The translations under genes and the position numbers were made by a program. Source: Candidatus Woesebacteria bacterium (lineage in GTDB: Bacteria; Patescibacteriota; Microgenomatia; UBA8517). Taken from it: 64,000 bases of DNA. The notes below the pieces were generated by a model. It worked only from the letters and a program-made list of their open reading frames with translations, had not been told where the DNA came from and did no database searches. Of the stretch, positions 1 through 64,000 are shown piece after piece. The stretch lies in assembly GCA_013426185.1 (NCBI GenBank), contig CP058602.1, forward strand, positions 724,582-788,581, in the 5' to 3' direction. How positions within the stretch are numbered: position 1 is the first letter of the stretch; the number at the start of each line of letters is the position of its first letter.

Positions 1-55
1 CTATAGACTTATTTTTAGATTACCTGATGAGGTAGAAGAGTTTTTTATCAAACCT

Positions 56-577
56 GTGGTTTGGCTTTTGCCAGTTTTCTACTTCTTGAGGAAAGAAGGC
101 AAGGGTTTTTCTTCCTTGGGTTTTACTTTGAAAAATCTTTTTCCAGCTGTTTATTTTTCTTTGGGTCTCGGGTTTATTTTTATCTTCGAGGCTCTTTTAA
201 TAAATTATCTTAAGTATGGCAGTTTTAATTTTGCTGCCAATATTGGCGACAAGCCTTTTTTTACTGCTCTTTTTCTCTCTTTTGCGACCGCCTTTTCCGA
301 AGAAGTCGCTTTTCGCGGTTACCTCTTTAATAGAGTTTGGTCAGCTTTGAAAAATGAAGCCTTGGCTAATATCTCAACCAGCCTTGTTTGGGCGTTGATT
401 CATGTCCCGGTGGTTGTCTTTGTCTGGAAACTTGACTTCTCGGCCTCGATCCTTTACCTTTTCTTAACCACTATTTTTGGAATTGGTTCCGCCTTTGTTT
501 TTGCCAGAACTAAAAACATAGTTTCTTCTATTCTGCTTCATGTTCTTTGGGAATGGCCATTAATTCTTTTTAGGTAA
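56..577 (+). CDS. CPBP (CAAX protease/Abi) family intramembrane metalloprotease; reading frame is open to window position 2 so the gene may start upstream
   Basis: Motifs EEVAFRGYLF (EExxxR), WALIHV (FxxxH) and a terminal HVLWEW; multiple TM segments. Confidence 0.65.
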   Translation: MVWLLPVFYFLRKEGKGFSSLGFTLKNLFPAVYFSLGLGFIFIFEALLINYLKYGSFNFAANIGDKPFFTALFLSFATAFSEEVAFRGYLFNRVWSALKNEALANISTSLVWALIHVPVVVFVWKLDFSASILYLFLTTIFGIGSAFVFARTKNIVSSILLHVLWEWPLILFR

Positions 578-602
578 CTTTTTTTGATGTATAATTGAAA
601 GA

Positions 603-1208
603 GTGTTGAAGAAAATCTTAGTTACCTCTTTGTTTTTGACTTTTGGCTTTTTGGTGCTTGTTGTTTCAATTTTGAGAAGCGCTTCTTTAAGACACTCTTC
701 GAATTTCTCCCCTCCTAGCTCTAGATTAGAAGGTGAGCAAAAGCTTTCTGTAAATTATTATTTTGCTTCAGCAGGGGGTGTTTTGCCTGATCATCCTCTT
801 TGGGTTGTCAAAGTCTTGCGGGATAAATTCTGGCTTTTCTTGACTCCCGGCCCGACTCGCAAATCGGAACTCAACCTCCTTTTCTCTGATAAAAGATTGA
901 TGGCGGCCAAGACTTTGAGTCAGAAAGGTAAATACGATTTAGCTTACAGTGTGATTCTAAAGTCTCATAATTATTTTGTTGAAGCAGCTAATTTGGAAGA
1001 TGAGGCAAGAAAAGGAGGGGATAATACTGATGAATTGCTTTTGCTTTTAACCAAAGCTTCTTTGGCACATAAAGAGATGATACAGTCTTTGCAGGATTCT
1101 TTCCCCGAAGATTTAAGAACAGGATTCCCTTCTATTATTGAATATCTTTCAGGGTTCTATGACAGATCCTCTAGTTATTTAAAGAGCAAAAACATTATTA
1201 TTCAATAG
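603..1208 (+). CDS. hypothetical protein with N-terminal TM helix
   Basis: ORF with hydrophobic N-terminus, no recognisable motif. Confidence 0.35.
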   Translation: MLKKILVTSLFLTFGFLVLVVSILRSASLRHSSNFSPPSSRLEGEQKLSVNYYFASAGGVLPDHPLWVVKVLRDKFWLFLTPGPTRKSELNLLFSDKRLMAAKTLSQKGKYDLAYSVILKSHNYFVEAANLEDEARKGGDNTDELLLLLTKASLAHKEMIQSLQDSFPEDLRTGFPSIIEYLSGFYDRSSSYLKSKNIIIQ

Positions 1209-1478
1209 CTCGTATAATTGAGAAAAATAGATATTATTGATCAATTATTTTTGTTTTTGGCTCTATCCTTTAGTATCGTGGTCTTTCGATTAACGCAGTT
1301 TTTATTCGGTTATTTTTGCAACCTCTTTTTTTGATTATTTTTTTAGCCTCGCTTTAAGCGTAAATTGACTTTTTTTGATGTAGTTTTTGCTAGTTGACAA
1401 CATCATAGGTAGTGATAAATTTACTTTTGTACACTACAAATAGCGTTTTTTGTTTTCAAATGTGAAATTGTTTGTTTT

Positions 1479-1925
1479 ATGAAATGTCCTTTTTGCGGAG
1501 GAAAAAATCTTGAAGTTTTGGAGTCACGATCGGTTGATGAGGATAATTCGATTAGGAGAAGAAGACGTTGTGTTTCCTGTCGAAGGCGTTTCACTACCTA
1601 TGAAAGAGTTAAAGATAAGTTTTTGTGGGTAGTTAAAAAAGATGGTAGACGTGAGCCTTTTATAAGAGAAAAGATAAAGGGTGGAATTTTAAGAGCGATT
1701 GAGAAAAGGCCAGTCTCGCTTGATTTGGTTGAAGACATAGTAAATCAGGTTGAAAGAGAAATCTTAAAAGAGGAAAAAGAGGAGATAAGTTCCAGGTTAA
1801 TAGGGCGCTTAGTTTTAAGGAGATTAAAAAAGGTTGATAAAGTTGCTTGGTTAAGGTTTGCTAGCGTCTACCTTGAATTTGAAGATTTGAGCGATTTTGA
1901 GAGGGCAATTGAAAAGGAGGCTTAA
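1479..1925 (+). CDS. nrdR: transcriptional repressor NrdR (zinc ribbon + ATP-cone)
   Basis: MKCPFCGG...CVSCRRRF zinc ribbon at N-terminus, ATP-cone-like remainder, directly upstream of RNR. Confidence 0.85.
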   Translation: MKCPFCGGKNLEVLESRSVDEDNSIRRRRRCVSCRRRFTTYERVKDKFLWVVKKDGRREPFIREKIKGGILRAIEKRPVSLDLVEDIVNQVEREILKEEKEEISSRLIGRLVLRRLKKVDKVAWLRFASVYLEFEDLSDFERAIEKEA

Positions 1926-1928
1926 CTT

Positions 1929-4469
1929 ATGACTGAGAGAAAAACTAAAAGAAATCTTAATAAGAGGGCTAAAGTTTTGTCAGATGCCAAAATGGAAAAT
2001 GGAAAGATACTTCTTGAGAGTCTTTCCGCTCCTTCTTATGAAGAGATTATGAAGGAGATAGAAGCTAAGATTGGTAAAAGGCCAAAGTTACCTCGGGATT
2101 TGCCTAAGGGGGAATGGGGTGAGCAAGCAATAAAGGTGTTGGAAGAGCGATATCTTGTTAAAAATGAAGAAATGGAGGTTATTGAAACTCCTGAAGAGAT
2201 GCTTTGGAGAGTGGCTTGGGAAATAGCTTCAGCTGAAGCAAGGTGGGGTAAAAATAGAAAAGGAGTTTTGGATCAGGCAGAAGAATTTTATCAACTGATG
2301 GCTTCGAGAAAGTTTTTGCCTAATTCACCTACTTTGATGAATGCAGGTACAGGTAATATGCTTCAGTATTCTGCTTGTTTTGTCTTGCCAGTTGAAGATT
2401 CGATGGAAGGAATTTTTGATGCTCTTAAATATCAGGCTTTAATTCACAAAACCGGTGGTGGTACGGGTTTTTCTTTTAGTCGCCTTAGGCCAAAAGGATT
2501 TGTAGTTAAAACTTCAAAAGGTATTGCTTCAGGACCTGTGTCTTTTATGAGGATTTTTGATGCTGCTACAAATGAGGTCAAACAAGGTGGCAAGAGGCGA
2601 GGCGCTAATATGGGTATTTTGCGAGTTGATCATCCTGATATTAAGGAATTTATTCATTGCAAGGAAGATGGGGGTATTACCAACTTTAACATTTCGGTTG
2701 CAATTACCAATAAATTTATGGAAGCTTTTGAAAAGGGGGAAGACTATGATTTGATCGATCCTAAAAGTGGGGAAAAGGTTGGCAAACTTAATGCCCGCGA
2801 GGTTTTTGATGAGATTGCCGATGCCGCTTGGCGAACAGGCGACCCAGGGTTAATTTTTATAGACAAAATTAACGAAAGTAAGGCCAATCCTGTTCCTCCT
2901 CTTGGCCCAATTGAGTCTACCAACCCATGCGGTGAGCAGCCACTTTATCCTTTTGATGCCTGTAACTTGGGCAGTATCTTTTTGGGCTACTTTGTCAAAG
3001 ACAAAAAAATTGAATGGGATGAACTTGAAAAAGTTGTTAAGATGGCTGTTCGTTTTTTGGATAATGTCATTGAGGTTAATCCTTATCCTTTGGAACAGAT
3101 TAGGAAAATGGTCTTTAATACACGCAGAATTGGCTTGGGAGTTGGTGGTTGGGCCGATATGCTTATTAAACTTGGTATTCCTTACGATTCTGAGGAGGGT
3201 GTGCGTTTGGCAAAGGAGGTAATGAATTTTATAGAAACTAAGGCAGTTGAAGCATCAATTGATCTTGCTTCTGAAAGAGGTCCCTTTCCGCTTTGGTCTT
3301 TAAGTATTTACAAAGATGAAGAACCTAGGCGCAATTCTACTGTTACCACTATTGCTCCAACAGGAACAATTTCAATAATTGCAGGTGCTTCTTCTGGCAT
3401 TGAGCCACTTTTTGCTATTGCTTACCAACATATCGTCAAAGACAAACACCTTGACCGTCGCTTGTCGTTTATTAATCCGTTTTTTGAGGAAATGCTTAAG
3501 GAAAAAGGAATTTGGAGTCAGGAATTGGTTGATAGGGTAATTGAAAAGGGAATGGTAAGAGATATGGAGGAATTACCTGAAGATATTAAAAATGTTTTTG
3601 GCACTGCTCATGAAATAAACCCCGAGTGGCATATAAGGATGCAAGCCGCGTTTCAGGAGTCAACAGAAAATGCAGTTTCAAAGACTATTAATCTGCGGCA
3701 TGAGGCAACAGTTGAGGATGTTAAAAAGGCTTATCTTTTAGCTTGGAATTCAAATTGCCGAGGAATTACTGTATTTAGGGATGGTAGTAAAGATGCTCAA
3801 GTTTTAAATGTGGGTCTTGATAAAAAAGAGGAGGACAAAAAAGAAATTTGGGACGAGAAAGCAGCAATCATTGAAAGGCCGTTTGTAGCAAAAGGTGCTA
3901 CTTATAAATTGGCGACACCTGTAGGTACCGCTTTTGTAACGATTAACGAAGATGAAAATGGTCAGCCGCTTGAAGTTTTTATTAATGTAGGCAAAGCCGG
4001 GAGTGATCTTACAGCAGTAGCCGAAGCCTTGGGAAGAGTTATCTCAACTGCCTTGCGCTCACGGGGAAATACCTCTCCCAAAGACAGAGCTCTTGAAATA
4101 GCTCATCAGCTCTCAGGTATTGGAGGAAGAAGATCTGTTGGTTTTGGCCCATCAAAAATCCGCTCTCTTCCTGATGCGGTTGCTGCTGCTATCTCAATTC
4201 ATTTTGGCTTTAGAGTTAATGGATTTTTAAATCACGATGTTGAGTCTGATAACCATCATGTCAATGGGTTGGCAAATGGTGTCAAGAAGGAACAAGAATT
4301 GGTGCTTGGAAGTCTAGAGAAGAAAGCAGAATTAGAGTTTAAGCAACAGGCTTTGCTCCTTGAGGAAAAGGGGCCATTGGCTGATATTTGTCCTTCCTGT
4401 GGTTCAAATTCTTTTGTATATGAGGAAGGTTGCTCCAAGTGCTATGTTTGTGGCTATTCTGAATGCTGA
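1929..4469 (+). CDS. nrdJ: adenosylcobalamin-dependent (class II) ribonucleotide reductase
   Basis: NPCGEQPL active-site block, TNPCGE, C-terminal CxxC..CxxC zinc ribbon (CPSCGS...CSKCYVCG), 846 aa. Confidence 0.85.
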   Translation: MTERKTKRNLNKRAKVLSDAKMENGKILLESLSAPSYEEIMKEIEAKIGKRPKLPRDLPKGEWGEQAIKVLEERYLVKNEEMEVIETPEEMLWRVAWEIASAEARWGKNRKGVLDQAEEFYQLMASRKFLPNSPTLMNAGTGNMLQYSACFVLPVEDSMEGIFDALKYQALIHKTGGGTGFSFSRLRPKGFVVKTSKGIASGPVSFMRIFDAATNEVKQGGKRRGANMGILRVDHPDIKEFIHCKEDGGITNFNISVAITNKFMEAFEKGEDYDLIDPKSGEKVGKLNAREVFDEIADAAWRTGDPGLIFIDKINESKANPVPPLGPIESTNPCGEQPLYPFDACNLGSIFLGYFVKDKKIEWDELEKVVKMAVRFLDNVIEVNPYPLEQIRKMVFNTRRIGLGVGGWADMLIKLGIPYDSEEGVRLAKEVMNFIETKAVEASIDLASERGPFPLWSLSIYKDEEPRRNSTVTTIAPTGTISIIAGASSGIEPLFAIAYQHIVKDKHLDRRLSFINPFFEEMLKEKGIWSQELVDRVIEKGMVRDMEELPEDIKNVFGTAHEINPEWHIRMQAAFQESTENAVSKTINLRHEATVEDVKKAYLLAWNSNCRGITVFRDGSKDAQVLNVGLDKKEEDKKEIWDEKAAIIERPFVAKGATYKLATPVGTAFVTINEDENGQPLEVFINVGKAGSDLTAVAEALGRVISTALRSRGNTSPKDRALEIAHQLSGIGGRRSVGFGPSKIRSLPDAVAAAISIHFGFRVNGFLNHDVESDNHHVNGLANGVKKEQELVLGSLEKKAELEFKQQALLLEEKGPLADICPSCGSNSFVYEEGCSKCYVCGYSEC

Positions 4470-4536
4470 AGTCGCTTGAGTTTGATAAAATCAACCGAGA
4501 TAAAAGTAGTAATCTTTACTACATCTAATCATAAAG

Positions 4537-4607
4537 CCACGCGCTTTAGCGCGTGGATGTAGAATGGTTTAGATGGAGCCAAGAAAGCCACGGCCTTTAG
4601 GCCGTGG
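4537..4607 (+). terminator. two similar GC-rich hairpins (CCACGCGC-TTTA-GCGCGTGG and CCACGGCC-TTTA-GGCCGTGG) downstream of nrdJ
   Basis: perfect 8-bp stems with 4-nt loops seen directly; second followed by TTTCTTACTT. Confidence 0.4.
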
Positions 4608-4637
4608 ATTTCTTACTTAACTCTATTTCTTTAATCT

Positions 4638-5153
4638 ATGATTTATACCAAAAAAGGGGATGATGGAAAGACTTCTTTAATTGACGGCAAGAGAGTAGCA
4701 AAATCAAATAAAATAATTTGGGCAATAGGGGAAATTGACGAACTTAATTCTTGTTTGGGTGTTATTAGATCTGAATTAAAGGATGAGAGCTTAGATAAGA
4801 AGCTCAAAGAGATTCAGAAAGATCTTTTTTCTATTGGTTCAATTCTTGCAGGAGGCAATATTAAGTTTGACAGGAAGCGAGTGAGAGAATTGGAAAAAGA
4901 GATCGACAATTTTGAGGCGATTTTACCTGTTCAGACAAGATTTCTTTTTCCTAGTGGTGCAAAAGTTGCCTCGATGCTTTTCCTTGCTCGCTCTGTTGCA
5001 AGGAGAGCGGAAAGAAGAGTGACAAATTTAGAAAAAAAGGCTATAAAAGGCGAGATTTTAGTCTATTTAAACCGTCTTTCTGATTATCTTTTTGTTTTGG
5101 CGAGATACGAAAATTTTAGAAAAAGAATTAAAGAAGACTTTTGGAAAATTTAG
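4638..5153 (+). CDS. pduO: ATP:cob(I)alamin adenosyltransferase, PduO/MMAB type
   Basis: MIYTKKGDDGKTSL N-terminus typical of PduO-type adenosyltransferases; next to B12-dependent RNR. Confidence 0.8.
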   Translation: MIYTKKGDDGKTSLIDGKRVAKSNKIIWAIGEIDELNSCLGVIRSELKDESLDKKLKEIQKDLFSIGSILAGGNIKFDRKRVRELEKEIDNFEAILPVQTRFLFPSGAKVASMLFLARSVARRAERRVTNLEKKAIKGEILVYLNRLSDYLFVLARYENFRKRIKEDFWKI

Positions 5154-5203
5154 ACAAGGTTTTTCTTTCACTCTTTCTTTTATTTCTGCTAGAATGAATT
5201 GAT

Positions 5204-5569
5204 ATGACAAGTCTTCCTGAAAAAGAACCAATTTTACCCTCCGAACAAGGGGTGTCTGTTAGACCCGAAACCTTATCTGAGAAAATAGAGAAAGTTGTTC
5301 CGGGAGTTCAAGTTGTGCCCACCCAGTTTAAAAAGCAGGTGACGGATGACCGGGGCAAACCTCTGATTACCACTCCTCAGGCGAAGAAGGTGGTTATTGA
5401 ATTGCCAGAGACAGAGGAGGTCTTAATTCAGGAAAGTAAAGGAAGTGTGGATGATTCCAAAACCTGGCTTGCCAGGTTTTGGTTGAGGATGGTGGAGAAA
5501 GCGAAGTTTTTCGGTTGGCAGATAGTTAGTATGGTTAATCTTGGAGTAGAGAAAAAGAACAATGCCTGA
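5204..5569 (+). CDS. hypothetical protein, overlaps start of downstream ATPase (operon partner)
   Basis: ORF only; 8-nt overlap with 5562 gene. Confidence 0.35.
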   Translation: MTSLPEKEPILPSEQGVSVRPETLSEKIEKVVPGVQVVPTQFKKQVTDDRGKPLITTPQAKKVVIELPETEEVLIQESKGSVDDSKTWLARFWLRMVEKAKFFGWQIVSMVNLGVEKKNNA

Positions 5570-7880
5570 TATCAATTTTATAGTTGGTTTTATTTTTCTT
5601 TTAGGCTTTCTGGCTTTCTTTTTAGCTTTTTTGGGTTTTATTGTTTTTACTTTCTTCAGATGGCGGGGAAGGGAAAAGGATTCTGTTGACTCTATCTTAC
5701 TTCGGGTCCTTGTGCCCAGAACCAATGAAGTCAAAATAGATGCCATGGAGCAGGTTTTTGCTTCTTTATTTTCTATCAAAAAGGGCGGGTGGAAGCAGAA
5801 ATTTTCATTTCAACCATCAATTGGATTTGAAATAGTAGCTCGTGAGGGTTACATCAACTTTTATGTCTTTTGCCCAAGCCGCCTTAAAGATTTAGTCGAA
5901 AAGCAGATCAATGGTGCTTATCCTGATGCAGAAGTTGTGGAGGTTCCTGAATACAATATTTTCACTGACACAGGCAAGGTGGCTTACAAAGCTTTTCAGT
6001 TGAGAGCAGAGAATTACAAACCTATTAAAACTTTTAAAGATTTGCCGGTTGATCCCTTATCTTCAATTACTTCAGTCTTGGCAAAAATGGGTGAGAAAGA
6101 AGCTGCTGTGATTCAGATTTTAATTTCTCCGGCTGATTCCAAGTGGCAAAAGGATGGCTCGCATTTTATTTCAGAAACTAAAAAGAGAGAGTCAGATCCC
6201 GAGAAGGCTAAGTTTAGCGTTTCTGGCAAGACTCTTGAAGCAGTTGAGAATAAAATTGGAAAACCTGGTTTTGAGGTTAGTATTAGAGCTATTGTGGTCT
6301 CTGAATCAAGCGAACTAGCAAAGATGCACCTTGGCAATATCAGCGGCGCTTTTGAACAATTCTCCAGCGAGTTTAATGGTTTTAAGTCTCGCAAGATTTA
6401 TCATAAAGCTTCGTTTATGGAAGATTTTCTGTATCGCTATATGCCGATGTTTAATATCTTGGGTAATCGACCTTCAATTCTAAACTCCGAAGAGTTGGCT
6501 ACTATCTTTCATTTTCCCAATCGCAGTATTACAACGCCCAATATTCAGTGGCTAAACGCTAAAAGAGCTCCTGCACCATCAATTGTTCCTGAGGAAGGCT
6601 TGTTTTTGGGAATGAGTGTCTTTAGGGGTATTAAAAGGAGAGTTTGTGTTTCAGATGATGATAGAAGAAGACATATTTATATTATTGGCGCAACAGGTAC
6701 TGGAAAATCTGAGCTCTTAAAACAGATGATGCTTCAAGATATGAAAGAAGGTAAAGGGATTTGCTTTATTGACCCTCATGATACTGTCCGCCAGCTTTTA
6801 CCTCTTATCCCGCCTGAGCGCGCCGAAGATGTTATCTACTTTAATCCTGCTGATACCGAGCGGCCAATGGGACTTAATCTTCTTGAGGCAAAAACTGAAG
6901 ACGAAAAACATTTTGTAGCAACCTCGGTTATTAACTTGATGTATAAGCTCTTTGATCCTTACAAGACTGGTATTGTTGGCCCACGTTTTGAGCACGGTGT
7001 TAGAAATGCAATGTTAACTGCGATGGCTGAGGAAGGGAATACTTTTATTGAGGTTGTGCGTATTATGACTGATTCTCGTTTTACTCAGGAGCTTTTGCCC
7101 AAGGTGACAGATCCTATGGTCAGGCGTTATTGGACTGATCAGATTGCACAGACTGCAGACTTTCACAAATCTGAAGTTTTGGACTATACAGTCTCCAAAT
7201 TTGGTCGTTTTGTGACAAACAGAATGATGAGAAATATTATTGGCCAGTCAAAATCTTCCTTTTCTTTCCGCAAGGTGATGGATGAAGGCAAGATTCTTTT
7301 GATTGATCTTGCAAAGGGTGAGTTGGGTGAAGAAAATTCCAGCTTCCTGGGGCTTATCTTGGTGCCAAGAATTCTAATGGCGGCAATGAGTAGACAGGAT
7401 ACGCCTGAGGAAAAAAGACGCGATTTTTATCTTTATGTAGATGAGTTTCAGAACTTTGCCACTCCTGATTTTGCTGTTATTTTATCAGAAGCTAGAAAAT
7501 ACAGACTTAACCTTTGTGTTGCTAATCAATTTATAGGCCAGATGGAAGAGGAAGTTAAAAATGCTGTTTTTGGTAATGTGGGAACCAAAATAGCATTTAG
7601 GGTTGGCGTGAGCGATGCTTCTTACCTGGCTCGCGAATTTGCGCCCGTTTTTAGTGAAGAGGACCTTTTGAATATTGAGCGTTTTAATGCTTTTGTGAAG
7701 ACAATTGTTCGCAACGAACCTGTACCTCCATTTTCGATTGATACGACAAAAGATATGAGCGAGATTAAAAAACAAGAAAATCCCAAAGTTGCTCAGATTA
7801 TCAAAGAAATGAGCCGACTAAAGTATGGTCGAGATGTAAGGGAAGTGGAAGCGGAAATTGCTCGTCGGGCTAAACTTTAA
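5562..7880 (+). CDS. VirD4/TraD/TraG-like P-loop NTPase (T4SS coupling-protein-like, DUF87-type) with two N-terminal TM helices
   Basis: N-terminal TM pair, Walker A GATGTGKS, Walker B LYVDEFQNF, conserved CVANQ block; paralog of 52787..54940. Confidence 0.5.
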   Translation: MPDINFIVGFIFLLGFLAFFLAFLGFIVFTFFRWRGREKDSVDSILLRVLVPRTNEVKIDAMEQVFASLFSIKKGGWKQKFSFQPSIGFEIVAREGYINFYVFCPSRLKDLVEKQINGAYPDAEVVEVPEYNIFTDTGKVAYKAFQLRAENYKPIKTFKDLPVDPLSSITSVLAKMGEKEAAVIQILISPADSKWQKDGSHFISETKKRESDPEKAKFSVSGKTLEAVENKIGKPGFEVSIRAIVVSESSELAKMHLGNISGAFEQFSSEFNGFKSRKIYHKASFMEDFLYRYMPMFNILGNRPSILNSEELATIFHFPNRSITTPNIQWLNAKRAPAPSIVPEEGLFLGMSVFRGIKRRVCVSDDDRRRHIYIIGATGTGKSELLKQMMLQDMKEGKGICFIDPHDTVRQLLPLIPPERAEDVIYFNPADTERPMGLNLLEAKTEDEKHFVATSVINLMYKLFDPYKTGIVGPRFEHGVRNAMLTAMAEEGNTFIEVVRIMTDSRFTQELLPKVTDPMVRRYWTDQIAQTADFHKSEVLDYTVSKFGRFVTNRMMRNIIGQSKSSFSFRKVMDEGKILLIDLAKGELGEENSSFLGLILVPRILMAAMSRQDTPEEKRRDFYLYVDEFQNFATPDFAVILSEARKYRLNLCVANQFIGQMEEEVKNAVFGNVGTKIAFRVGVSDASYLAREFAPVFSEEDLLNIERFNAFVKTIVRNEPVPPFSIDTTKDMSEIKKQENPKVAQIIKEMSRLKYGRDVREVEAEIARRAKL

Positions 7881-7940
7881 CTTCTTTTCTGATATAATAT
7901 AACTCTAGCGATTTTTCCTTGATGAAATTTTGAGGTCAAG

Positions 7941-8012
7941 GGTCGGTAACTCAGCGGCAGAGTACCACTCTTATAAAGTGGGAGTCGGTGGTTCGAATCC
8001 ACCCCGACCCAC
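7941..8012 (+). tRNA. tRNA with anticodon UAU (apparent tRNA-Ile(UAU))
   Basis: cloverleaf folded by hand: acceptor GGGTCGG/CCGACCC, D-stem ACTC/GAGT, anticodon stem CCACT/AGTGG, loop CTTATAA, T-arm GGTGG-TTCGAAT-CCACC, discriminator A. Confidence 0.7.
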
Positions 8013-8055
8013 CCTTAGGTAAATAATTCTTAGGAAGCGCTTTTTTTGAGGTTTT

Positions 8056-8922
8056 TTATAACTCTTCTAATTCCTGTTTGTTTCCCGCTTCTTTGATGCC
8101 CGCAAGCTCGAGATAACTTTCAGTGGTTGAGAGCCTTTTGTGCCCTGCAACTTGGGAAAGCAAAACCAAATTTACCCCTGCTTTTAAATTCTCAACTATG
8201 AAAGTGGTGCGCAAGTCGTTAATGGTATAGCTTGGCATTTCTGCTTTTTGAATATACCTATTGATAGTTGATCTGATGTTTCTGACAGCAAGCGGCTTTC
8301 CGTTTTTGCTTACAAAAAAGTAAGGAGAATCACTTTTTGGTCTTTCATTCTTAAGATAATTGTCAAGAGCCTCTTTTGCTCTTTTGTTTAAAGGAATAAC
8401 TCTTTCAGGTTGGCTGGCATAAGCTTCAATTTTTATTTCTTTATCACCTACATTTGCAAGTTTGAGGTTGGCTACCTCTGAAATTCTAAGCCCTGTTTGA
8501 AGAATTAATTCTACGATGGCTGCTGTTCTCAAGTCAGAACGTACAGTGTCTCTTAAAGCACGGTACTCAAGTTTAGAAAGGAATTTAGGCTTGGCAGGTT
8601 CTGTTTTTGGATGAGAAACATCTTGAGCAGGGTTACTTGAGATATGTTTTTGTTCAACAGCAAATTTAAAAAATGTCTTTATTGCGTTTAGTTTCCTTGA
8701 AACGCTTTTGGGTGTGTATTTTTCAGCAAGGAGGGTATCGCGATAGGCCTCAATTAGCTCCTTTCCTATTGATTGGATATAAGGCTTTTGTTTCTTTTCT
8801 GCGAAATCCACAAACTGCTCAAGGTCCGCCCTATAAGCTATAATAGTTGAGGGCGACCTTTTTTTATCTTCCAGACTTTTGATAAAGTTTGGGAGCAGAG
8901 CCTTTAACATTGTTTGTTCCAT
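8056..8922 (-). CDS. tyrosine recombinase (XerC/XerD-like integrase)
   Basis: N-terminal SAM-like domain, C-terminal R...HxxR...Y block (AGHKRLSTTESYLEL); lies 44 nt from a tRNA gene. Confidence 0.75.
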   Translation of the reverse strand: MEQTMLKALLPNFIKSLEDKKRSPSTIIAYRADLEQFVDFAEKKQKPYIQSIGKELIEAYRDTLLAEKYTPKSVSRKLNAIKTFFKFAVEQKHISSNPAQDVSHPKTEPAKPKFLSKLEYRALRDTVRSDLRTAAIVELILQTGLRISEVANLKLANVGDKEIKIEAYASQPERVIPLNKRAKEALDNYLKNERPKSDSPYFFVSKNGKPLAVRNIRSTINRYIQKAEMPSYTINDLRTTFIVENLKAGVNLVLLSQVAGHKRLSTTESYLELAGIKEAGNKQELEEL

Positions 8923-8993
8923 AAGATTTAGCAGGAGCTTAATGACTATATGATAGCACTTTATAAAAAAATATCAACACTTTTTGAATAACT

Positions 8994-9413
8994 ATGGGTA
9001 TTAATTTTAACAGTTTATTTGTTCATAAAGCTGAGAAAAAAAATGTCTCTTGGTTTAATAAGGTCTTGTCTTTAGCCTTCTCTGTTTTAACAATTTTAGT
9101 ATTTAGCGCTTTTTGGAGTAATTTTTCCAAGCTAAGACAAGCTGAGAAGAAGATAGAAGAGAAAAAAAGAAGTCTTGAGGAATTAAGAAGAGAAAATGAA
9201 TCTATCAAAAATAGGCTTAAGGAGATTAGTTCAGAGGCGTATATCGAGAAACAACTAAGGGATAATTTAGCGATGGTAAAAAAGGGCGAGGTTGTGGTGG
9301 TTTTGCCTGATGAGGAGACTATCAAGAGTTTTGTCCCCAAGATAGATATTGGTGGTGACAAGGCAATTAATTTGCCTAATTGGCGCAAGTGGTCTCTTTT
9401 CTTTAATTTCTAG
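8994..9413 (+). CDS. FtsB/DivIC-like septum formation initiator (single TM + coiled coil)
   Basis: TM segment followed by coiled coil KLRQAEKKIEEKKRSLEELRRENESIKNRLKEI and conserved GEVVVVLPDEE-like tail. Confidence 0.55.
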   Translation: MGINFNSLFVHKAEKKNVSWFNKVLSLAFSVLTILVFSAFWSNFSKLRQAEKKIEEKKRSLEELRRENESIKNRLKEISSEAYIEKQLRDNLAMVKKGEVVVVLPDEETIKSFVPKIDIGGDKAINLPNWRKWSLFFNF

Positions 9414-9419
9414 ATTGTG

Positions 9420-9705
9420 TTGCGGGGCTGGGGATCGAACCCAGTCTGGAAGATTATGCCTAAAGTTTTCTCCGATTTCTCGAGAGTGTCGGACTATGTC
9501 TTGCCCGTGAGATAAGAAATCTATCTCAAGGGCTTTGGCGTATAGTCTCTACGGATTTTACATTCATGTAAACCGAACGTAATCTTTCCTCGGCGTTGCC
9601 ATGATCAAATAGATTTTAGGTTTCGCCGATATAGCCAAATTTTTCCCCCATTAAATCGAGGGAAGCCCATTTTGAGCCTTCCGTGCAGCCGTACACTACC
9701 CCGCA
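9420..9705 (-). tRNA. tRNA(CAU) (elongator Met or Ile2/lysidine type) interrupted between U33 and C34 by a group I intron
   Basis: 5' exon TGCGGGGTAGTGTACGGCTGCACGGAAGGCT (9705-9675) and 3' exon CATAATCTTCCAGACTGGGTTCGATCCCCAGCCCCGCA (9458-9421) join to a 69-nt cloverleaf with loop CUCAUAA; acceptor TGCGGGG/CCCCGCA. Confidence 0.75.
9459..9674 (-). ncRNA. group I intron (IC3-like, Azoarcus tRNA-Ile intron-like core) inside tRNA(CAU)
   Basis: 5' exon ends in U, intron ends in G (..ACUUUAGG). An internal guide sequence (GGGCUUCC) pairs with the exon end (GGAAGGCU). Core blocks AUCGGCGAAACCUAA, AUGGCAACGCCGAG and CCGUAGAGACUAUACG resemble the Azoarcus/cyanobacterial tRNA introns as I recall them from memory. 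Confidence 0.7.
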
Positions 9706-9800
9706 TGTTAACTATAAAGAACATGCGCATTATACATGGAATTTGGTAGTTAAGCAACCCCCAATGCGTACCAGTATATATAGTATAATATAACTTAAGG

Positions 9801-10487
9801 ATGGCAAAATTTAAGGAGAGAATAAGGGCAAGAGAGTTAAGGAGGGAAGGTAGAAGCATTAAAGAAATAGCCAGATTGTTAAATGTTTCTCCGGATTCTG
9901 TTAGTCGTTGGTGTAAAGAAGTAAAACTATCAAAAGGTCAAATAAGAGAGTTAGAGAGACGTTGGAAAGATCCAAACTATGGAAAGAGATTAGAGAATTC
10001 TTTAAGACAACAAAAGAAGAGAATATTAAAAACAGAAAAATTGAAGAAGGCGGGTGTAAAAGAGATAGGCAATTTATCTAAAAGAGAACTATTCTTAGTC
10101 GGGGCTTCTTTGTACTGGGCAGAAGGATTCAAAAAAGATAGTCAAGTCGGGTTTGCCAACTCTAGTCCCGAGATGATGAATCTATTTCTCAGATGGCTTT
10201 ATGAGTGCTTTGGTTATAATACTAACGATCTAATGCTAAGGGTAACGGTAAACGTAAGTCATAAATATAGGATCGACGAAATTCAGAATTACTGGTCAGA
10301 AATTACAAAGATTCCTCTGGATAACTTTCAGAAACCCTTTTATCAAAATTTTAAGTGGAAGAAAATTTACGAGAACCCAAATGAATACTACGGTATATTA
10401 AGAATAAAGGTTCGCAAAAGCACTGATTTTTTAAGGAAAATACATGGATATATAGAAGGTTTGAAATTACAATCTCAAATAAGGTAA
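9801..10487 (+). CDS. HTH-domain protein with LAGLIDADG-like C-terminal region (putative free-standing homing endonuclease)
   Basis: N-terminal HTH (RSIKEIARLLNVSPDSVSRW). The block LFLVGASLYWAEGF...FANS resembles the LAGLIDADG of the 16S intron ORF. A decayed paralog at 44870..45559 is also followed by a tRNA. Confidence 0.4.
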   Translation: MAKFKERIRARELRREGRSIKEIARLLNVSPDSVSRWCKEVKLSKGQIRELERRWKDPNYGKRLENSLRQQKKRILKTEKLKKAGVKEIGNLSKRELFLVGASLYWAEGFKKDSQVGFANSSPEMMNLFLRWLYECFGYNTNDLMLRVTVNVSHKYRIDEIQNYWSEITKIPLDNFQKPFYQNFKWKKIYENPNEYYGILRIKVRKSTDFLRKIHGYIEGLKLQSQIR

Positions 10488-10499
10488 AATACAAGGCAA

Positions 10500-10572
10500 G
10501 CCAGGGTAGCTCAGTGGTTAGAGCATCGCATTCATAACGCGGGGGTCGTGGGTTCAAATCCCACCCCTGGCA
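10500..10572 (+). tRNA. tRNA(CAU), elongator-type (Met or Ile2)
   Basis: acceptor GCCAGGG/CCCTGGC, anticodon loop TTCATAA, T-arm GTGGG-TTCAAAT-CCCAC; G1-C72 pair so not initiator. Confidence 0.8.
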
Positions 10573-10599
10573 CTTTCTGTTTTTTCTGCCTTCAATTTA

Positions 10600-10971
10600 T
10601 TGACTGTGGCAAACTCTATTGAAAGATTAATTTGGGATGTCAGGAGAGAGAGGGGTGAGACAAGTGAACAAAAGGTAGCTTTTGCCCTTTCTTTTCTTTT
10701 TGAAGAGGGTCGTATAGACGGTTTTGAAAGAAGCGTGGAGTTAGACAGGCGAGGTGTTGATTTTTTGGTGAAAGACGGCTCCAAAAATTACAAGATTTCT
10801 GTAAAAAGTTCTCAAGGTGGAGTAAAGTGGGAGATGCGAGAACATCCTGAAAGGGTAAGAAAGGGAGATTTAATTTTTGTTGTTCCAGGTGCTGATGAAA
10901 GTGTAGAAGATTTAGCCGCAAGAATTCTTAGAATTATAAATGATTTTGAGGAAAGAATGCACCAGAGATAA
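10600..10971 (+). CDS. hypothetical protein
   Basis: ORF only. Confidence 0.3.
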   Translation: MTVANSIERLIWDVRRERGETSEQKVAFALSFLFEEGRIDGFERSVELDRRGVDFLVKDGSKNYKISVKSSQGGVKWEMREHPERVRKGDLIFVVPGADESVEDLAARILRIINDFEERMHQR

Positions 10972-11011
10972 TCTTCTTTATAAAGCCTTACAAATAGGAT
11001 AAAATCAAGTT

Positions 11012-12013
11012 ATGAAACGTGTTTTTTCAGGTTCAAGACCGACGGGGAAGCTTCATCTTGGTAATTACTTGGGTGGGGTTAAAGGTTATTTGGAGCTTGC
11101 TAGAAACCCACAATTTGAGACTATTTATATGGTGATGGATTTGCATGCTGTTACCACTCCTTTTGATAGAAATAGCTTGGCGCAAAATACAAAAGATGTG
11201 ATTTTGGATTACTTAGCCTCGGGCCTTGATCCTGAAAAATCAATAATTACTGTCCAATCGCTTGTTCCTGAGCACACTTATCTTGCTCACTTGATATCAT
11301 CCACAGTAACAGTGGCCCGTATGCTTCACTTGCCGACTTACAAAGAAAAAATAAAACAGTATCCAAAAGAAGCAACTATGGCTCTTTTGAATTACCCAGT
11401 TCTTATGGCGGCTGATATCTTAGCTTACAAGGCGGATCTAGTTCCAGTGGGAGTTGATCAAGAGCCACATCTTGAGGTAGCCCGTGAGATAGCAAGAAAA
11501 ATGAACGAGAAGTATGGCACTAATTTTCCTGAACCAAAAAGATTTGCAACCAAGGGTGAGTACATTCCTTCTTTGACAGGGGAGGGAAAGATGAGTAAAT
11601 CAGTTGAGGGTAGTTACATTAATTTAACTGATTCACTTGAAGAAATAAGGGCAAAATTGGCTCGAGTTCCAACTGATAGTGGTAGTGGTACCACTGTGCC
11701 TCAAGAAGGCGGAGTATTTACCCTTTTGCTTTTCTCTGGTCTTTTTCTTGGCGATGACGCTCAAAAAGAGCTTGAAGCACAATATACATCATCTGGTATT
11801 AGGTACAAAGAACTAAAAGATAGGCTGGCTAGCGCTATTTTTGAAGAATTAAAGCCGATTCAGGAAAGAAGAAAAGAGATAGAATCAAGAAAAGGCTATC
11901 TTGAAGATGTAATTTTGGATGGAGCAAAGAAGGCAAGAAAAATAGCCTCCCAGATATTGGAGGAGACAAGAGAAAAAATGGGATTTATAAGATTGGTAGA
12001 AAGTAGAACGTAG
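11012..12013 (+). CDS. trpS: tryptophan--tRNA ligase
   Basis: class I HIGH-like TGKLHLGNYLG at N-terminus and KMSKS motif. Confidence 0.9.
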   Translation: MKRVFSGSRPTGKLHLGNYLGGVKGYLELARNPQFETIYMVMDLHAVTTPFDRNSLAQNTKDVILDYLASGLDPEKSIITVQSLVPEHTYLAHLISSTVTVARMLHLPTYKEKIKQYPKEATMALLNYPVLMAADILAYKADLVPVGVDQEPHLEVAREIARKMNEKYGTNFPEPKRFATKGEYIPSLTGEGKMSKSVEGSYINLTDSLEEIRAKLARVPTDSGSGTTVPQEGGVFTLLLFSGLFLGDDAQKELEAQYTSSGIRYKELKDRLASAIFEELKPIQERRKEIESRKGYLEDVILDGAKKARKIASQILEETREKMGFIRLVESRT

Positions 12014-12255
12014 TAAGTATAAAGCAAATAAATAGTTAAAAGTTCAAAGTGCAAAGTTAAAAGTTGGAATTTACTATTCTGTAATTTGAAAAATTGGATA
12101 ATTGTAGAATTGTTTAGAATTTAGGATTTGGACCTTGTAATTTGGAGCTTGGAATTTGTTTGTAATTTGTATATTGGAATTTGTAATTTTATTCTATAAT
12201 CCAAAATCTATAATCTAATCATAAAGTTTTGAATTTTAAGTTTTGAGTTATTTTT
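12014..12255. repeat. mosaic AT-rich modular intergenic repeat region (modules shared with 17419-17782, 55064-55542 etc.)
   Basis: contains gtagaacgtagtaagta..., ttgtaatttggagcttggaatttgtttgtaatttg, tctataatccaaaatctataatcta modules; about 230 nt is the reverse complement of 55100-55330. Confidence 0.8.
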
Positions 12256-12603
12256 ATGTTTATTTCTTTTGACCAATTTTCTCAGGTTGATATAAGAATT
12301 GGAACGGTGGTTAAGGCCGAGGTGCCTGAGTGGAGCCATTGGGTTATGAGACTTGAGGTTGATTTTGGAGAAGAAATTGGCAAAAAGACTTGTTTTTCAG
12401 GCATTATGAAGTTTTTTAAACCGGAAGAGCTTGTTGGTAGACAATTTCCTTTTGTTATTAACCTTGAACCTAAAAGAATAGGACCTGATAAAGAGTTGAG
12501 TGAATGTATGATGATAATGGCGGTTCCTTCAGAAGATGAAGACACTGCTCCTGTTCTTTTTTCTCTTTCAGAAAAAGTTGAAAACGGAACGAGAGTAAGG
12601 TGA
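12256..12603 (+). CDS. tRNA-binding domain protein (CsaA/Trbp111/EMAP-like)
   Basis: QVDIRIGTVVKAEVPE... OB-fold tRNA-binding signature. Confidence 0.65.
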   Translation: MFISFDQFSQVDIRIGTVVKAEVPEWSHWVMRLEVDFGEEIGKKTCFSGIMKFFKPEELVGRQFPFVINLEPKRIGPDKELSECMMIMAVPSEDEDTAPVLFSLSEKVENGTRVR

Positions 12604-13123
12604 TAGCTGGGACTAGGGAGCTAGTCGGAGTTGGTCGAAGTTAGTCCTCGCTTACAGCGAGGCTGGTCAAAGCTGGTCGGAAGACAGTATCTAGTATCTT
12701 GTATTATGTATTATGGGAACAATGCATTTTCCTGCATAATACTTAATTCATAATACTAAATTCAGTGTTCCTAATTTGTTTGTGATTTGAAAAATTGGAA
12801 AATTGTAATTTGTTTAGGATTTAGAATTTGGAATTTGTATATTGTAATTTGTTTGTAATTTGGAACTTGGAATTTGGAATTTTGATTTTTACTCTTTGTT
12901 CTCTGTTCTAACCTGGTAGGTAAAAGGCAAGAGGTAAAAGAATTCGGATTTCAGCTATCAGCTGTCAGCTGTGGGAGTTAGTTGTTATCTTAATTCATAA
13001 ATCCTAAATCATAAATCAAAATTCTGTAATCTAATTTTTGACTTTTGAGTTTTAAGTTTTGAGTTATACTTTTGACTTTTAATTTTTGAGTTAGCTCGTT
13101 TTTAAGTGTATAATTAGCTGCTT
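12604..13123. repeat. mosaic modular intergenic repeat region including a 110-nt inverted-repeat module (12676-12790)
   Basis: modules tcggaagacagtatctagtat..gtattatgtattatg[GGAACAATGCATTTTCCTG]cataatac..., gaattcggatttcagctatcagctgtcagctg, ggtaaaaggcaagaggtaaaag. Confidence 0.8.
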
Positions 13124-14977
13124 ATGGAAAATTCTGAAAAAAATAAGCCTGTTATAAAAAAGAGAGTTGAATTTAAGATAAAAATCAATATCTGGAGGAT
13201 TGCTTTGTTTTTCCTCTTTTTGACCTTTTTCCTGCCTTTTTTAGTTACTGTGTTTGACCTTCGCAGGACGGAGACCAATGTAGATATCTCTCAGGCCTTA
13301 AGTGATATCAAACAGGGTAAGGTAAAAGATGTCTTGGTCCAAAATGAAAGGTTAATCTTAAATTATGAGGATGGCTCTACGAAAACCTCAATCAAAGAGC
13401 CAACCGAAAGCTTTTCCGATCTTCTTTCAAAAGAAAAGATAGAGCCATCAAAGGTGAATTACAAAGTGGTTGATCAGTCTTTGTCAAAAAGCGTGATGGA
13501 AGTTTTGGCTGCTGTTTTACCAGTTGTCCTTTTTGCCGCTGTTTTTCTTTTTATCATCAGAGCTCAAAATAGAGCAGCTGGTGATATTTTTTCTTTTGGT
13601 AGATCAAGAGCTAAGGTTTTTGCTAAAGGCAAGCAAAGTGTTACTTTTGACGATGTTGCAGGGGTTGATGATGCCAAAAAAGAGCTTGAGGAGGTTGTTG
13701 ATTTCTTGAAAAATCCAGGCAAATATCGCCGCATGGGCGCAAGAACGCCAAAAGGGGTGCTCTTGTTTGGTCCTTCAGGGGTGGGTAAGACTCTTTTGGC
13801 TCGTGCTGTTGCAGGTGAGGCTGGGGTGCCATTTTTCTCTATGGCCGGTTCCGAATTTATGGAGATGCTAGTTGGGGTTGGTGCCTCGCGAGTTCGTGAT
13901 CTTTTTTCTCAAGCAAAAGCCGCTGCTCCTTCAATAATTTTCATTGACGAAATTGATGCCATTGGAAGGCAAAGAGGCAGAGGTTTTATCGGGGGGCATG
14001 ATGAGCGTGAACAGACTTTAAATCAGATTTTGGTGGAAATGGATGGCTTTACTCCCAATGACAATGTGGTTGTTATTGCTGCAACCAACAGGGGTGATCT
14101 TCTTGATCCAGCACTTTTAAGACCAGGTCGTTTTGACAGGCGTGTTGTTCTTGATATGCCTGATAAGGAAGGAAGGGAAGCAATTCTTAAAATCCATGCC
14201 CGCGGCAAAAAGTTTGCCAAAAAAATTGATTGGGGCAAGATTGCCGATAGAACAGTGGGTTTCTCAGGAGCTGATCTTGAGAACATGCTTAACGAGGCTG
14301 CAATTTTAGCGGCAAGAGATAATAAGAAAGGAATTGATCTTGACGATATTGAAGAGGCAGCAACCAAGGTTAAACTAGGTCCTGCCAAGAGGAAGCTTCA
14401 AAGCGAGGAGGATAAAAAGATAACCGCGTATCATGAAGCAGGACATGCGATAGTTACACACTTTCTTCCCAAGATGGATCCTGTTGAGAGAATTTCAATT
14501 GTTGCCCGCGGTATGAGCCTTGGGCATACTTTAATTCCGCCTGCTTCAGATAGAACGCATGAGACAAAGTCAAGAATCTTAAACCAGATAACAGCAATGC
14601 TTGGAGGAAGGGCAGCCGAGGAGGTTGTTTTTAATGAAATGACATCAGGCGCAGCAAATGATATTGATAAGGCGACAGCTTTGGCTCGGGCGATGGTTGT
14701 TGAATTTGGGATGAGCGATCTTGGTCCTTTAAATCTTGGCCCACAATATGATGTTGATGAATTTGGCAAGACCCAGTGGTATGAGCCCTCAAACATCTCA
14801 CCGGCTATGCAGGAAAAAGTTGACCTTGAGATAAAGAAAATTATTGACTCTTCTTATCGTCAAGCTGTTGCAATAGTTAAGAAAGAAAGGAAAAAGCTTG
14901 ATGCTGTAGTCACAGCGCTTCTTAAGAAAGAAACGTTGACTCGCGACGAATTTGAAAAAATAGTTAATGGCAGGTGA
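13124..14977 (+). CDS. ftsH: ATP-dependent zinc metalloprotease FtsH
   Basis: N-terminal TM, AAA Walker [17 protein letters not shown] zinc-binding motif. Confidence 0.9.
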
Positions 14978-15884
14978 TAAAGACAAAAAACTTGTTTTGA
15001 TAGATGGCCATGCTATCTTGCATCGTGCTTATCATGCGCTTCCTCCTTTAACCTCAAGAGTGGGCCAGGTTAATGCTGTTTATGGTTTTACCTCAATGCT
15101 CTTGAAAATTATCAGCGAATTAAAGCCAAGTTATATTGCAGTTTGCCTTGATAGGAAAGAAAAAACTTTTAGAAAAGAAATGTTTGAGGCTTATCAGGCA
15201 CAGAGGCCTGAAGTTGATAAGGAATTGATCAGCCAAGTTGAGCTTACTAAAGAAGTAATTTCTGCTTTTGGCATAAAAATTTTCTCAGTAGCCGGATTTG
15301 AGGCTGACGATGTGATCGGGACTTTGGCCAAAAAGGCTGAAGGGAATAGTGAAATAGAAGAAGTGATTATTGTCACGGGTGATAGAGATATTTTGCAGCT
15401 TGTTGGAGGAAAGATAAGGGTTTATCTTTTGGTGAAAGGAATTAGTGAAGCGTCTCTTTTTGGTAAGGATGAGGTTGAGGCAAAGATGGGTGTTTTGCCT
15501 CATTTGATTGTTGACTATAAAGCTTTAGTGGGTGATGCTTCGGATAATTACAGTGGTGTTTCGGGTATTGGTCCTAAGACTGCTGTTAAATTGATTTGTG
15601 AGTTTGGCGGTTTTGAGGAAATCTATAAAAATCTTGACAAACTTCCACCAAAAACAAGAGAAATTTTAATTAAAGGTAAAGAAAGTGGAGAGCTTTCCTT
15701 CCGCTTGGCTAAAATTAGGACTGATGTTCCGCTTGAAGTTAGTTTTGATGATCTTAAAAAATGGCAGGTTGACTCTCAGAAAGTTTTTGATATTTTTGAA
15801 GAATTTGGCTTTAAGAGTTTGGCAAAAAGGGTAAAAGAGTTGGGTAAGACCATGGTGACTGAAAATCAAATGCAGCTATTTTAG
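14967..15884 (+). CDS. stand-alone 5'-3' exonuclease (Pol I N-terminal domain / FEN family)
   Basis: LVLIDGHAILHRAYHALP start and acidic metal-binding blocks typical of 5'-3' exonucleases. Confidence 0.8.
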   Translation: MAGDKDKKLVLIDGHAILHRAYHALPPLTSRVGQVNAVYGFTSMLLKIISELKPSYIAVCLDRKEKTFRKEMFEAYQAQRPEVDKELISQVELTKEVISAFGIKIFSVAGFEADDVIGTLAKKAEGNSEIEEVIIVTGDRDILQLVGGKIRVYLLVKGISEASLFGKDEVEAKMGVLPHLIVDYKALVGDASDNYSGVSGIGPKTAVKLICEFGGFEEIYKNLDKLPPKTREILIKGKESGELSFRLAKIRTDVPLEVSFDDLKKWQVDSQKVFDIFEEFGFKSLAKRVKELGKTMVTENQMQLF

Positions 15885-15909
15885 TATCTAGTATTTAGTA
15901 TTATGAATT

Positions 15910-16284
15910 ATGGGGAAGATACACCTTTTTTCTGATCTTAATGCCTGGAAAGAAGCTTATGAGCTTGTAATTTTAGTTTATAAACTTACTGATAAATTTC
16001 CTGCTAAGGAAAATTATGCTCTGACTGGCCAGATGAGAAGATCTGCGGTGTCTATATCTAGCAATATTGCTGAAGGGTTTAGTAGAAGAGGCAAAAGAGA
16101 GAAGATTTTGTTTTATTCAACTTCTTTAGGTTCGCTTACCGAGCTTCAAAGTCAGGTATTGATAGCCAAGGGAGTTGGTTATCTGAGCGGGGAGGATGTA
16201 ACTGCCATTAATGAGAGATTAACTGTTGTTCATAAGCTGATAAACGGTTTAATTAAAGGTGTTACAAAATTGCATAATACATAA
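15910..16284 (+). CDS. four-helix-bundle protein (23S rRNA intervening-sequence protein / Avd-like family), located outside rRNA
   Basis: family signature ...RSAVSISSNIAEGF...; gene is bracketed by the two arms of the long inverted-repeat module (15889-15912 and 16270-16300). Confidence 0.7.
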   Translation: MGKIHLFSDLNAWKEAYELVILVYKLTDKFPAKENYALTGQMRRSAVSISSNIAEGFSRRGKREKILFYSTSLGSLTELQSQVLIAKGVGYLSGEDVTAINERLTVVHKLINGLIKGVTKLHNT

Positions 16285-16287
16285 TAC

Positions 16288-17418
16288 ATGATTCATAATT
16301 CATTTAAAATTGCTTTAGTTCATGACTATATTAAAGAGTTTGGTGGGGCAGAGAGGGTTTTAAAGGTTTTGACTGAGATTTTTCCTGACGCGCCAATCTT
16401 TACTGCTTTTTGTGTTAAAAATTCAACGGCAGAAAAAGAGTTTCGAGGTAAGGAAATCAAGGAAAGCTTTCTTGCGCCTATTTTAAAGCTAGGCAAGCTT
16501 TATTCTCCTTTGCGTTTTTTGATTCCTACAATTTGGGGCAGTTTTGATCTGTCTTCTTATGATTTGGTGATTACTTCCTGCAGTTGGTATGTCACGCGTG
16601 GGTTTAAAACTGGAAAAAGGACAAAAGTTATAGCTTATTGTCATACTCCTCCGCGCTGGCTTTATGGGTATGAGACATCAGTCGGTTTTACCAAATACTG
16701 GCCGGTCAAAATTTATGCTTCAATTGTAGGGCATTTTATCAGGCTTTATGATTTTAAAACTGCCCAAGAAGTTGATTTTTGGATTGCCAATTCTAAAAAT
16801 GTAGCCTCAAGAATTGAAAAGTTTTATAGAAAAAAATCGGTTGTAGTTTACCCTCCTGTTGAAGTTGAAAAAATTATAGATTACACATCTTCTTTCAAAA
16901 AAAAGGAAAATTATTATTTAATTGCTTCCCGCCTCGTGGGGGCAAAGGGGATAGAGGAGGCAATATCTATTTTTCAAAAGCTTGGCAAAAAACTTAAGAT
17001 AGTGGGTGAGGCTCATGGTTTTTCTGATGTTGAATCAAAAGTAAAAGGCGGTAAGTCTAAAAACATAGAATTTTTAGGTAGAGTTTCAGATGAGGAGCTG
17101 TGGGAGCTATATGCAAGATCGAAGGCTTTTGTTGCTTTAGCGCGTGATGAAGATTTTGGAATGACAGTGGTTGAAGCGCAGGCCGCAGGAACGCCAGTTA
17201 TTGCTTTTAACGGCGGCGGATTTAAAGAGTCAGTTATTGATAATGTGACAGGGGTTTTGATTGATGAAGTGAACGAGGCTTCAGTAAGAGAAGCAATTAA
17301 GAAGATCGAAAGAAAAAATTGGAATAAGGCGATTCTTCAAAAAAATGCGAGAAGATTTTCAAAGGAGAGATTTGTTAAAAAGATCAAGAAAATAGTTGGG
17401 AAGCTAGGCCAAAGCTAA
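16288..17418 (+). CDS. glycosyltransferase family 4
   Basis: C-terminal EDFGMTVVEAQAAGTPVIA GT4 signature. Confidence 0.75.
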   Translation: MIHNSFKIALVHDYIKEFGGAERVLKVLTEIFPDAPIFTAFCVKNSTAEKEFRGKEIKESFLAPILKLGKLYSPLRFLIPTIWGSFDLSSYDLVITSCSWYVTRGFKTGKRTKVIAYCHTPPRWLYGYETSVGFTKYWPVKIYASIVGHFIRLYDFKTAQEVDFWIANSKNVASRIEKFYRKKSVVVYPPVEVEKIIDYTSSFKKKENYYLIASRLVGAKGIEEAISIFQKLGKKLKIVGEAHGFSDVESKVKGGKSKNIEFLGRVSDEELWELYARSKAFVALARDEDFGMTVVEAQAAGTPVIAFNGGGFKESVIDNVTGVLIDEVNEASVREAIKKIERKNWNKAILQKNARRFSKERFVKKIKKIVGKLGQS

Positions 17419-17782
17419 TCGGAAGCCAGTATTTAGTATTTTGTATTATGCAGAGAATACAGGTAGAAAGTAGAATGTAGTAAGTAGAAAGCAAATAAAT
17501 AGTTAAAAGTTCAAAGTGCAAAGTTAAAAGAATTCGGATTTCAGCTGTCAGCCGTCAGCTATCAGATTTGAGCGCTATCTAATTCATAAATCTTAAATCC
17601 TAAATCTAGATTCTATGACTTATTTGTAATTTGGAATTTGCCTGCCCGCAATCGCTAAAGCGATAGCTTTTGCAGGCGGGGAATTTGTAATTTTATTCTA
17701 TAATCCAAAATCTATAATCTAGTGTTTTGTGGTAAATTTCAGGTTAAGGAGGTAAAATAGGGGAAAATAAGCAAAACCTTAG
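17419..17782. repeat. mosaic modular intergenic repeat region (left flank of R-M island)
   Basis: modules gtagaaagtagaatgtagtaagtagaaagcaaataaatagttaaaagttcaaagtgcaaag, gaattcggatttcagctgtcagccgtcagc, ggaatttgcctgcccgcaat..gcaggcgggg (also inside 23S at about 56420-56465). Confidence 0.8.
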
Positions 17783-19633
17783 TTGGCAAAAAAAATGAGC
17801 GACAACAATAACCAAGTTGCTGTAGATAAAACAGAGCTTGTCTGGCCCGGGAAGCGTAGGGAAGTTGAGCGAGTGGAGCTTCCGTTTCAGACGATTGAAA
17901 CTATTAATCTTCCGCGTGGTAGGCGACAAGAATCTATCTTTGAAGCAATCCAAAAACAGCAATCTTTGATTTCTCAACCAGAACAACAAATTCTTAGATC
18001 AGAGGAAGGAGAATGGAAAAATCGACTTATTTGGGGTGACAATCTCTTGGTAATGGGTTCGCTTATTAAAGAATTTGCCGGGAAAATTAATCTCATCTAC
18101 ATTGACCCGCCATTTGCGACCGGCGATGATTTTTCCTTTACCGTAAACATCGGCGACCAAGCGGAAATTACCAAAGAGCCGTCCGCGCTGGAAGTAAAAG
18201 CATATCGCGACACGTGGGGCAAAGGCATGCAATCATACCTTCAAATGATGTATGACCGCCTTGTTTTAATGAAAGAGCTTTTGGCAGATAATGGTTCAAT
18301 TTATGTGCATCTGGATTGGCATGTGGGGCATTATGTAAAAATTTTGATGGATGAAATTTTTGGGAGAGATAATTTTAGGAATGAGATTGTTTGGCGTTAT
18401 GGAAAAATGGCAGCTTCATCTAAAAAGTTTTTGTCGAATCATGATGTAATACTTTTCTATACAAAGAGCTATAATTTCACTTTCAATCAGCAATTTATAG
18501 CGTTGGATAAGCCAATTAAAAGATTGGCTAGGACGGTGCGTGATGGGAAACTCGTAAATGTTAAAGATGAAAAAGGTAATTTAGTATATGTCGAAAAGAG
18601 TGACAGAATAGTTGACGATGTCTGGGATGATATTTCTACGGTTATGCATGCCAGCCCTCAATTTCTTAATTTTCCAACACAAAAACCACAGCTACTACTA
18701 GAGCGAATAATCAAAACTTCAAGTAATGAAGGCGATTTAGTAGCTGATTTTTTCTGCGGCTCCGGTACTACTGGAGTTGTAGCAGAAAAACTTGGCAGGC
18801 GGTGGATTATGTGCGATTTGGGGCGATTTGCCATCCACACTACTCGCAAGCGGCTTTTGGATATGGGAGCAAAGCCGTTTGTGGTGCAAAATCTTGGCAA
18901 ATACGAGCGCCACCGCTGGGTGCAACTTAATGGCAGATACAAAGATTACATCAAGTTTATTTTGGAGCTTTATCATGCTGAACCAGTAGAAGGATTTACA
19001 AATTTACATGGCAAAAAAGGAAGTAGTTTTGTTCGCGTGGGAAGTGTTGATGCGCCGGTAACCCTTTCTGAAATCCGTGAAGCCTTGGAAGAATGTAAAG
19101 AAAATAACATCAGAAAATTAGATGTGCTTGGTTGGGAATGGGAAATGGGTTTACATGATTTGGTAAAAGAGGAAGCAGAAAAATATGGGGTAAAACTTGT
19201 GACCCTGCAAATACCGCGAGAGGTTATGGATATTTCTCCGGCGGAAGCAAAAAAACACGACATTCAATTTTTTGAACTTGCTTATTTAGAAGTTGAGCCA
19301 AAAGTTGAAGGTAGGCACGTAACAATTACACTCAAAGATTTTATCATCCCTAATCCTGAATTATTGCCAGAAGAAATAAAAGGCAAGGTAAAAAGTTGGA
19401 GCGATTTTATTGATTATTGGGCAGTGGACTGGATGTTTAATCAGCATGAGGAAGTGACCGAAGAAGATGATACTTTCCATAATATGAACCAGCACTACCG
19501 CACCCGCAAAGAGCCGAAACTGGAACTTTCAATGGGTTACGAATACAAGAATGCCGGAAAATACAATGTGTTAGTAAAAGTAATAGATATATTTGGAAAT
19601 GACACCACCAAGCTTATACAAATTAAAGTTTAG
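17783..19633 (+). CDS. mod: Type III-like restriction-modification Mod subunit (beta-class N6-adenine DNA methyltransferase)
   Basis: motif IV IYIDPPF precedes motif I FCGSGTTGVVAEKLGRRWIMCD (IV-before-I order). Confidence 0.7.
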   Translation: MAKKMSDNNNQVAVDKTELVWPGKRREVERVELPFQTIETINLPRGRRQESIFEAIQKQQSLISQPEQQILRSEEGEWKNRLIWGDNLLVMGSLIKEFAGKINLIYIDPPFATGDDFSFTVNIGDQAEITKEPSALEVKAYRDTWGKGMQSYLQMMYDRLVLMKELLADNGSIYVHLDWHVGHYVKILMDEIFGRDNFRNEIVWRYGKMAASSKKFLSNHDVILFYTKSYNFTFNQQFIALDKPIKRLARTVRDGKLVNVKDEKGNLVYVEKSDRIVDDVWDDISTVMHASPQFLNFPTQKPQLLLERIIKTSSNEGDLVADFFCGSGTTGVVAEKLGRRWIMCDLGRFAIHTTRKRLLDMGAKPFVVQNLGKYERHRWVQLNGRYKDYIKFILELYHAEPVEGFTNLHGKKGSSFVRVGSVDAPVTLSEIREALEECKENNIRKLDVLGWEWEMGLHDLVKEEAEKYGVKLVTLQIPREVMDISPAEAKKHDIQFFELAYLEVEPKVEGRHVTITLKDFIIPNPELLPEEIKGKVKSWSDFIDYWAVDWMFNQHEEVTEEDDTFHNMNQHYRTRKEPKLELSMGYEYKNAGKYNVLVKVIDIFGNDTTKLIQIKV

Positions 19634-19733
19634 TCAAAGTCATTGCCTGCCCCGTAGTCAGCTTTGCTGTACTACTGGGGATATCTTTGGCAATGACACG
19701 ACGAAATTAATTGAAGTTAAGGTTAAATAATCT

Positions 19734-22508
19734 ATGTCAGACACGACAACAAAACCATATAGAGGTTCGGAGTGGAAGAAGTGGGATTTACAAATCCACA
19801 CTTATCTCGATCCTAACTGGAAGTGGCCTTCTGGATACCCAAATGGGAACGATCGACAGCAAGAGCGTATTGCCAAGTTTGAGAACGACTTTATACGGCA
19901 TTGCATTGAAAATCGAATTGAAGGCGTAGCCATAACCGACCACAATGCTGGCGACGCTATAGATGGCTTATTGGTAAAAAATAGAGAACTTGGAAACAAA
20001 GTCACTATCTTGCCCGGGGTAGAAGTTGCAAGCGACGGAGGTACACACCTACTTATAATTTTTGACCCTTCATCTTTTATTAGAAAAAATCGTTGGAATA
20101 CATGGCGAGAAACAGTAGACCATTTCTTAACCGCAATTTTTACAGACAACCCCCGATTTGAGGAACAGAACGGAAGAAATACTCCACTCAATCCTGCTTC
20201 ATCTATTGACCAAATTATCAAGAAAGCAAAAGAGTATTCTGCGATTGTGATTTTTCCTCATGTTTTTTCGCAAGGAACAGGTTTGTTTAGTTGTGACTCA
20301 CGAACTCGCAAAAGGGTTTTGAAAACCTGCAATATTCTGGATATCGCTTGTGTGCAAAGAGACATACAAAAGAAAACAGATGAAGCGAACCGAAAACTTA
20401 CCGGACAAGGTTTCGATTCTAATGATTTTGCTTTTATAAACACTTCTGACTCCCGCAGAATTGAGGATGTCGGTTCAAAGTTCACTTGGATAAAAGCAGA
20501 TGCTACTTTTGAGGGACTGCGACAAATTATCCACGAACCAAAGACACGTGTCAGTATACAAGAAAATCCTCCTTTGTATTTACACCCGCAAATTATTTCT
20601 GCAAAGTTACTCAATGCAAGTAGTTATCAATCCAAGAAAAGCGATTTTCCACCGATTACGCTAACCAAGGAAATATTTTTTAGTCCAAACTTAACTACAA
20701 TTATTGGCCCGAGAGCGGCTGGAAAAACTGTTTTAGTTGAGCTTATCGGTTATGTAGCGAATAGGTTTTCAACGGATAAAAGAGACAAGAAACTCCCATT
20801 GGTGGAATTTTTAAGTAAAGAGTTTTCTGACATTGAAATAGAGGTAACTTTTCAGAGTGGCGCCGAAGAAGTTACCACACTGAAACGTCCGGTGAAGGAA
20901 TGGAACGACCCTTTTTACACTTCGCCTTTCAAAATTGAGTATTGGGCGCAGGGCGAAATCGAGAGAATAGCAAATAGTTCTAATCAAATATCTGATTATA
21001 TTGAGCAAAATTGGCTTAATTCTGATTTCCTCACCAAAACAAAAAGGGAAATAGAAACTTTGCAGAAAGAGATGAAATCTTTGAGAGGTAACTACTCTAA
21101 CAAACTACAAATAGAGATTGAGAAGAAAAAACTTGAAGCCGAGCGTAAACAAATTGAGGCGTACTTCAACAAATTGAAGGCAGAAGAATACAAGCAGATT
21201 ACTGGAAAGATAAAGGAGAACAGGGTAAAGCGTCAGATGATTGAGGGCTTAGTTCAGGACATTAAGAACCAAGCTGCCCTTCTTAAAAATCTTGCGGTAC
21301 AGGTTAGGTTTTTCAGCACGGTTGATAAAGACAAGGTTTTGGAGCTTTTTAGTGCACGGGATCCGTTGAGAAAAAAGATTGAAGGATTTTATCAACTTAA
21401 GGAAACACAACTGGATGCCATCGTTACTGATTTGGAAACGACAGCGAAAGCAATTGAGGACTCGGATGTTAAAAAATCACTTGATAAAGAAAACACGGAA
21501 CTTATCAAGCAGTTTACTGATTACTGTAAAACTAACGGCATTATGATTAGTAAGGGAGAGGTAGAAAAGCGAAATGATAGGATTAAATTCATTGACCAGC
21601 AAGTATCCAAACTAGAAAGCCAACTCCAAAAATTTGAAGGTGATCAAAAACGACACGGGCAACTTGCTGCTGAATTGAGCACAAAACTAAAACTCTGGGA
21701 AAAAGAAAATAATAAACTCATCAATGGATTCAACAGACAATTTGGGAACACGCAAATTTCCGCCTTTTGGAATAATCCAGCGAGTGAGATTGCTGGCTGG
21801 ATAAAAGCGCAATTTCTAGATTCAAACTCGAATCTGAAAGGATTAATTGAAAAAAACTTTAAGACAAAATCACCGGTGCGAGAAGATTATCTTGCGGATA
21901 TCATAGATGAATTGGTTGATAAGTATGGTGATAAAGCGCGAGAAGAAATTGCTTCTATTCTTAAACAAAACAAAGCGCCAAAACTACAAGATAGTAGTGG
22001 AAAAACGGAAACTATACGCTGGTTTTTTGAAGATGAGAATACAAAGCCTATTCGGGAAGATATTATTATGAGGCTAAATGAGTATGCTGAAACGGGCAAC
22101 AATTATATCAAATACGGAAATAAGGTGCTCGGCAAGGACAGTATGTCTTTTGGTGAACGGTGTGGGACACTTGTTGAACTTATACTGCTGTCCGGCGACC
22201 ATCCATTAATTATTGACCAGCCAGAAGATCACTTGGACGCAAAATTCGTGGCGGAAAGAGTCGTTACTTTAATTCGGGAACAGAAGCCTAATAGACAAAT
22301 TATTATCTGTACGCACAATGCAAATATAGTCGTATTGGGTGATTCGGAATTAGTAACTGCGTTAGCGGTAAGTAGTCGAGACAAAGTAAGTATCGAACAA
22401 GGTTCTCTGGAAAATATCCAGATGAAAAAAACAATTTTTGATGTTTTGGAAGGTGGCGAAAGTGCCTTTAAGAAACGTGAGCAAAAATATGGCGAAGCAA
22501 TCAGCTAA
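19734..22508 (+). CDS. PHP-family phosphoesterase fused to coiled-coil ABC/SMC-like (OLD/AAA15-type) ATPase; Ppl-like defence protein
   Basis: N-terminal His-rich PHP blocks (IHTYLDP, AITDHN, THLLIIFD, FPHVFS), Walker A GPRAAGKT, long coiled coil, C-terminal Walker B/D-loop LIIDQPEDHLD and ICTHNAN. Confidence 0.55.
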   Translation: MSDTTTKPYRGSEWKKWDLQIHTYLDPNWKWPSGYPNGNDRQQERIAKFENDFIRHCIENRIEGVAITDHNAGDAIDGLLVKNRELGNKVTILPGVEVASDGGTHLLIIFDPSSFIRKNRWNTWRETVDHFLTAIFTDNPRFEEQNGRNTPLNPASSIDQIIKKAKEYSAIVIFPHVFSQGTGLFSCDSRTRKRVLKTCNILDIACVQRDIQKKTDEANRKLTGQGFDSNDFAFINTSDSRRIEDVGSKFTWIKADATFEGLRQIIHEPKTRVSIQENPPLYLHPQIISAKLLNASSYQSKKSDFPPITLTKEIFFSPNLTTIIGPRAAGKTVLVELIGYVANRFSTDKRDKKLPLVEFLSKEFSDIEIEVTFQSGAEEVTTLKRPVKEWNDPFYTSPFKIEYWAQGEIERIANSSNQISDYIEQNWLNSDFLTKTKREIETLQKEMKSLRGNYSNKLQIEIEKKKLEAERKQIEAYFNKLKAEEYKQITGKIKENRVKRQMIEGLVQDIKNQAALLKNLAVQVRFFSTVDKDKVLELFSARDPLRKKIEGFYQLKETQLDAIVTDLETTAKAIEDSDVKKSLDKENTELIKQFTDYCKTNGIMISKGEVEKRNDRIKFIDQQVSKLESQLQKFEGDQKRHGQLAAELSTKLKLWEKENNKLINGFNRQFGNTQISAFWNNPASEIAGWIKAQFLDSNSNLKGLIEKNFKTKSPVREDYLADIIDELVDKYGDKAREEIASILKQNKAPKLQDSSGKTETIRWFFEDENTKPIREDIIMRLNEYAETGNNYIKYGNKVLGKDSMSFGERCGTLVELILLSGDHPLIIDQPEDHLDAKFVAERVVTLIREQKPNRQIIICTHNANIVVLGDSELVTALAVSSRDKVSIEQGSLENIQMKKTIFDVLEGGESAFKKREQKYGEAIS

Positions 22509-24981
22509 ACAACAATCGGCATTGCCTCTTGTCCGCGCGTTGCAGCCGGTGGTGGCGGCGTGGCGCGAGGGTGGATACAAAGAAGGCACGAGTGAGACAA
22601 CTCGGCGGCTTTTGGAGTGGTGGTTTTGGGAAGACCACGAATTTGCCGACGGAAAACCTTTTGCTTTTTGGCAAGCGCAAAGAAAAGCGATTGAAAATTT
22701 GATTTATTGCTACGAAGTTTTAGAAACGCGCAGTTTGTATCAGTTAGCGCAACGGCTTGATGCAAGGATCCCAGTTGATCCCAGTTCAGATAAATGGGCA
22801 AAATACGCTTTCAAAATGGCAACAGGTTCAGGCAAAACAATGGTGATGGCAATGGCAATTGTTTGGTCATATTTTAATGCGATAAAAGAAAAGCGAGACG
22901 ATTTTACAAAAAATTTTGTGCTTATTGCGCCAAACTTAATTGTGCTTGATCGTTTAATGGGTGATTCAAAAAATCCAGAATTTTTTGAAGGTGGGATTTT
23001 TAAGAAATTTCCTTTTATTCCACCAGAATGGTCATCAGATTTTCAGCTTGATGTCATCGGGCCTGACGAGGAGCGGGAAAGCACTAAACCTGCGACACTT
23101 TATCTTTTAAACTGGCAAAAATTTGTTGAGCGAGAAAACGGTGAAACAGAAAATCCAGTGCAGGATATTTTGGGCCCAAAACCGCCGAGCGAAATTGCTG
23201 TTTCTTTGGCAAAACTCAAAGACAGATTGTCTCGTCTTTCAAATGTGATGGTAATAAATGATGAAGCGCATCGCGTTTGGAGTGAAGAGCTGGTTTGGTA
23301 CAAAGCGATTGAAAATATGTACAATACTGCAGGTCTTATGTGCCAACTTGATTTTTCGGCAACACCAAAAGACCAACAAGGAAATTTATTTACTCATATT
23401 ATTACTGATTATGATTTGGGAAGTGCAATTGAAGATAATATTGTCAAGCGCCCCAAAATCGCCGAGCTTGAAAACGTGCCAGAAATTGAAAGTAAAAAAG
23501 CATCTGAAAAATATCGTGTTCAAATTGATGCAGGTATTAAGCAGTGGAAAATAATGAGAAAAGCGCTTGCTCCAACAGGCAAAAAGCCGGTAATATTTTT
23601 TGTTACAGAAGATAATAAAGCCGCTGATGAAGTTGCTGAATATCTGCAGACGTTTCCTGAATTTAGCGGAGACAAAACTTTAACTATTCATTCCAGTAGA
23701 GCAAAAGATCAGATTGCTGAAAAAGATTTAGCAAAAGCCCGAAAAGCGGCTCGTGAGATTGACTTGCCAAATAATCCTCATAATGCAATTGTTTCAGTTT
23801 TGATGCTTCGTGAGGGTTGGGATGTAAAAAATGTAGTTGTGGTTGTGCCTTTGCGGTCTTTTAGCGCTAAAGCAAAAATTTTTCCAGAGCAGACACTTGG
23901 TAGAGGTTTGCGCAAAATGTGGCCGGAGCAAAAAGATTTAATAGAGGAATTAATTGTTATAGAGCATCCCGAGTTCCATAATTTAATTGAGCAGGCTCTT
24001 GCTGAACAAGGAGTAAAAATTGAATTTACAAAAATTGATGAAGCATATACACCACCAATTATCATTCAAGTTGAAAAGGGTAAGGAAAAGTTTGATATAG
24101 AAGTGCCAATGCTTTCCGGCGGACTGACACATTCTGTAAAAGGAATTGAGAAATTACAAGCAAGTGCTTTAGAAAAGGGTTTATTTGATTACGACTCTTT
24201 GCAGGCGCGAGATGTTGTGATGCGTAAGGTGGATATGCTCACAAAGAAAGAGGAGGGAAAAGAAATATTAGAATTTCCCTATGCTGATAATCCCCAGATT
24301 TATATTGCAAGTATTGCTAATGCAGTTTTGCGGTTTGCGCGAATACCAGGACATTTTGATAAAATTGCCCCAATTGTTAAGGAATACATTGAAAAATATC
24401 TTTTTGAGAGAGAAGTTAATGTTGAAAGTCTTGAGACATTAAAAAAACTTAATCATCCAAAAGTACGCAGCGCAATAGTTTCTGTTCTTGTCGATGCCAT
24501 AAACAATTTGACAGTAGTCTCAGAAGAGATGAAGCTTGAAAATCGAAGGTCGTGTGCATCAGAAATTAAACCTTTTCCGTGGACAAAAGTTGCTGTAGTA
24601 GCGCAAAAGTGCATATTGAATTTTGTACCAGTTGATAATGATTTTGAAGCGAAGTTTGTGAGATTTCTTGATGGAGCAAATGATGTTGATGCTTTTATTA
24701 AGAACGAAACACGAACAATCAATCTTAAGATTCCGTATATTGCCAAGGACGGATTTTTGCGTCGCTACATTCCCGATTTTATCGTTAAAACGAAAAATGC
24801 AACAGCAATTGTAGAAACAAAGGGACGTGAGGACGTTGACGTGGCGGCGAAGGATTTGCAAGGTAAAAGATGGTGTGAGGAGCTTGGCAAGCGAACTGGA
24901 ACAAGATGGATGTTCTTGCGCATTGACCAAAAGGAATTTGAAAAAGCGAGGTATAACAAGTTTGCAGAATTGATAATCTGA
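22489..24981 (+). CDS. res: Type III-like restriction enzyme Res subunit (SF2 helicase + PD-(D/E)xK nuclease)
   Basis: Helicase motif I (TGSGKT), DEAH box (VINDEAHR) and motif III (SATP), plus a C-terminal nuclease block (IPDF...VETKG). The start was chosen at ATG 22489 (MAKQSAKQQ), overlapping the upstream stop by 20 nt; the longer ORF from 22438 was not used. Confidence 0.7.
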   Translation: MAKQSAKQQSALPLVRALQPVVAAWREGGYKEGTSETTRRLLEWWFWEDHEFADGKPFAFWQAQRKAIENLIYCYEVLETRSLYQLAQRLDARIPVDPSSDKWAKYAFKMATGSGKTMVMAMAIVWSYFNAIKEKRDDFTKNFVLIAPNLIVLDRLMGDSKNPEFFEGGIFKKFPFIPPEWSSDFQLDVIGPDEERESTKPATLYLLNWQKFVERENGETENPVQDILGPKPPSEIAVSLAKLKDRLSRLSNVMVINDEAHRVWSEELVWYKAIENMYNTAGLMCQLDFSATPKDQQGNLFTHIITDYDLGSAIEDNIVKRPKIAELENVPEIESKKASEKYRVQIDAGIKQWKIMRKALAPTGKKPVIFFVTEDNKAADEVAEYLQTFPEFSGDKTLTIHSSRAKDQIAEKDLAKARKAAREIDLPNNPHNAIVSVLMLREGWDVKNVVVVVPLRSFSAKAKIFPEQTLGRGLRKMWPEQKDLIEELIVIEHPEFHNLIEQALAEQGVKIEFTKIDEAYTPPIIIQVEKGKEKFDIEVPMLSGGLTHSVKGIEKLQASALEKGLFDYDSLQARDVVMRKVDMLTKKEEGKEILEFPYADNPQIYIASIANAVLRFARIPGHFDKIAPIVKEYIEKYLFEREVNVESLETLKKLNHPKVRSAIVSVLVDAINNLTVVSEEMKLENRRSCASEIKPFPWTKVAVVAQKCILNFVPVDNDFEAKFVRFLDGANDVDAFIKNETRTINLKIPYIAKDGFLRRYIPDFIVKTKNATAIVETKGREDVDVAAKDLQGKRWCEELGKRTGTRWMFLRIDQKEFEKARYNKFAELII

Positions 24982-25252
24982 CTTTACCCACCGCCGACTT
25001 TTCCGCCTTGCGCCAATCCATACTAGCGCAAGCATTTAATCAAAGTAAAGAATTCTGATGTTTCATTCGTTGTAATTTATAGTTTTATTCGTTAAAGTTT
25101 TTTCTAAAGTTCTATTGAACGATTAACTTTTGTTATGTTTTGTCATTAATCGGGTGATTGTAGTTTGTCTATTGTTTGGAATTTGTAATTTCATTCGATA
25201 ATCTATAATCCAAATTCTATAATCAGAGTTTTGGGTTTGGTATAATACTCTT
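24982..25252. repeat. modular repeat region (right flank of R-M island), ends in TGGTATAAT extended -10 7 nt before mutM ATG
   Basis: modules ttggaatttgtaatttcattcgataatctataatccaaattctataatc; TGgTATAAT at 25238-25246. Confidence 0.6.
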
Positions 25253-26119
25253 ATGCCGGAACTTCCTGAGGTAGAAGCGGTTCGAGTCAAGCTTTCAGAT
25301 TTTCTTTCAGGCCATAGGATTGAAAGCGTTGAAATTCGAAATAGTAAAACTTTTATTGGTGACTTTAAGGAAGTAATTGGGGCAAAATTTTTGAGCTTCC
25401 GTCGTTTTGGCAAGGTTTTGGTTCTTGATCTTGATAATAATTATTCTCTTTTAGTTCATCTTAAGCTAACAGGACAACTTATTTATCGTGGCCCAAAACT
25501 TCCTAATCCGCCACCTCTTTCTAAAAAGGTAATAGGGGGTATCCCTGGCCCTCACACTCTTGTTATTTTCAACCTTGATAGAAACGGCAAACTTTACTAC
25601 AACGATATTAGAAAGTTTGGCTGGATTAAACTTGAGGAAACAGATAAAGTGGGGGAGGAAAAATTTATAAAAGCCCTTGGACTTGAGCCACCTGTCTTTG
25701 AAAATCAAAGTGGCGAAGTTTTGTCTTTGGCTTCTTTTGCTCAAATTTTGTCAAAGACAACGCGACCTATAAAAATTGTTCTTATGGATCAAAATAAAAT
25801 TGCAGGAGTTGGCAACATTTATGCCAACGATGCTTTATGGCTTGCGGGAATTGACCCCAGGAGGCCTTCTAACTCTCTTAGCTCAAAAGAAGTAGAAAAG
25901 TTGTTCAAAAGTATGATAGAAGCCCTTAAAGAAGGTATAAAAAGAGGTGGTTCAAGTGAGAACACTTTTGTGACGCCAGAGGGTGTTGAAGGGGAGTATC
26001 AGGATTTTACCCTTGTTTACGGTCGAGATAAAGAGAAATGCAAAAGGTGTGGTGCGGAAATTAAAAAGATTCAACTTTCAGGTCGTGGAACATATTTTTG
26101 CCCTCATTGTCAGAAATAA
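25253..26119 (+). CDS. mutM: formamidopyrimidine-DNA glycosylase
   Basis: MPELPEVE N-terminus, C-terminal zinc finger CKRCG...CPHCQK. Confidence 0.9.
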   Translation: MPELPEVEAVRVKLSDFLSGHRIESVEIRNSKTFIGDFKEVIGAKFLSFRRFGKVLVLDLDNNYSLLVHLKLTGQLIYRGPKLPNPPPLSKKVIGGIPGPHTLVIFNLDRNGKLYYNDIRKFGWIKLEETDKVGEEKFIKALGLEPPVFENQSGEVLSLASFAQILSKTTRPIKIVLMDQNKIAGVGNIYANDALWLAGIDPRRPSNSLSSKEVEKLFKSMIEALKEGIKRGGSSENTFVTPEGVEGEYQDFTLVYGRDKEKCKRCGAEIKKIQLSGRGTYFCPHCQK

Positions 26120-26122
26120 ATT

Positions 26123-27091
26123 ATGGATATTTTAAAAGAGAAAATCATTTTAGTTTTCCGCAAGTCAAAAACATTATTTAGAAAAAGGCGAAAGTGGTTT
26201 TTGGCAATTTTTGTTTTTTTAGCCTTAGGGTGGTTGAGCGGTTTTGGAGTAGGCTGGTGGTGGTCTCATGGTCGTCTTTCTAAATTTCCTGAGACGAGTT
26301 CCGACACTCGTCTTTTGATTTTGTCTCCTCATCCTGATGATGAGATCTTAATAGCTGGTGGTTTAATTCAAAGAATCATTAGAAATGGCGGTAATGTAAA
26401 AGTTGTTTATTTAACTACAGGGGATTCAAGTGTTTTTAGTTTAATTAAGAGTGACAAGAGTCTAAGGCTTACTCCTGGTCAGTTTGTAGATTTGGCCAAT
26501 CGTCGTCATGATGAAGCCTTGTCCACAACTAAGGTTTTAGGTCTTAATGAGAGTGATTTGTTTTTCTTAGGGTTTCCAGATCAGGGTTTAAGAGAGGTTT
26601 TAGCAAGAGAAAAAGGAGACCCGCGTGGCCCTGTTGTTTCAAGAGCAACCAAGCTTGATCATGTTGCTTACAGCTGGGCTTACAAGGATGGACAGGAGTA
26701 TTATGTAGACAATCTTGAAGCTGATTTGATTGAGATTTGCAACTCCTTTAAACCGAATTTAGTAATTACCACCCATCCTATGGACACCCATCCTGATCAC
26801 AAAGCTGCTTCTGAGATAGCTGAGATGTTAAAAAACAGACTTAGTTTCAAATTTGATTTATATTTAGCACTGGTTCATTATCGGGATTATCCTCCGCATG
26901 GATTTATCTATCCGCCCAAAAAGCTTTTTAATGATCGCTGGCTTAGCTTTGAGTTAACGGAGGTTGAGATGAAAAATAAAATGGAGTCTTTGGACAAGTA
27001 TTCCTCTCAAGTTGGTGGTTATGACAAGATTTGGTATCTACGTTTTGTAGCGCCAAACGAGATCTTTGAGAGGTATGAATCTCTCTTTTAA
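26123..27091 (+). CDS. PIG-L/LmbE family N-acetylglucosaminyl deacetylase
   Basis: SPHPDDE metal-binding motif. Confidence 0.7.
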   Translation: MDILKEKIILVFRKSKTLFRKRRKWFLAIFVFLALGWLSGFGVGWWWSHGRLSKFPETSSDTRLLILSPHPDDEILIAGGLIQRIIRNGGNVKVVYLTTGDSSVFSLIKSDKSLRLTPGQFVDLANRRHDEALSTTKVLGLNESDLFFLGFPDQGLREVLAREKGDPRGPVVSRATKLDHVAYSWAYKDGQEYYVDNLEADLIEICNSFKPNLVITTHPMDTHPDHKAASEIAEMLKNRLSFKFDLYLALVHYRDYPPHGFIYPPKKLFNDRWLSFELTEVEMKNKMESLDKYSSQVGGYDKIWYLRFVAPNEIFERYESLF

Positions 27092-27149
27092 AAAAGATGA
27101 AATGAGTGTTTACACTATGTGATGCATTGATTACTAGCTTTTTGACAAA

Positions 27150-28286
27150 ATGATTGAGAAATTATATTTAGACCAATTCAGAAATTTTAGGAAAAAAAGG
27201 ATTGATTTCTCTCCCTTAATTAATGTTATTGTTGGGCCTAATGCTTCGGGAAAAACTAATATTCTTGAATCTCTCTTTCTGCTTTCAACAGGCAAAAGCT
27301 TTAAAGCTCGTCTTGAAGAGGAGATGGTCAATTATTCCTCCGAAATGGCAAGGGTTATTGGAGTTTTGGGGGTAGAGGCCCACGATAAAAAACTTTTGGA
27401 AAGTGAGTCTTCAGGTGAAGAATCTGAAAAGACTAGGCTTGAAGTTATCTTGACTCGAGGCGAATTAAATATCGAGAGTTCTTTCCCTCAGAAAGTGCCA
27501 AGGAAGAAACTTTTGGTTAATCAAATCTCAAGGCGCCTTATTGATTTTGCCGGGATACTTAAAGTTGTTCTTTTTGCACCTCAGGATTTAGATCTTGTGA
27601 CGCAGTCGCCAAACTTAAGGCGCAGATTTTTGGACACTGTTTTGTCGCAGGTTGATAGGGAGTATAGAAGGTCAATTCTTTCTTATGAGAAAGGGTTAAG
27701 GCAAAGAAATAGGTTGCTTTTGAAGATTCGCGAAGAGGGGTTGTCACGAAGCCAGCTTTTGTTTTGGGACAAGCTTTTGATCAAAAATGGAGACTATATC
27801 AGTCGGGCGCGGGAAGAATTTATTAGTTTTGTAAATACCATTCAATTTGAAGAGCCTCTGTCTGATTTTGAGATAGAGTATGACAAAAGCGCAATAAGCG
27901 AGGCAAGGCTTGAACAATATGCTGAAGAGGAAGTAATGGCGGCGACTACCTTGGTGGGACCGCATAGAGACGACTTTATTTTTAAAAGCAAATCAAAAGG
28001 TGGACGCGATATTGCTCTTTTTGGTAGCCGAGGTGAACAGAGAATGGCGGTTTTATGGCTTAAGATTGCTGAATATTCTTTTATTGAAACAAAGACAAAA
28101 GATAAACCTGTTTTTTTGCTTGATGATATTTTTTCTGAGCTTGACCACAAGAACAGACTTATTGTTTTTGATTTTTTGAAAGGAGACAACAGCTTTTCGT
28201 TGGTTAAGGTTGGTCAGTCTATAATTACAACTGCGGACGAGCATTACCTGGAAGAACTAGAAAAAGTAGAAAAAATTAGACTCTAG
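27150..28286 (+). CDS. recF: DNA replication and repair protein RecF
   Basis: Walker A GPNASGKTN, C-terminal LLDDIFSELD Walker B/D-loop. Confidence 0.85.
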   Translation: MIEKLYLDQFRNFRKKRIDFSPLINVIVGPNASGKTNILESLFLLSTGKSFKARLEEEMVNYSSEMARVIGVLGVEAHDKKLLESESSGEESEKTRLEVILTRGELNIESSFPQKVPRKKLLVNQISRRLIDFAGILKVVLFAPQDLDLVTQSPNLRRRFLDTVLSQVDREYRRSILSYEKGLRQRNRLLLKIREEGLSRSQLLFWDKLLIKNGDYISRAREEFISFVNTIQFEEPLSDFEIEYDKSAISEARLEQYAEEEVMAATTLVGPHRDDFIFKSKSKGGRDIALFGSRGEQRMAVLWLKIAEYSFIETKTKDKPVFLLDDIFSELDHKNRLIVFDFLKGDNSFSLVKVGQSIITTADEHYLEELEKVEKIRL

Positions 28287-28305
28287 GTAATATAATATAC
28301 TTATT

Positions 28306-28593
28306 GTGACAGAAAGAAGAGGAGAAAGAACCAGCTTTGATCCTTCGAAAGAATACTACAGTCCGTACAGACCACCCGGTAAACCACCTGTTGGTTTTAA
28401 GTGGGAATGTACGTGGAGACATCCTGATAAGAGTTATCCTGAGAGGTGGAAGCTAGTTCCTGTAGTGGATTCTGAGCAATCTTCCCGTCCAAATAACCCC
28501 TATGGTGTAGATCCTGAAAAAATGGCGAAAGATTGGGGCAGAGCAACTTCTAGAAAAGGCAGACCCCCGATAGGTGGTGCTCAGGACGATTAA
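28306..28593 (+). CDS. hypothetical protein
   Basis: ORF only. Confidence 0.3.
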   Translation: MTERRGERTSFDPSKEYYSPYRPPGKPPVGFKWECTWRHPDKSYPERWKLVPVVDSEQSSRPNNPYGVDPEKMAKDWGRATSRKGRPPIGGAQDD

Positions 28594-28904
28594 TTTTTTG
28601 TCTCTTTTTCTGCTAACTTACTCAGATTGTAGGTTACAATAACAGCCAGAAAAGTTATTGTTATTGCGTAAATTATTAAAGATATTAGTCCTGATTCTTT
28701 ACCAAAGAGCGGCCTGATGTAATTATTTACAGTTTCTTTGATTACCTCGTTCCAGGCGAGGGCGGCAACAAGACCAAAACCTGAAGTTGCTAAATCCAGA
28801 GTCTTTTTAACAAATTGCCTTCTGACAGCATATGCTTCTTGGATAGCTTTTTTAATTGCTTCCTGTTTTTTAACCTCTTTTTCGTATATTTTGTCTTTTG
28901 CCAT
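28590..28904 (-). CDS. hypothetical small membrane protein
   Basis: ORF with two hydrophobic segments. Confidence 0.35.
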   Translation of the reverse strand: MAKDKIYEKEVKKQEAIKKAIQEAYAVRRQFVKKTLDLATSGFGLVAALAWNEVIKETVNNYIRPLFGKESGLISLIIYAITITFLAVIVTYNLSKLAEKETKN

Positions 28905-28963
28905 AGTTTTATTTTAGCAAAATTATTACCGCATTTCTTGCAGAAAAAATGTTATAATCAAAC

Positions 28964-30029
28964 TATGTACCAGCCTAAATACACAATTACCAATAAGATT
29001 CTTACTAACATTGGCAAGATTGAAGCGGCAAAAGAGGTAATTGAGAATGCTCCTTTAGTTCCTTCTTTTGAGAAGCAGTTTCAGTCAGATGCTTTTGTAA
29101 GAACTGTTCACCATGGCACCCATATTGAAGGCAATGATCTTTCACTTCTTCAGACAAGAAAGGTTTTGGAGGGGGAGGCAATAGTTGCCAAACACAGAGA
29201 TATTCAAGAGGTAATAAATTACAGAAATGTGGTTGAACTTTTGGAGGAACTTGCTTTCAAAAAGGGTGGGTATGAAATTGAGATGATAACTGAAATTCAT
29301 CGTCTGACTACTGACAAATTGGTGAGTGATGAGGAAAAAGGAGTTTTCCGCAAAGTGCAGGTGGTTGTTAAAAATGAAGAGACGGGAGAAGCAATTCTTA
29401 AGCCCCCTGCTTTTGTAGAGGTGCCGCACTTAATTGGGAAGTTGATGGAGTTTTTGAATAGTGATCTTGCTAAAGAGATTCATCCTGTTCTTTTGGCTGG
29501 CATTACTCATTATTTTTTGGTTGCTGTTCACCCTTTTGTTGAGGGAAATGGGAGGACTGCCCGCGCCTTTTCTACCCTGGTTTTAATTAAAAGCGGCTAT
29601 GATATTAAGCGTTTCTTTTCTCTTGAAGAACATTTTGACAGTGATCCTCTAGCATATTACCAAGCCCTAGCTGAAGTTGATAAACAAGCAGTTGATGTAA
29701 GAGAGCGAGATCTAACATCTTGGCTTGAATATTTTACAGGAGTTGTTGCAATTGAGCTTGAGAAAGTAAAAGAAAAGGTTCGTCGTATTTCGCTTGATAC
29801 AAGGTTTAAGCTCAAAGTAGGAACACAAGTAGCTTTGACGGAGCGCCAGATGAGGTTGATTGAGTATATTTCGGATCGTGGAGGTGCTGGAATGAAGGAA
29901 TTAAGGAATGTTTTGAAGATGGTTTCAGAGGATACAATCTTGAGAGACTTAAGAGTTTTGCTTGAGAAGGGTATAATCAAAAAGGAAGGATCGACTAAAG
30001 CATCAAGATATGTAATTGCTGGAAAATAA
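28964..30029 (+). CDS. Fic family protein (AMPylator-type fold)
   Basis: Fic motif HPFVEGNGRTARA; start chosen at MYQPKY (28964), not the upstream-extended ORF. Confidence 0.8.
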
Positions 30030-30033
30030 TTAA

Positions 30034-30234
30034 ATGTCAGCACAGGATCCACAGTTTTTATATATGATTTTGGTTTTACCAACTCTTTTTGGCTTGACTT
30101 TGGTGGGTGAGGGAATAAACAAGGTTATGAATAGTGAGAGGGGTAGTTATTTAAGCCTTATCTTTGGGATTTTATTTATAGGGGTTGTGATTTTTGCTTA
30201 CTTTTTCTTCTCTTCAATGCTCTCAAAAACTTGA
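30034..30234 (+). CDS. small two-TM membrane protein
   Basis: ORF, hydrophobic. Confidence 0.3.
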   Translation: MSAQDPQFLYMILVLPTLFGLTLVGEGINKVMNSERGSYLSLIFGILFIGVVIFAYFFFSSMLSKT

Positions 30235-30504
30235 TAAATAGGCGAAGTTGGTCGGAAGGTTGTATTTATATCTTGTATTATGCAGGGAATACAAGTAGAA
30301 AGCAGAACGTAGTAAGTAGAAAGCAAAATTAATAAATAGTTAAAAGTTGTGTATTATCCTTTCTACTTTATACTTACTACTTTCTACTAATTTTAAGTTT
30401 TGACTTTTAAGTTTTAAGTTAGGTTGTACTTTGGATTTTGGGATTTGGAATTTTATTCTATAATCTATTTTCCCCTTATCTCTTTTCCCCAGATTTAGTA
30501 TAAT
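30235..30504. repeat. mosaic modular intergenic repeat region containing an inverted pair of the GTAGAAAG module
   Basis: caagtagaaagcagaacgtagtaagtagaaagc ... cctttctactttatacttactactttctac (reverse complement), tttggattttgggatttggaattttattctataatc. Confidence 0.8.
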
Positions 30505-32223
30505 TTGTTGATGAGATTTTCTGAGTTTTCTTTATATCTTGAAAAACTTGAGAAGACTTCTTCAAGGATAGAGATAACAAAAATACTGGCCGATTTAATT
30601 AAGAAGGCCGAATCTTCTGAGATTGATAAGATTTGCTATCTTGTCTTAGGCTCCTTGCGTCCAAAATACGAAGGCTTGGTTTTTAATCTAGCAGAGAAGA
30701 TGGTGATAGAAGCAATTGCCATTGCCTATGATACTCAAAAAGAGGATGTCGTATCTTTATTTAAGGAAAAAGGAGATTTGGGAGATGTAGCTTTATTTCT
30801 TTCAGGGAAGAAAGGAATAAAAGGCGATTTATCTGTTGAAAAAGCTTATAATCTTTTAGTTGAAATTGCTCGTGACGAAGGGGAAGGAAGCCAAGAAAGA
30901 AAAATCAATAAATTATCTGAAATTCTGTTATCTTTGGGGGGCGATTCTGCTAAGTTTGTTATCAGAATAGTTTTGGGAAAATTAAGGCTTGGTTTTTCTG
31001 ATAAAACTATTCTTGACGCTTTGTCTTGGTTTGAGGCAAATGACAAATCTTTAAAGCCACTTCTTGAGAAAGCTTATTCTGTTTTACCCGATGTTGGACT
31101 TCTTTCACTTCAGGTTAAAAAACTTGGTGTTAAAGGAGCTTCAGAATCTATTTCTCCTCAAGTTGGAGTTCCTGTTTTACCAATGCTTGCTCAAAGGCTT
31201 AAAGATCCTCGTGAGATGATTCAAAAAATGAAAAAAGTTGGGGTTGAGCCTAAAATTGATGGTTTACGGATTCAAATTCATCTTCTAAAAGGTAAGAATG
31301 GTTTTGTCAAAGCCTATACTCGCAATTTGAATGAGGTTTCCTGGATGTTTCCCGAGCTTAATAAAATTGGGGATTCTATCAAATCTCAAGCAGTTATTTT
31401 AGATAGTGAGGCAGTTGGGGTAGATGAAAAAAGGAAAAAACTGGCAGACTTTCAGACTACAATGACAAGAAGAAGAAAGCATGAGATAGAAACCTACAGT
31501 TCATCTGTCCCTATTAAGTTTTTTGTTTTTGATATCTTGCTTGATGGTAATGAAAACTTGATGAATCTTGCTTTTGACAGAAGAAAAGAAAGACTCAAGA
31601 AAGTGGTTTTTGATAGCGAAGTAGTAAAAGTTGTTGATTATCAGGAAACCGACAGCGCTGATGAGATAGCAAGGTTGTTTAAAGAGAATATCAAGAAAGG
31701 TTTTGAGGGGATAATGCTTAAAAAAATAGACAGTCATTATGTTCCAGGTAGAACCGGTTGGCGATGGGTGAAAATGAAAGAAGGGGAGGAAAGCGAGGGT
31801 AAGTTGGCAGATACTGTAGATGGGGTGATTATGGGTTATTATCTTGGCAAGGGCAAAAGGACCAAGTTTGGTGTTGGTGGCTTTTTGGTGGGGATTGTTG
31901 ACAAGGACAAAATCAAGTCTTTAACAAAATTAGGGACAGGTTTAACTGACGATGAGTTTTATTTGCTCAAAGAAAAATTGAAAGGCCTTGAAGTTAAAGA
32001 GAAGCCGAAAGAATATGAAGAAGTTGATAAAACTTTGGTTCCTGATTTCTGGGTTAGACCTTCCTTGGTGGTTGAAATTGCAGCTGATGAGGTAACCAAA
32101 AGTCCGATTCATTCTTCAGGCTACGCATTGAGATTTCCTCGTTTGGTAAGACTAAGAGAAGATAAAGACGCTTTTTCTGCAACAAGTCTTTCTGAGATTA
32201 GAAATCTTTTATCTTTGAGGTGA
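30505..32223 (+). CDS. ATP-dependent DNA ligase
   Basis: adenylation motif EPKIDGLRIQIH (KxDG), OB-fold C-terminus. Confidence 0.85.
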   Translation: MLMRFSEFSLYLEKLEKTSSRIEITKILADLIKKAESSEIDKICYLVLGSLRPKYEGLVFNLAEKMVIEAIAIAYDTQKEDVVSLFKEKGDLGDVALFLSGKKGIKGDLSVEKAYNLLVEIARDEGEGSQERKINKLSEILLSLGGDSAKFVIRIVLGKLRLGFSDKTILDALSWFEANDKSLKPLLEKAYSVLPDVGLLSLQVKKLGVKGASESISPQVGVPVLPMLAQRLKDPREMIQKMKKVGVEPKIDGLRIQIHLLKGKNGFVKAYTRNLNEVSWMFPELNKIGDSIKSQAVILDSEAVGVDEKRKKLADFQTTMTRRRKHEIETYSSSVPIKFFVFDILLDGNENLMNLAFDRRKERLKKVVFDSEVVKVVDYQETDSADEIARLFKENIKKGFEGIMLKKIDSHYVPGRTGWRWVKMKEGEESEGKLADTVDGVIMGYYLGKGKRTKFGVGGFLVGIVDKDKIKSLTKLGTGLTDDEFYLLKEKLKGLEVKEKPKEYEEVDKTLVPDFWVRPSLVVEIAADEVTKSPIHSSGYALRFPRLVRLREDKDAFSATSLSEIRNLLSLR

Positions 32224-32244
32224 TCTATTCATGCGTCTTTTTAC

Positions 32245-34671
32245 ATGTTTAACAAAGAAAAGCTGAAAGGCCTAAGTAGTAGCGAAGCTGAAAGGCTTTT
32301 GATTGAGAATGGTCCCAATGTTTTGCCTGAGAGAAAACCGCCTTCTGATTTATCCATCTTTATCTCGCAAATTAAAAGTCCGCTTGTTTACGTCTTAATT
32401 TTTGCCGGTTTGATGACTTATTTTACTGGTCATACCTCAGACACCTTGATTATTTTGGCTGCTATCCTAATAAATTCTTTGCTTGGCTTCTTTCAGGAAA
32501 GAAAAGCTAGTAAAACCATACATGCCTTGAAAAAAATGGTTGCTTATAAATCAGAGGTTGTAAGGGATGGCAGGAGAATTACTATTGATTCTTCCCAAAT
32601 TGTGATTGGTGATATTGTTTATCTTTTTGCCGGGGTTCGGGTTCCTGCTGATGGTGAATTAGTCGAAACCCAAAAGTTGTTTGTAGACGAGTCTTTGGTG
32701 ACAGGGGAAAGTTATCCTGTTGGTAAGAAAGTTGGTAACAAGGTGTTTATGGGGACTAATGTTTATTCAGGAAATGGAATTATGAAAGTAACTGCTACGG
32801 GAGCCTTAAGTCAGATGGGGGATATAGCCTCCAGTTCTCAACAGATTTTTGAAGAGACTCCTTTAAGGCAGCAACTAGTTGCCTTTTCTAAAAAACTGGT
32901 ACTTCTGATTACTCTTTTGGTCGGGATAGTTTTTTTGGTAAGTATTTTGAGGGGTTTTGATTTCCTTGAAGCCTTTATGGTTTCTATAGCCTTGGCTGTT
33001 TCAGCTGTCCCTGAAGGGTTGCTTATTTGTCTGACTGTGATTTTAGCTATTGGTATGTGGAGAATGGCAAAAAGGAAGGGGTTGGTTCGAAGACTTGTTT
33101 CAGCCGAGACTTTGGGGGGAGTAACAGTTGTTTGTCTTGATAAAACAGGAACTTTGACAGAGGGCCAATTGGAAGTCGTTGATTTTCTTGGTAATAAAAG
33201 AGAGATTGCTTACCAGATGATTGTAGCAAACGATTTAGATGACCCCATGTTGGTTTCAGCCTACAATTGGGCTTCTCGTGAACTGGAAGGTGTTAAAAAT
33301 TTAGCAAAAAGGGTTGATACCCTGCCGTTTTCAACAGATTCAAGATTTTTTGCATGTTTAGTGGAGGATAAGAACAAAAGAAGGACTATCTATGTTAATG
33401 GGGCTCCTGAAATCTTGATTGAGGGGACTAGCCTTGAAAAGAATGAAAAGGAGAAAGTCAAAAAGAAGATTTCAGATTTAATTTTGAAAGGTGGTTTTAG
33501 AGCCTTGGGTCTAGCTAAAAAGAAGGTTTCTGGTTCTAAGGTTACTATCAAAAACAATGATGTTAGATCAAACCTAGAATGGGTTGGAACCCTTTTCTTT
33601 TCTGATCCTGTACGTTTGGGTGTAGCCGAATCTTTAGCCAAAATGGAAAAAGCGAATGTTAAATTGTTATTTATTACTGGCGATTATCCCCAAACGGCTA
33701 TTTCTGTTCTTAATTCTTTGGGTATTAATTTAAGGGAAGATGAAATTATAATTGGTGATGATTTGGTGAAGATGTCTGATAATGTCTTGAAATCAAGAAT
33801 AAAGAGTATAAAACTTTTTGCAAGAACAACACCTTCTTTAAAACTTAGAATAGTTAATGCCCTGAAAGCAAACGGAGAGGTTGTAGCAATGATTGGTGAT
33901 GGTGTTAATGATGCCCCTGCTTTGAATAGAGCCGATATAGGTGTTGTTGTTGGTTCTGCTACAGATGTTGCCAAAGAAATCGCGGATTTGATTCTTCTTG
34001 ATTCAAAATTTGAAACGATTGTTGCGGCAATTGAGGAGGGGAGGAATATTTTTAATAACTTAAGGAGGGTAATAGTATATCTTATGAGTACTGCTTTTAA
34101 CGAAATAATTGCTGTTTTTGGTGCTTTCTTTTTAAATTTTCCTTTGCCTGTAACTGCTGCCCAGATACTGTGGATTAACCTTGTTTCTGATGGTTTTCCC
34201 AATTTATCTCTGACGGTTGAGCCGAAAGGTAAAGATTTAATGAAAGCACACCCCAAAGAGTTTTCGGGAGACTTATTTGCAAACTGGATGAAAGTTTTGG
34301 TTCTATTGGTTGGTTTTGTGTCGGGGGTAATAGCCCTCTTTCTTTTTGGCATGGCTTTAAATAGCGGTATGGATTTGACTACAGCCCGTTCGATTGCCTT
34401 TGTTAGCTTGGGTAGCAATTCTTTGATTTATGTCTTTTCTGTGAGAAAGCTTAAGGACAAGTTTCGATTTAACGATTTTTTATCTAACAAATGGCTTGTA
34501 ATTGCTGTTTTTGTTGGTTTTTTTCTTCAGGTTTTACCTTTCTTATCACCTTCTCTAAGGGATTTCTTTAAAGTTTCCTTCTTTCCCGTTTTTTACTGGT
34601 TTTTCATTTTGGCAGGCTCTCTTTTTATGTTTTTGATGATTGAATTTTTTAAAATTTTTTTGCGCCGCTAG
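32245..34671 (+). CDS. P-type (P2, Ca2+/Mg2+-type) cation-transporting ATPase
   Basis: DKTGTLT phosphorylation motif, GDGVNDAPAL, 8-10 TM segments. Confidence 0.85.
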   Translation: MFNKEKLKGLSSSEAERLLIENGPNVLPERKPPSDLSIFISQIKSPLVYVLIFAGLMTYFTGHTSDTLIILAAILINSLLGFFQERKASKTIHALKKMVAYKSEVVRDGRRITIDSSQIVIGDIVYLFAGVRVPADGELVETQKLFVDESLVTGESYPVGKKVGNKVFMGTNVYSGNGIMKVTATGALSQMGDIASSSQQIFEETPLRQQLVAFSKKLVLLITLLVGIVFLVSILRGFDFLEAFMVSIALAVSAVPEGLLICLTVILAIGMWRMAKRKGLVRRLVSAETLGGVTVVCLDKTGTLTEGQLEVVDFLGNKREIAYQMIVANDLDDPMLVSAYNWASRELEGVKNLAKRVDTLPFSTDSRFFACLVEDKNKRRTIYVNGAPEILIEGTSLEKNEKEKVKKKISDLILKGGFRALGLAKKKVSGSKVTIKNNDVRSNLEWVGTLFFSDPVRLGVAESLAKMEKANVKLLFITGDYPQTAISVLNSLGINLREDEIIIGDDLVKMSDNVLKSRIKSIKLFARTTPSLKLRIVNALKANGEVVAMIGDGVNDAPALNRADIGVVVGSATDVAKEIADLILLDSKFETIVAAIEEGRNIFNNLRRVIVYLMSTAFNEIIAVFGAFFLNFPLPVTAAQILWINLVSDGFPNLSLTVEPKGKDLMKAHPKEFSGDLFANWMKVLVLLVGFVSGVIALFLFGMALNSGMDLTTARSIAFVSLGSNSLIYVFSVRKLKDKFRFNDFLSNKWLVIAVFVGFFLQVLPFLSPSLRDFFKVSFFPVFYWFFILAGSLFMFLMIEFFKIFLRR

Positions 34672-34707
34672 GTTTTTATTTTCCTTTTTTTGTTATATTA
34701 TTAATTT

Positions 34708-35682
34708 ATGCTTTTAGTCTTTTGGTTTTTAATTCTTGTAGTTTTTTCTATTCTTCTTATTAGGGCTGCTGATTTTGCGGTCTATTCTTTAAAGAAAATT
34801 AGCCTGAAGTTGAAGGTTAGTGTTTTTGTAGCTTCAGCAATTATAGTGGCTTTGGGAACAGGCCTCCCTGAAATAGTAGTTGCTATTACATCTGCACTTG
34901 AGGGAAGGCCTTCTCTTTCCTTGGGTAATGTCTTGGGTGCTAATATTGTCAATATTTCATTAGTTGTGGGTCTTTCAGCTTTTATTTTAGGAGGTGTTAA
35001 CTTAAGAGTCCTTAATTTTAAACGGGAAGTTAGGTTTGTTTGGATTGCTGCTTTATTGCTGTTGCTTTTGATGTCTGATGGCGTGGTCTCAAGGGTTGAT
35101 GGTTTAATTTTGATTTTTACTTATGCGGTTTACATAACCTTGTTTTTGAGTCAGGGGGAAAGCAAAGAAGAACATATTTCTTTTGGTAGACATTTTTTCA
35201 AACCCCATTTTGAAGTTGTTAATCATATGGATTTTAAGTTGGCTGAGGAATTGGTAAAGCTTTTTGTTTCGTTTGGTGTTCTGCTCTTCTCAGCCGAGAT
35301 GATTGTCAAATCGGCTGTTAATTTAACATCATTTCTTAATTTTTCTGTTTTTGATGTCGGACTTATCTTTATTGCTGTCGGCATGACTTTGCCTGAACTT
35401 GCTTTTTCCATACGGTCTATTAAAGATCATCAACCATCTATGTTTCTTGGAACCATCTTTGGATCTCTTGTTGCAAATTGGACTTTAATAGTTGGAATTG
35501 CTGCTTCAATTTTTCCTATTTTTGTTGAGTCTTTCTTTAGTTATTTTAGCCCTTTGTTGTATTTTGCAATTATTTTCATTGTTTTTCGTTATTTTCTTAA
35601 GAGCAAGAATCGTATTGAGCGTTGGGAAGCGGCAGTTTTACTTTCTTTCTATATTATCTTCTTAATTATTGAATTTGCTTAG
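34708..35682 (+). CDS. CaCA family sodium/calcium exchanger (YrbG-like)
   Basis: two alpha-repeat motifs GTGLPE and GMTLPE. Confidence 0.7.
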   Translation: MLLVFWFLILVVFSILLIRAADFAVYSLKKISLKLKVSVFVASAIIVALGTGLPEIVVAITSALEGRPSLSLGNVLGANIVNISLVVGLSAFILGGVNLRVLNFKREVRFVWIAALLLLLLMSDGVVSRVDGLILIFTYAVYITLFLSQGESKEEHISFGRHFFKPHFEVVNHMDFKLAEELVKLFVSFGVLLFSAEMIVKSAVNLTSFLNFSVFDVGLIFIAVGMTLPELAFSIRSIKDHQPSMFLGTIFGSLVANWTLIVGIAASIFPIFVESFFSYFSPLLYFAIIFIVFRYFLKSKNRIERWEAAVLLSFYIIFLIIEFA

Positions 35683-35732
35683 GAATTTGTGTTGACTAAA
35701 CTTTCTTTTTCTGGGAAGATTAGAGAAAGGGG

Positions 35733-36104
35733 GTGAGTATTTTGGCAGAAGCAAAAGAAAAAACAGGCACGGGGCTTAAAAAAGAAACTTCAGCAGCTCT
35801 TTCTTATGTTTTGGGTTTTATAACGGGAATTATCTTTTTGATTATTGAGAAAGATCCTTTCGTCCGCTTTCATGCAATGCAGTCGATTGTTGTTTCTTTG
35901 GCCTTTTTTGTCCTTTCTTGGATTTTAGGAATAATCAGCGTGCTTTTAGGGTTGACTGTATTCTTGGCTTGGGTAGGGCCGCTTTTGAGCGGAGTTTTGA
36001 TGATTGGCGGCTTTGTTCTCTGGCTACTTTTGATTTACAAAGCTTATCAAGGGGAAAAATGGCAAGTGCCTTATATTGGCAAATTTGTTGAGAGAATGGT
36101 CTAG
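35733..36104 (+). CDS. small membrane protein (DUF4870-like)
   Basis: ORF, 3 TM; weak family guess. Confidence 0.35.
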   Translation: MSILAEAKEKTGTGLKKETSAALSYVLGFITGIIFLIIEKDPFVRFHAMQSIVVSLAFFVLSWILGIISVLLGLTVFLAWVGPLLSGVLMIGGFVLWLLLIYKAYQGEKWQVPYIGKFVERMV

Positions 36105-36742
36105 TGATGAAAGAGGCCAAGCGGATGGTTGAAGAAATAAGGAGTTATTATGGTCTTGACTCTCCTTTAGTCTTTAAAGCGATGCTTAAAGTTCCCCGTG
36201 AGGAATTTGTTTTGCCTTCTTATCGCCATCTTGCCTACAGTGACTCAGCCTTGCCTATTGGGCATGGACAAACAATCTCGCAACCTTATACCGTAGCTTT
36301 TATGACTCATCTTGCCTTGGGTGGAAGATCTAAATCTCGCAATAAGGTTCTTGAAGTGGGAACAGGTAGCGGTTATCAAGCGGCGATTCTTTCCAAGCTT
36401 TTCAAAGAAGTTTATTCAATTGAAATTATAGGCGCTTTGGCAAAAGAGGCAAAAAAAAGAATAAAGAAACTTGGCTATAAAAATATTTTTATTAAAAAAG
36501 GCAATGGTAAATTTGGTTGGGAAGAGGCTGCTCCTTTTGATGCAATTTTGATAACAGCAGGCCTTGAAAATAAGATCCCCCAGCCTTTAAAAGATCAATT
36601 AAAAGTAGGGGGAAGGTTAGTCGTTCCTCTTGGAAAAGGAGAGGGTAAGAAGATGGTGAGACTCACTAAACTTAGGTCAGGTGAGTTTAGAAAAGAAAAG
36701 TTTGGTATTTTCTACTTTGTCCCCTTTATAAGAGAGGATTAG
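36104..36742 (+). CDS. pcm: protein-L-isoaspartate O-methyltransferase
   Basis: SAM motif VLEVGTGSGYQAAIL and Pcm-type flanks. Confidence 0.8.
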   Translation: MMKEAKRMVEEIRSYYGLDSPLVFKAMLKVPREEFVLPSYRHLAYSDSALPIGHGQTISQPYTVAFMTHLALGGRSKSRNKVLEVGTGSGYQAAILSKLFKEVYSIEIIGALAKEAKKRIKKLGYKNIFIKKGNGKFGWEEAAPFDAILITAGLENKIPQPLKDQLKVGGRLVVPLGKGEGKKMVRLTKLRSGEFRKEKFGIFYFVPFIRED

Positions 36743-36774
36743 AAGTTAAAGTTAGCTTGCGGTAAAATAGAGCT

Positions 36775-37281
36775 ATGAAGCTTATTGTTGGCTTAGGAAA
36801 TCCTGAGGAGAAATATAAAAACAACCGCCATAATGCTGGTTTTATTTTAGTTGATCATATTGCTTCTTTTTTAGGAGGGTCTTTTGAAAAAAACAAGCAG
36901 GTTGAAAGCTTGGTTCTAAAGTCAGGTGAGATTATTCTTGCCAAGCCTTTGACTTTTATGAATGATTCAGGAAGAGCAGTATTAAAGCTTGTAAATTTTT
37001 ACCGGGTGCATCTTGATTCTCTTTTTGTGGCCTATGATGATTTAGATATTAAGCTTGGAGAATATAAAGTTATCTTCGGCAAACCTCCAAAGACTCATAA
37101 TGGCATCTTATCTGTTATTAATAGGCTCAAAACTGGTGATTTTTGGCATATTAGGATTGGAGTTGAAAACAGAAGTGTTGAAAGAACTAGCGGTGAGAAG
37201 TATGTTTTGCAGGATTTCTCGGGTGATGAGAAGTTGGTTTTTGAGAATGTTGTGAAAGATATATCAAAAGATTTGGTTTAA
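36775..37281 (+). CDS. pth: peptidyl-tRNA hydrolase
   Basis: MKLIVGLGNPEEKYKNNRHNAGF N-terminus. Confidence 0.85.
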   Translation: MKLIVGLGNPEEKYKNNRHNAGFILVDHIASFLGGSFEKNKQVESLVLKSGEIILAKPLTFMNDSGRAVLKLVNFYRVHLDSLFVAYDDLDIKLGEYKVIFGKPPKTHNGILSVINRLKTGDFWHIRIGVENRSVERTSGEKYVLQDFSGDEKLVFENVVKDISKDLV

Positions 37282-37283
37282 TT

Positions 37284-37601
37284 ATGGTAAGACGAAATAA
37301 TGCTCCTCTTCAAAAGAGTTTCTTGAAAATTGGAGATATTCTTAAGGATTTCAAGCCTGATGAAGATAAATATATTTCTTATGAGTTTCAGAAATATGGT
37401 TATGATTTAGCAAGTGAGCTTGGGGATTTGAAAAATAAGTCTTTATACATCAAGCTTGCAAAAGAAGTGCCAAGAGGCTTGCTTGAGGAGGCGCGCAATT
37501 TTGTCAAAGATGCTTATAATGTCAAATCCAAGCCCAAGTTGTTTATGTGGAAGCTGAGCGAGCTTAAAAAGCGAGCGAAGCTTACACACAAGAGGAGTTG
37601 A
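37284..37601 (+). CDS. hypothetical protein whose 3' end runs into the first unit of a tandem repeat
   Basis: ORF only; C-terminus MWKLSELKKRAKLTHKRS is re-encoded by later repeat units. Confidence 0.3.
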   Translation: MVRRNNAPLQKSFLKIGDILKDFKPDEDKYISYEFQKYGYDLASELGDLKNKSLYIKLAKEVPRGLLEEARNFVKDAYNVKSKPKLFMWKLSELKKRAKLTHKRS

Positions 37602-37837
37602 GCGAAGCGAAAATCTCTTATGTGGAAGCTTTCTCGCCTGAGGGGCGAGAAAGCTGAAACACAAGAGGAGCGCAAGCTTTAGCTGAGAACTCTTATGTGG
37701 AAGCTTTCGCAGCTGAAAGCTGCGAAAGCAGACACGCAAGAGCCGCGCAGGCCCTAGGCCGAGAATCTTATGTGGAAGACAAGCGAGCTTAAAAAGCGAG
37801 CGAAGCTTACACACAAGAGGAGTTGAGCAAAGCTTAG
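37543..37837 (+). repeat. tandem array of four 75-nt units (TTATGTGGAAG - 12-bp hairpin - ACACAAGAGGAG - variable tail)
   Basis: Unit starts at 37543, 37618, 37693 and 37768, an exact 75-nt period. The hairpin cores differ between units but stay complementary (CTTTCTCGCC/GGCGAGAAAG versus CTTTCGCAGC/GCTGCGAAAG). Confidence 0.8.
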
Positions 37838-38218
37838 ATGCTACCCCTTAAAGGTAAGACCTTTAAATGGTATAGATATATGAATTCAAGAAGAGGTGTT
37901 TTTGCAGACATATATTCTTTGGTGGGTAATGTCCCAAAGGGTAGGGTAATAACTTACGGCCTTGTTGCTGATTTCTTGGAACAAAGTAAAGGACTTAAAG
38001 TTTCACCAAGGCTTGTGGGTTTTGCTTTGCACAAGAATAAAGATAATAAAAAAATCCCTTGTCATAGGGTGGTCTTTAAGGACGGTAGTTTGTCTTCAAA
38101 ATTTGCTTTTGGGGGAATTGAGGCTCAAAGACGGAAGTTGAAAGAAGAAGGAATTGCTTTCACTAGTGGTGGTCGGGTTAATCTTAAAAAATGCTTATGG
38201 AAAGACTTGAAATTCTAG
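37838..38218 (+). CDS. MGMT-family (O6-alkylguanine-DNA alkyltransferase C-terminal domain) protein; start may be the internal ATG at 37883
   Basis: active-site IPCHRVV and preceding TYG helix-turn-helix block. Confidence 0.7.
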   Translation: MLPLKGKTFKWYRYMNSRRGVFADIYSLVGNVPKGRVITYGLVADFLEQSKGLKVSPRLVGFALHKNKDNKKIPCHRVVFKDGSLSSKFAFGGIEAQRRKLKEEGIAFTSGGRVNLKKCLWKDLKF

Positions 38219-38475
38219 TCTCAGGCAGGGTTCAAGGTGTATTTTTTAGAGCCTTCACCGCCAAAAAGGCAAGAGAACTGAATCTTGTTGGTTGGGTGGC
38301 AAATCTTCCCGATGGAAGAGTAAAAATAGTTGCACAAGGGGAAAAAGATTCTCTTCAAGAGCTGCTTGAGTCGGTAAAATTAGGGCCACCTTTGGCAAAA
38401 GTTTCTCAAGTTGAATTTAAATGGAGCCGTAGATTTGAACCTTTTGATAATTTTTTTGTCCGTTACGATCTTTAA
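38191..38475 (+). CDS. acyP: acylphosphatase
   Basis: VSGRVQGVFFR and WV.N..DGRV signature. Confidence 0.8.
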   Translation: MLMERLEILVSGRVQGVFFRAFTAKKARELNLVGWVANLPDGRVKIVAQGEKDSLQELLESVKLGPPLAKVSQVEFKWSRRFEPFDNFFVRYDL

Positions 38476-38589
38476 GGTTAGGTTTGAGATTTACTGAGGC
38501 TATTCTTGGAGATAAAAAGGCCTCATAAAATTCTATCATAGCTTGAAGAAACTTCACTTTATCCTCCAAATTATGTATTATGAATTGAA

Positions 38590-39129
38590 GTGGTAAAACG
38601 TGAGATTCTAACACATTATCTTTTCTTTCTAGCATTTTTTATTTTCCTTGCGATTAGAAGGAATCTTTTTTCTTTTTCATCTTTTCCTTTCTGGTTGGGT
38701 GGCTTTATTGGCACTTTTTTAGTTGATTTGGATCATTTTCTTTACGCTTTTCTCCTTAATCCTCAAGATCTTGCTTCTCAAAGGGCAATTTATTACCTTA
38801 AGAAGAGGGAATATATAAGAGCCTTTCTAGTCCTTTGGGACGCAAAAGAAAATAGAACTCACCAAGTCTTTCATTCTTTTTCCTTTCAAATTATTTTTTT
38901 AATTTTGGCCTTTTGGGTTGTATCTTCATCAAGCAGTCTTTTTGCGATCGGCTTGGTTTTAGCTTTTTCTTTACATCTTTTTATTGATCAGTTCTCTGAT
39001 TTTCTTGTCTTGGGTAATCTTGATTTGTGGAAGAATGGATTTTTTAATTTGAGAATTGAGGAAAGAGGTCAACTTTTTTATTTTATTTTGAGTCTTTTAA
39101 TTTTTATCGCCTTTAGTTTTGTTTTTTGA
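38590..39129 (+). CDS. hypothetical polytopic membrane protein
   Basis: ORF, hydrophobic. Confidence 0.3.
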   Translation: MVKREILTHYLFFLAFFIFLAIRRNLFSFSSFPFWLGGFIGTFLVDLDHFLYAFLLNPQDLASQRAIYYLKKREYIRAFLVLWDAKENRTHQVFHSFSFQIIFLILAFWVVSSSSSLFAIGLVLAFSLHLFIDQFSDFLVLGNLDLWKNGFFNLRIEERGQLFYFILSLLIFIAFSFVF

Positions 39130-39168
39130 GGGTTGACTTATCTTTATAACTTGGTTTATATTCTTGGT

Positions 39169-39489
39169 ATGGCTTTGACAGATATTAATCATCAAGATTT
39201 TACAGAGAAAGTTTTAAAGTCAAAAACTCCTGTTTTGGTTGATTTTTGGGCTTCCTGGTGTGGTCCTTGTAGAATGGCAGAGCCTGTGCTTGAAGAGCTT
39301 TCGGATGATTATCAAGGCAAGGTTAGTTTTTTCAAAGTTAATGTGGATGAAAATCCTGATCTTGCTTCAAGTTATGGAGTGATGTCTATCCCCACAACAA
39401 TTCTTTTTCAGGATGGTAAAGAAGTTTCAAGACAAGTTGGTTTTGCAGGAAAAGAAGGCTTTGAAAATCTACTTAAAAAATTTGCTTAG
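39169..39489 (+). CDS. trxA: thioredoxin
   Basis: WCGPC active site; start set at [11 protein letters not shown] (longer ORF from 39133 possible). Confidence 0.85.
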
Positions 39490-39495
39490 AGAAAG

Positions 39496-39915
39496 GTGGT
39501 GATAATTATGGATCCAAATAACCCGACAAACGATCAACAGCAAATAGGTCAGATGTCATCTGATAATTCACAAGTATCAGCTGACAATTCCCAAATGCCA
39601 TCTGATAATTATCAAGCGCCGATGTCAAGCCAAGAACCAGATCAGGCAACGTCGGTTGCAGGTGTTGTAGCCGAGCCGCCAACTGCGCCCGTTACTCCTC
39701 AAGAGGAGGTTGCAGGAGGTGTTGCCCAAGTTTCTGAGGCTGAGCCGGGGCAACAAATGATGAGCGAGTCAGTCCAGGTGAGTCAAGAAGTTCCTGAACA
39801 AGTTAATCCTGTTGACGCGTCACAGTATCCTAATCCAACTGTCACAACAGCAGGAACAGCGCCTCTTGGTGGCGAGCCTAGTGAGGGAGACAATAATCCT
39901 CCTCAAGCTGCCTAA
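39496..39915 (+). CDS. low-complexity Q/P/S/E-rich acidic protein
   Basis: ORF only, compositionally biased. Confidence 0.3.
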   Translation: MVIIMDPNNPTNDQQQIGQMSSDNSQVSADNSQMPSDNYQAPMSSQEPDQATSVAGVVAEPPTAPVTPQEEVAGGVAQVSEAEPGQQMMSESVQVSQEVPEQVNPVDASQYPNPTVTTAGTAPLGGEPSEGDNNPPQAA

Positions 39916-39926
39916 ACGCATTTTTT

Positions 39927-40868
39927 ATGGAAGCTCAGGAAAATTTGTGGGACATTGTGATTATTGGTTCAGGTCCTGCTGGGTTGACAGCGGCAATTTA
40001 TACTTCTCGTGGGGCTGCTTCCACCTTGGTCTTGGCTGGTTCAACTTGGGGAGGGCAGTTGATGTTAACCACCGAAGTTGAGAATTTCCCCGGCTTTCCT
40101 GAAGGGGTTATGGGGCCTGATTTAATGCTTAAGATGAGGCAGCAAGCTGAGCGTTTTGGGTCGGTAGTTAAGGAAGAAGATGCAAGAGAAGTTGTTACTT
40201 CTGAAAATGGTTTTTTAGTCAAAACAGATAATTCTTCATATAAAGCAAGATCTTTAATTGTGGCCTCAGGCGCTGCAACTAAGTGGCTTGATGCTCCTGG
40301 AGTAAAAGAGTTGATTGGAAGAGGAGTTTCCTCTTGTGCGCCTTGTGATGCTTATTTTTTCAAGGATAAAAAAGTAGCGGTTGTTGGTGGGGGAGATTCT
40401 GCAATGGAGGAAGCTTTGGTTTTGTCAAAATTTGCAAATGAAGTGATTATAGTTCATCGCCGTGATGAGTTCCGCGCTTCAAAAATAATGCAGGACAAGG
40501 TTTTTGCTAACCCTAAAATTAAAGTTCTTTGGAATACAGAAGTAAAGGAAGCTAAAGGAAAAGAAAAATTGGAGGCCTTGGTTTTGATTAACAATAAAAC
40601 TCAAGAAGTAAAAGAAGAGTCTTTTGATGGTCTTTTTGTTGCAATTGGACATGTTCCTCAAAGTGAAGTTTTTAAAGGATTGCTTGAACTTGATGAAAAA
40701 GGTTATGTTAAGGTTTTTGACAAGACCAAAACTAATGTTACAGGAATTTTTGTAGCAGGAGATGTGCATGATTTCAGGTACAGGCAGGCAGTGACCGCAG
40801 CCGGCTTTGGTTGTATGGCAGCGCTTGATGCCCTTTCCTACATTGAGAATTTGAAATCTACTAGTTGA
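39927..40868 (+). CDS. trxB: thioredoxin-disulfide reductase
   Basis: FAD motif GSGPAGLTAAIY, redox CAPCDA, NADPH motif GGGDSAMEEA. Confidence 0.85.
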   Translation: MEAQENLWDIVIIGSGPAGLTAAIYTSRGAASTLVLAGSTWGGQLMLTTEVENFPGFPEGVMGPDLMLKMRQQAERFGSVVKEEDAREVVTSENGFLVKTDNSSYKARSLIVASGAATKWLDAPGVKELIGRGVSSCAPCDAYFFKDKKVAVVGGGDSAMEEALVLSKFANEVIIVHRRDEFRASKIMQDKVFANPKIKVLWNTEVKEAKGKEKLEALVLINNKTQEVKEESFDGLFVAIGHVPQSEVFKGLLELDEKGYVKVFDKTKTNVTGIFVAGDVHDFRYRQAVTAAGFGCMAALDALSYIENLKSTS

Positions 40869-40898
40869 CAGACTTCTTGTAATTGATAGAATAACTCT

Positions 40899-41708
40899 AT
40901 GGCAGAAGAGAAAGAAAGAAGTTTTTTTGAAAAAGCTTCTCCTTTATTTATTCTTCTTTCTATTATACTTGCTTTTTTTGTGGGCACTTTGTGGCAGAGA
41001 GTAAGAACTCTTGAAAAAGGAAATGCTGAAAGAGTCCAACAAGGAGCAACAGCTGCTCCTTCACAAGCTGAGAATGCAAAAGTGAGTATGGATACTATCC
41101 GCGGCCTTTTTGATAAAGATGTGATAAAGTTTGGGAGTAAAGATAGTAAGCTTATTTTTGTTGAAGTCTCAGATACTAGTTGTCCGTTTTGTGGTATAGC
41201 TTCGGGCAAGAATCCAGAACTTAACAATTCTAATCCCCGCTTTAAGCTTGTTAAAGATGGTGGCACATATAAGGCCCCAGTTGAGGAAATGAAAAAGCTT
41301 CTTGACGAAGGCAAGGCCTCTTTTGTCTATATTTACTTTCCCGGTCATGGGGCAGGGGAAATGGGAGCAAAAGCTCTTTACTGTGCTTATGAGATGGATA
41401 AGTTCTGGCAGGTTCATGATCTGTTGATGTCTTCTGCTGGTTATAATCTCTTGAACGATAAAGTGCAAAATGACAAAACAAAATCAGGCGAGCTTTCCCA
41501 GTTTTTAAAGTCGGTGATTGACGCTGCTAAGATGAAGTCGTGCTTGGATAGTGGCAAATATGATTCAAGGCTCGCTTCTGATATGAGTTTGGCCAGCTCT
41601 CTTGGAGTCCAGGGAACTCCCGGCTTTTTTGTTAATGATACTCGTTTTGATGGAGCCTACAGTTTTTCTGACATGGAACCTGTGGTCAAGGCCGCTTTGG
41701 GGGAGTAA
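40899..41708 (+). CDS. membrane-anchored DsbA-like thiol-disulfide oxidoreductase
   Basis: N-terminal TM, CPFC active site, C-terminal GTPGFFVND. Confidence 0.65.
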   Translation: MAEEKERSFFEKASPLFILLSIILAFFVGTLWQRVRTLEKGNAERVQQGATAAPSQAENAKVSMDTIRGLFDKDVIKFGSKDSKLIFVEVSDTSCPFCGIASGKNPELNNSNPRFKLVKDGGTYKAPVEEMKKLLDEGKASFVYIYFPGHGAGEMGAKALYCAYEMDKFWQVHDLLMSSAGYNLLNDKVQNDKTKSGELSQFLKSVIDAAKMKSCLDSGKYDSRLASDMSLASSLGVQGTPGFFVNDTRFDGAYSFSDMEPVVKAALGE

Positions 41709-42231
41709 TTAAACTTTCAATAATTTTATAAGCAATAACTGCTGCTGAACCCCAGACATTGAATGATTTGTTTATTCCAAGCATAGGCAGTTCAACTATA
41801 ATATCTGCTTCTTTGATTACTTCTTTTTTGACTCCATAAGTTTCATTGCCAACTACAATGGCGCAAGGAAAAGATGGATTTAGTTTTGAATAGGAAATTG
41901 AATCGGGATGTTGTTCAACTACTATTATTTGCACGCCATCTTTTTTCAGTTCTTTTATCGCTTCAAGTGCTGTTTCTCTTTTTTCCCAAGGCACCCAATT
42001 TTCTGTTCCGACCGCCGCTTTGTGGATTCGCGAGGATGGGGGAAAATCCATATTGCCGCAGAGGTAGACTTTTTTAACAGCAACAGCATCAGCAAGCCTA
42101 AAAAGGGAACCGATGTTGTAGGTATCGTTTATCTCATCAAGAACAAGGTAAACTGGCGCTCTTTTGATTTTATTAAGAAGAGAGAGATTTGCCTCTTTTT
42201 TTCTTAATTCTTTAGCGTTTAATTTTTCCAT
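41686..42231 (-). CDS. SpoU/TrmH family RNA 2'-O-methyltransferase
   Basis: SPOUT blocks LVLDEINDTYNIGSLFRLADA and IVVGNETYGV. Confidence 0.75.
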   Translation of the reverse strand: MEKLNAKELRKKEANLSLLNKIKRAPVYLVLDEINDTYNIGSLFRLADAVAVKKVYLCGNMDFPPSSRIHKAAVGTENWVPWEKRETALEAIKELKKDGVQIIVVEQHPDSISYSKLNPSFPCAIVVGNETYGVKKEVIKEADIIVELPMLGINKSFNVWGSAAVIAYKIIESLITPPKRP

Positions 42232-42280
42232 AGCCTTATTCTAGCATTTGTGAGCTTTAAATGGTAAAATGAGAGGCCTT

Positions 42281-42353
42281 GGCGCTATCGTCTAGAGGCC
42301 TAGGACAGCGGGCTTTCATCCCGCAAACCCGGGTTCGAATCCCGGTAGCGTCA
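42281..42353 (+). tRNA. tRNA-Glu(UUC)
   Basis: acceptor GGCGCTA/TAGCGTC, anticodon loop CTTTCAT, T-arm CCGGG-TTCGAAT-CCCGG. Confidence 0.85.
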
Positions 42354-42677
42354 CACATTAACTTAAAACTTAAAAGTCAAAAGTATAACTCAAAACTTAA
42401 AACTCAAAAGTCAAAAATTAGATTATAGATTTTGGATTAGAGATTAGAGAATAAAATTCCAAATCCCAAGCTCCAAATTACAAACAAATCACAGAATCTA
42501 GATTTAGGATTTAAGATTTATGAATTAAGATAGCAATCAACTCCGACAGCCGACGGCTGATAGCTGAAATCCGAATTCTTTTACCTTTTACCTCTTGCCT
42601 TTTACCTATTCTTGATACTTGATTCGTGATACTTGTATGTCTCGTTTGTGCTATCATAATATTGAGTTTTACAAAAC
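42354..42677. repeat. mosaic modular intergenic repeat region (reverse-complement modules)
   Basis: reverse complements of ttgagttttaagttttgag, tctataatct, ttggaatttg, gaattcggatttcagctatcagccgtcggctgtcgg, ggtaaaaggcaagaggtaaaag, and the cgtgatac/caagtatcaag module. Confidence 0.8.
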
Positions 42678-44519
42678 GTGATTAAAAAAGCTCTTACTAT
42701 TATCTTCTTCGCTTTTTTGTTTTTACTCTCTCCTTCTTTGGTTTTGGCTAAAGATTATTCTATTTCCAAAGTTGATATTGAGGTTAATTTGCAAAAAGAT
42801 GGCTCGGCTTTAGTAAAAGAGTCAAGAACTTACAAGTTTGATGGTTCTTTTTCTTGGGCTGATGAGTGGATTAACCTTAAGCCCAAGTGTTCAGGTTGCA
42901 AGAACTATAAAATATCTGATTTTTCTCTTGAAGATGAGAAAGGTCTTTATGTTAAAAATTCCTCTGGTATGCCTCAAAGTTTTTATCTTGAAGAGCAGGA
43001 AGATAAATTTTATGTTAAATGGTTTTATTCGGCTGTTAACGAAAGTAAGACTTTCATTTTGAAGTACAAGATCCAAAATGCTATTACCAATCATAAAGAT
43101 ATTGCTGAATTTTATTGGCAGCTGGTTGGTAAGGATTGGTCTAAGGCTTCAAATGAGGTCAACGCCAAAGTTTTTCTTCCACAAGATGCACCGAGTGATA
43201 AGATCTGGGCCTTTGGGCATGGTCCGTTAAATGGCAAGATGAATATTGTTTCTTCTCGGGAGGTAGATTTTTATACTTCAAATCTTGCTCCCAATACTTT
43301 TTTTGAGGTTAGGGTTCTTTTTCCAAAGCTTGAAAATGCTCCTTTTGCTCAAAATTCAGACCAAACGCTTGATTTGATATTGAAGGAAGAAAAAGGTTTT
43401 GCTGACCAGGGCAAATTAAAATTTTTGGCAGGGCTTTTGTTTTCGCTTTTGATTTTAGCTATTTTTATTTGGAGAGGGGTTTATTGGTTTTCGACTTGGT
43501 ATAAGTATGGCAGGGATCCAAAATTGCCGGAAGTTAATTTGTCAGGCAAACTTCATGAGCCACCAAGTGATTTGCACCCGATTTATGTTCAGGCGCTTTT
43601 AAATAAAGGGAAATTAGATGGCAAAGCGATAACGGCAACGATTATAGAGCTTGTGAGAAGGAAAGTTTTGGTATTTAAGAAAGAGAAGCTTAAGAACTTC
43701 TTTGGCGGTTATAAAGATGAATATAGCCTTATCTTATTAGACAGGAATGGGGAAATGAATAAATATGAGAAAAGTTTAGTTGATCTTCTTTTTGAAACTC
43801 AAGATACTATTAGCTTTTATGATATTAAGAGCTTGGGTAGAAAGAAACCTACTTCAGTATCTTATTTTTGGCGGGATTTGAAAAAAGCTGGTGATGATTT
43901 GGTTTCATTGGGATTTCTTGACAGTACAGCTTCAAAAATGCGTAACAAGCTTGCTATCGAATTAGTTGTGTTTTTTATTGTTGGTGTCTTTTCTATTAGT
44001 TTTTTGACTCCCTTTTTGGTAGCGTTTTTTCAGTCTGGTGTTATTTTTCTTTTTCTTTCTTTACCTATTCTTTTCTCTATTTTTATTTTGATGTTTATCT
44101 TAGTTTTTGTGATGGATAAAAGAACAGAAAAAGGCAATCAGGAAATGGCTGGTTGGCTTGCTTTTAAGAAGTTTTTGAAAGATTATTCAGTGACCAAAAA
44201 TTATCCTATTGATTCGGTGATTTTATGGGAAAAGTACCTGGTTTATGGCACTGTTTTGGGAATTTCAGTTAAGGCTTTATCCGAGCTTCCTATTAAATAT
44301 TCTGAGGAATTTGAAAGATCGCCTGTTTATGTGGGCTTTGTAGGAAGTGGTGGAGGAGGAAATATTTCTAATTTTTCTTCAAGCTTTTCTGCTCTTAGTG
44401 AAGGATTAAGTTCTCTTTCCTCTTCTGTTGCAAGTGGCGCTCATGGTGTAGGCTCTTCCGGCGGTTTTTCCGGCGGTGGAGGAGGAGGCGGAGGTGGTGG
44501 GGGAGGAAGTGCGGGATAG
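42678..44519 (+). CDS. DUF2207-like secreted/membrane protein with C-terminal poly-Gly tail
   Basis: signal peptide, large N-terminal domain, multiple TM in middle, C-terminal SSGGFSGGGGGGGGGGGGSAG. Confidence 0.5.
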   Translation: MIKKALTIIFFAFLFLLSPSLVLAKDYSISKVDIEVNLQKDGSALVKESRTYKFDGSFSWADEWINLKPKCSGCKNYKISDFSLEDEKGLYVKNSSGMPQSFYLEEQEDKFYVKWFYSAVNESKTFILKYKIQNAITNHKDIAEFYWQLVGKDWSKASNEVNAKVFLPQDAPSDKIWAFGHGPLNGKMNIVSSREVDFYTSNLAPNTFFEVRVLFPKLENAPFAQNSDQTLDLILKEEKGFADQGKLKFLAGLLFSLLILAIFIWRGVYWFSTWYKYGRDPKLPEVNLSGKLHEPPSDLHPIYVQALLNKGKLDGKAITATIIELVRRKVLVFKKEKLKNFFGGYKDEYSLILLDRNGEMNKYEKSLVDLLFETQDTISFYDIKSLGRKKPTSVSYFWRDLKKAGDDLVSLGFLDSTASKMRNKLAIELVVFFIVGVFSISFLTPFLVAFFQSGVIFLFLSLPILFSIFILMFILVFVMDKRTEKGNQEMAGWLAFKKFLKDYSVTKNYPIDSVILWEKYLVYGTVLGISVKALSELPIKYSEEFERSPVYVGFVGSGGGGNISNFSSSFSALSEGLSSLSSSVASGAHGVGSSGGFSGGGGGGGGGGGGSAG

Positions 44520-44693
44520 ATCGGTATCACGTATCACGAATCAAGTATCAAGAATAGGTAAAAGAGTAAAAGTTGAAAGCTAAAAGAGATCCAAGTAGAA
44601 AGTAGAACGTAGTAAGTAGAAAGCAAAATTCTATAATCTATAATCCAAAATCTATAATCTAATTTTTGACTTTTGAGTTTTAAATTAAATCTG
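44520..44693. repeat. modular intergenic repeat region
   Basis: tcacgtatcacgaatcaagtatcaagaataggtaaaagagtaaaag, caagtagaaagtagaacgtagtaagtagaaagcaaa, tctataatctataatccaaaatctataatc, tttgacttttgagttttaaa. Confidence 0.8.
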
Positions 44694-44765
44694 TGAGCCC
44701 GGGAGGACTCGAACCTCCAACGCCCAGCTTAAAAGGCTGGCGCTCTGCCATTGAGCTACGGGCCC
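44694..44765 (-). tRNA. tRNA-Lys(UUU)
   Basis: acceptor GGGCCCG/CGGGCTC, anticodon loop CTTTTAA, T-arm GGAGG-TTCGAGT-CCTCC. Confidence 0.85.
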
Positions 44766-44869
44766 AAGTAAATTTTAGACAAAAAATATTTTATCACTCA
44801 GGTTTTAAAAAGGCTAGTCTTGATATTAGAACCTAGTTGCTGGGTACTAGGTACTGGGTGTGTAGTTTG

Positions 44870-45559
44870 TTATGAAGAAAAGTCTAAAACGAATTGCTAT
44901 ACAGCTAAGGCGGTAAGGTTATTCTTATTCTGAAATAATTAAGAAGGTTCCTGTGGCCAAATCCACTCTTTCTCTGTGGTTGAGATCTGTTAATCTAACC
45001 AATTCTCAAAAACAAAAGCTTACATTAAAGAAACTAAAATCGGCTAAAAGAGGAGCAGAGAAAAGGAGACTTTAGAGAATTATGAAGACTCGAGAAATTA
45101 TAGAAAAATCCATTTTGGATATTAAGAATATTAGTAAAGAGGAACTTTTCTTAATAGGTGTTGTGCTTTATTGGTGAGGGTTCTAAGGAGAAGAATTATT
45201 CTTCTGGTGTAAGTGTTATTTTTAGCAATTCTGATCCTTTGATGTGTAGGTTGTTTCTAAGATGGCTGAAAGAGATCGTGGGTATCGAAGAGAAGAGGAT
45301 TTCGTTTGAGATTTATATTCATGATAATTTTAAGGATAAGGTTTCTGCCATCTCAGAATATTGGGCAAGGGAAACTGGATTTTCTATTAGCAAATTTGGT
45401 AAAATCTATTTCAAGAAAAGTAAGACCTTGACTTTAAGGAAAAATATAGCAGAAGGTTATCACGGATTACTTAGAATTAGGGTTAGAAGATCTACGGATC
45501 TGAACAGGAAGATAAAAGGTTGGTTTTACGGGATTTGTATTCGTTGCGGGGTGGTGTAA
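44870..45559 (+). pseudogene. decayed paralog of the 9801..10487 HTH/LAGLIDADG-like gene (stop + frameshift), ends at the tRNA-Gln 5' end
   Basis: Translation gives MKKSLKRIAIQLRR*, then ...SEIIKKVPVAKSTLSLW..., then a frameshift into ...LFLRWLKEIVG...GLLRIRVRRSTDLNRKIKGWFYGI. This parallels ...LFLRWLYECFG...GILRIKVRKSTDFLRKIHGYIEGL in the intact copy. Confidence 0.6.
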
Positions 45560-45615
45560 TGGTAGCACGCCGGGTTTTGGCCCCGGAAATTGGGGTTCGA
45601 ATCCCTGCCCCGCAG
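45545..45615 (+). tRNA. tRNA-Gln(UUG)
   Basis: acceptor TGCGGGG/CCCCGCA, anticodon stem CCGGG/CCCGG, loop TTTTGGC, T-arm TGGGG-TTCGAAT-CCCTG. Confidence 0.75.
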
Positions 45616-45833
45616 CACTTCGGCAAGCTCCTTCGGCCCAGCAGGTTTTGGAAGAGTGGCTCAAAAATAATCAAAATGCAAAAAGAGAGGTAGAAGGAAG
45701 ATTAGTTTACAAATAACTACCAAAGTGCCACTTCGGTACACATAAGAAATATAGCTATTCCTAATTTTCTAGATATTTTTCTCTTGACAATTCCCACTTA
45801 AGGTGTAGAATATTGATATATTTAAATGTTTCT

Positions 45834-46115
45834 ATGATCAAACTAGCAGAAATTTTTAAAGCTCTTTCTGATAAAACCCGGCTTGATATTTTGAGAAAGA
45901 TTGCAGGGAAAAAGGAAATGTCTTGTAAAGACTTGTCTAAAAATTTTTCTCTTTCTCAACCAACACTTTCACATCATTTTAATAAGCTTATTGATTGCGG
46001 AGTTTTGTTGGCAAGAAAATCAAGGTCAGCTCACTATTACAGTCTAAATAGGAAACTTTTTGAAAGAATGGGTATTGATGTGAATAAACTTCTTAAAACT
46101 GGAGAAAGGGGGTGA
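45834..46115 (+). CDS. ArsR/SmtB family transcriptional regulator
   Basis: HTH block LAEIFKALSDKTRLDILRKI...; start set at MIKLAEIF because a TTGACA-16-TAGAAT promoter (45784-45811) ends 2 nt before the upstream ATG 45813. Confidence 0.75.
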   Translation: MIKLAEIFKALSDKTRLDILRKIAGKKEMSCKDLSKNFSLSQPTLSHHFNKLIDCGVLLARKSRSAHYYSLNRKLFERMGIDVNKLLKTGERG

Positions 46116-46741
46116 TTTTAGTGCAATTAAACGAAAAATTTGGAGAATTGGCAAGCGACGAGAGAATAAAAAAGACGGCTTCTGCTTTAAAGGAAAATGG
46201 CTTTGAAGTTGAAGTTGTTGAGAATAAAGAAGAGGTAAAAAGAAAGGTCTTGGAGATGATTCCCGAAGGTTCTGAGGTTTTTACAATGTCATCCCAGACT
46301 TTAGAGCAGGTCAGCCTTTCTGATGCGATCAATAATTCAGGTAAGTACAACTCGGTAAGAAATAAGCTTTTTACTATGGATAGAAATACCCAAGCTAGGG
46401 AAATGGCAAGGCTTGGTGCTGCTCCTGATTGGGTGGTCTCTTCGGTTCATGCGGTAACAGAGGATGGTCATTTAATTATTGCTTCAAATACAGGAAGTCA
46501 GCTTTCGGCTGAGGCTTATGCAGGAGGAAAGGTTATCTTTGTAGTTGGGGTGCAGAAGATAGTTAAAGATAATCAGGAAGGGATAAAACGAATTTATGAA
46601 TATTGTTTGCCTCTTGAGGATGAAAGAGCAAGAAAAGCGTATGGAATGGGAAGCAATGTCAGCAAAATCCTGATTATCAATAAAGAAATCTTTCCAGAAA
46701 GAATAACCGTCTTTTTGGTAAAAGAAAAGCTTGGTTTTTAG
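46112..46741 (+). CDS. LUD-domain protein (LutC/YkgG-like)
   Basis: LUD-like region GAAPDWVVSSVHAVTEDGHLIIASNTG; moderate. Confidence 0.5.
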   Translation: MILVQLNEKFGELASDERIKKTASALKENGFEVEVVENKEEVKRKVLEMIPEGSEVFTMSSQTLEQVSLSDAINNSGKYNSVRNKLFTMDRNTQAREMARLGAAPDWVVSSVHAVTEDGHLIIASNTGSQLSAEAYAGGKVIFVVGVQKIVKDNQEGIKRIYEYCLPLEDERARKAYGMGSNVSKILIINKEIFPERITVFLVKEKLGF

Positions 46742-46782
46742 TTTTTGTTGTGGTTGGTTTCTATTTTTGTTAGACTTCCATT

Positions 46783-47514
46783 ATGCAAGAAGATTTGACA
46801 AGGAAAGAAAGGAGAAGGTTGTTTGAAGAAAAGAAAAAGGGAGAGGCTAGAAAGTCTCTTCTTTTTTCAAAGCTAAGAAAGGCTGCTTCTTGGGGATTGA
46901 TCCTTATTTTGGCTATTTTTTTAGGCGCTAGGTTTTGGAGGTGGCTTAGGACGCCTCCTCCTGATATCTCAAAACTAGTCTCCGAGGTAAAAGCTGAGGA
47001 TTGGGTTAAGGGTGGTAAAGAAGGGAAAATTATTTTGGTTGAATATAGTGATTTTCAATGTCCTTCTTGCGCTAGTTATCAGCCTATAATTGAGGCTCTT
47101 CTTAACGATTTTCCCAATGATTTAAGGTTTGTTTATAGACATTTTCCTCTTGTTGCAATTCACAAAAACGCACTTTCAGCAGCAATGGCCGTTGAGGCTG
47201 CAGGCCTGCAAGGCAAATTTTGGGAGATGCACGATCTCCTTTTTGAGAAGCAAGCCGAATGGAGTCAGAAGTCAGATCCCAAAGATTTCTTTGTGGGCTA
47301 TGCCAAAGAACTTGGTCTTGATGAGAAAGAATTTATTTCTGATTTTGAATCAAAGAGTTTGGATGAGAAATTAAAAAGCAGCCTCAAGGAGGCTGATAGC
47401 CTAGGTCTTTCTTACACCCCCACCTTCTTTCTTGATGGCAGAGAAATTAAACCCCGCAGTTATGAGGAGTTTAAGAAATTGATAGAGGAGGAATTAAAAA
47501 GTAAATCACAATGA
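46783..47514 (+). CDS. DsbA/BdbD-like thiol-disulfide oxidoreductase
   Basis: TM anchor, CPSC active site, GLQGKFWEMHD, TPTFFLDG. Confidence 0.7.
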   Translation: MQEDLTRKERRRLFEEKKKGEARKSLLFSKLRKAASWGLILILAIFLGARFWRWLRTPPPDISKLVSEVKAEDWVKGGKEGKIILVEYSDFQCPSCASYQPIIEALLNDFPNDLRFVYRHFPLVAIHKNALSAAMAVEAAGLQGKFWEMHDLLFEKQAEWSQKSDPKDFFVGYAKELGLDEKEFISDFESKSLDEKLKSSLKEADSLGLSYTPTFFLDGREIKPRSYEEFKKLIEEELKSKSQ

Positions 47515-48062
47515 CACCTGAAGTTGTAATTAAATTTCTTGCACTTTTGACTTTGTTTTCCAACCTCTTTATTGCCTTTTTGATTCTTTTTTTAGTAGTC
47601 TTTTCTTTTTTAAAGGTAAGATATGGGCAAGCTTTATTGTCTTTCTTGAGAGAAAGGTATCTTTTGTTTTCACTTCTTGTTTCGTTGGTAGCAACTGCTG
47701 GGAGCCTATTTTTGTCTGAAATTGCTCATTTTGAGCCTTGCAAGCTTTGTTGGTTCCAGAGAATTTTTATGTATCCACTACCTTTAATTTTGGGAATTTC
47801 AATTTATAAAAGGATAAGAGAGGTCACAAGTTTTGTTCTTCCTTTTTCTTTGATAGGTTCTATTATTGCTCTTTATCATTATTATGTTCAAACCAATCCG
47901 CAAGCTCTGGCCCCATGTTCGATAGTTGGCTTTTCTGTTTCCTGCAGCGAGCGGTTTTTTACTTATTTTGGTTATATAACAATTCCCTGGATGAGCTTTT
48001 CAGCATTTTTTCTGATTTTTGTTTTTATGATTTTGGGAGGTCGGGGTTTGAAAAAACGGTGA
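47511..48062 (+). CDS. disulfide bond formation protein B (BdbC/DsbB family)
   Basis: EPCKLCWFQRIFMYP first periplasmic CxxC loop, second Cys pair CSIVGFSVSC, 4 TM; overlaps upstream DsbA-like gene by 4 nt. Confidence 0.75.
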   Translation: MTPEVVIKFLALLTLFSNLFIAFLILFLVVFSFLKVRYGQALLSFLRERYLLFSLLVSLVATAGSLFLSEIAHFEPCKLCWFQRIFMYPLPLILGISIYKRIREVTSFVLPFSLIGSIIALYHYYVQTNPQALAPCSIVGFSVSCSERFFTYFGYITIPWMSFSAFFLIFVFMILGGRGLKKR

Positions 48063-48121
48063 GTAAATACCAAAGTGTCGCTTCGATACACACCGGGGTG
48101 TGGTGAGGGTAGTTTTTCTTC

Positions 48122-48808
48122 TTGCAATTTATCTTTAAAAAAGGTACAAATAAAGTCTGTATGGAATTTTTGACAAGTATTGTTGAATTTATACTGCACA
48201 TTGACACCCATTTGGGGGAGATTATTGCAAACTATGGTGTTTTAACTCATCTTATTTTATTTTTAATTATTTTTGCTGAAACTGGTTTTGTTTTTACTCC
48301 TTTTCTTCCCGGTGATTCGATTCTTTTTGCCGCAGGGGCCTTTGCTGCTTTAGGATCTTTGCATTTAACCTGGATTCTTTTACTTCTTTTTGTTGCCGCA
48401 GTTTTAGGAGACACTGCTAATTATTGGATTGGCCATTTTTTCGGTCAGAAGATAGTTGATAATCCCAAAATCCCTTTCATAAATCAAAAACATATAGACC
48501 AGACGCAAGAGTTTTATAAAAAGCATGGTGGAAAGACCATTTTTTTGGCTCGTTTTGTTCCCATTGTGCGCACCTTTGCTCCTTTTGTTGCAGGGGTGGG
48601 CAAGATGCATTACGGAAAATTTATAGGCTACAATATTTTTGGCGGTTTTACTTGGGTTTTTGGTTTTACTTTGGCGGGGTATTTTTTTGGCAATATCCCA
48701 CAGGTTAAAGAACACTTTTCTCTGGTTGTTCTCGTGATTATCTTAATCTCTGTTATGCCTATTGTTTTTGAGTTTGCCAAAGCGAAACTTAAAGGCAAAA
48801 AAAATTGA
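48122..48808 (+). CDS. DedA/VTT-domain membrane protein
   Basis: DedA signature FVPIVRTFAPFVAGV and GDSILFAAGA. Confidence 0.8.
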   Translation: MQFIFKKGTNKVCMEFLTSIVEFILHIDTHLGEIIANYGVLTHLILFLIIFAETGFVFTPFLPGDSILFAAGAFAALGSLHLTWILLLLFVAAVLGDTANYWIGHFFGQKIVDNPKIPFINQKHIDQTQEFYKKHGGKTIFLARFVPIVRTFAPFVAGVGKMHYGKFIGYNIFGGFTWVFGFTLAGYFFGNIPQVKEHFSLVVLVIILISVMPIVFEFAKAKLKGKKN

Positions 48809-48945
48809 CTCTATACAATTTGGAATTATTAGTCTATAATGTTTTTGTCTTGAGGAAGAATTACTTCTTGGCGGCTCTCCTTTTGTAAGGCAGATTCCTC
48901 CAAAAGTATTCTCACTGAAAGATATTGTCAAGGGGGTGAGAAATT

Positions 48946-49209
48946 TTGGAAGATAAAAAGAAGCTGTATGTAGGCAATTTGCCTTACTCTGCTAATTCTG
49001 ATGAGTTAAGAAAAGTCTTTAGCGAGTTTGGTGAAGTAGTTGACGCTGTTGTGATTTCGGATAAATATTCCGGGAGATCCAAGGGTTTTGGTTTTGTAAC
49101 CTTTGCAACAGAGGAGGCTGCCAAGAGTGCAGTTGAAAAAATGAATGGTAAGGATATGGGAGGAAGGAATTTGGTTGTTAATGTAGCCCGACCTCCAAAG
49201 GAAAGATAA
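48946..49209 (+). CDS. RRM-type RNA-binding protein
   Basis: RNP2 LYVGNL and RNP1 KGFGFVTF. Confidence 0.8.
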   Translation: MEDKKKLYVGNLPYSANSDELRKVFSEFGEVVDAVVISDKYSGRSKGFGFVTFATEEAAKSAVEKMNGKDMGGRNLVVNVARPPKER

Positions 49210-49217
49210 GTTTGCTA

Positions 49218-49246
49218 TTGACTTAGCATCTTGATGTGGTAGAATA
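49218..49246 (+). promoter_or_regulatory. sigma-70-like promoter TTGACT-16/17-TGgTAGAAT upstream of 16S leader
   Basis: hexamers read directly; transcript would run into terminator at 49333-49356. Confidence 0.35.
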
Positions 49247-49332
49247 TTTTTTGCCACAAGGTTTGTGGTCTTGAAAATGAGAAGTTTTTTATGACCAGAC
49301 GAATCCCTTTGGGGAAATAGAAAACCCACCGT

Positions 49333-49356
49333 CTGGTGGGTTTTTTAGTTTGGTTG
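49333..49356 (+). terminator. rho-independent terminator (CCCACC-GTCT-GGTGGG + T6)
   Basis: perfect 6-bp GC stem followed by TTTTTT. Confidence 0.7.
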
Positions 49357-49557
49357 CACTTTGAAAATTAAAGATTTCAACGTTCAAATTATGACTGGGA
49401 GACCTGCAAAGCAGGCACAAGCTTTTGCTTGTGAGGAAGACGAGTATACTGCAAGTCAAAGCAAGTATACCTCCGTCACTTTTTGAGGGTTTGATCCTGG
49501 CCCAGGGTGAACGCTAGCGGCGTGCCTTAAGCATGCAAGTGGGACGGTCCGCAGGAC

Positions 49558-50008
49558 CGAACAGTTAACTGTTAACAATTAACAAATTAACCAATTAAGA
49601 ATAAAATAAGCTGTGGAAACTTTTAGGTTTTTGAATTTTAAAGTTTACGAAGATAGTAAATCTTTTTACAAGAAATGTATTTTGTTGACTAGAAGCTTTA
49701 AGAGGGATTACTGGGAGCTTAAAGACCAACTTTTGAGAGCTGCTCTTTCAGTTTGTCTTAATATAGCCGAAGGTTCAGCAAAATATTCAGATAAAGATTT
49801 TAAACGATTTTTAGAGAATTCTTTGGGATCAATTAATGAGTGTTTAGCTTGTTTAGATATTGCTTTGGAAAATAGAATAATTTCTAAGATTGAATTCACT
49901 AGACTTCAGAAAGAAGCAGAGTCAATTGCAAAGCAACTAGGAGGTTTGATAAAGAAACTCCGCAATTCTTCTTAGTTGTTAATTTTGTTAAATTGTTAAT
50001 TTGTTAAA
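49558..50008 (+). other. 16S helix-6 intervening sequence carrying an ORF, closed by a long AT-rich stem
   Basis: rRNA stem TCCGCAGGACCG / GGTTCTGTCCTGCGGA flanks the insertion; extended complementary arms gaacagttaactgttaacaattaacaaattaacc / ggttaatttgttaattgttaac... Confidence 0.7.
49613..49975 (+). CDS. four-helix-bundle protein (rRNA intervening-sequence protein / Avd-like) encoded inside the 16S intervening sequence
   Basis: family signature ...LRAALSVCLNIAEGSAKYS...; paralog of 15910..16284. Confidence 0.7.
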   Translation: METFRFLNFKVYEDSKSFYKKCILLTRSFKRDYWELKDQLLRAALSVCLNIAEGSAKYSDKDFKRFLENSLGSINECLACLDIALENRIISKIEFTRLQKEAESIAKQLGGLIKKLRNSS

Positions 50009-50869
50009 GGTTCTGTCCTGCGGATAGTCGCGAACGGCTGAGTAACATGTAAGAACCTACCCAGAGGTGGGGAATACCCCCGCGAAAGCGGGGCTAATAC
50101 CGCATACGCTGCGTAGCAGCGAACTTTCAACACGCTCACACTGTGAGCTTCCAACAAACAAAAGACAACTTAATATTAGAGTTGTAAGTTGATTGTTGTT
50201 AGTTGAAGGTTGGCTGCTACGCAGCAAAGGGCGTAACTGCCCGCCTGTGGAGGGGCTTGCACACCATCAGCTAGTTGGTAGGGTAATGGCCTACCAAGGC
50301 TACGACGGTTAGGGGAGATGAGAGTCTGTTCCCCCAGAATGGGACTGAGACACGGCCCATACACCTACGGGTGGCAGCAACTGGGAATCGTGCGCAATGG
50401 GCGAAAGCCTGACGCCGCGACGCCGCGTGTGGGATGAAGGCCTTAGGGTTGTAAACCACTTTTGCCAAGTACCATACGGCACTTGGCGAATAAGCACCCG
50501 CTAACTACGTGCCAGCAGCTGCGGTAATACGTAGGGTGCGAGCGTTACCCGGATTTATTGGGCGTAAAGAGTACGTAGGCGTTCTGGTAAGTCACATTTT
50601 AAAGACTGAGGCTCAACCTCAGGAGTGGATGTGATACTGCCAGAATCGAAGAACTTAGGGGCTACTGGAACTTATCATGTAGGGGTGAAATCCGTTGATA
50701 TGATAAGGAACGCCAAGGGTGAAGACAGGTAGCTGGGAGTTTCTTGACGCTGAGGTACGAAAGCTAGGGGAGCGAAAGGGATTAGAGACCCCTGTAGTCC
50801 TAGCCGTAAACTTATGCTCGCTAGCCCTGTGCCATATGGCGCGGGGTGTAAGCTAACGCGTTAAGCGAG

Positions 50870-50919
<50 letters not shown>

Positions 50920-51395
50920 ACCTGCACAACCAGTGGAGCATGTGGTTTAATTCGAGACGAACCGAAGAACCTTACCCGGGTTTGACATTCTACCGTTTTA
51001 GTTTTCCAGAAATGGAGAGCGATCCTTAAGAAATTAAGGAAGGTAGAACAGGTGTTGCATGGCTGTCGTCAGCTCGTGCCGTAGGGTGTTCCCTTCAGTG
51101 GGGTAACGAGCGCAACCCCTGTCCTGTGTTAAATGTTCACAGGAGACTACCCTCCATTCGGAGGGGGGAAGTGGGGACGACGTCAAGTCAGCATGGCCCT
51201 TATGTCCGGGGCGACACACATGCTACAATGGAGCCTAACAATGGGTTGCCAAGCGGTAACGCGGAGCTAATCCCATCAAACGGCTTCTCAGTGGGGATTG
51301 AGGGCTGAAACCCGCCCTCATGAACGCGGAATTGGTAGTAATCGGAGATCAGCCAAGCTCCGGTGAATACGTTCTCAGGTCTTGTACACACCGCC

Positions 51396-52266
51396 AAAAG
51401 ATGCGCGCGTGGCAGTCATATATTCTAGTAAGTTAAAATCTTACCTTTCCTTGATGGTTTACCTTATCATCTTGGAATGTAGCCAAAAAAAAGTGGCAGT
51501 CCTATTGCAAAGTGAGAGCTTTGCTTTTACGGGTAACCGGTAGGACGGAGGGCCTGAGGCAAATGGCAGGGACAACACAAAAATGCTTGGCGACTTCTGC
51601 TGGGCGGTCAGAAGGAAGTCGATTTAAAAGCAGTTGTTCATGCCGGGAACAGAATATATGATGACCCATGGAGATCCTAGAAGGAACGAAGTAATTGCCT
51701 TTTAGGAAGTCAGCATTTCCATAGTAGATAATTGACAGTATACGGAAAATATTCGTATACTTGAATTATCGAAGGGAAATACGTAATGCTTCCAGCTTCA
51801 TATGTTGTTGGACTGACATAAGGCGAGGGATGTTTCCTAGTATCTATTCGAGCTGATAACAGAATCGATTTACGATTTTTTATTGCTCAAGCTGAAGGAA
51901 ATAAACCTCTGCTTTTGATGGTTCAGCAGTTTTTCAAAGTAGGGACTGTTTATCAAAAGAGTGCTAGACGCACTGGTCGTCTTCCCGCTTGGGTATTTGA
52001 AGTCACAAAAAGGGATGATATTTACAATGTCATAATACCTTTTTTCAAACGACATAAACTTTTAGGCTACAAAGCGAAAAGTTTTGATGCTTTTTGCCAA
52101 ATAGCCGAGATGGTTAAGGGAAGGCAGGATGTGCGCAAGCTCTCTAAAGAAGAACTCTCTTTTATTAGGAAGTTGAAGCTGGGGATGAATAAACATTACG
52201 GCTCGCTAAGTGCGGGAAAGCCGCTCGCTTAGTGGGAACGCACGATAACTTCGATGAAGTGCAATC
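51396..52266 (+). other. 871-nt intron-like insertion in 16S at the position equivalent to E. coli about 1400 (between CACACCGCC and CGTCA), containing a degenerate LAGLIDADG ORF
   Basis: flanking exon sequence reconstitutes the universal CCGCCCGTCA decoding-centre sequence; boundaries ambiguous by 1 nt; no canonical group I (U/G) or group II (GUGYG/AY) ends. Confidence 0.55.
51786..52232 (+). pseudogene. LAGLIDADG homing endonuclease remnant with in-frame TAA replacing the acidic codon of the motif (YVVGLT*GEGCF)
   Basis: translation from ATG 51786 read directly; downstream frame continues into ORF 51915..52232. Confidence 0.6.
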
Positions 52267-52541
52267 CGTCAAGTCAGCAAAGTTGGGGGCACCCGAACTC
52301 TCCTTGTTGGAGGGGAAGGTGAAACCAGCGATGAGGATTAAGTCGTAACAAGGTATCCGTCCTGGAAGGGGCGGATGGATCACCTCCTTTCTAAGGAGTG
52401 TAATCTACACCCCAGTTTTAATGTCGCCGTTTATCTGCTTCTTTTGGTTAATAAAAGAGGAAAAAACGGGGCACCTCTCCCAGTCATAATTTGGATGTTG
52501 AAGTTTCCTTTTTTCTCTTTAGGGCTGCTTTTGAAATAAAA

Positions 52542-52591
52542 AAGCCATCCTGGTATTTTATTTTTTTGAAAAATAAAAAGGATGGCTTTGG
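52542..52591 (-). terminator. long hairpin (AAGCCATCC ... GGATGGCTT) with T-run on the minus strand, downstream of the minus-strand ATPase operon
   Basis: 9-bp stem, AT-rich 29-nt loop, TTTTTATTT on minus strand. Confidence 0.45.
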
Positions 52592-52597
52592 TAAAAC

Positions 52598-52783
52598 TTA
52601 ATCCCCAAGAAGAGAAAATATCTTCTTGAAGATTAAAATAGTGGTTGGCCAAAAAGCTATTAAAAGAGCCAACCATGCAACTATAGGAAACAAGACGAGT
52701 AAAACAATTATCTCCATTTTTTCCTCCTTCTTGAATTTAAAAGTGCCTTTTTGAGTTCTAGACAGCTTTTTGTCTAGTCTCAA
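52598..52783 (-). CDS. small membrane protein, downstream operon partner of the VirD4-like ATPase
   Basis: 61-aa ORF with one TM, 3 nt from upstream gene. Confidence 0.3.
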   Translation of the reverse strand: MRLDKKLSRTQKGTFKFKKEEKMEIIVLLVLFPIVAWLALLIAFWPTTILIFKKIFSLLGD

Positions 52784-52786
52784 TGT

Positions 52787-54940
52787 TTAAGAGTAACTTT
52801 TGTCTGCCCACCTTTGTCGGGAGACTTCTATTACTTTTTGCTTGTTTTGATTTTTGGAAAGAGGAAGTGGAAGTGTGTGTGCCAAAAATGGGCGTGATGA
52901 ATGTCCGTCTATCATTAATTTGATAGCAATCTGATAATTTGCAAGATTAACAAGGTCATTTTCGCTAAAAACTTCGGCAAATTCTTTACTTAAGGCTGCA
53001 GCATCTTCTGCACCTGCTGAAAAGGTGATAATAGTTCCAGCATTGCCCAAAATTGCTTTTCTTACATTTTCAGGAATTTGGGCCATATATTGGTTGGCAA
53101 GAGTAAGCGAAAGATTATATTTCCTTATTTCAGAAAGTATTTTGATAAATGAATCTGTGGCAAAGTTTTGGAACTCATCAACAAAAACATAATAAGGAGT
53201 TCTTTGTTCTTGAGGAATATCAACTCTTCTCATTGCCGCAAGCTGAATTTGGGTAATAAGCATTGCTCCAAGAAGGTTTGCATTGTCTTCACCTAGCCTT
53301 CCTTGAGAAAGATTGGCAAGAAGAATTTTGCCTTCGTTGATGATTTTATCTAAAGAAATAGTGCTTTTTGGCCTGCCAATAATTCTTCTAATCATAGGGG
53401 AGGTTACAAACTGTCCAACTTTGTTTTGGATTGGAGCAATAGCCTCTTTTTGCAGGCGATCTGGCATTTTTTCGTATTCTTCTTTCCAAAAGTGGATTAG
53501 TGCTTGGTCGGTTGTTTTCTGCAAGACTTGATTGCGAAAGTTATTGTTAACCAAAATTTTAAGAACATCCTCAAGAGTTGAATTGGGGTAGGTGGCAAGA
53601 GTCATAAAAGAATTTCTCAAGATATATTCCATTCTTGCTGACCACACATTAGCCCAGACTTTGGTAAAGATGCTCATCAATCCCGAGACGACAAGCTCTG
53701 CTTCTTCCTGATTTTTAACCTCAAGAGGGTTGAGAGTAATGGGGAAGTCGCGGTCTGCCGGGTTAAAATAGACAACATCATTTATTCTATGGCTTGGGAT
53801 GTAATCCAAAAGGATCTCACAAGTATCGCCATGTGGATCGATGTAGGCAACACCGCGGTCTTTTTTAAAATCATCAATAATCATATTTGCCATCATTGTT
53901 GATTTACCTGTACCGGTCTTACCAACTGCCCACATATGGCGAACTCTGTCTTTATTTTTGATACCAAAAATGACTTCTTGGTTTCTGAATAAAGTCTTGG
54001 CAAAAAAATTAATTTCTTTTTTGGCTTCTTCATCAGAAGTTGCGATAGGTAAATTATCAGGCGGCTCGTAAAGCACTGAAACACCCCAGCTAATGCCAGT
54101 CGTTTTTATTTTCTCGCTTGGCAAATGCCAAAGCGTTGCCAGTTCTTTGATGTTTAATATTTGATTGTCACGAACAGAACGGTTAATTAGATTTTTTAGA
54201 TTATTTTGTTTTAGAGAAAATATACTTTTTTTCTTTGTTTTGAAAGCATTGCCATCGGCTCTATTGAAAACCCCAAAGGCGCTAATTAATTCTTTTACGG
54301 TTTTTGTTTGGTTTGAAGCGATTCTTATAGAAGTCCTGAAACCTGTGTAAGAAATTTTTTCATTTATTACATTTTTGTCCGATCTTGGAGAGTATGTTCC
54401 GTCCTCGTTTTTTGTCCCTTTTTCTGCAAAAGAGGCGCCTTTTTGTTGCCAAGATGAATCAGTCGCTTCAAGAGCAATTTGAATTAGCGCAAATTCATCA
54501 GGGTCATTTTTAGATAATACTGAAAGGACTGAAGATAAAGGATCTATCTCATTAAAGGATTCAAAAGTAGCAATTGGATAATAACTTCCTTTTTTAAGAA
54601 TAAGAGATGCTATTTGAAGATCTGAAATATTTAACTTGAAAAATTCAGGTTGGCTTAAAATATCTGGTGTTCTTTCTATAATAACAAGCGGATAATTTGA
54701 CTGAAGTTGTGTTTCAATAAAGGGAGCAATGTCCTTGTCACAGGTGATTTGAAACTTTATTTGCTGATTGACAAGCGCTATTTCAAGAGCGAGCGGCTGG
54801 GGAATGGTTCCTGTTAATTTTTCCCAAAAAGAGACAGCGTTAATCTGCGTTAGAGCAGAAAGAAAAGTCTGCGCCGCTTCAGGTGTAACCTCGGTACTCC
54901 TGGGTATTTTTAGGTTTAAAGTTACAAGTTCCAAAGGCAT
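52787..54940 (-). CDS. VirD4/TraD/TraG-like P-loop NTPase, paralog of 5562..7880, inserted between 16S and 23S
   Basis: Walker A GKTGTGKS, YIDPHGD...VYFNPAD, Walker B YVFVDEFQNFAT, TLANQ; no N-terminal TM. Confidence 0.5.
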   Translation of the reverse strand: MPLELVTLNLKIPRSTEVTPEAAQTFLSALTQINAVSFWEKLTGTIPQPLALEIALVNQQIKFQITCDKDIAPFIETQLQSNYPLVIIERTPDILSQPEFFKLNISDLQIASLILKKGSYYPIATFESFNEIDPLSSVLSVLSKNDPDEFALIQIALEATDSSWQQKGASFAEKGTKNEDGTYSPRSDKNVINEKISYTGFRTSIRIASNQTKTVKELISAFGVFNRADGNAFKTKKKSIFSLKQNNLKNLINRSVRDNQILNIKELATLWHLPSEKIKTTGISWGVSVLYEPPDNLPIATSDEEAKKEINFFAKTLFRNQEVIFGIKNKDRVRHMWAVGKTGTGKSTMMANMIIDDFKKDRGVAYIDPHGDTCEILLDYIPSHRINDVVYFNPADRDFPITLNPLEVKNQEEAELVVSGLMSIFTKVWANVWSARMEYILRNSFMTLATYPNSTLEDVLKILVNNNFRNQVLQKTTDQALIHFWKEEYEKMPDRLQKEAIAPIQNKVGQFVTSPMIRRIIGRPKSTISLDKIINEGKILLANLSQGRLGEDNANLLGAMLITQIQLAAMRRVDIPQEQRTPYYVFVDEFQNFATDSFIKILSEIRKYNLSLTLANQYMAQIPENVRKAILGNAGTIITFSAGAEDAAALSKEFAEVFSENDLVNLANYQIAIKLMIDGHSSRPFLAHTLPLPLSKNQNKQKVIEVSRQRWADKSYS

Positions 54941-54991
54941 ACTATTTATTATACCTTAATTTTGGGGTAAGAGTAGGGAGTTTATTTTTGG

Positions 54992-55063
54992 TGGGTGCGC
55001 ATGGAATCGAACCATGTACCTCTTCTTTATCAGAGAAGCGTTCTACCAGTGAACTACGCACCC
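54992..55063 (-). tRNA. tRNA-Ile(GAU), antisense to the rRNA genes
   Basis: acceptor GGGTGCG/CGCACCC, anticodon loop CTGATAA, T-arm CATGG-TTCGATT-CCATG. Confidence 0.85.
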
Positions 55064-55542
55064 TTGGTGACATTTATTTTATGATAAAAAGGCTTGTTAA
55101 GCAAATGGAAGGATAACTTAAAACTTAAAAGTCAAAAGTCAAAAATTAGATTACAGAATACAGATTAGAGAATAAAGAATAAAATTACAAATTCCAAGCT
55201 CCAAATTACAATATACAAACAATATACAAATTCTAAATTCTAATTTCTAAATTCTAAACAATTCTACAATTATCCAATTTTTCAAATCATAAATTAACTC
55301 AAAACTTAAAAATCAAAATTCAAAAGTTGGGATTAGAACAAAGAGAGTAGAAAGTAGGATGTAGTAAGTAGAAAGCAAAAATACAAAATTAAAGACCACA
55401 CCCCTCCTTTCTACTTTCTGCTTACTACTTTCTACTAACTCCCGAATGACTTTGACTAACCTCGCCGTAGGCGAGGACTAACTCTGACTAACTCCGCCAT
55501 AGGCGGAGACCAACTTTGACTAACTTTAACTAAAACCCGCTC
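55064..55542. repeat. mosaic modular repeat region (largest in window) in the 16S-23S gap
   Basis: about 230 nt reverse-complementary to 12040-12250; inverted pair of the GTAGAAAG module (55338-55440); gactaacctcgccgtaggcgaggactaac / gactaactccgccataggcggagacc hairpin pair. Confidence 0.85.
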
Positions 55543-55571
55543 TTGACTAATCTTATGCTTCTTTATATAAT
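55543..55571 (+). promoter_or_regulatory. consensus sigma-70 promoter TTGACT-17-TATAAT driving tRNA-Ala/23S/5S
   Basis: TTGACT 55543-55548, 17-nt spacer, TATAAT 55566-55571. Confidence 0.6.
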
Positions 55572-55698
55572 GACACTTGCCTTTTTGGGCCGGTATTATT
55601 TGTATTTGTTAATGGAAAAAACAGAAAGCTTAACTATAAAATTTCGAAGCCTTTTTGCAGGTTTGTAATTTTTAGAGGTTTTTTCCTTTGAACGTATT

Positions 55699-55726
55699 AC
55701 CGGCTCAAGAAGCCGGTTTTTTTGTT
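55699..55726 (+). terminator. terminator-like hairpin CCGGCT-caagaa-AGCCGG + T7 inside the rRNA leader, followed by GTTGCACTTTGAA motif
   Basis: seen directly; the same motif GGTTGCACTTTGAA follows the terminator before 16S (49350-49364). Confidence 0.4.
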
Positions 55727-55748
55727 GCACTTTGAATATCTTTTGGTT

Positions 55749-55823
55749 TGGGCCTGTAGCTCAGTTGGCTAGAGCGCTACATTTGCAATGTAGAGGTCAG
55801 CGGTTCGAAGCCGCTCAGGTCCA
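55749..55823 (+). tRNA. tRNA-Ala(UGC)
   Basis: acceptor GGGCCTG/CAGGTCC with G3-U70 identity pair, anticodon loop TTTGCAA; one C-C mismatch in T-stem. Confidence 0.8.
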
Positions 55824-55920
55824 CAGGCTCTTTGAAAAGTGAAGAGAATTTTGTCCTATCGCTTTCGTCAAATTAATTTTGGCGGGTAAAGCGAAAGAGA
55901 AAATGGGAAGGCCGTAAAAA

Positions 55921-60055
<4,135 letters not shown>

Positions 60056-60155
60056 TTTTTCCTTTCCTATTTTTCTCTTTCGCTTTGCCAATGGCAAAAT
60101 TCTTTTCACTTTCTCAAGCTTTAGCTTGAGAGTTTAAATTTTAGGTTTGGGCCTT

Positions 60156-60279
60156 TCGGTCTTTAAGAGCTAGGCGGAACCACCTGATCCCATTCCGAAT
60201 TCAGAAGTGAAACGCCTAAGCGCCGACGATAGTTGTCCGGCAACGGACCGCGAAAATAGGCCAAGGCCGAAAGACCCAA
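60156..60279 (+). rRNA. rrf: 5S rRNA
   Basis: CCACCTGATCCCATTCCGAATTCAGAAGTGAAACG core and closing helix GGTCTTT/AAAGACC; ends approximate. Confidence 0.65.
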
Positions 60280-60328
60280 GCCTAAAAAACAAAAAAAGGA
60301 GGAAGCTAAAATAAGCTTTAAAATAAAA

Positions 60329-61432
60329 GTGCCAGAAAAGAAAGAAAAAACAAAATCTTCAAAAGAATTGACGATGGCAGATCTTTTGGCTTCAAAGAAG
60401 GTCTTTTTTGGCTTGAAAGTGGGCCAGAAGGTTAAGGGCAAGGTTGTTGAAAAAAGTCCCAAAGCCCTGCTTCTTGATATTGGCGGCAAATCTTTGGGAA
60501 TGGTGACGGGTAAAGCTTTAAGTGAAGCAAAGGATTTTGCTCGCCAGCTTGAAGTTGGGGATGAGGTTGAAGGTTCGGTTCTGATTCCCGAAACTCCTGA
60601 TGGCTATACCATAATTTCTTTAAGAGATTCAGCAAAAACTTTTGTTTGGAATAAAATTGAGAAAATTTATCGCGAGGCAAAAGAGCTTTCTTTGGAAGTC
60701 AAAAATTCAGGCCAATCAGGGGTGACTGTTGAGATTTTGGGCTTAACTGGCTTTGTGCCAATGTCTCATTTGACAAAAGAAACTCTTAAAGATGTAAATA
60801 ATCTTTCCGGCAAAATGCTTCGCCTGAAGATCATTGATTTTGATAAATCTTCAAATCGCTTGATTTTGTCAGAAAAAGCAGTGGTTGAGGCAAAGGAGAT
60901 TGAAGATCAAAAGGAAGCTTTGGCATCTCTTAAAGAAGGCGAAGTTTATGAAGGCGAAGTGACAACAGTTACTGATTTTGGCGCTTTTGTTAAGTTGCCT
61001 GCAAAACTTAAGGGTAAGAAGGTTGAAGTTGAAGGCTTGGTTCATGTTTCTGAAGTAGCTTGGGGTAAATCTATGAAACCATCTGAAGTATTAAAAGAAG
61101 GGGACAAGGTGAAAGTTAAAGTCTTGGAGATTAAAGATGGCAGAATGGCCCTTTCTATTAAGCAAGCAGAGGGTGATCCTTGGGAGAAGGTTGAAAAGAA
61201 ATATAAGCCTGAGATGAAGCTTGAAGGGGAAGTGGTTAAGATATCTGATTTTGGCGCTTTTATTGCTCTTGAGCCTGGAATTGAAGGACTTTTGCATATT
61301 ACCAAGATTCCTCCAACAACAAGACTAAAAGTAGGCGATAAGATTGATGTCTATATTGATGAAATAGACACCAAAGAAAGAAGAATTAGCCTGGGTTTGG
61401 TTCTAACCACAAAGCCTGTAGGATACAAGTAA
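60329..61432 (+). CDS. rpsA: 30S ribosomal protein S1 (four S1 domains); true start may be MADLL at 60374
   Basis: repeated S1-domain blocks GFVPMSHL, GLVHVSEVAW, GLLHITKI with downstream basic stretches. Confidence 0.75.
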   Translation: MPEKKEKTKSSKELTMADLLASKKVFFGLKVGQKVKGKVVEKSPKALLLDIGGKSLGMVTGKALSEAKDFARQLEVGDEVEGSVLIPETPDGYTIISLRDSAKTFVWNKIEKIYREAKELSLEVKNSGQSGVTVEILGLTGFVPMSHLTKETLKDVNNLSGKMLRLKIIDFDKSSNRLILSEKAVVEAKEIEDQKEALASLKEGEVYEGEVTTVTDFGAFVKLPAKLKGKKVEVEGLVHVSEVAWGKSMKPSEVLKEGDKVKVKVLEIKDGRMALSIKQAEGDPWEKVEKKYKPEMKLEGEVVKISDFGAFIALEPGIEGLLHITKIPPTTRLKVGDKIDVYIDEIDTKERRISLGLVLTTKPVGYK

Positions 61433-61900
61433 TAGATAAAAGGCAAGAGGTAAAAGGTAAAAGAAACCCAAGTAGAAAGTAGTAAGTAGTAAGTAGAAAG
61501 CAAAAGATTGTATCTAGTATTTTGTATTATGTATTATGGGAACAATGCATTTTTCTGCATAATACATAATTCATAATACTAAGTTCAGAATTTTTCCCTT
61601 TGTTCTTTTTTCTAACCTAGTAGGTAAAAGGCGAGAGACTTCAGCTATCGGACATCGGCTATCGGATATCAGGCATCAGATGTTAGCTGTCGGATGTCGG
61701 AATTTGGTCGGAGCCATTATCAAGTATCACGAAGCAAGAATCAAGTATTAAGAATAGTTAAAAGAATTCGGGTCTCAGCTATCAGCTGTCAGCTGTCGAC
61801 TTTTGAAATTTGTAATCGTGGTTGTTGGTTTTCGGATCTTTAGATTGGTAATTATTGAATTATAATTTCTAAATTTCCAATTTTTAATCCTATATTTTAT
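61433..61900. repeat. mosaic modular intergenic repeat region including a full copy of the 110-nt inverted-repeat module (61505-61590)
   Basis: ggcaagaggtaaaaggtaaaag, caagtagaaagtagtaagtagtaagtagaaagcaaaag, tatctagtattttgtattatgtattatgGGAACAATGCATTTTTCTGcataatacataattcataatac, cttcagctatcggacatcggctatcggatatcaggcatcag, gaattcgggtctcagctatcagctgtcagctg. Confidence 0.85.
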
Positions 61901-62052
61901 TTAGATCTATAAACTAGTTAAACAACTTTTGAATATTATTAACCGTTATTTTTGAATTCTGAATTTTAAAACTACAGACTTTCGTCCAGTTTATTGCAAA
62001 GTTAACACGCATAATAGCGGACTTGATTTTTCCTATAGTATGTGTTATTATT

Positions 62053-63096
62053 AATTATATGAGCAATACTCCTGAAGTAAGAATTAGCAGAAGGGATTTT
62101 TTAAAATTGATGGGTGTTGGGGCGTGTGCGACGGTTCTTTCTGCTTGCAGTCTTAATCCTAATGAATTACCTATTTCCAGTAGTAACGAGACTTCTGGAA
62201 ATAGCAAGGATTTGCCTCAACCAGAACCAAGTTCTACTCAACAAGTAGATTTGGAAATAACACCAGAGGAAGCTAAGTCATCTATTATACAAGAAGAGAG
62301 CCAAATTGAACCTCTTGGATTAAAATGGTCAAGTGAACCTTTACATTTGGACGGGGAAGGTGATGTTCCCATTCAGTCTTGGTCTTTTAATAGCAGTGAA
62401 ATAAGTAATTTAGTTGCTAACGGAAGAGAAGTGATTGTTCCAGTCTTGCCTCTTACTCCTCAGATTGTAGATACAATGCGAGCATCTGCTCCTTTAATGC
62501 AAACTGCAGTTGAAAGTGGCGCTGTGAATAGTTGGGTATGGCTTTTTCATTGGACTAAACATGCTCAGCAAGCAGGTCTTTCCAGTTACGAGCTGACTAA
62601 ATATTCTCAGTTCTTATCAGAGATAGTTAGAGGCGCTTTAGATGGACAAGACATGATAATCAAAGTTGTGGGTTCTGAAAAATATCCAGATGGGTATATT
62701 TTTATTCGTGAGTTATCAAATGGAAGTAGATTTATGGTCAAACTTTCACCAGATGGTTCACCGATCACTGCTTTTAATACAGCTTTAAAAGATGGTAAGA
62801 TTAGCCCGCAAGAAGCTGCTAGATATTTTTCGAAGTTAAGATTGGTGGGAGAGGAGGTTAAGCCAAATGAAGTTCCTGCCAAAATAAAAGAGCTCTGGCG
62901 GGAAGGACCTCCTCCTATTTGGCGTTTTTGGTGGTGGGCATTGTCTTATCAGGCTAGTGCCCTTGGAAAGACTTTGGTGGAATATTTGAATGGCTTGCCT
63001 AGAGGAATTACTATTCTTGTAGTGCCTGTCTATATGTTTAGTTGTGATAATCCAGCTAATCAAATGTTGCCGGATTGTAACCAGAGGCAACAGTAG
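62053..63096 (+). CDS. Tat-signal lipoprotein, hypothetical
   Basis: SRRDFLKLMGVGACATVLSACS twin-arginine signal followed by a lipobox-like LSAC; start set at MSNTPEV. Confidence 0.45.
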   Translation, partial: NYMSNTPEVRISRRDFLKLMGVGACATVLSACSLNPNELPISSSNETSGNSKDLPQPEPSSTQQVDLEITPEEAKSSIIQEESQIEPLGLKWSSEPLHLDGEGDVPIQSWSFNSSEISNLVANGREVIVPVLPLTPQIVDTMRASAPLMQTAVESGAVNSWVWLFHWTKHAQQAGLSSYELTKYSQFLSEIVRGALDGQDMIIKVVGSEKYPDGYIFIRELSNGSRFMVKLSPDGSPITAFNTALKDGKISPQEAARYFSKLRLVGEEVKPNEVPAKIKELWREGPPPIWRFWWWALSYQASALGKTLVEYLNGLPRGITILVVPVYMFSCDNPANQMLPDCNQRQQ

Positions 63097-63108
63097 ATTT
63101 TTAAAGAT

Positions 63109-63465
63109 ATGATGTCAGAAATAGATTTTGGTACAAGTAAAGATGGCTCTGATTTAGATTCTATTTTGGGTGAGTTTAAGGCTGATGTTGCTTCTAAAGA
63201 ACAACTAGAACCAGGTCAGACAGAGGCTTTAGTTTATGACTTGTTAGGCAAGTTTCTTGGTTGCCAAGAAGGTCGACCAATTTCTATTTTTTCTGAAGAA
63301 GAAAGGAGAGAAGCAGTTAAAAAAGTTTCTGCCGTTGTTGGACAAATCTTAGAAATATACCCGCAGCATAGAAAAAGTTTTGAAGAGTACAATGAAACAC
63401 AGAAAAGATCGGGAAGGCCTGACCTCGTGCTTAAGATATCTAGTGGTAAAGGTAAAGATCGGTAA
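63109..63465 (+). CDS. hypothetical protein
   Basis: ORF only. Confidence 0.3.
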   Translation: MMSEIDFGTSKDGSDLDSILGEFKADVASKEQLEPGQTEALVYDLLGKFLGCQEGRPISIFSEEERREAVKKVSAVVGQILEIYPQHRKSFEEYNETQKRSGRPDLVLKISSGKGKDR

Positions 63466-63720
63466 CATTTTAGTCTACAATTTTAGCTTCGTTGGTTAGT
63501 TATCAGATATCAGGTTTCAGTCCAAGTCAGTTGAAGCTAGCCGGAAGACAGTATCTAGTATTTTGCATTATGTATTATGGGAACAATGCATTTTTCTGCA
63601 TAATACATAATACATAATACTAAATTCAATGTTCCTAATCTGTGTTTGCATTTTGTTTATTGGTGCCGACCTTGCCACCCTACCTTTAAAGGGTTGGTGT
63701 TTATTCTCTAATCTCTAATT
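63466..63720. repeat. modular intergenic repeat region with third full copy of the 110-nt inverted-repeat module (63540-63660)
   Basis: ccggaagacagtatctagtattttgcattatgtattatgGGAACAATGCATTTTTCTGcataatacataatacataatactaaattcaatgttcctaatctgtg, nearly identical to 12676-12790. Confidence 0.85.
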
Positions 63721-64000
63721 CTTTTTTTGAATCTGATCTCTTAGGTTGATATAATATTCCTGCTGCCTTATATTGCTGTCTTGGAAAGGCTTGAACGCAG
63801 AACTTCTGAAATTTTGGACGCTACTGTTTTTTGCTGCGGCGAAGCTTCTGATGATTGGAAGTTTGCTGGCAATGATTCTTTGGTTTACTTGTGGTGGGAG
63901 AAGGTTGTAAAAGTCTATAAGTTGGGTCCCTGGCCACACATGTCCCTTTCTGAACGTTTACACCAGGTTTCTTTATATCAGAGAATTACTAATCTTGCCT

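Follow-up and report, generated by a model that had tools for sequence, protein, structure and literature searches.

A duplicated mod 3′ end split by a small palindrome at the mod–X junction of Type III restriction–modification operons in CPR bacteria

The junction between mod and the following gene, X, in a Type III restriction–modification (R-M) operon of a Candidatus Woesebacteria bacterium is probably a C-terminal-displacement or duplication scar combined with a palindromic insert. Comparison of related loci suggests that this junction has been spread by recombination and uncouples mod from X. The operon lies within a 64,000-nt stretch of DNA (the window, abbreviated WIN) and was compared with loci encoding a related Mod, which carry L-numbers (L001, L087, etc.). 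It comprises three genes:

17795..19633, forward strand: mod, Type III DNA methyltransferase, 612 aa from the ATG at 17795 (Pfam N6_N4_Mtase, PF01555, 7e-47)
19734..22508, forward strand: middle gene X, TrlF-family PHP/AAA-like ATPase, 924 aa (NCBIfam NF045780)
22489..24981, forward strand: res, Type III restriction subunit, 830 aa, gene call in L001 (Pfam ResIII, 6e-16; PADLOC REase_III, 1.7e-22)

An N6/N4 methyltransferase (Mod) and a ResIII helicase-type ATPase (Res), separated in the window by a single gene, identify the operon as Type III R-M. Mod residues 5–609 align to positions 12–615 of the 616 positions of PADLOC MTase_III (PDLC03633) with 420 bits, and two Logan contigs encode exactly the Mod protein of the window. 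Heptamer repeats upstream of mod had at first pointed to a cyanobacterial origin; this was discarded, as a Candidatus Woesebacteria genome has an identical Mod annotated. X had been called ppl in a first-pass annotation of this DNA, a name that the family models do not bear out: it scores 444 bits against the TrlF model NF045780 (cut-off 350), whereas it reaches 175 bits against Ppl (cut-off 1000) and 119 bits against the PADLOC Ppl model. The start of res lies within the end of X, giving an overlap of 20 nt. The gene neighborhood examined consists of a glycosyltransferase, mod, TrlF, res, and Fpg, and no integrase was found among these neighboring genes.

The mod–X junction itself is composed of four elements:

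19574..19633, forward strand: copy 1, the working last 19 mod codons VKVIDIFGNDTTKLIQIKV plus TAG, with the codon set that we term A-type
19634..19645, forward strand: copy 2 part a, dead (V)KVI codons TCAAAGTCATTG, from tail comparison across loci
19646..19680, forward strand: 35-nt GC-rich palindromic insert CCTGCCCCGTAGTCAGCTTTGCTGTACTACTGGGG, the excision of which restores an intact tail in five loci
19680..19730, forward strand: copy 2 part b, dead DIFGNDTTKLIEVKVK plus TAA, from repeat search and tail alignment

The 3′ end of mod is thus present twice, as the first-pass annotation had recognized, with copy 1 starting at 19586, 2 nt upstream of the start given there. The core of copy 1, DIFGNDTTKLIQIKV, spans 19586–19630 and is followed by the TAG stop at 19631–19633. 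The core of copy 2, DIFGNDTTKLIEVKVK, spans 19680–19727 and is followed by TAA (19728–19730), TCT, and the ATG of X at 19734, so that the copy 2 stop ends 3 nt before the ATPase start. Together, the cores form a direct repeat of 45 nt with 76% identity and a 94-nt offset, the second-longest direct repeat in the 6-kb region, and 13 of their 15 residues are identical. The duplication is longer than originally noted: what had been described as a 46-nt spacer between the copies consists of 12 nt of dead tail and the 35-nt palindromic insert. Excising 35 nt (19646–19680; the boundary is ambiguous by one G) rebuilds (V)KVIDIFGNDTTKLIEVKVK followed by a stop, and copy 2 without the palindrome is a complete second set of the last 19 mod codons plus stop, in which the G of the mod TAG can be used as the first base of GTC (V) in part a. 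Copy 2 was said to be in frame with its own stop; this holds for copy 2 itself but not relative to mod, where it lies in the +1 frame. The same junction sequence occurs in two Logan assemblies and one JGI contig and is therefore no assembly artefact.

The two copies differ at 14 of 57 nt, distributed as 3, 0, and 11 over codon positions 1, 2, and 3, with two conservative residue changes. None of 100,000 random-mutation simulations was as biased toward synonymous change (P < 1e-5). The Mod tail is the best-conserved part of the protein; VKVIDIFGNDTTK is nearly invariant in 120 homologues, and intact Mods end exactly in ...LIEVKVK. The synonymous bias supports the derivation of copy 2 from a different, once-functional mod allele, and the earlier reading of the remnant as the tail of a second, diverged allele agrees with the third-position-biased divergence. 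The proposed match to the 3′ end of another Mod allele was likewise found. In L091, L095, and L101, an uninterrupted mod ending in ...VKVK is followed by TAATCT ATG and an ATPase homologue; part b of the window is 87% identical to these intact tails, and its TAA TCT ATG junction is identical to theirs. By its sequence, copy 2 is the native tail of a mod allele that normally abuts TrlF-type ATPase genes. The same relation is seen at other loci. Compared with the empty locus L090, the filled locus L087 shows 89% identity upstream, 94% identity downstream, and a 94-nt insertion, and tail 2 and X of L087 match L090 at 94%. Analogously, L107 matches tail 2 and X of L003. Overall, dead tails are 87–89% identical to the tail type that accompanies their own X gene in empty loci.

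As a coding sequence, copy 2 appears not to be protected, given its +1 frame and K-to-N changes at otherwise invariant residues in the dead tails of L228 and L087. Part a reads TAAAGGTTATTG in L092 and AGGTTATTG in L099, with differences at third codon positions only, and TCAATGTCATTG in L228, where K is changed to N. Some constraint on the dead copy is nevertheless possible, because few damaging changes are found there. A cis-acting role of intact tails at the nucleotide level, by which coding and cis functions would be divided between the two copies, found no support: third-position diversity is ordinary in 42 distinct empty tails, among which only ATT GAT ATT TTC is somewhat low.

Comparison across loci supports the view that the position between mod and res is a derived, variable slot. 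In 37 of 38 close (CPR) loci, 0.6–2.9 kb separate mod and res, while res directly follows mod in 87 of 93 distant loci and in the Kazan-group locus L015/L115, which provide the related mod–res loci without a middle gene that had been predicted. The slot holds at least ten unrelated families of defence-type genes, including TrlF, OLD, UvrD, SIR2, TIR, ThsB-TIR, Schlafen/AlbA_2, and DUF3800. The suggestion that the ATPase gene was inserted into a mod–res unit is therefore borne out as far as the variable slot is concerned, but the ATPase was not inserted alone; since L091, L095, and L101 carry the tail natively joined to the ATPase, a new mod end was added before it. In the undisturbed CPR loci listed (about 40), the mod stop overlaps the X start or lies 3–10 nt from it.

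The junction is no one-off scar but is shared by five sequence-distinct lineages, in which other middle genes are also found. Its order is constant: an A-type working tail with stop, the VKVI remnant, the hairpin, and the dead tail. Five distinct module sequences were found (WIN/L001/L002/L083/L003; L087/L224; L228; L092; L099/L227), accompanied by six middle genes (TrlF, an OLD-type ATPase, UvrD, AAA_21, and two unknown). All module loci are CPR Type III R-M systems, with several mod specificity (target recognition domain, TRD) blocks. Copy 1 and copy 2 are offset by 94 or 91 nt, a 3n+1 value in every case, and the sole indel is 3 nt. Neither a duplication without hairpin nor a hairpin within an intact tail was found among the loci compared. 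Searching with the C-terminal 119 aa added a new module (L228) and an empty locus (L229), the matches being for the most part short fragments. In L003, tail 2 is WIN-like for 26 nt and then L107-like, and this mosaic therefore indicates recombination within the dead tail.

The A-type tail, GTA AAA GTA ATA GAT ATA TTT GGA ... CTT, is common to WIN, L228, L092, and L099, and its codon set was seen only in module-bearing loci. It is present in no empty-site tail compared, L010 being closest, and no locus among those compared carries it without the module. The signature begins at the first duplicated codon, and 5′ of it every filled mod is 91–100% identical to some empty locus. Taken together, the sequence comparisons largely show that the ~106-nt module is inherited as a unit and passes among CPR mod–X–res operons by homologous recombination in conserved flanks.

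The hairpin between the copies, which the first-pass annotation had also seen, interrupts the dead copy where its I codon meets its D codon. Its stem is formed by 19650–19662 pairing with 19666–19680 (13 bp) around a TTT loop, with T19670 and T19676 bulged. The predicted fold has −17.1 kcal/mol as RNA and −10.1 kcal/mol as DNA, and the 67-nt region around it gives a folding z of −6.1. Two hairpin forms exist, and all eight differences between them fall into four compensatory pairs of the 13, with 98% of cells paired. Both bulged T are kept in both forms, as are the base and loop sequences. Each form is internally invariant (0 differences over 34 nt), against a divergence of 10–15% in the flanks (P = 0.003 and 0.03). 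The compensatory pairs, the kept bulges, and the identity within forms suggest that the hairpin may be under selection. Because only two forms are known, the covariation counts as a single set of events; the forms may represent two subfamilies of the element instead of in-place co-evolution, and conservation could serve the element itself, not the host.

With regard to an intrinsic (Rho-independent) terminator, the stem is strong (−17 to −21 kcal/mol), but the tail after it is only moderately U-rich (AUAUCUUU or AUAUUUUC, 5 U in 8). Scanning for the terminator consensus gave no call at the hairpin, in L092 as in the window, possibly owing to the bulges, and a promoter consensus scan gave nothing at the module in either sequence. 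Rfam 15 returned no match over 19600–19740, at E up to 10 or at gathering scores. An outer 9-bp stem (GTCATTGCC with GGCAATGAC) was rejected as part of a larger structure, as covariation is absent and its pairing is weaker in L092 and L099; it is a by-product, because the V-I codons are the reverse complement of the N-D codons. In viral contigs, the long hairpin pattern gave 0 matches and no Mod relative was found. The 61 15-mer matches there were discarded, all being ordinary coding sequence and none a hairpin; the reverse complement encodes YGAGK, which is P-loop-like.

Elsewhere, there are related palindromes, likewise GC-rich, that have (TTG)CCTGCCC(C)G in common; copy numbers refer to the 64-kb window and the compared loci. 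In the window, GCCTGCCC...GGGG occurs three times versus 0.03 expected, and relatives are located at 17640–17681 and 56422–56460, the latter within the 23S rRNA span. Further relatives lie in frame inside mod of L099, L105, and L227, and another inside an ORF of L106. In L086, L099, and L105, hairpin relatives add 7–11 residues to a loop of Mod. Two sites can be compared with an empty counterpart, and in both of them TTG precedes the insert. A strict TTG target was rejected: seven of nine distinct members fit, while L099 5500 and L116 −2284 fail.

To account for this anatomy, we propose that a displacement or duplication placed a complete mod end with its stop directly before the VKVI codons of the resident tail. 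The event may have been of the C-terminal-displacement type; as a second option, 59 nt may have been duplicated in tandem, with later recombination refreshing the distal copy. A small palindrome would also have been inserted. During exchange of middle genes, the dead tail appears to act as the left homology arm. The mod stop now lies 100 nt from the next start, with a stable stem-loop in between, and the stop/start translational coupling of undisturbed loci would thereby be abolished. By analogy with REP-like intercistronic hairpins, expression of X and Res is probably lowered or insulated relative to Mod. A more far-reaching version, which we regard as unlikely, sees the module as a selected adaptor: the dead tail would be retained because it offers portable homology, and the hairpin because it insulates, allowing defence cassettes to enter the mod–res slot of CPR Type III systems without touching, or being translationally coupled to, the essential mod end. 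The hairpin would then belong to an undescribed mobile CPR palindrome family of 31–35 nt that inserts after TTG, including in frame in proteins and in 23S rRNA.

Of the other explanations, a neutral scar carrying a selfish, REP- or RPE-like mobile palindrome shares the same anatomy and history but assigns no host function and explains persistence by linkage; we consider it possible, though doubtful. It would fit the relatives in the window, in mod, and in the L106 ORF, the TTG preceding both comparable insertions, and the two discrete, internally identical hairpin forms. Two family members lack the TTG flank, however, and although a functionless 106-nt module could persist across six or more middle-gene contexts, this would demand tight linkage; uncoupling of mod and X would result in either case, selected or not. 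Could the scar instead be a plain tandem duplication of the mod end in place, followed by drift and involving no second allele? The clean 59-nt unit, from VKVI to the second base of the stop, coincides with the A-type block as such an event would predict. Yet a drifting non-coding copy should gain mostly non-synonymous changes, while 11 of 14 are at third positions (P < 1e-5), and copy 2 is 87–89% identical to the tail type of its own X gene in empty loci. Third-position bias and tail-type matches rule out pure duplication with drift, and this explanation has a negligible chance of being correct; tandem duplication is viable only if intact tails later replaced copy 2 through recombination.

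Two readings that assign copy 2 or the hairpin a dedicated activity are both very improbable. Were the hairpin and conserved tail an attC-like or recombinase-recognized docking site for middle-gene cassettes, the imperfect palindrome with its two conserved bulged bases, conserved base, and conserved loop would be expected, as would its position exactly at the left edge of the slot of variable content. Against such a site, each locus has one hairpin and none at the X–res boundary, about 40 loci exchange cassettes without it, no RYYYAAC/GTTRRRY-type core is visible, no integrase is encoded among the neighboring genes examined, and the L003 crossover lies inside the dead tail, as expected of ordinary homologous recombination. 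Similarly, translation of copy 2 could use a 43-codon +1-frame ORF (19599–19730), whose ATG lies inside the N-D codons of copy 1, and restore termination–reinitiation coupling to X, or could proceed by frameshift or bypass from copy 1. In four of five lineages (WIN, L228, L092, L099), no stop interrupts the +1 frame between this ATG and the end of copy 2, the offset is always 3n+1 with a 3-nt indel as the only length change, and copy 2 retains a clean coding look. This frame is shared by descent, though, and about 27 open codons arise by chance with a probability of roughly 0.15–0.2; moreover, TGA closes the ORF in L087/L224, no Shine-Dalgarno-like sequence precedes the ATG at a usable distance, the hairpin would have to be read through, and the K-to-N changes in L087 and L228 speak against constraint at the protein level.

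The favored displacement or duplication scar resembles what is known from Rhs, CdiA, and T6SS effector loci, where C-terminal displacement leaves "orphan" modules (PMC3150448; PMC5361080). In both cases, a full gene is followed by the displaced 3′ fragment of an older allele, which keeps a piece of the conserved region, stays with its own downstream partner, and may act as a homology arm. Accordingly, a 3′-homologous fragment, a different functional allele as its source, and linkage to the cognate downstream gene are all present here. A polymorphic toxin tip with an immunity partner is absent: the fragment comprises 19 codons of the best-conserved part of the protein, and the linked gene is a defence-type enzyme (TrlF ATPase). 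Unlike in those loci, the fragment is split by a palindrome and the junction is common to many loci.

The slot recalls the "minimal mobile elements" of Neisseria, in which cassettes are exchanged between conserved flanks, and prrC inside the Type IC EcoprrI locus, an accessory defence gene within an R-M locus (PMC12707154). A variable gene sits between conserved R-M genes in each case, and slot content differs by genome. The present slot differs in lying between mod and res of a CPR Type III operon, with stop/start overlaps, and in being filled by at least ten families that are unrelated.

Intercistronic REP hairpins, such as that of malE–malF, stabilize upstream mRNA and set relative expression within an operon. 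REP families are marked at one end by a conserved tag, GTAG or CGTC (PMC3733652). The present insert resembles them as a 35-nt imperfect GC-rich palindrome between two cistrons (within the 20–40 nt typical of REPs), with a structure kept by compensatory change and related copies elsewhere in the genome. It differs in having no end tag common to both forms, GTAG lying inside the stem in form 1 and form 2 (CCCCGCACCGAGC) having neither tag, and in that relatives of the window hairpin also occur in coding regions and the 23S rRNA span. Rickettsia palindromic elements measure 100–150 nt and can sit in frame inside protein-coding genes. These elements, mentioned in PMC1779305, are matched by the hairpin relatives in frame inside Mod, but the palindromes here measure 31–35 nt and the window copy, of 35 nt, is out of frame in a dead fragment. 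With integron attC sites, the hairpin shares an imperfect palindrome, extrahelical bases, and a location 3′ of an ORF beside exchangeable genes; in contrast to attC, no core sites, array, or integrase were seen, each locus has one site, and most cassette loci lack it.

The finding shows how gene ends are rebuilt during the shuffling of defence genes. The 19-codon pseudo-tail records the mod allele that each middle gene once followed, so that the movement of cassettes can be traced by it. The hot slot between mod and res of CPR Type III systems, together with the tiny GC-rich palindrome family, whose members appear inside genes, between genes, and within the 23S rRNA span, may merit more attention than the scar itself. 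If the module does tune the Mod:Res ratio, it would represent a simple, transferable regulatory device for the restriction systems of uncultured organisms.

The 3′ end of mod, the methyltransferase gene of the mod-X-res operon, occurs twice in the window, once as the working end of the gene (copy 1, its last 19 codons) and once ahead of the variable middle gene X (copy 2, the dead tail or tail 2). The translations agree for both copies.

17795 (ATG) to 19631-19633 (TAG), + strand: mod, followed by 100 nt before the next gene
19586-19633, + strand: copy 1, the mod end DIFGNDTTKLIQIKV*
19680-19730, + strand: copy 2, DIFGNDTTKLIEVKVK*
From 19734, + strand: middle gene X, 924 aa

A direct-repeat search aligns the copies over 45 nt at 76% identity with an offset of 94 nt. 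The repeat reported by the first-pass annotation is present, with two of its ends 1-2 nt off, while copy 2, described there as in frame, is so only with itself, its frame being +1 to that of mod. Two Logan assemblies (L001, L002) and the JGI contig L083 carry the identical sequence, ruling out an assembly artefact.

Comparison of the related loci L087 and L090 shows that the apparent spacer opens with 12 nt (TCAAAGTCATTG) that correspond to the (V)KVI codons ahead of DIF in mod. Excising 35 nt (CCTGCCCC...CTGGGG, 19646-19680) restores an intact tail (V)KVIDIFGNDTTKLIEVKVK*, and the same type of excision restores the tail in L003, L087, L092, and L099. The hairpin noted between the copies is real but is a 35-nt insert within copy 2, the rest of the spacer being 12 nt of tail. 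The VKVI remnant reads (A)TA AAG GTT ATT G in L092 and L099 versus GTC AAA GTC ATT G in the window, differing at third codon positions only. Copy 2 was proposed to be the 3′ tail of another mod allele, which agrees with the mostly third-position divergence, although the tail is longer than was thought: the full 57 nt of the window copies show 14 mismatches, of which 3, 0, and 11 fall at first, second, and third codon positions, and two residues are changed conservatively. Because none of 100,000 simulated runs of random mutation reached this bias, we infer that both copies diverged while coding.

Matches to Pfam N6_N4_Mtase and, over the full length, to PADLOC MTase_III (420 bits) identify Mod as a Type III methyltransferase, and a protein identical to it is annotated in a Candidatus Woesebacteria genome. 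The third gene encodes a ResIII-type Type III restriction subunit. X exceeds the NCBIfam cut-off for TrlF-family PHP/AAA-like ATPases (444 versus 350 bits), a name taken from a Photorhabdus locus (10.1101/2020.06.02.129163), and stays below that for Ppl (175 versus 1000 bits). The Mod C-terminal VKVIDIFGNDTTK is almost invariant from candidate phyla radiation (CPR) bacteria through Legionella and Actinobacteria, with numerous homologues, some terminating exactly in ...LIEVKVK. Some fragments homologous to the C-terminal ~120 aa (window 19274-19633) carry precomputed PKD matches (PF18911, PF00801), and on this evidence the conserved tail probably forms the final strands of a PKD-like β-sandwich. 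Upstream of mod, the window has a repeat-rich 376-nt gap with three and a half heptamer repeats (cagctgt cagccgt cagctat cag, 17536-17560) instead of the small gene of the HTH_3 family, similar to a controller (C) protein, that directly precedes mod in L225 (70-336) and L226 (21-230).

Among the 160 related loci fetched, the mod stop and res start are 0.6-2.9 kb apart in 37 of the 38 CPR-like loci with both gene ends. The search for mod-res loci lacking a middle gene found res within 300 nt of mod in 87 of 93 distant relatives, and mod and res share a TAATG overlap in a Kazan-group locus (L015/L115). In undisturbed CPR loci (~40 listed), X begins in an ATGA overlap with the mod stop or 3-10 nt after it. 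The slot contents surveyed (L003-L012, L083-L119) are unrelated, comprising OLD-type ATPase (OLD/AAA_15), UvrD helicase, AAA_21 ATPase, SIR2_2, SEFIR/TIR, ThsB-TIR, Schlafen AlbA_2 with HATPase_c_4, DUF3800, TrlF, a PDC-M48B/metallo-β-lactamase-like protein, and proteins without family. The genes in this CPR slot are defence-type.

The dead tail can be traced to such loci. In L091, L095, and L101, an uninterrupted mod ends ...VKVK* TAATCT ATG and runs into an ATPase homologue; this junction is that of window copy 2, whose closest nucleotide matches are these very tails (87%). The proposal that the middle gene was inserted by itself is contradicted by this native junction. Likewise, L090 is the empty-site counterpart of L087, with 89% identity up to the mod stop, 94% from tail 2 on, and 94 nt extra in L087, and L107 matches tail 2 and X of L003. 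Judged from these alignments, each dead tail belongs to its own X gene. In L003, tail 2 starts with 26 window-like nt and is L107-like thereafter, marking a crossover inside the dead tail that went along with X replacement. Copy 2 lies out of the mod frame, and in L087 and L228 otherwise invariant K residues have changed to N; these changes point to a pseudo-sequence whose clean look would reflect a recent coding past or recombination refreshment. Of five lineages, four have an open +1-frame ORF (ATG 19599 to 19730), which is closed in L087; it has no usable ribosome-binding site, and translation of copy 2 appears unlikely.

The module, consisting of the working tail with its stop, the VKVI remnant, the hairpin, and the dead tail, recurs in five sequence-distinct lineages, across which six X genes and several mod bodies are represented.

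Lineage 1: window, L001, L002, L083, L003
Lineage 2: L087, L224
Lineage 3: L228
Lineage 4: L092
Lineage 5: L099, L227

Between the window and L083, a mod block (~18376-18666), probably the target recognition domain, is swapped; elsewhere in mod and across the module and ATPase gene, the two are 98.5% identical. L224 and L087 have the module in common, yet their Mods measure 652 and 602 aa. Copy 1 of module loci uses a codon set (A-type; GTA AAA GTA ATA GAY ATM TTT GGA AAT GAC ACY ACY AAR CTT) shared by no empty-site tail compared; that of L087 is a hybrid. The signature starts at the first duplicated codon, and upstream of it every filled mod has an empty locus that it matches at 91-100% identity, likely because exchange with ordinary alleles can easily overwrite all of mod except the duplicated block. 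L010 (5729-5795) is the sole empty locus with a tail resembling this set (36/42 positions); its stop is followed by CCAAAGTTATG, like the VKVI remnant, running straight into the X start, and it may be a hairpin-less module derivative or a chance resemblance.

A stem of 13 base pairs, with two bulged T in its 3′ arm and capped by a TTT loop, makes up the hairpin; its fold energies are −17 to −21 kcal/mol (RNA) and −10 to −13 kcal/mol (DNA). All eight differences between its two known forms constitute four compensatory pairs with both bulges retained, and 98% of hairpin cells pair versus 32-55% in slid controls. Hairpins of the same form show no differences, against 10-15% divergence in their flanks (P = 0.003 for window versus L228; P = 0.03 for L092 versus L099); L087 has three changes, two leaving a G-T (G-U) wobble pair. 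An outer 9-bp helix was rejected as structure, being a by-product of V-I/N-D codons that are mutual reverse complements, with covariation absent. An Rfam search of the hairpin gave no matching family, and consensus terminator scans did not call it. Related palindromes starting (TTG)CCTGCCC(C)G occur elsewhere in the window, in Mod of other loci, near L108 and L111, and inside an ORF in L106.

Window 17640-17681 and 56422-56460: related palindromes within ~60-nt repeat copies 17625-17690 and 56405-56470
L099 4286-4316 (−), L105 2474-2504 (−), L227 3888-3918 (−): in-frame palindrome in a Mod loop; same site in L086
L099 5500 (+), L116 2284 (−), L106 1480-1522 (−): same-family palindromes in coding sequence, in frame

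The repeat pair (TTTGTRATTTGGAATTTGCCTGCCCGCAAT...GCAGGCGGG) forms a GC-rich hairpin sharing TTGCCTGCCC and a AGCTTTGC-like centre with the mod-X hairpin, and GCCTGCCC-N(15-45)-GGGG occurs three times in the window versus 0.03 expected. The in-frame coding palindromes are GC-rich and 31-33 nt long. The Mod-loop insert of L099, L105, and L227 is 33 nt net (31-nt palindrome plus 2 nt), one adding PASAKATDGQ(AS); in 97 of 101 homologues it is absent and the loop has 25-26 residues. Insertion follows TTG at both sites with an empty comparator (CATTG^AT, GCTTG^GT). Repeat copy 56405-56470 lies inside the 23S rRNA span (55916-60062), whose 4147 nt versus the 2925-nt model therefore include ~1.2 kb of insertions. 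A group I intron matches at 9469-9726 (−) (Rfam, 60 bits versus gathering score 50).

Two routes to the module fit these data. A complete mod end may have been illegitimately joined to the VKVI codons of a resident tail, displacing its C-terminus; alternatively, a 59-nt tandem duplication may have arisen, its distal copy later being overwritten by intact tails at cassette exchange. Pure tandem duplication with drift is rejected by the third-position-biased differences and the match of copy 2 to intact tails of ATPase loci. The palindrome could have inserted before or after duplication or displacement; no intermediates were found among the fetched loci.

Among known processes, the nearest is C-terminal displacement, which leaves orphan modules in Rhs, CdiA, and T6SS effector loci (PMC3150448, PMC5361080), but the toxin/immunity feature defining these is not shared by the mod module. 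In context, accessory genes lying within restriction-modification loci, such as prrC (PMC12707154), come closest, and the closest element type is REP (PMC3733652), although the mod-X hairpin differs in its lack of the REP end-tag feature. A purely selfish palindrome is a strong alternative to weigh against a role of the hairpin in expression. In the module, the mod stop and the X start stand 100 nt apart with a stable stem-loop in the gap, an arrangement that would abolish the stop/start coupling typical of empty loci. Judged from only five module sequences and two hairpin forms, the module most likely acts as an intercistronic REP-like hairpin that would favour Mod over X and Res.

Follow-up and report, generated by a model that had tools for sequence, protein, structure and literature searches.

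A conserved hairpin cassette at the 3′ end of one Woesebacteria gene, amplified to four tandem units, is a candidate ribosome relay

Introduction

Why does a small bacterial gene run into four tandem copies of a 75-nt palindromic unit, each of which opens a short reading frame of its own, and what might such an arrangement do? We addressed this question in a window (the whole stretch of DNA analysed, 64,000 nt) from a Candidatus Woesebacteria genome. Very few regulatory RNAs have been described in Candidate Phyla Radiation bacteria. The unit studied here belongs to a cassette that is a well-supported structured element, on the grounds of covariation, conservation past the stop codon and specificity to one gene, and that is absent from Rfam.

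Results

The array consists of exact units that each fold as a long hairpin

The motif TTATGTGGAAG occurs exactly at 37543, 37618, 37693 and 37768, a period of 75 nt, and is absent from the rest of the window. Six or more near-matches to it were reached in 0 of 100 shuffled controls, TRF reported a 75-nt period over 37615-37778, and the array is 100% identical in three other, independent assemblies. This exact repeat confirms the four tandem units proposed in a first-pass annotation of the DNA, which had also suggested that each unit could form a long hairpin. Folding bore this out for every single unit, with energies of −35 kcal/mol for unit B (z = −5.1) and −36 kcal/mol for unit C (z = −4.2), and the whole array folded with z = −8.0.

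All four units lie on the + strand. Unit A, which defines the A type (37543..37617), supplies the last 19 codons of a gene that we call gene X (F-M-W-K...). It contains a main hairpin, H1 (~37552-37582), a linker ACACACAAGAGGAG that holds the codons T-H-K-R-S, a stop codon UGA (37599-37601) located 18 nt before the next AUG, and a mini-hairpin GCGAAGC (37602-37608), and it ends in CTC; its 3′ module (AAGAGGAGTTGAGCGAAGCGAAAATCTCTTAT) is also present in another species (L012). Unit D (37768..37837) is a near copy of A, with H1 at ~37777-37807, the stop UGA at 37824-37826 and a mini-hairpin AGC-AAA-GCU at 37826-37834, and the stems of both units are imperfect, with two tandem G.A/A.G mismatches each. 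Unit B, of the B type (37618..37692), has an H1 of 12-13 bp (37627-37655), the linker AACACAAGAGGAGCGCA, a mini-hairpin P3 (37675-37684) with the stop UAG (37680-37682) across its loop and 3′ arm, and the end GAGAACTC; it gave the top covariance-model match of the window (93.6 bits, E = 2.6e-16). Unit C (37693..37767) is also B-type, with H1 at 37703-37729, a P3 of GGCC-CUA-GGCC (37750-37760) and the stop UAG at 37755-37757. The inner stems of B and C show compensatory differences, as the annotation had seen, but these affect only 4 of 6 inner positions and not every one; moreover, the loop of B has 5 nt (or 3 nt with a closing G-U pair), contrary to what had been written, and the outermost A of the C stem has no partner.

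An ATG at 37838, in frame with an MGMT-like gene, comes 11 nt after the stop of unit D. The array fold predicts an extra + strand hairpin, CCCCTTAAAGG-TAAGA-CCTTTAAATGG (37845..37871), placed between the array and the likely true start of this gene at ATG 37880, and compensatory differences in the hairpin were found in strains L092, L145, and L171.

The array forms the 3′ end of a gene linked to pth

Gene X (37284..37601, + strand) encodes an all-helical protein of 105 aa, and unit A is its true 3′ end, in line with the annotation, whose translations of the four ATG-initiated frames were likewise correct. Its AF2 model has 5 helices (pLDDT 78), and X had no match in Pfam, NCBIfam, PDB sequences or Foldseek. 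It has 2,102 homologs, the named ones of which come from Woesebacteria and Patescibacteria (also described as Woesebacteria and Microgenomates). The stretch ...LFMWKL..L is invariant and the tail is variable.

Upstream of X lies its conserved neighbour pth, encoding peptidyl-tRNA hydrolase (36775..37281, + strand; PF01195, E = 1.4e-46). Of 80 related 8-kb loci, 79 contain a Pth match, and in at least 52 it lies directly upstream of X on the same strand. The downstream MGMT/Ogt-like gene (37838..38218, + strand) had been recognized in the first reading, and it indeed has the MGMT DNA-binding domain (PF01035, E = 2.6e-19) and contains PCHRV. Across loci, the gene directly downstream of X is cvpA in 35 and MGMT/Ogt-like in 15. 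The genes within 3 kb encode a P-type ATPase, a Na/Ca exchanger, MamF-like, PCMT, Pth and MGMT-like proteins, an acylphosphatase, a thioredoxin, and a thioredoxin reductase, with no transposase, recombinase or integrase within 3 kb of the array.

The cassette occupies a single site and repeats the gene's own codons

We found cassette homologs in many genomes. The cassette always starts directly 3′ of the invariant F-M-W-K codons of X and always lies on the coding strand. H1 consists of the K-L-S/A-x-L-K codons paired with their own reverse complement, and is followed by the conserved linker (G)ACACACAAGAGGAG and by the covarying P3, with the stop codon across the P3 loop and 3′ arm or adjoining P3. 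The 3′ end, GAGAAC-CUCUU-AUGUGG, is a second copy of the M-W codons. The segment CCACACAAGAG is able to pair either with the upstream M-W codons or with the downstream copy (P1/P2), so that every AUG lies inside a stem; since P1 and P2 are both almost invariant, covariation tells which of them forms only in the M-W-R cases described below. Most cassette-bearing genomes have one cassette between X and an intact, native-like lysine-rich tail, which starts at the duplicated AUG and whose stop still overlaps the start of the next gene (ATGA). The first-pass annotation missed that the 5′ arm of the hairpin and the TTATGTGG motif are X's own invariant codons.

The cassette is 50-90 nt long and occupies one site per genome. 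About 16% of species-level relatives carry it, as do 36 metagenome contigs. No more than some 16-20% of X genes have it, and the closest X relatives of its carriers often have none, which makes it dispensable. Our search for further copies covered the 64-kb window and the 8-kb flanks of 80 related genomes, and within these it found none away from X. Across 700 kb of related DNA the element motifs are confined to the + strand immediately 3′ of X, and all covariance-model matches with E < 1 in 680 kb are at the X 3′ end. When metagenomes were scanned with a pattern internal to the element, 36 matches were linked to X; the other 85 pattern matches of the metagenome and viral scans combined, including all 8 on viral contigs, are unrelated sequences that share only the pattern itself.

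This patchy spread is also compatible with a parasitic origin. The cassette could be a selfish or neutral palindromic mini-insertion that targets ATGTGG(AA) at the end of X or spreads by recombination, and that would be tolerated because it furnishes X with a replacement tail and stop codon together with a new AUG; arrays would then arise by slippage, and the conservation would serve mobility. Such an origin agrees with the order of X-FMWK, cassette, duplicated ATGTGGAA and intact native-like tail in more than 20 lineages, with the frequent absence of the cassette from the nearest X relatives, and with its in-frame translation as an internal insertion in L054, L090, L097, and L191, which resembles Rickettsia palindromic elements (PMC10969869). 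However, an insertion of this kind is hard to match with a single site and orientation per genome and no other copy in ~700 kb or among the metagenome matches, or with the lack of a transposase or recombinase within 3 kb. Nor does the duplicated segment look like a clean target duplication: ATGTGG(AA) is duplicated, but its left "repeat" is X's invariant codons, and the third positions of the F and K codons often differ between the copies. Finally, between L042 and L072 the 3′ module is 97% identical, the highest value seen, compared with 33% for H1 and 64% for the X genes, which argues for long-term selection and not for recent transfer. We consider a mobile or neutral origin unlikely, although it has to be taken seriously.

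Covariation and nucleotide constraint support a selected structure

To assess structure conservation, we aligned 34 non-identical cassettes from different species. Double-sided changes affected 9 of 10 pairs in H1 and 2 of 3 pairs in P3, which upholds the earlier view that the compensatory changes mark a selected structure. The alignment had 63 double-sided change cells compared to 20.7 ± 3.7 in shuffles (reached in 0 of 500), while slid controls gave at most 14. Where X reads M-W-R (CGAC), as in L012, L031, and L132, the 3′ arm is GUCGCCACA. Tandem G.A mismatches, which occupy 48 cells, suggest that it is the coding strand that folds. H1 has 6 G-U pairs versus 16 A.C, hence no G-U enrichment, and for this reason folded single-stranded DNA of the same strand is compatible with the data as well.

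Nucleotide identity in unbiased species pairs was 45% at X third codon positions, 48% in inner H1 and 73% on average in the 3′ module, and the linker is conserved where synonymous sites are saturated. One linker motif, ACACA(CA)AGAGGAG, is read in two frames, giving THKRS or TQEE, a feature that the first-pass annotation also overlooked. Part of the conserved stretch and some of the compensatory partners in P3 lie 3′ of the stop codon. With its covarying H1 and P3 and its conserved linker and 3′ module, the cassette fits the generic description of a conserved structured cis-acting RNA.

Units vary in order and number among related strains

The window has the unit order A-B-C-D, whereas strains L145 and L171 have A-B/C-D, L092 has B-C′-D′ and L005 has B/C-D. 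The first unit, which determines the expressed tail, is therefore A in the window, L145, and L171 and B or B/C in L092 and L005, and these differences in order between related strains indicate that unequal recombination alters both the copy number and the expressed tail of X. The arrays of L087 and L036 are made of identical tandem units. The period, a multiple of 3 in this window as the annotation had noted, follows no such rule elsewhere (50, 59, 74, 76, and 80 nt). A short hairpin cassette can thus rewrite the C-terminus of a conserved protein and vary in copy number between strains.

We considered whether this variation is itself what is selected, as at a contingency locus, with the units serving as silent alternative 3′ ends and recombination between TTATGTGGAAG repeats swapping the C-terminus of X between THKRS-type and DTQEE-type tails. 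Related strains do express different tails (A first versus B or B/C first), and both types are real C-termini, THKRS (A-type) in 32 and DTQEE (B-type) in 11 of the 120 closest X homologs. Yet direct repeats yield irreversible deletions rather than switching, and most genomes have a single cassette. The tail past L..L is poorly conserved, being dictated by the hairpin nucleotides and by a motif that is read in two frames, and switching at the DNA level would leave the covarying P3 and the conserved post-stop sequence without a reason. A tail-switching locus is, in our judgement, improbable.

Two observations concern the assemblies. In a Logan contig with a single unit (L004), the 5′ portion of A continues into the 3′ portion of D over 46 bases common to both; the contig is a possible assembly collapse, and we do not count it as evidence. 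The L036 array contains a run of N. Arrays of this kind probably trouble assemblers.

Stops and starts are arranged as a chain that could relay ribosomes

Of the 34 aligned cassettes, 26 place the stop inside or beside P3, with 8-18 nt separating it from the following AUG. In the window this spacing measures 11-18 nt; most B-type cassettes have 8-14 nt, and the short L032 units, which lack an SD-like GGAG, have 2 nt. In the L087 array (period 76) the stop is 37 nt ahead of the next AUG. H1 length changes in 3-nt steps (86 or 89 nt). Five cassettes have no stop before the next AUG, and in the four of these that have in-frame periods (72, 75, and 78 nt) X reads through toward its old stop. An overlap with the next gene's start is as frequent for displaced tails (10-12 of 21 loci) as for native ones (26 of 65). 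The mini-ORFs to which the annotation drew attention are a consistent feature in that each stop falls 2-18 nt before the next AUG. Their peptides, however, are not conserved past M-W-K-L..L, and the products are therefore unlikely to act as peptides.

The stop near the next start and the AUG inside the P1/P2 stem are the geometry of termination-reinitiation. Our preferred explanation, which we hold tentatively, is an mRNA structure that is specific to gene X, has been tandemly amplified to four copies here, and relays ribosomes by termination and reinitiation. A ribosome ending one frame would stop 2-18 nt upstream of the next AUG, melt the stem that hides it and reinitiate, and translation would pass from X by way of the mini-ORFs to the next gene downstream (ogt or cvpA). 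The cassette replaces the C-terminal tail of X. In this model the number of units would set how much translation passes through, and the hairpins may also shield the 3′ end of the X message. We infer reinitiation and stem melting from the geometry, and the stop/start chain is partly an automatic result of duplicating an "AUG ... stop" segment. The cassette probably keeps ribosomes flowing to the next gene; if the relay model is true, the number of copies would adjust how much of one gene product is made relative to the other.

The same hairpin could act before the ribosome reaches the stop. In this alternative, RNase III cleavage of H1, or transcription termination at it, would leave a non-stop X mRNA from which truncated X accumulates only when trans-translation fails. 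With its lysine-rich sequence and its linkage to pth, X would then serve in ribosome rescue or translation quality control; arfA and brfA are precedents for control of this kind. A stable hairpin does follow directly on the last invariant residues of a small basic protein, the X-pth linkage is almost universal, and the tail past the hairpin is not conserved. Nevertheless, only a minority of X genes have a tail hairpin, and at most loci without the element this region folds with −2 to −8 kcal/mol; no similarity between X and known rescue factors was detected; and the frame is kept through H1 to a conserved stop, which would serve no purpose if cleavage had already removed it from the mRNA. The sequence after H1 is GAAACACAAGAG and not a U-tract, and no + strand terminator-like site was found in 36000-39500, so that an intrinsic terminator was also rejected as an identity for the element. 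Control of the arfA or brfA kind is accordingly very unlikely.

The repeated codons allow a further reading, which we consider very unlikely: the cassette as an intervening sequence that is skipped at the RNA or the ribosome level. Ribosomes would hop from the first AUG-UGG-AAR to an identical copy 50-90 nt downstream, or the RNA between the copies would be excised, guided by pairing of CCACACAAGAG with both junctions. Translational bypassing elements are found in phage T4 gene 60 and, as "byp" elements, in Magnusiomyces mitochondria. As in these, a short structured coding insert lies between identical codons that are potential take-off and landing sites, with a hairpin right after the first copy and an intact native frame downstream. 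Unlike bypass elements, the cassette lacks a stop or rare codon immediately following the putative take-off site and has a conserved in-frame stop of its own. AUG-UGG-AAR is matched in most cassettes but not all: in several genomes the second copy is AUGGGG or has an altered K codon, so that no matched codon is universal. If skipping were true, X would retain both its native lysine-rich tail and its coupling to the next gene, the displaced tails that are intact and in register in more than 20 lineages despite diverged elements would be explained, and the cassette would be the first bypass element or mini-intron of such a kind in a bacterial chromosome.

Discussion

The relay that we favour has its closest parallel in translational-coupling hairpins, in which a stem hides the downstream start by pairing it with part of the upstream coding region, and translation proceeds by termination-reinitiation, as at the MS2 coat-replicase junction and in ribosomal-protein operons. 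Similarly, each AUG of the cassette is in a stem with its partner strand inside the preceding frame, cassette stops lie 2-18 nt before the next AUG, and the native X tail overlaps the next start (ATGA). In contrast to these hairpins, the cassette is a discrete and conserved unit that duplicates X's own M-W codons, replaces a protein tail, forms tandem arrays and is limited to one gene family, and the coupling is here a prediction.

The cassette matches no described RNA or mobile-element family. At gathering thresholds Rfam gave no match in the region; with permissive settings the best match in the region had E = 0.09 (a microRNA precursor model), and the models with the best E-values, microRNA and Flavo-1, reached 20-24 bits against thresholds of 42-67 bits. 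Our literature search found no description of the cassette. The first-pass annotation had likened the units to integron attC sites, and they do resemble attC (57-141 nt) as tandem imperfect palindromes of similar size that fold as single-strand hairpins with bulged bases. This likeness did not survive closer inspection: the unit ends are CTCTTATGTGG and CCACA(CA)AGAG, no R″/R′ core sites (GTTRRRY or RYYYAAC) are present, the units directly abut with no gene cassettes between them, and there is no attI, nor an integrase (IntI) among the genes within 3 kb. The comparison with REP/BIME elements that it had suggested fares no better. Cassette hairpins are, like REPs, stable, at a gene's 3′ end and sometimes tandem, with possible exonuclease protection of the message, but REPs are extragenic and dispersed in hundreds of copies in both orientations, whereas the cassette showed no dispersed copies in the window or the related flanks, extends into the 3′ coding sequence of one specific gene and is conserved outside its stems as well. 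The array precedes a gene, in the manner of type III antitoxin repeats; this gene, however, is MGMT-like here and cvpA or others elsewhere, not of the ToxN/AbiQ type, and a ToxI-like identity was rejected. Membership in any of these or another known repeat or RNA family is hardly credible.

Rickettsia palindromic elements are palindromic insertions translated in frame within a host protein (PMC10969869). The cassette resembles these and intragenic MITE-like palindromes as a translated palindromic insertion in a coding region with a patchy presence among relatives. Rickettsia elements, however, are ~150 bp long and form multi-copy families scattered over dozens of unrelated genes, whereas the cassette, at 50-90 nt, sits at one site in each genome, always keeps to the same gene and orientation, and forms tandem arrays.

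Three further candidates were tried and rejected. Hammerhead-like cores in the linkers (CUGAC..., GAGAA) do not fit when inspected by eye, and none of the ribozyme models scores. A dif/Xer site was suggested by the likeness of TTATGTGGAAG to the XerD arm TTATGTTAAAT, but a partner arm at the 6-nt spacing is missing, and the motif simply represents the F-M-W-K codons. A DGR template/variable-repeat pair does not fit, as the differences between A and D are not adenine-specific and there is no reverse transcriptase.

Gene X itself deserves study as the ubiquitous neighbour of pth in Woesebacteria, and its role may be related to translation. Gene callers mis-size X, with lengths of 89 to 136 aa among the homologs listed.

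A four-unit array at the 3′ end of a gene next to pth

The array is real and richer than first described. It is built from a cassette that is conserved, covaries and is specific to one gene, the pth-linked Woesebacteria gene whose end it occupies; here the cassette is amplified to four copies. In the 64-kb window, TTATGTGGAAG was found only at 37543, 37618, 37693 and 37768, where units A, B, C and D begin, and the 75-nt period reported in the first-pass annotation was borne out by TRF. The four ATG-initiated frames translated as that annotation gave them, and the ORF at 37284-37601 (gene X) does end in unit A. Three further public assemblies (one NCBI, two JGI) carry the array without a single base difference, so it is no assembly artefact. 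RNA folding supported the proposed hairpins, giving -35 kcal/mol for unit B (z = -5.1), -36 kcal/mol for unit C (z = -4.2) and z = -8.0 for the whole array, in which each unit formed its own hairpin of ~50 nt. The claim that every inner stem position differs between B and C proved too strong, as differences are present at only 4 of 6 inner positions. Two tandem G.A mismatches lie within the stems of units A and D.

Gene X has 2,102 homologs, the named ones belonging to Candidatus Woesebacteria or Patescibacteria. Its core is strongly conserved and closes with an invariant L-F-M-W-K-L-x-x-L, beyond which the tail is variable; the conserved TTATGTGGAAG of the units therefore corresponds to the F-M-W-K codons of X, and the 5′ arm of each unit hairpin to codons K-L-S/A-x-L-K. 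The AlphaFold model contains five helices (pLDDT 78), and searches of Pfam, NCBIfam, PDB sequences, and both PDB and BFVD folds returned nothing similar. Gene pth precedes X almost universally: of 80 related loci, 79 contain a Pth match, which sits immediately 5′ of X in at least 52. The following gene is cvpA in 35 loci and MGMT-like in 15. The otherwise tight pth-X linkage is interrupted in one lineage (L207-L210, relatives carrying P0005), where the stretch between pth and X (566-1139) holds a DUF433/DUF5615 pair, putatively a toxin-antitoxin module, as well as an unrelated minus-strand gene of 104 aa.

Cassette anatomy and covariation

Alignment of 34 non-identical cassettes gave a shared order of parts. 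The 5′ end consists of the F-M-W codons (UUAUGUGG), followed by the hairpin H1, 10-13 bp long, in which the five or six codons that come next pair with their own reverse complement. A linker, (G)ACACACAAGAGGAG and then CGCA in B-type or UUGA in A-type cassettes, leads to P3, a mini-hairpin of 2-4 bp (GGC/GCC, AGC/GCU, GAC/GUC, AAC/GUU or GC-GAA-GC), after which come GAGAAC or GAAAAU and the 3′ end CUCUU-AUGUGG. CCACACAAGAG can pair with the upstream UUAUGUGG (helix P1) or, more fully, with the downstream CUCUUAUGUGG (helix P2).

Double-sided changes were seen at 9 of 10 H1 pairs and 2 of 3 P3 pairs. Overall, 63 double-sided cells were counted, compared with 20.7 ± 3.7 in shuffles (none of 500 reached this value); sliding the partners gave no more than 14. 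Because P1 and P2 are nearly invariant, covariation is in general uninformative on them, except in genomes with R for K (AUGUGGCGAC; L012, L031 and L132), where the 3′ arm is GUCGCCACA, enclosing the whole native tail. The presence of 48 tandem G.A mismatch cells favours the coding strand as the folded one, and G-U pairs are not enriched in the stems. From these patterns the folded molecule is likely RNA, although it may instead be single-stranded DNA.

The region 3′ of X is a modular hairpin family rather than one motif. Beyond the A-type cassette, additional conserved modules lie downstream of X in L210 (1815-1935), L007 and L031; one comprises the hairpin CUCUUACUUCG-AAC-GAAGUGAGAAG, then GCUUUGCUUAUGUGGAAA and a second, short hairpin, within which the Shine-Dalgarno sequence of the downstream gene falls in several genomes. 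In the window, a hairpin at 37845-37871 (CCCCTTAAAGG-TAAGA-CCTTTAAATGG) lies directly 3′ of the array, within the 5′ end of the MGMT-like ORF as annotated, and shows compensatory differences among related strains. The MGMT-like gene may start at ATG 37880, since its homologs begin MNFF... or MKK..F.

Selection on nucleotides rather than peptide

In unbiased species pairs, identity was 45% at X third codon positions (saturated) and 48% in inner H1, while the 3′ module averaged 73%. Between L042 and L072 the 3′ module is 97% identical, the X cores 64% and the H1 hairpins 33%. Had whole elements spread horizontally in recent times, a fully diverged H1 would not be expected beside a conserved module, so long-term constraint is the simpler reading. 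The stretch ACACA(CA)AGAGGAG is translated T-H-K-R-S in A-type and T-Q-E-E in B-type cassettes, and the conserved GAGAACUCUUAUGUGG lies 3′ of the stop codon, as do some compensatory partners in P3. These comparisons indicate that selection on the cassette acts at the nucleotide level and not on the peptide.

A gene- and strand-specific, single-locus element

We collected 80 species-level loci via the X protein and searched 81 sources, window included, with a covariance model. Strong matches (E < 1e-5) were obtained in 13 of the 81 and weaker ones in three more, all directly 3′ of the F-M-W-K codons of X on the coding strand. Motifs CACACAAGAGGAG and GAGAACTCTTATG were absent away from the cassette position in 700 kb. 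A metagenome scan with an element-internal pattern free of the gene-encoded part (ACACAAGAGGAG, 15-35 nt, CTCTTAT) returned 113 stretches; 36 matches lie directly after an X gene and have the whole cassette in common. The remaining 85 matches of the metagenome and viral scans combined, all 8 viral ones among them, share the pattern alone, at about chance expectation.

The cassette is thus a gene-specific, strand-specific, single-locus element, so that, within what contigs can show, dispersal of the REP/BIME or MITE kind is excluded; with it fall the REP/BIME comparison of the first-pass annotation and an assignment to MITEs or RPEs in the strict sense. The suggested attC identity did not stand either: core sites and an integrase are lacking, and the units have no gene cassettes between them. 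The type III antitoxin reading was rejected as the downstream gene is neither a toxin nor constant, and a transcription terminator was excluded by a scan that found no terminator-like + strand site in 36000-39500. Rfam families gave no match to the array region at gathering thresholds, and no description of the cassette was found in the literature searched; the nearest published case of gene-internal translated palindromes is that of the RPEs (PMC10969869).

Reading frames and a possible ribosome relay

Most genomes carry one cassette between the F-M-W-K codons of X and a second ATGTGGAA, which begins an intact, native-like, lysine-rich tail (e.g., MWKLKQLKNESKK or MWKLTQLRKEAKEKQK). The stop of this displaced tail overlaps the next gene's start at 10-12 of 21 loci, compared with 26 of 65 native tails in cassette-free genomes. 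As these overlaps are kept, the displaced tails have not decayed, though the cassettes have diverged. That the cassette is a tolerated parasitic insertion or duplication seems rather doubtful to us, and it is highly improbable that the cassette is skipped, whether by ribosomes hopping from one of the duplicated AUG-UGG copies to the other or by excision of the RNA between them.

The frame is held through H1, the length of which varies by 3-nt steps. A UAG stop spans the P3 loop and 3′ arm in 20 of 34 cassettes; in others UGA directly follows P3 or, in A-type cassettes, just precedes it. An arfA-like truncation of the mRNA is a very unlikely account of the cassette. The stop lies 8-18 nt upstream of the next AUG in 26 of 34 aligned cassettes (18, 12, 12 and 11 nt in the window) and 2 nt upstream in the L032 units, which are short. 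In five cassettes the next AUG is reached without a stop; four of these have in-frame periods (72, 75 or 78 nt), and there X reads on towards its old stop. The final AUG of the window array (37838) shares its frame with the MGMT-like gene (37838-38218). Every AUG sits in a P1/P2 stem of the predicted array fold, and the hairpin of the last unit (CUCCUGC-GAA-GCAGGAG) includes, in several genomes, the downstream gene's Shine-Dalgarno sequence.

This geometry, with a stop near the next AUG and the AUG inside a stem, is that of termination-reinitiation coupling: a terminating ribosome would unmask the next start and reinitiate there. We infer such a relay through the cassette frames, and tentatively suggest that the cassette could be a cis-acting mRNA structure that hands ribosomes on to the next gene and possibly also stabilises the message.

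Array turnover between strains

Close relatives carry different arrays: A-B-C-D in the window and L001-L003, A-[B/C hybrid]-D in L145 and L171, B-C′-D′ in L092, and [B/C]-D up to the contig end in L005. Arrays therefore expand and contract by unequal recombination or slippage. The hybrid unit is real, being found with SNPs of its own in three assemblies that are independent of each other; it is a 75-nt deletion through a B × C crossover. The identical tandem units in L087 and L036 are recent duplications. The single A/D unit of L004 may be an assembly collapse. Since the first unit supplies the tail of X, the tail varies as the array changes; among the 120 closest X homologs, 32 tails are A-type, 11 are B-type and 7 read into the following unit. 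DNA-level switching of the tail as the role of the cassette is unlikely. An N run inside the tandem array of L036, a GTDB representative genome (2985-3095), may be an assembly gap, and some stretches are also masked in the collection; copy numbers from public assemblies at this locus thus need care.

Other features of the window

At least eight intergenic zones are made up of short 7-nt tandem-repeat blocks, one after another, with 3-5 copies per block (11996-13093, 17428-17721, 30293-30453, 42359-42635, 44524-44661, 55115-55436, 61429-61797 and 63558-63719). The same heptamers (e.g., GTAGAAA, TAAAAGT, TCAGCTG, CATAATA, TCTATAA, ATTTGGA and AAGTAGA) recur at different loci in either orientation, several of the zones border tRNA genes and the rRNA operon, and together they look like a separate dispersed repeat family. 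The 23S rRNA match at 55916-60062 is longer than its model (4,147 versus 2,925 nt), so ~1.2 kb of the gene is inserted sequence, possibly in the form of introns or intervening sequences. A group I intron match was also present at 9469-9726 on the minus strand, with a score of 60 bits (gathering threshold 50).

Follow-up and report, generated by a model that had tools for sequence, protein, structure and literature searches.

Split rRNA genes, as well as a Microgenomates rRNA cluster interrupted by protein-coding genes, are documented arrangements. The separation of 16S from 23S-5S has been described in Thermus thermophilus, and split genes are also found in Rickettsia, Helicobacter, Deinococcus-Thermus and Patescibacteria generally; in the latter the unlinked state is conserved at the clade level (Brewer et al., bioRxiv 10.1101/705046). 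Two protein-coding genes lie within the rRNA cluster of Ca. Chazhemtobacterium aquaticus Ch65 and interrupt it (PMC7143001). The locus studied here lies in a stretch of 64,000 nucleotides (the window) whose source belongs to the Microgenomates (CPR/Patescibacteria) and is Woesebacteria-like; homologues at 67-77% identity carry the names Ca. Woesebacteria, Microgenomates or Patescibacteria. As with the unlinked rRNA genes described elsewhere, its 16S and 23S genes are more than 1.5 kb apart, 23S-5S has a predicted promoter of its own, and the trait is clade-conserved in small-genome, probably symbiotic bacteria. Unlike them, the genes are contained within one 11-kb neighbourhood with a conserved antisense ATPase gene between them, tRNA-Ile is a detached minigene, and both units seem to carry terminator/anti-terminator leaders. 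With Ch65 it shares the affiliation to Microgenomates, a single rRNA cluster, trnI-GAU and trnA-UGC between 16S and 23S and the interruption by protein genes; however, according to the text description of Ch65 (PMC7143001), its two genes are located between the tRNA genes, whereas here the ATPase gene is located between 16S and tRNA-Ile.

All the features listed in the initial annotation of this DNA were found at their coordinates (Table 1). An ATPase gene does separate 16S from 23S, but ultra-small bacteria of this Woesebacteria-like CPR group normally inherit this layout, and it does not stem from a recent break. The explanation that best accounts for the locus as a whole, to which we assign a probability of roughly 0.7, comprises three independent transcription units throughout the clade, attenuator leaders on both rRNA units and an ATPase that is a vertically inherited housekeeping paralog. 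Under this model the single rRNA gene set would be expressed from a 16S unit (promoter, leader, boxA-like box and 16S) stopping at a convergent hairpin terminator; an antisense unit, in which an autonomous tRNA-Ile(GAU) minigene has a promoter of its own that in this species probably serves the conserved ATPase core gene downstream and a species-specific small membrane ORF as well; and a 23S unit (promoter, leader, boxA-like box, tRNA-Ala, boxA-like box, 23S and 5S). Promoter use, termination efficiency and the co-transcription of tRNA-Ile and the ATPase gene are predictions. The earlier proposal that 16S and 23S-5S are separate transcription units held up, given the convergent hairpin terminator 3' of 16S, the conserved near-consensus promoter 5' of tRNA-Ala-23S-5S and the antisense tRNA-Ile.

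Table 1. Features of the rRNA locus in window coordinates; promoters, terminators and boxA-like boxes are predicted from sequence and conservation.
Feature	Position	Strand	Remarks
16S-unit promoter TTGACT-16-(TG)gTAGAAT	49218..49245	+	also in L001 and conspecific strains
16S leader	49252..49346	+	folding z = -3.95
boxA-like GTTGCACTTTGAAAA	49353..49367	+	directly 3' of 16S leader terminator
16S rRNA gene	~49479-52392	+	two insertions
Convergent terminator zone, 16S (+) vs ATPase unit (-)	52459..52590		z = -3.0
Small ORF from internal ATG (likely start) behind AAGGAGG Shine-Dalgarno	52598..52717	-	39-aa single-helix membrane peptide
717-aa ATPase	52787..54940	-	TrwB_AAD_bind, DUF87 and TraG-D_C above Pfam cut-offs
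tRNA-Ile(GAU), encoded CCA end	54989..55063	-	antisense to rRNA genes, 48 nt upstream of ATPase start codon
tRNA-Ile minigene promoter TTGCTT-17-TAAAAT	55076..55104	-	
Hypervariable AT-rich low-complexity spacer	55115..55533		between two divergent promoters
tRNA-Ala-23S-5S promoter TTGACT-17-TATAAT	55543..55571	+	
23S-unit leader	55576..55723	+	folding z = -3.45
boxA-like GTTGCACTTTGAA	55724..55736	+	3' of 23S leader terminator
tRNA-Ala(UGC)	55750..55824	+	
Second boxA-like GCTCTTTGAAAA	55827..55838	+	spacer between tRNA-Ala and 23S
23S rRNA gene	55916..60062	+	
5S rRNA gene	60155..60272	+	

The 16S gene, whose 3' end GGATCACCTCCTTTCT stops at 52392, is covered only partially by Rfam (49967-51469) because it carries two large insertions: an intervening sequence in helix 6 (~49566-50008) containing a four-helix-bundle ORF (49613-49975), and about 900 nt near the 3' end (~51440-52330) with a degenerate LAGLIDADG ORF (51915-52232). 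Similarly, the 23S gene has 4147 nt vs 2925 positions in the model, with several insertions of ~80-440 nt. The convergent zone that follows 16S contains two hairpins, one of 21 bp (52541-52588) between runs of A and T and one on the minus strand with a T-run (52481-52459).

The perfect TTGACT-17-TATAAT sequence highlighted in the initial annotation is present, but the window holds 20 promoter-like matches vs 12.9 +/- 3.2 in shuffles, and a lone match is not beyond chance. What argues for a promoter is its conservation: of 17 non-redundant related lineages, 16 carry TTGAC[TGA]-17/18-TATAAT or a sequence close to it at the corresponding place. Promoter-like sites were also detected at the equivalent place upstream of 16S in most other lineages examined, with no match in L087 and L099.

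Less expected is the apparent start of each rRNA unit, where a strong promoter precedes a conserved leader of terminator/anti-terminator type. The 16S leader comprises a 5' hairpin, a ATGAGAAG motif with a 5-codon mini-ORF (49277-49294), a ACCAGACG element (49294-49301), a small hairpin and a predicted intrinsic terminator, CCCACC-GTCT-GGTGGG plus T6 (49325-49346); ACCAGACG is complementary to CGTCTGGT (49330-49337), that is, to the loop and 3' arm of this terminator. In the 23S leader a 5' element (55581-55598) is followed by the conserved TTAATGGAA motif and its 18-codon ORF (55612-55668), by internal hairpins and by a second predicted intrinsic terminator, ACCGGCT-CAAGA-AGCCGGT (55699-55717) plus T7; the terminator region is complementary to the 5' element. 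Its box GTTGCACTTTGAA is identical over 13 nt to that of the 16S leader, and GTTGCACTTTGAAAA seems to resemble the rrn boxA of Gram-positive bacteria (GTTCTTTGAAAA).

In both leaders the complementarity is lineage-specific. Permutation tests, run on few and phylogenetically related sequences, gave more stable own-pair than cross-pair duplexes for the upstream element and terminator of the 16S leader (-15.3 vs -11.4 kcal/mol, nine lineages, p ~0.001), for the 5' element of the 23S leader and its terminator region (-14.0 vs -10.5 kcal/mol, 0 of 20,000 permutations as good) and for the ATG region of the 23S leader and the pre-terminator segment (-10.9 vs -7.8, p ~2e-4). As the terminator sequence co-varies with an upstream complementary element, we infer that termination is conditional. 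RNAalifold on a MAFFT alignment recovered the terminator helix only, with one co-varying pair. A covariance model of the 23S leader matched every clade locus covering the region apart from that of L015, which has diverged too far, and gave no match to the 16S leaders; the two share a common architecture and little sequence likeness (global alignment z = 2.0), and common descent is not supported by either the alignment or the model. The L100/L101 lineage lacks the GC hairpin upstream of 16S, though a boxA-like box is present there. On the other hand, in L086, L088, L098 and L099 a ~66-aa ORF without a strong promoter-like site of its own lies 3' of the hairpin, implying read-through. What would be new in this locus is the start of both rRNA units with a near-consensus promoter, a terminator-hairpin leader, a co-varying upstream element and a boxA-like box.

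Such leaders recall those of trp, phe and pyrBI and riboswitch expression platforms in their promoter-proximal short ORF or motif, intrinsic terminator and mutually exclusive upstream pairing; the resemblance to the Rfam Phe_leader is weak and sub-threshold (27 bits vs a threshold of 55). They differ in that they would control rRNA and tRNA genes rather than a biosynthetic operon, have no runs of regulatory codons, contain no known aptamer and lack sequence homology to any Rfam family; the leader ATG follows a weak Shine-Dalgarno sequence or none, the window being a notable case.

In E. coli rrn leaders a hairpin precedes boxA. The hairpins of the present leaders might be constitutive parts of rrn antitermination (boxB-boxA(-boxC)-like) or RNA-processing stems, always read through by a Nus-modified polymerase with no switching. 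Like rrn leaders served by the NusB/NusE complex, the locus has boxA-like boxes in the leader and the pre-23S spacer, each after a hairpin, and efficient termination seems costly where a high rRNA rate is needed. We nevertheless consider this reading unlikely: unlike boxB, the hairpins are full intrinsic terminators with U-tracts (T6-T8), boxA lies downstream of the terminator, which the polymerase would thus reach before the complex could have formed, and a lineage-specific, co-varying competitor strand is a trait of expression platforms that constitutive hairpins would not need.

Still less probable is that the promoter-to-terminator segments (55576-55723 and 49252-49346) are independent genes for a 6S-like rod or another abundant small RNA, with the rRNA units using other, unrecognised promoters. 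In each segment a strong promoter and a canonical terminator lie ~95-150 nt apart, the segments are conserved as discrete units, and the 23S-side RNA of the window folds as a rod with paired ends. However, this fold is not kept in other lineages, neither 6S nor any other Rfam family matched at E <= 1, no promoter-like site was found between either leader terminator and the following tRNA-Ala or 16S gene, the T-run is only 26 nt from tRNA-Ala, and a boxA-like box typical of rrn leaders comes directly after.

The tRNA-Ile gene, whose flipped orientation had been attributed to an event in this genome, is indeed antisense here, but this is not special to it. In most lineages tRNA-Ile, whichever its orientation, is preceded at ~41 nt by an equivalent promoter (TTGnnn-17-TAAAAT or TAAATT). 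The gene is a self-contained minigene whose orientation has switched at least five times. The repeat array reported next to it is also real, and reads as hypervariable AT-rich filler, made of 7/14-nt units and a 32-nt unit in which TTGACTAAC and a small hairpin occur; numerous intergenic regions elsewhere in the window contain repeats of these types. Among conspecific strains the tRNA-Ile-to-tRNA-Ala spacer varies from 479 to 912 nt, yet the two promoter modules hardly differ.

The ATPase consists of an N-terminal DUF8128 domain followed by a VirB4/T4CP/HerA-type P-loop ATPase with an all-alpha insertion and TraG-D_C, features shared with VirD4, TrwB, TraD, DotL and VirB4/TrwK (HerA/FtsK superfamily); fold matches were TrwK/VirB4, HerA, DotL and TrwB. 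Unlike type IV coupling proteins, it has no N-terminal membrane anchor, no transmembrane helix being found in what is a soluble two-domain protein, and its ~300-aa soluble N-domain makes the architecture VirB4-like; scores against NCBIfam T4CP models were far below the cut-offs. Its paralogy to the gene at 5562-7880 was confirmed (33% identity over the full length, E 2e-131). The idea that a secretion-type module was duplicated into the spacer fared worse: the paralogs (A and B) are only 33% identical, each has its own orthologs, both types occur in tandem in other CPR classes, and no relaxase adjoins this ATPase nor T4SS partner genes either copy. The two paralogs are ancient, and the ATPase would be a vertically inherited housekeeping paralog rather than a recently inserted mobile module. 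Of 5,713 T4CP homologs in 2,918 Patescibacteria genomes only 148 lie near virB4, and these homologs, roughly two per genome, may be exapted (PMC12102498); the ATPase belongs among them and would be one of those located far from virB4.

Its place might instead be held by selection if the protein were tied to the rRNA locus, as a ribosome/rRNA translocase or through expression set by supercoiling or antisense read-through from 16S. The synteny is kept across a deep clade while other genes come and go in the 16S-23S gap, which ranges from 3.5 to 11 kb, a relic 94-aa ATPase fragment adjoins 16S in L001, and the ATPase gene runs towards the cell's most strongly transcribed gene. We regard such a tie as very unlikely, as orthologs of 42-54% identity in other Microgenomates (L007, at 54%, among them) have no rRNA within 10 kb, CPR-wide homologs do not adjoin rRNA either, the ATPase has no ribosome-related domain, and inertia keeps synteny in small, streamlined genomes. 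The 61-aa ORF (52598-52783, minus strand) described as a membrane protein accompanying the ATPase exists, but not as part of a duplicated module: it is present in the conspecific strains L090 and L091 and absent in conspecific L092 and all other lineages, and is species-specific.

The layout (16S, antisense T4CP-like ATPase, tRNA-Ile, promoter, tRNA-Ala, 23S and 5S) recurs in six independently assembled genomes of the same species, whose ATPases are 98-100% identical, and in ~17 further lineages (ATPase 51-88% and 16S 79-94% identical). The ATPase gene is antisense between 16S and tRNA-Ala-23S in L001, L002, L004/5, L015, L086, L087, L089, L094, L098, L099 and L107 and likewise in the conspecific strains L090-L093; L096 and L106 show one side of the layout each, as do contig ends in L006, L008, L095, L097 and L100-L103. 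Among distant relatives with enough flanking sequence the sole exception is L088 (68% ortholog), which lacks a 16S gene within 8 kb. An assembly chimera, or the initially proposed inversion or insertion into a canonical operon as a recent event in one strain, therefore has a negligible probability even though metagenome assemblies are well known to break or mis-join at rRNA genes and many homologs lie on 2-7 kb contigs, since gene order and orientation are identical in six metagenome assemblies from six different samples, the order is retained down to 51% ATPase identity, and the flanking genes (a VTT-domain protein before 16S and an S1-domain protein after 5S) are syntenic as well. The same split in conspecifics and distant relatives implies that it is the ancestral state.

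For these bacteria, rRNA transcription would have to pass a conditional terminator (attenuator) before both 16S and 23S. Candidate triggers include a Nus-type factor, pausing of the polymerase that depends on NTPs, and the state of the conserved ATGARAA motif or the mini-ORF as occupied or free. Such attenuators would let the two uncoupled rRNA units be throttled in parallel.

The elements listed in the initial annotation of this locus (rRNAs, tRNAs, ORFs, promoter and repeats) were all present in the window. Taken together, the G+C content (35-40%), the strongly positive GC skew, the co-oriented genes, the insertions in the rRNA genes and the names of the closest-matching ATPase homologs (67-77% identity) mark the source as a Woesebacteria-like CPR bacterium. 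The coordinates of the elements are collected in the table.

Features of the 16S-23S gap and of the 23S-5S unit, in window coordinates
Feature	Position	Strand	Source
Small ORF	52598-52783	-	ORF
717-aa ORF (ATPase)	52787-54940	-	ORF
tRNA-Ile(GAU)	54989-55063	-	Rfam and ARAGORN
AT-rich repeats	55115-55533		repeat analysis
23S-unit promoter TTGACT-17-TATAAT	55543-55571	+	promoter scan
tRNA-Ala(UGC)	55750-55824	+	Rfam and ARAGORN
23S	55916-60062	+	Rfam
5S	60155-60272	+	Rfam

The Rfam span of the 16S rRNA (49967-51469 only) was badly truncated. The canonical 3' end of the gene, GGATCACCTCCTTTCT, finishes at 52392 and its 5' end, TTTGATCCTGGCCCAG, lies at about 49479-49505; the gene therefore occupies about 49479-52392 and contains two large insertions. 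The first is a helix-6 intervening sequence (about 49566-50008) located between TTAAC-rich inverted repeats, whose ORF (49613-49975) encodes a four-helix-bundle protein of the 23S-IVS type (NCBIfam TIGR02436). The second, of about 900 nt and close to the 3' end, carries a LAGLIDADG remnant; because a TAA stop stands where GLTDGEG would have its catalytic Asp codon (about 51815), this endonuclease gene looks dead as judged from its sequence. Insertions bearing LAGLIDADG genes are typical of the rRNAs of CPR bacteria (PMC11270868). Inside this species the rRNA insertions turn over rapidly: the 23S gene has a length of 4147 nt in the window, against 3.3-5.7 kb in conspecific loci (L090-L093 and L096; ATPase 98-99% identical), and the 16S gene 2.9 kb in the window versus 3.8 kb in L090. 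Annotators should be warned that such insertions can badly truncate the Rfam coordinates of CPR rRNAs.

The 3' end of 16S (52392) and the 5' end of 23S (55916) are separated by 3,523 bp, so that these genes are unlinked by the definition of Brewer et al. (a distance above 1,500 bp between these two ends; bioRxiv 10.1101/705046). The split had been read as an inversion or insertion. We retrieved the DNA surrounding ATPase orthologs (loci numbered with the prefix L) and then mapped the rRNA and tRNA genes. Close relatives were found by exact-protein look-ups and a metagenome scan, while a scan of a genome collection returned, among the matches listed, mostly distant CPR orthologs and not close Woesebacteria; homologs with 67-77% identity were labelled Ca. 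Woesebacteria, Microgenomates or Patescibacteria. Since six conspecific contigs from six different metagenomes (L090-L093, L096 and L106; ATPase 98-100% identical) share the order and orientation of the genes, a misassembly is excluded. An ATPase antisense between 16S and tRNA-Ala-23S was also found in L001 (82% identity), L086 and L094 (77%), L002 and L087 (73%), L107 (69%), L004/5, L089, L098 and L099 (68%) and L015 (51%), and the contig-end fragments L006, L008, L095, L097 and L100-L103 were consistent with it. The flanks are syntenic too: 16S is preceded by the gene of a VTT-domain protein, and 5S is followed by that of an S1-domain protein. The gap varies from 3.5 to 11 kb in the relatives as other genes enter and leave. 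Unlinked rRNA genes are common to the related genomes, and a layout shared across the clade down to 51% ATPase identity argues against a recent event; the split is ancestral, an outcome for which the initial annotation had itself called the finding less notable.

In L001, a 94-aa ATPase fragment (13390-13671), 91% identical to the window ATPase, adjoins the 3' end of 16S, at a distance of about 3 kb from the complete gene, and has the look of a relic of a later gene insertion between the ATPase and 16S, into the ancestral arrangement. Since ATPase orthologs with 42-54% identity (Levy-, Shapiro- and Gottesmanbacteria and L007, among the matches listed) have no rRNA within 10 kb, the ATPase-rRNA linkage would have arisen at the base of the clade of the window. 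The genes flanking the rRNA locus are absent from the ATPase surroundings outside this clade, which thus give no direction for the original rearrangement.

Unlinked rRNA genes are widespread and conserved within clades, Patescibacteria included (bioRxiv 10.1101/705046), and a Microgenomates genome with protein-coding genes within its rRNA cluster is known (Ch65; PMC7143001). The split locus is a further case of this pattern and matters little in itself, being one more well-documented, clade-syntenic example in Patescibacteria. Its variant features are the conserved antisense ATPase, a flipping tRNA-Ile minigene and, above all, paired attenuator-like leaders.

The ATPase shares with VirD4, TrwB and TraD the P-loop (GKTGTGKS as Walker A and VDEFQ as Walker B, both invariant in the alignment and in agreement with the fold matches), the all-alpha insertion (a helical block at residues 410-534 of the predicted model) and the TraG-D_C domain (33.1 bits, Pfam cut-off 22). 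It differs from them in having no N-terminal anchor, no relaxase or T4SS genes (virB4 and others) in the rRNA gap or beside its paralog B (5562-7880, 772 aa), and best scores far below the cut-offs of the curated NCBIfam equivalogs for TraD, VirD4-like and CedD (CedD, 39 bits versus 600; SXT_TraD, 36 versus 366), the NCBIfam T4CP and CedD matches being confined to the surroundings of Walker A. No transmembrane helix was found (maximum 19-residue Kyte-Doolittle hydropathy, 1.19), and the N-terminal 300 aa, annotated as DUF8128 in precomputed annotation, form a soluble alpha/beta domain in the AlphaFold model (pLDDT 72.7). Pfam TrwB_AAD_bind (37.7 bits, cut-off 20.5) and DUF87 were also above threshold. 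A sequence search of the PDB gave no match at E <= 0.01; the model matched TrwK/VirB4 over both domains (E 7e-12), and its ATPase domain matched HerA, DotL and TrwB with TM-scores of 0.5-0.6, normalised to the target. The Pfam domains, the fold matches and the lack of a transmembrane helix point to a two-domain soluble protein belonging to the VirB4/T4CP/HerA group. Patescibacteria harbor roughly two possibly exapted T4CP homologs per genome, which are located far from virB4 and for the most part likewise lack relaxase or T4SS neighbours (PMC12102498), and the window ATPase corresponds to these homologs.

The proposal that a transfer/secretion-type module had been duplicated into the rRNA spacer was not supported. 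The window ATPase and paralog B align end to end with only 33% identity, the Microgenomates loci fetched are of the type of the window ATPase (A; 526-753 bits versus 325-441 for B), and other CPR classes possess both A and B types. Because of this identity and distribution, the duplication is taken to be ancient. In L034, L035, L041 and L045 A and B types occur in tandem, which hints at joint work of the two proteins, e.g. in a mixed ring or in successive steps. A tRNA-Ile with anticodon UAU lies 60 nt past the paralog B gene (7940-8013, + strand); bacteria normally read AUA with a lysidine-modified CAU, and a UAU anticodon is unusual. This adjacency was present in no other locus and was treated as a coincidence. 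Elsewhere in the window (about 9405-9760, - strand), an Rfam group I intron (9469-9726, 60 bits) splits another tRNA gene, for which ARAGORN made no call; its 5' half ends in the anticodon-loop-like CTCAAAA and its 3' half, past the intron, reads ...GGGTTCGATCCCCAGCCCCGCA.

The small membrane ORF next to the ATPase was considered as a conserved partner or anchor and discarded. It is restricted to this species and absent even from strain L092, and therefore the term operon, used for the pair in the initial annotation, overstates the case. A perfect TATAAT (54948-54953, - strand) that lacks a good -35 box precedes the ATPase ATG by 7 nt; if used, it would give rise to a leaderless mRNA. Only 48 nt with no terminator separate tRNA-Ile from the ATPase start in the window, and co-transcription of the two is therefore likely. 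The tRNA-Ile(GAU) minigene comprises a promoter and the tRNA (54989-55104); the promoter, placed about 41 nt upstream, reads TTGnnn-17-TAAAAT or TAAATT and is kept in most lineages, in either orientation of the gene. Among the tRNA-Ile loci of L001-L107, lineages with opposite orientations are closely intermingled in a neighbour-joining ATPase tree without bootstrap support, and at least five flips would be implied. No convincing flanking inverted repeats were found to explain them.

Conspecific strains have nearly identical versions of both promoter modules, of tRNA-Ile and of the 23S unit, yet the interval from tRNA-Ile to tRNA-Ala measures 479-912 nt in them, with rearranged 7-nt units. The repeat types of this array recur in many other intergenic stretches of the window as well as within insertions of 23S: AT-rich heptanucleotide repeats, with units such as ATTTGGA, TTTTGAC, AACTTAA, CTTTCTA and AAGTAGA, were located at 12126-13093, 17463-17489, 30354-30420, 42359-42635, 44526-44661 and 61470-61670, and at 57629-58063 within 23S, and are hypervariable between conspecific strains. 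The array is a fast-evolving genome-wide filler, not specific to the rRNA locus.

A separate transcription of 23S is predicted from its conserved consensus promoter and from the terminator hairpin after 16S. The promoter (TTGAC[TGA]-17/18-TATAAT or a close variant) was found in 16 of 17 non-redundant lineages, and the zone where 16S and the ATPase converge contains a 21-bp hairpin (52541-52588) and a minus-strand terminator (52481-52459). The initial interpretation was partly supported: the 16S and 23S units are predicted to be uncoupled, but their separation is neither recent nor born of a duplication.

Between its promoter and tRNA-Ala, the 23S unit contains a conserved leader of about 130-150 nt (55576-55723 in the window). 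Its parts, in 5' to 3' order, are a 5' element (55581-55598), TTACTTRATGARAAG, internal hairpins, a GC hairpin plus T6-T8, scored as an intrinsic terminator, and GTTGCACTTTGAA; the ATG of TTACTTRATGARAAG (55612 in the window) begins an ORF of 11-22 codons in every lineage. A covariance model built from 14 lineages matched this leader at every clade locus covering the region, with the exception of L015, where the leader has diverged too far for the model, and nowhere else. The region upstream of 16S (49218-49367) has the same architecture: a promoter (TTGACT-16-TGgTAGAAT) is followed by ATGAGAAG, with a 5-codon ORF (ATG at 49277) that stops directly beside ACCAGACG (49294-49301), by a small hairpin, by the terminator CCCACC-GTCT-GGTGGG with T6, and by an identical GTTGCACTTTGAA. 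An intrinsic terminator stands between promoter and gene in both units (49325-49346 and 55699-55723) and is conserved in relatives, although L100 has no hairpin on the 16S side. The predicted folds are more stable than those of shuffled controls (z = -3.45 for the 23S leader and -3.95 for the 16S leader). Every lineage keeps the ATG and the short ORF, but the peptide sequences are not conserved, and the Shine-Dalgarno is weak or absent. The boxes GTTGCACTTTGAA, present twice in the window, and GCTCTTTGAAAA, present once, resemble the Gram-positive boxA consensus and are putative NusB/NusE sites. At permissive thresholds, Rfam identified no family or aptamer in either leader, only a weak sub-threshold Phe_leader match. 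The two leaders share architecture and little sequence; a common descent was not retained, as their global alignment gave z = 2.0 and the 23S covariance model misses the 16S leaders.

Each leader carries, upstream of its terminator hairpin, an element complementary to that hairpin. The match between the two tracks lineage-specific changes, which supports a mutually exclusive alternative pairing. In the 16S leader, CCAGACG faces the terminator segment CGTCTGG in the window, CCAGATGG faces CCATCTGG in L089, GACCAGGTCGGG faces CCCGGCTTGGTC in L015, and GCCAAG faces CTTGGC in L006. RNAalifold on a MAFFT alignment of 14 leaders recovered the terminator helix alone (7 pairs, 1 co-varying). Because the register of the other helices is not the same from one lineage to the next, we used instead a permutation test of own versus cross-lineage duplexes, devised for this analysis, distinct from R-scape and applied to few, related sequences, in which own-lineage duplexes were the stabler in all three comparisons: the ACCAGAYG element and the terminator in the 16S leader (-15.3 versus -11.4 kcal/mol, p about 0.001), the 5' element and the terminator in the 23S leader (-14.0 versus -10.5 kcal/mol; 0 of 20,000 permutations as good, p below 5e-5), and the ATG region and the pre-terminator segment of the latter (-10.9 versus -7.8 kcal/mol, p about 2e-4).

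An ORF of about 66 aa, with the conserved pattern ..KL.F.L..FRGVPHESA.GEL.., separates the leader terminator from tRNA-Ala in L086 (6764-6964, - strand), L088 (6459-6659, - strand), L015, L098 and L099. It had no NCBIfam match and may vaguely resemble ribosomal protein L29. In several lineages it has no strong promoter-like site of its own, and it would be co-transcribed with 23S.

As no promoter-like site was found between either leader terminator and its rRNA, and given this ORF without a strong promoter-like site, read-through would be required, and we infer that both leaders may act as conditional terminators. The reading that both rRNA units of this CPR clade are gated by dedicated terminator/anti-terminator leaders, constituting a previously undescribed class of rRNA-gene attenuators that would keep 16S and 23S-5S in step and throttle ribosome production, is tentative, and we give it a probability of roughly three in ten. 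In its most daring version, rRNA transcription would be under direct feedback from free ribosomes by way of the conserved ATG mini-ORF, whose end falls at the anti-terminator strand. Targeted literature searches found no description of such leaders on rRNA genes.

The locus provides natural experiments, with its recurrent tRNA minigene flips, a hypervariable spacer separating two strong divergent promoters, and a core T4CP-like ATPase antisense amid the most heavily transcribed genes of the cell. The leaders, if they function as their sequence suggests, would raise its interest above that of a modest split and could matter more than the split itself, as they bear on the balance of 16S and 23S output when the rRNA genes are unlinked, and also on the control of ribosome synthesis in CPR bacteria in general. 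That a conserved conditional terminator precedes both units is a concrete, testable hypothesis.
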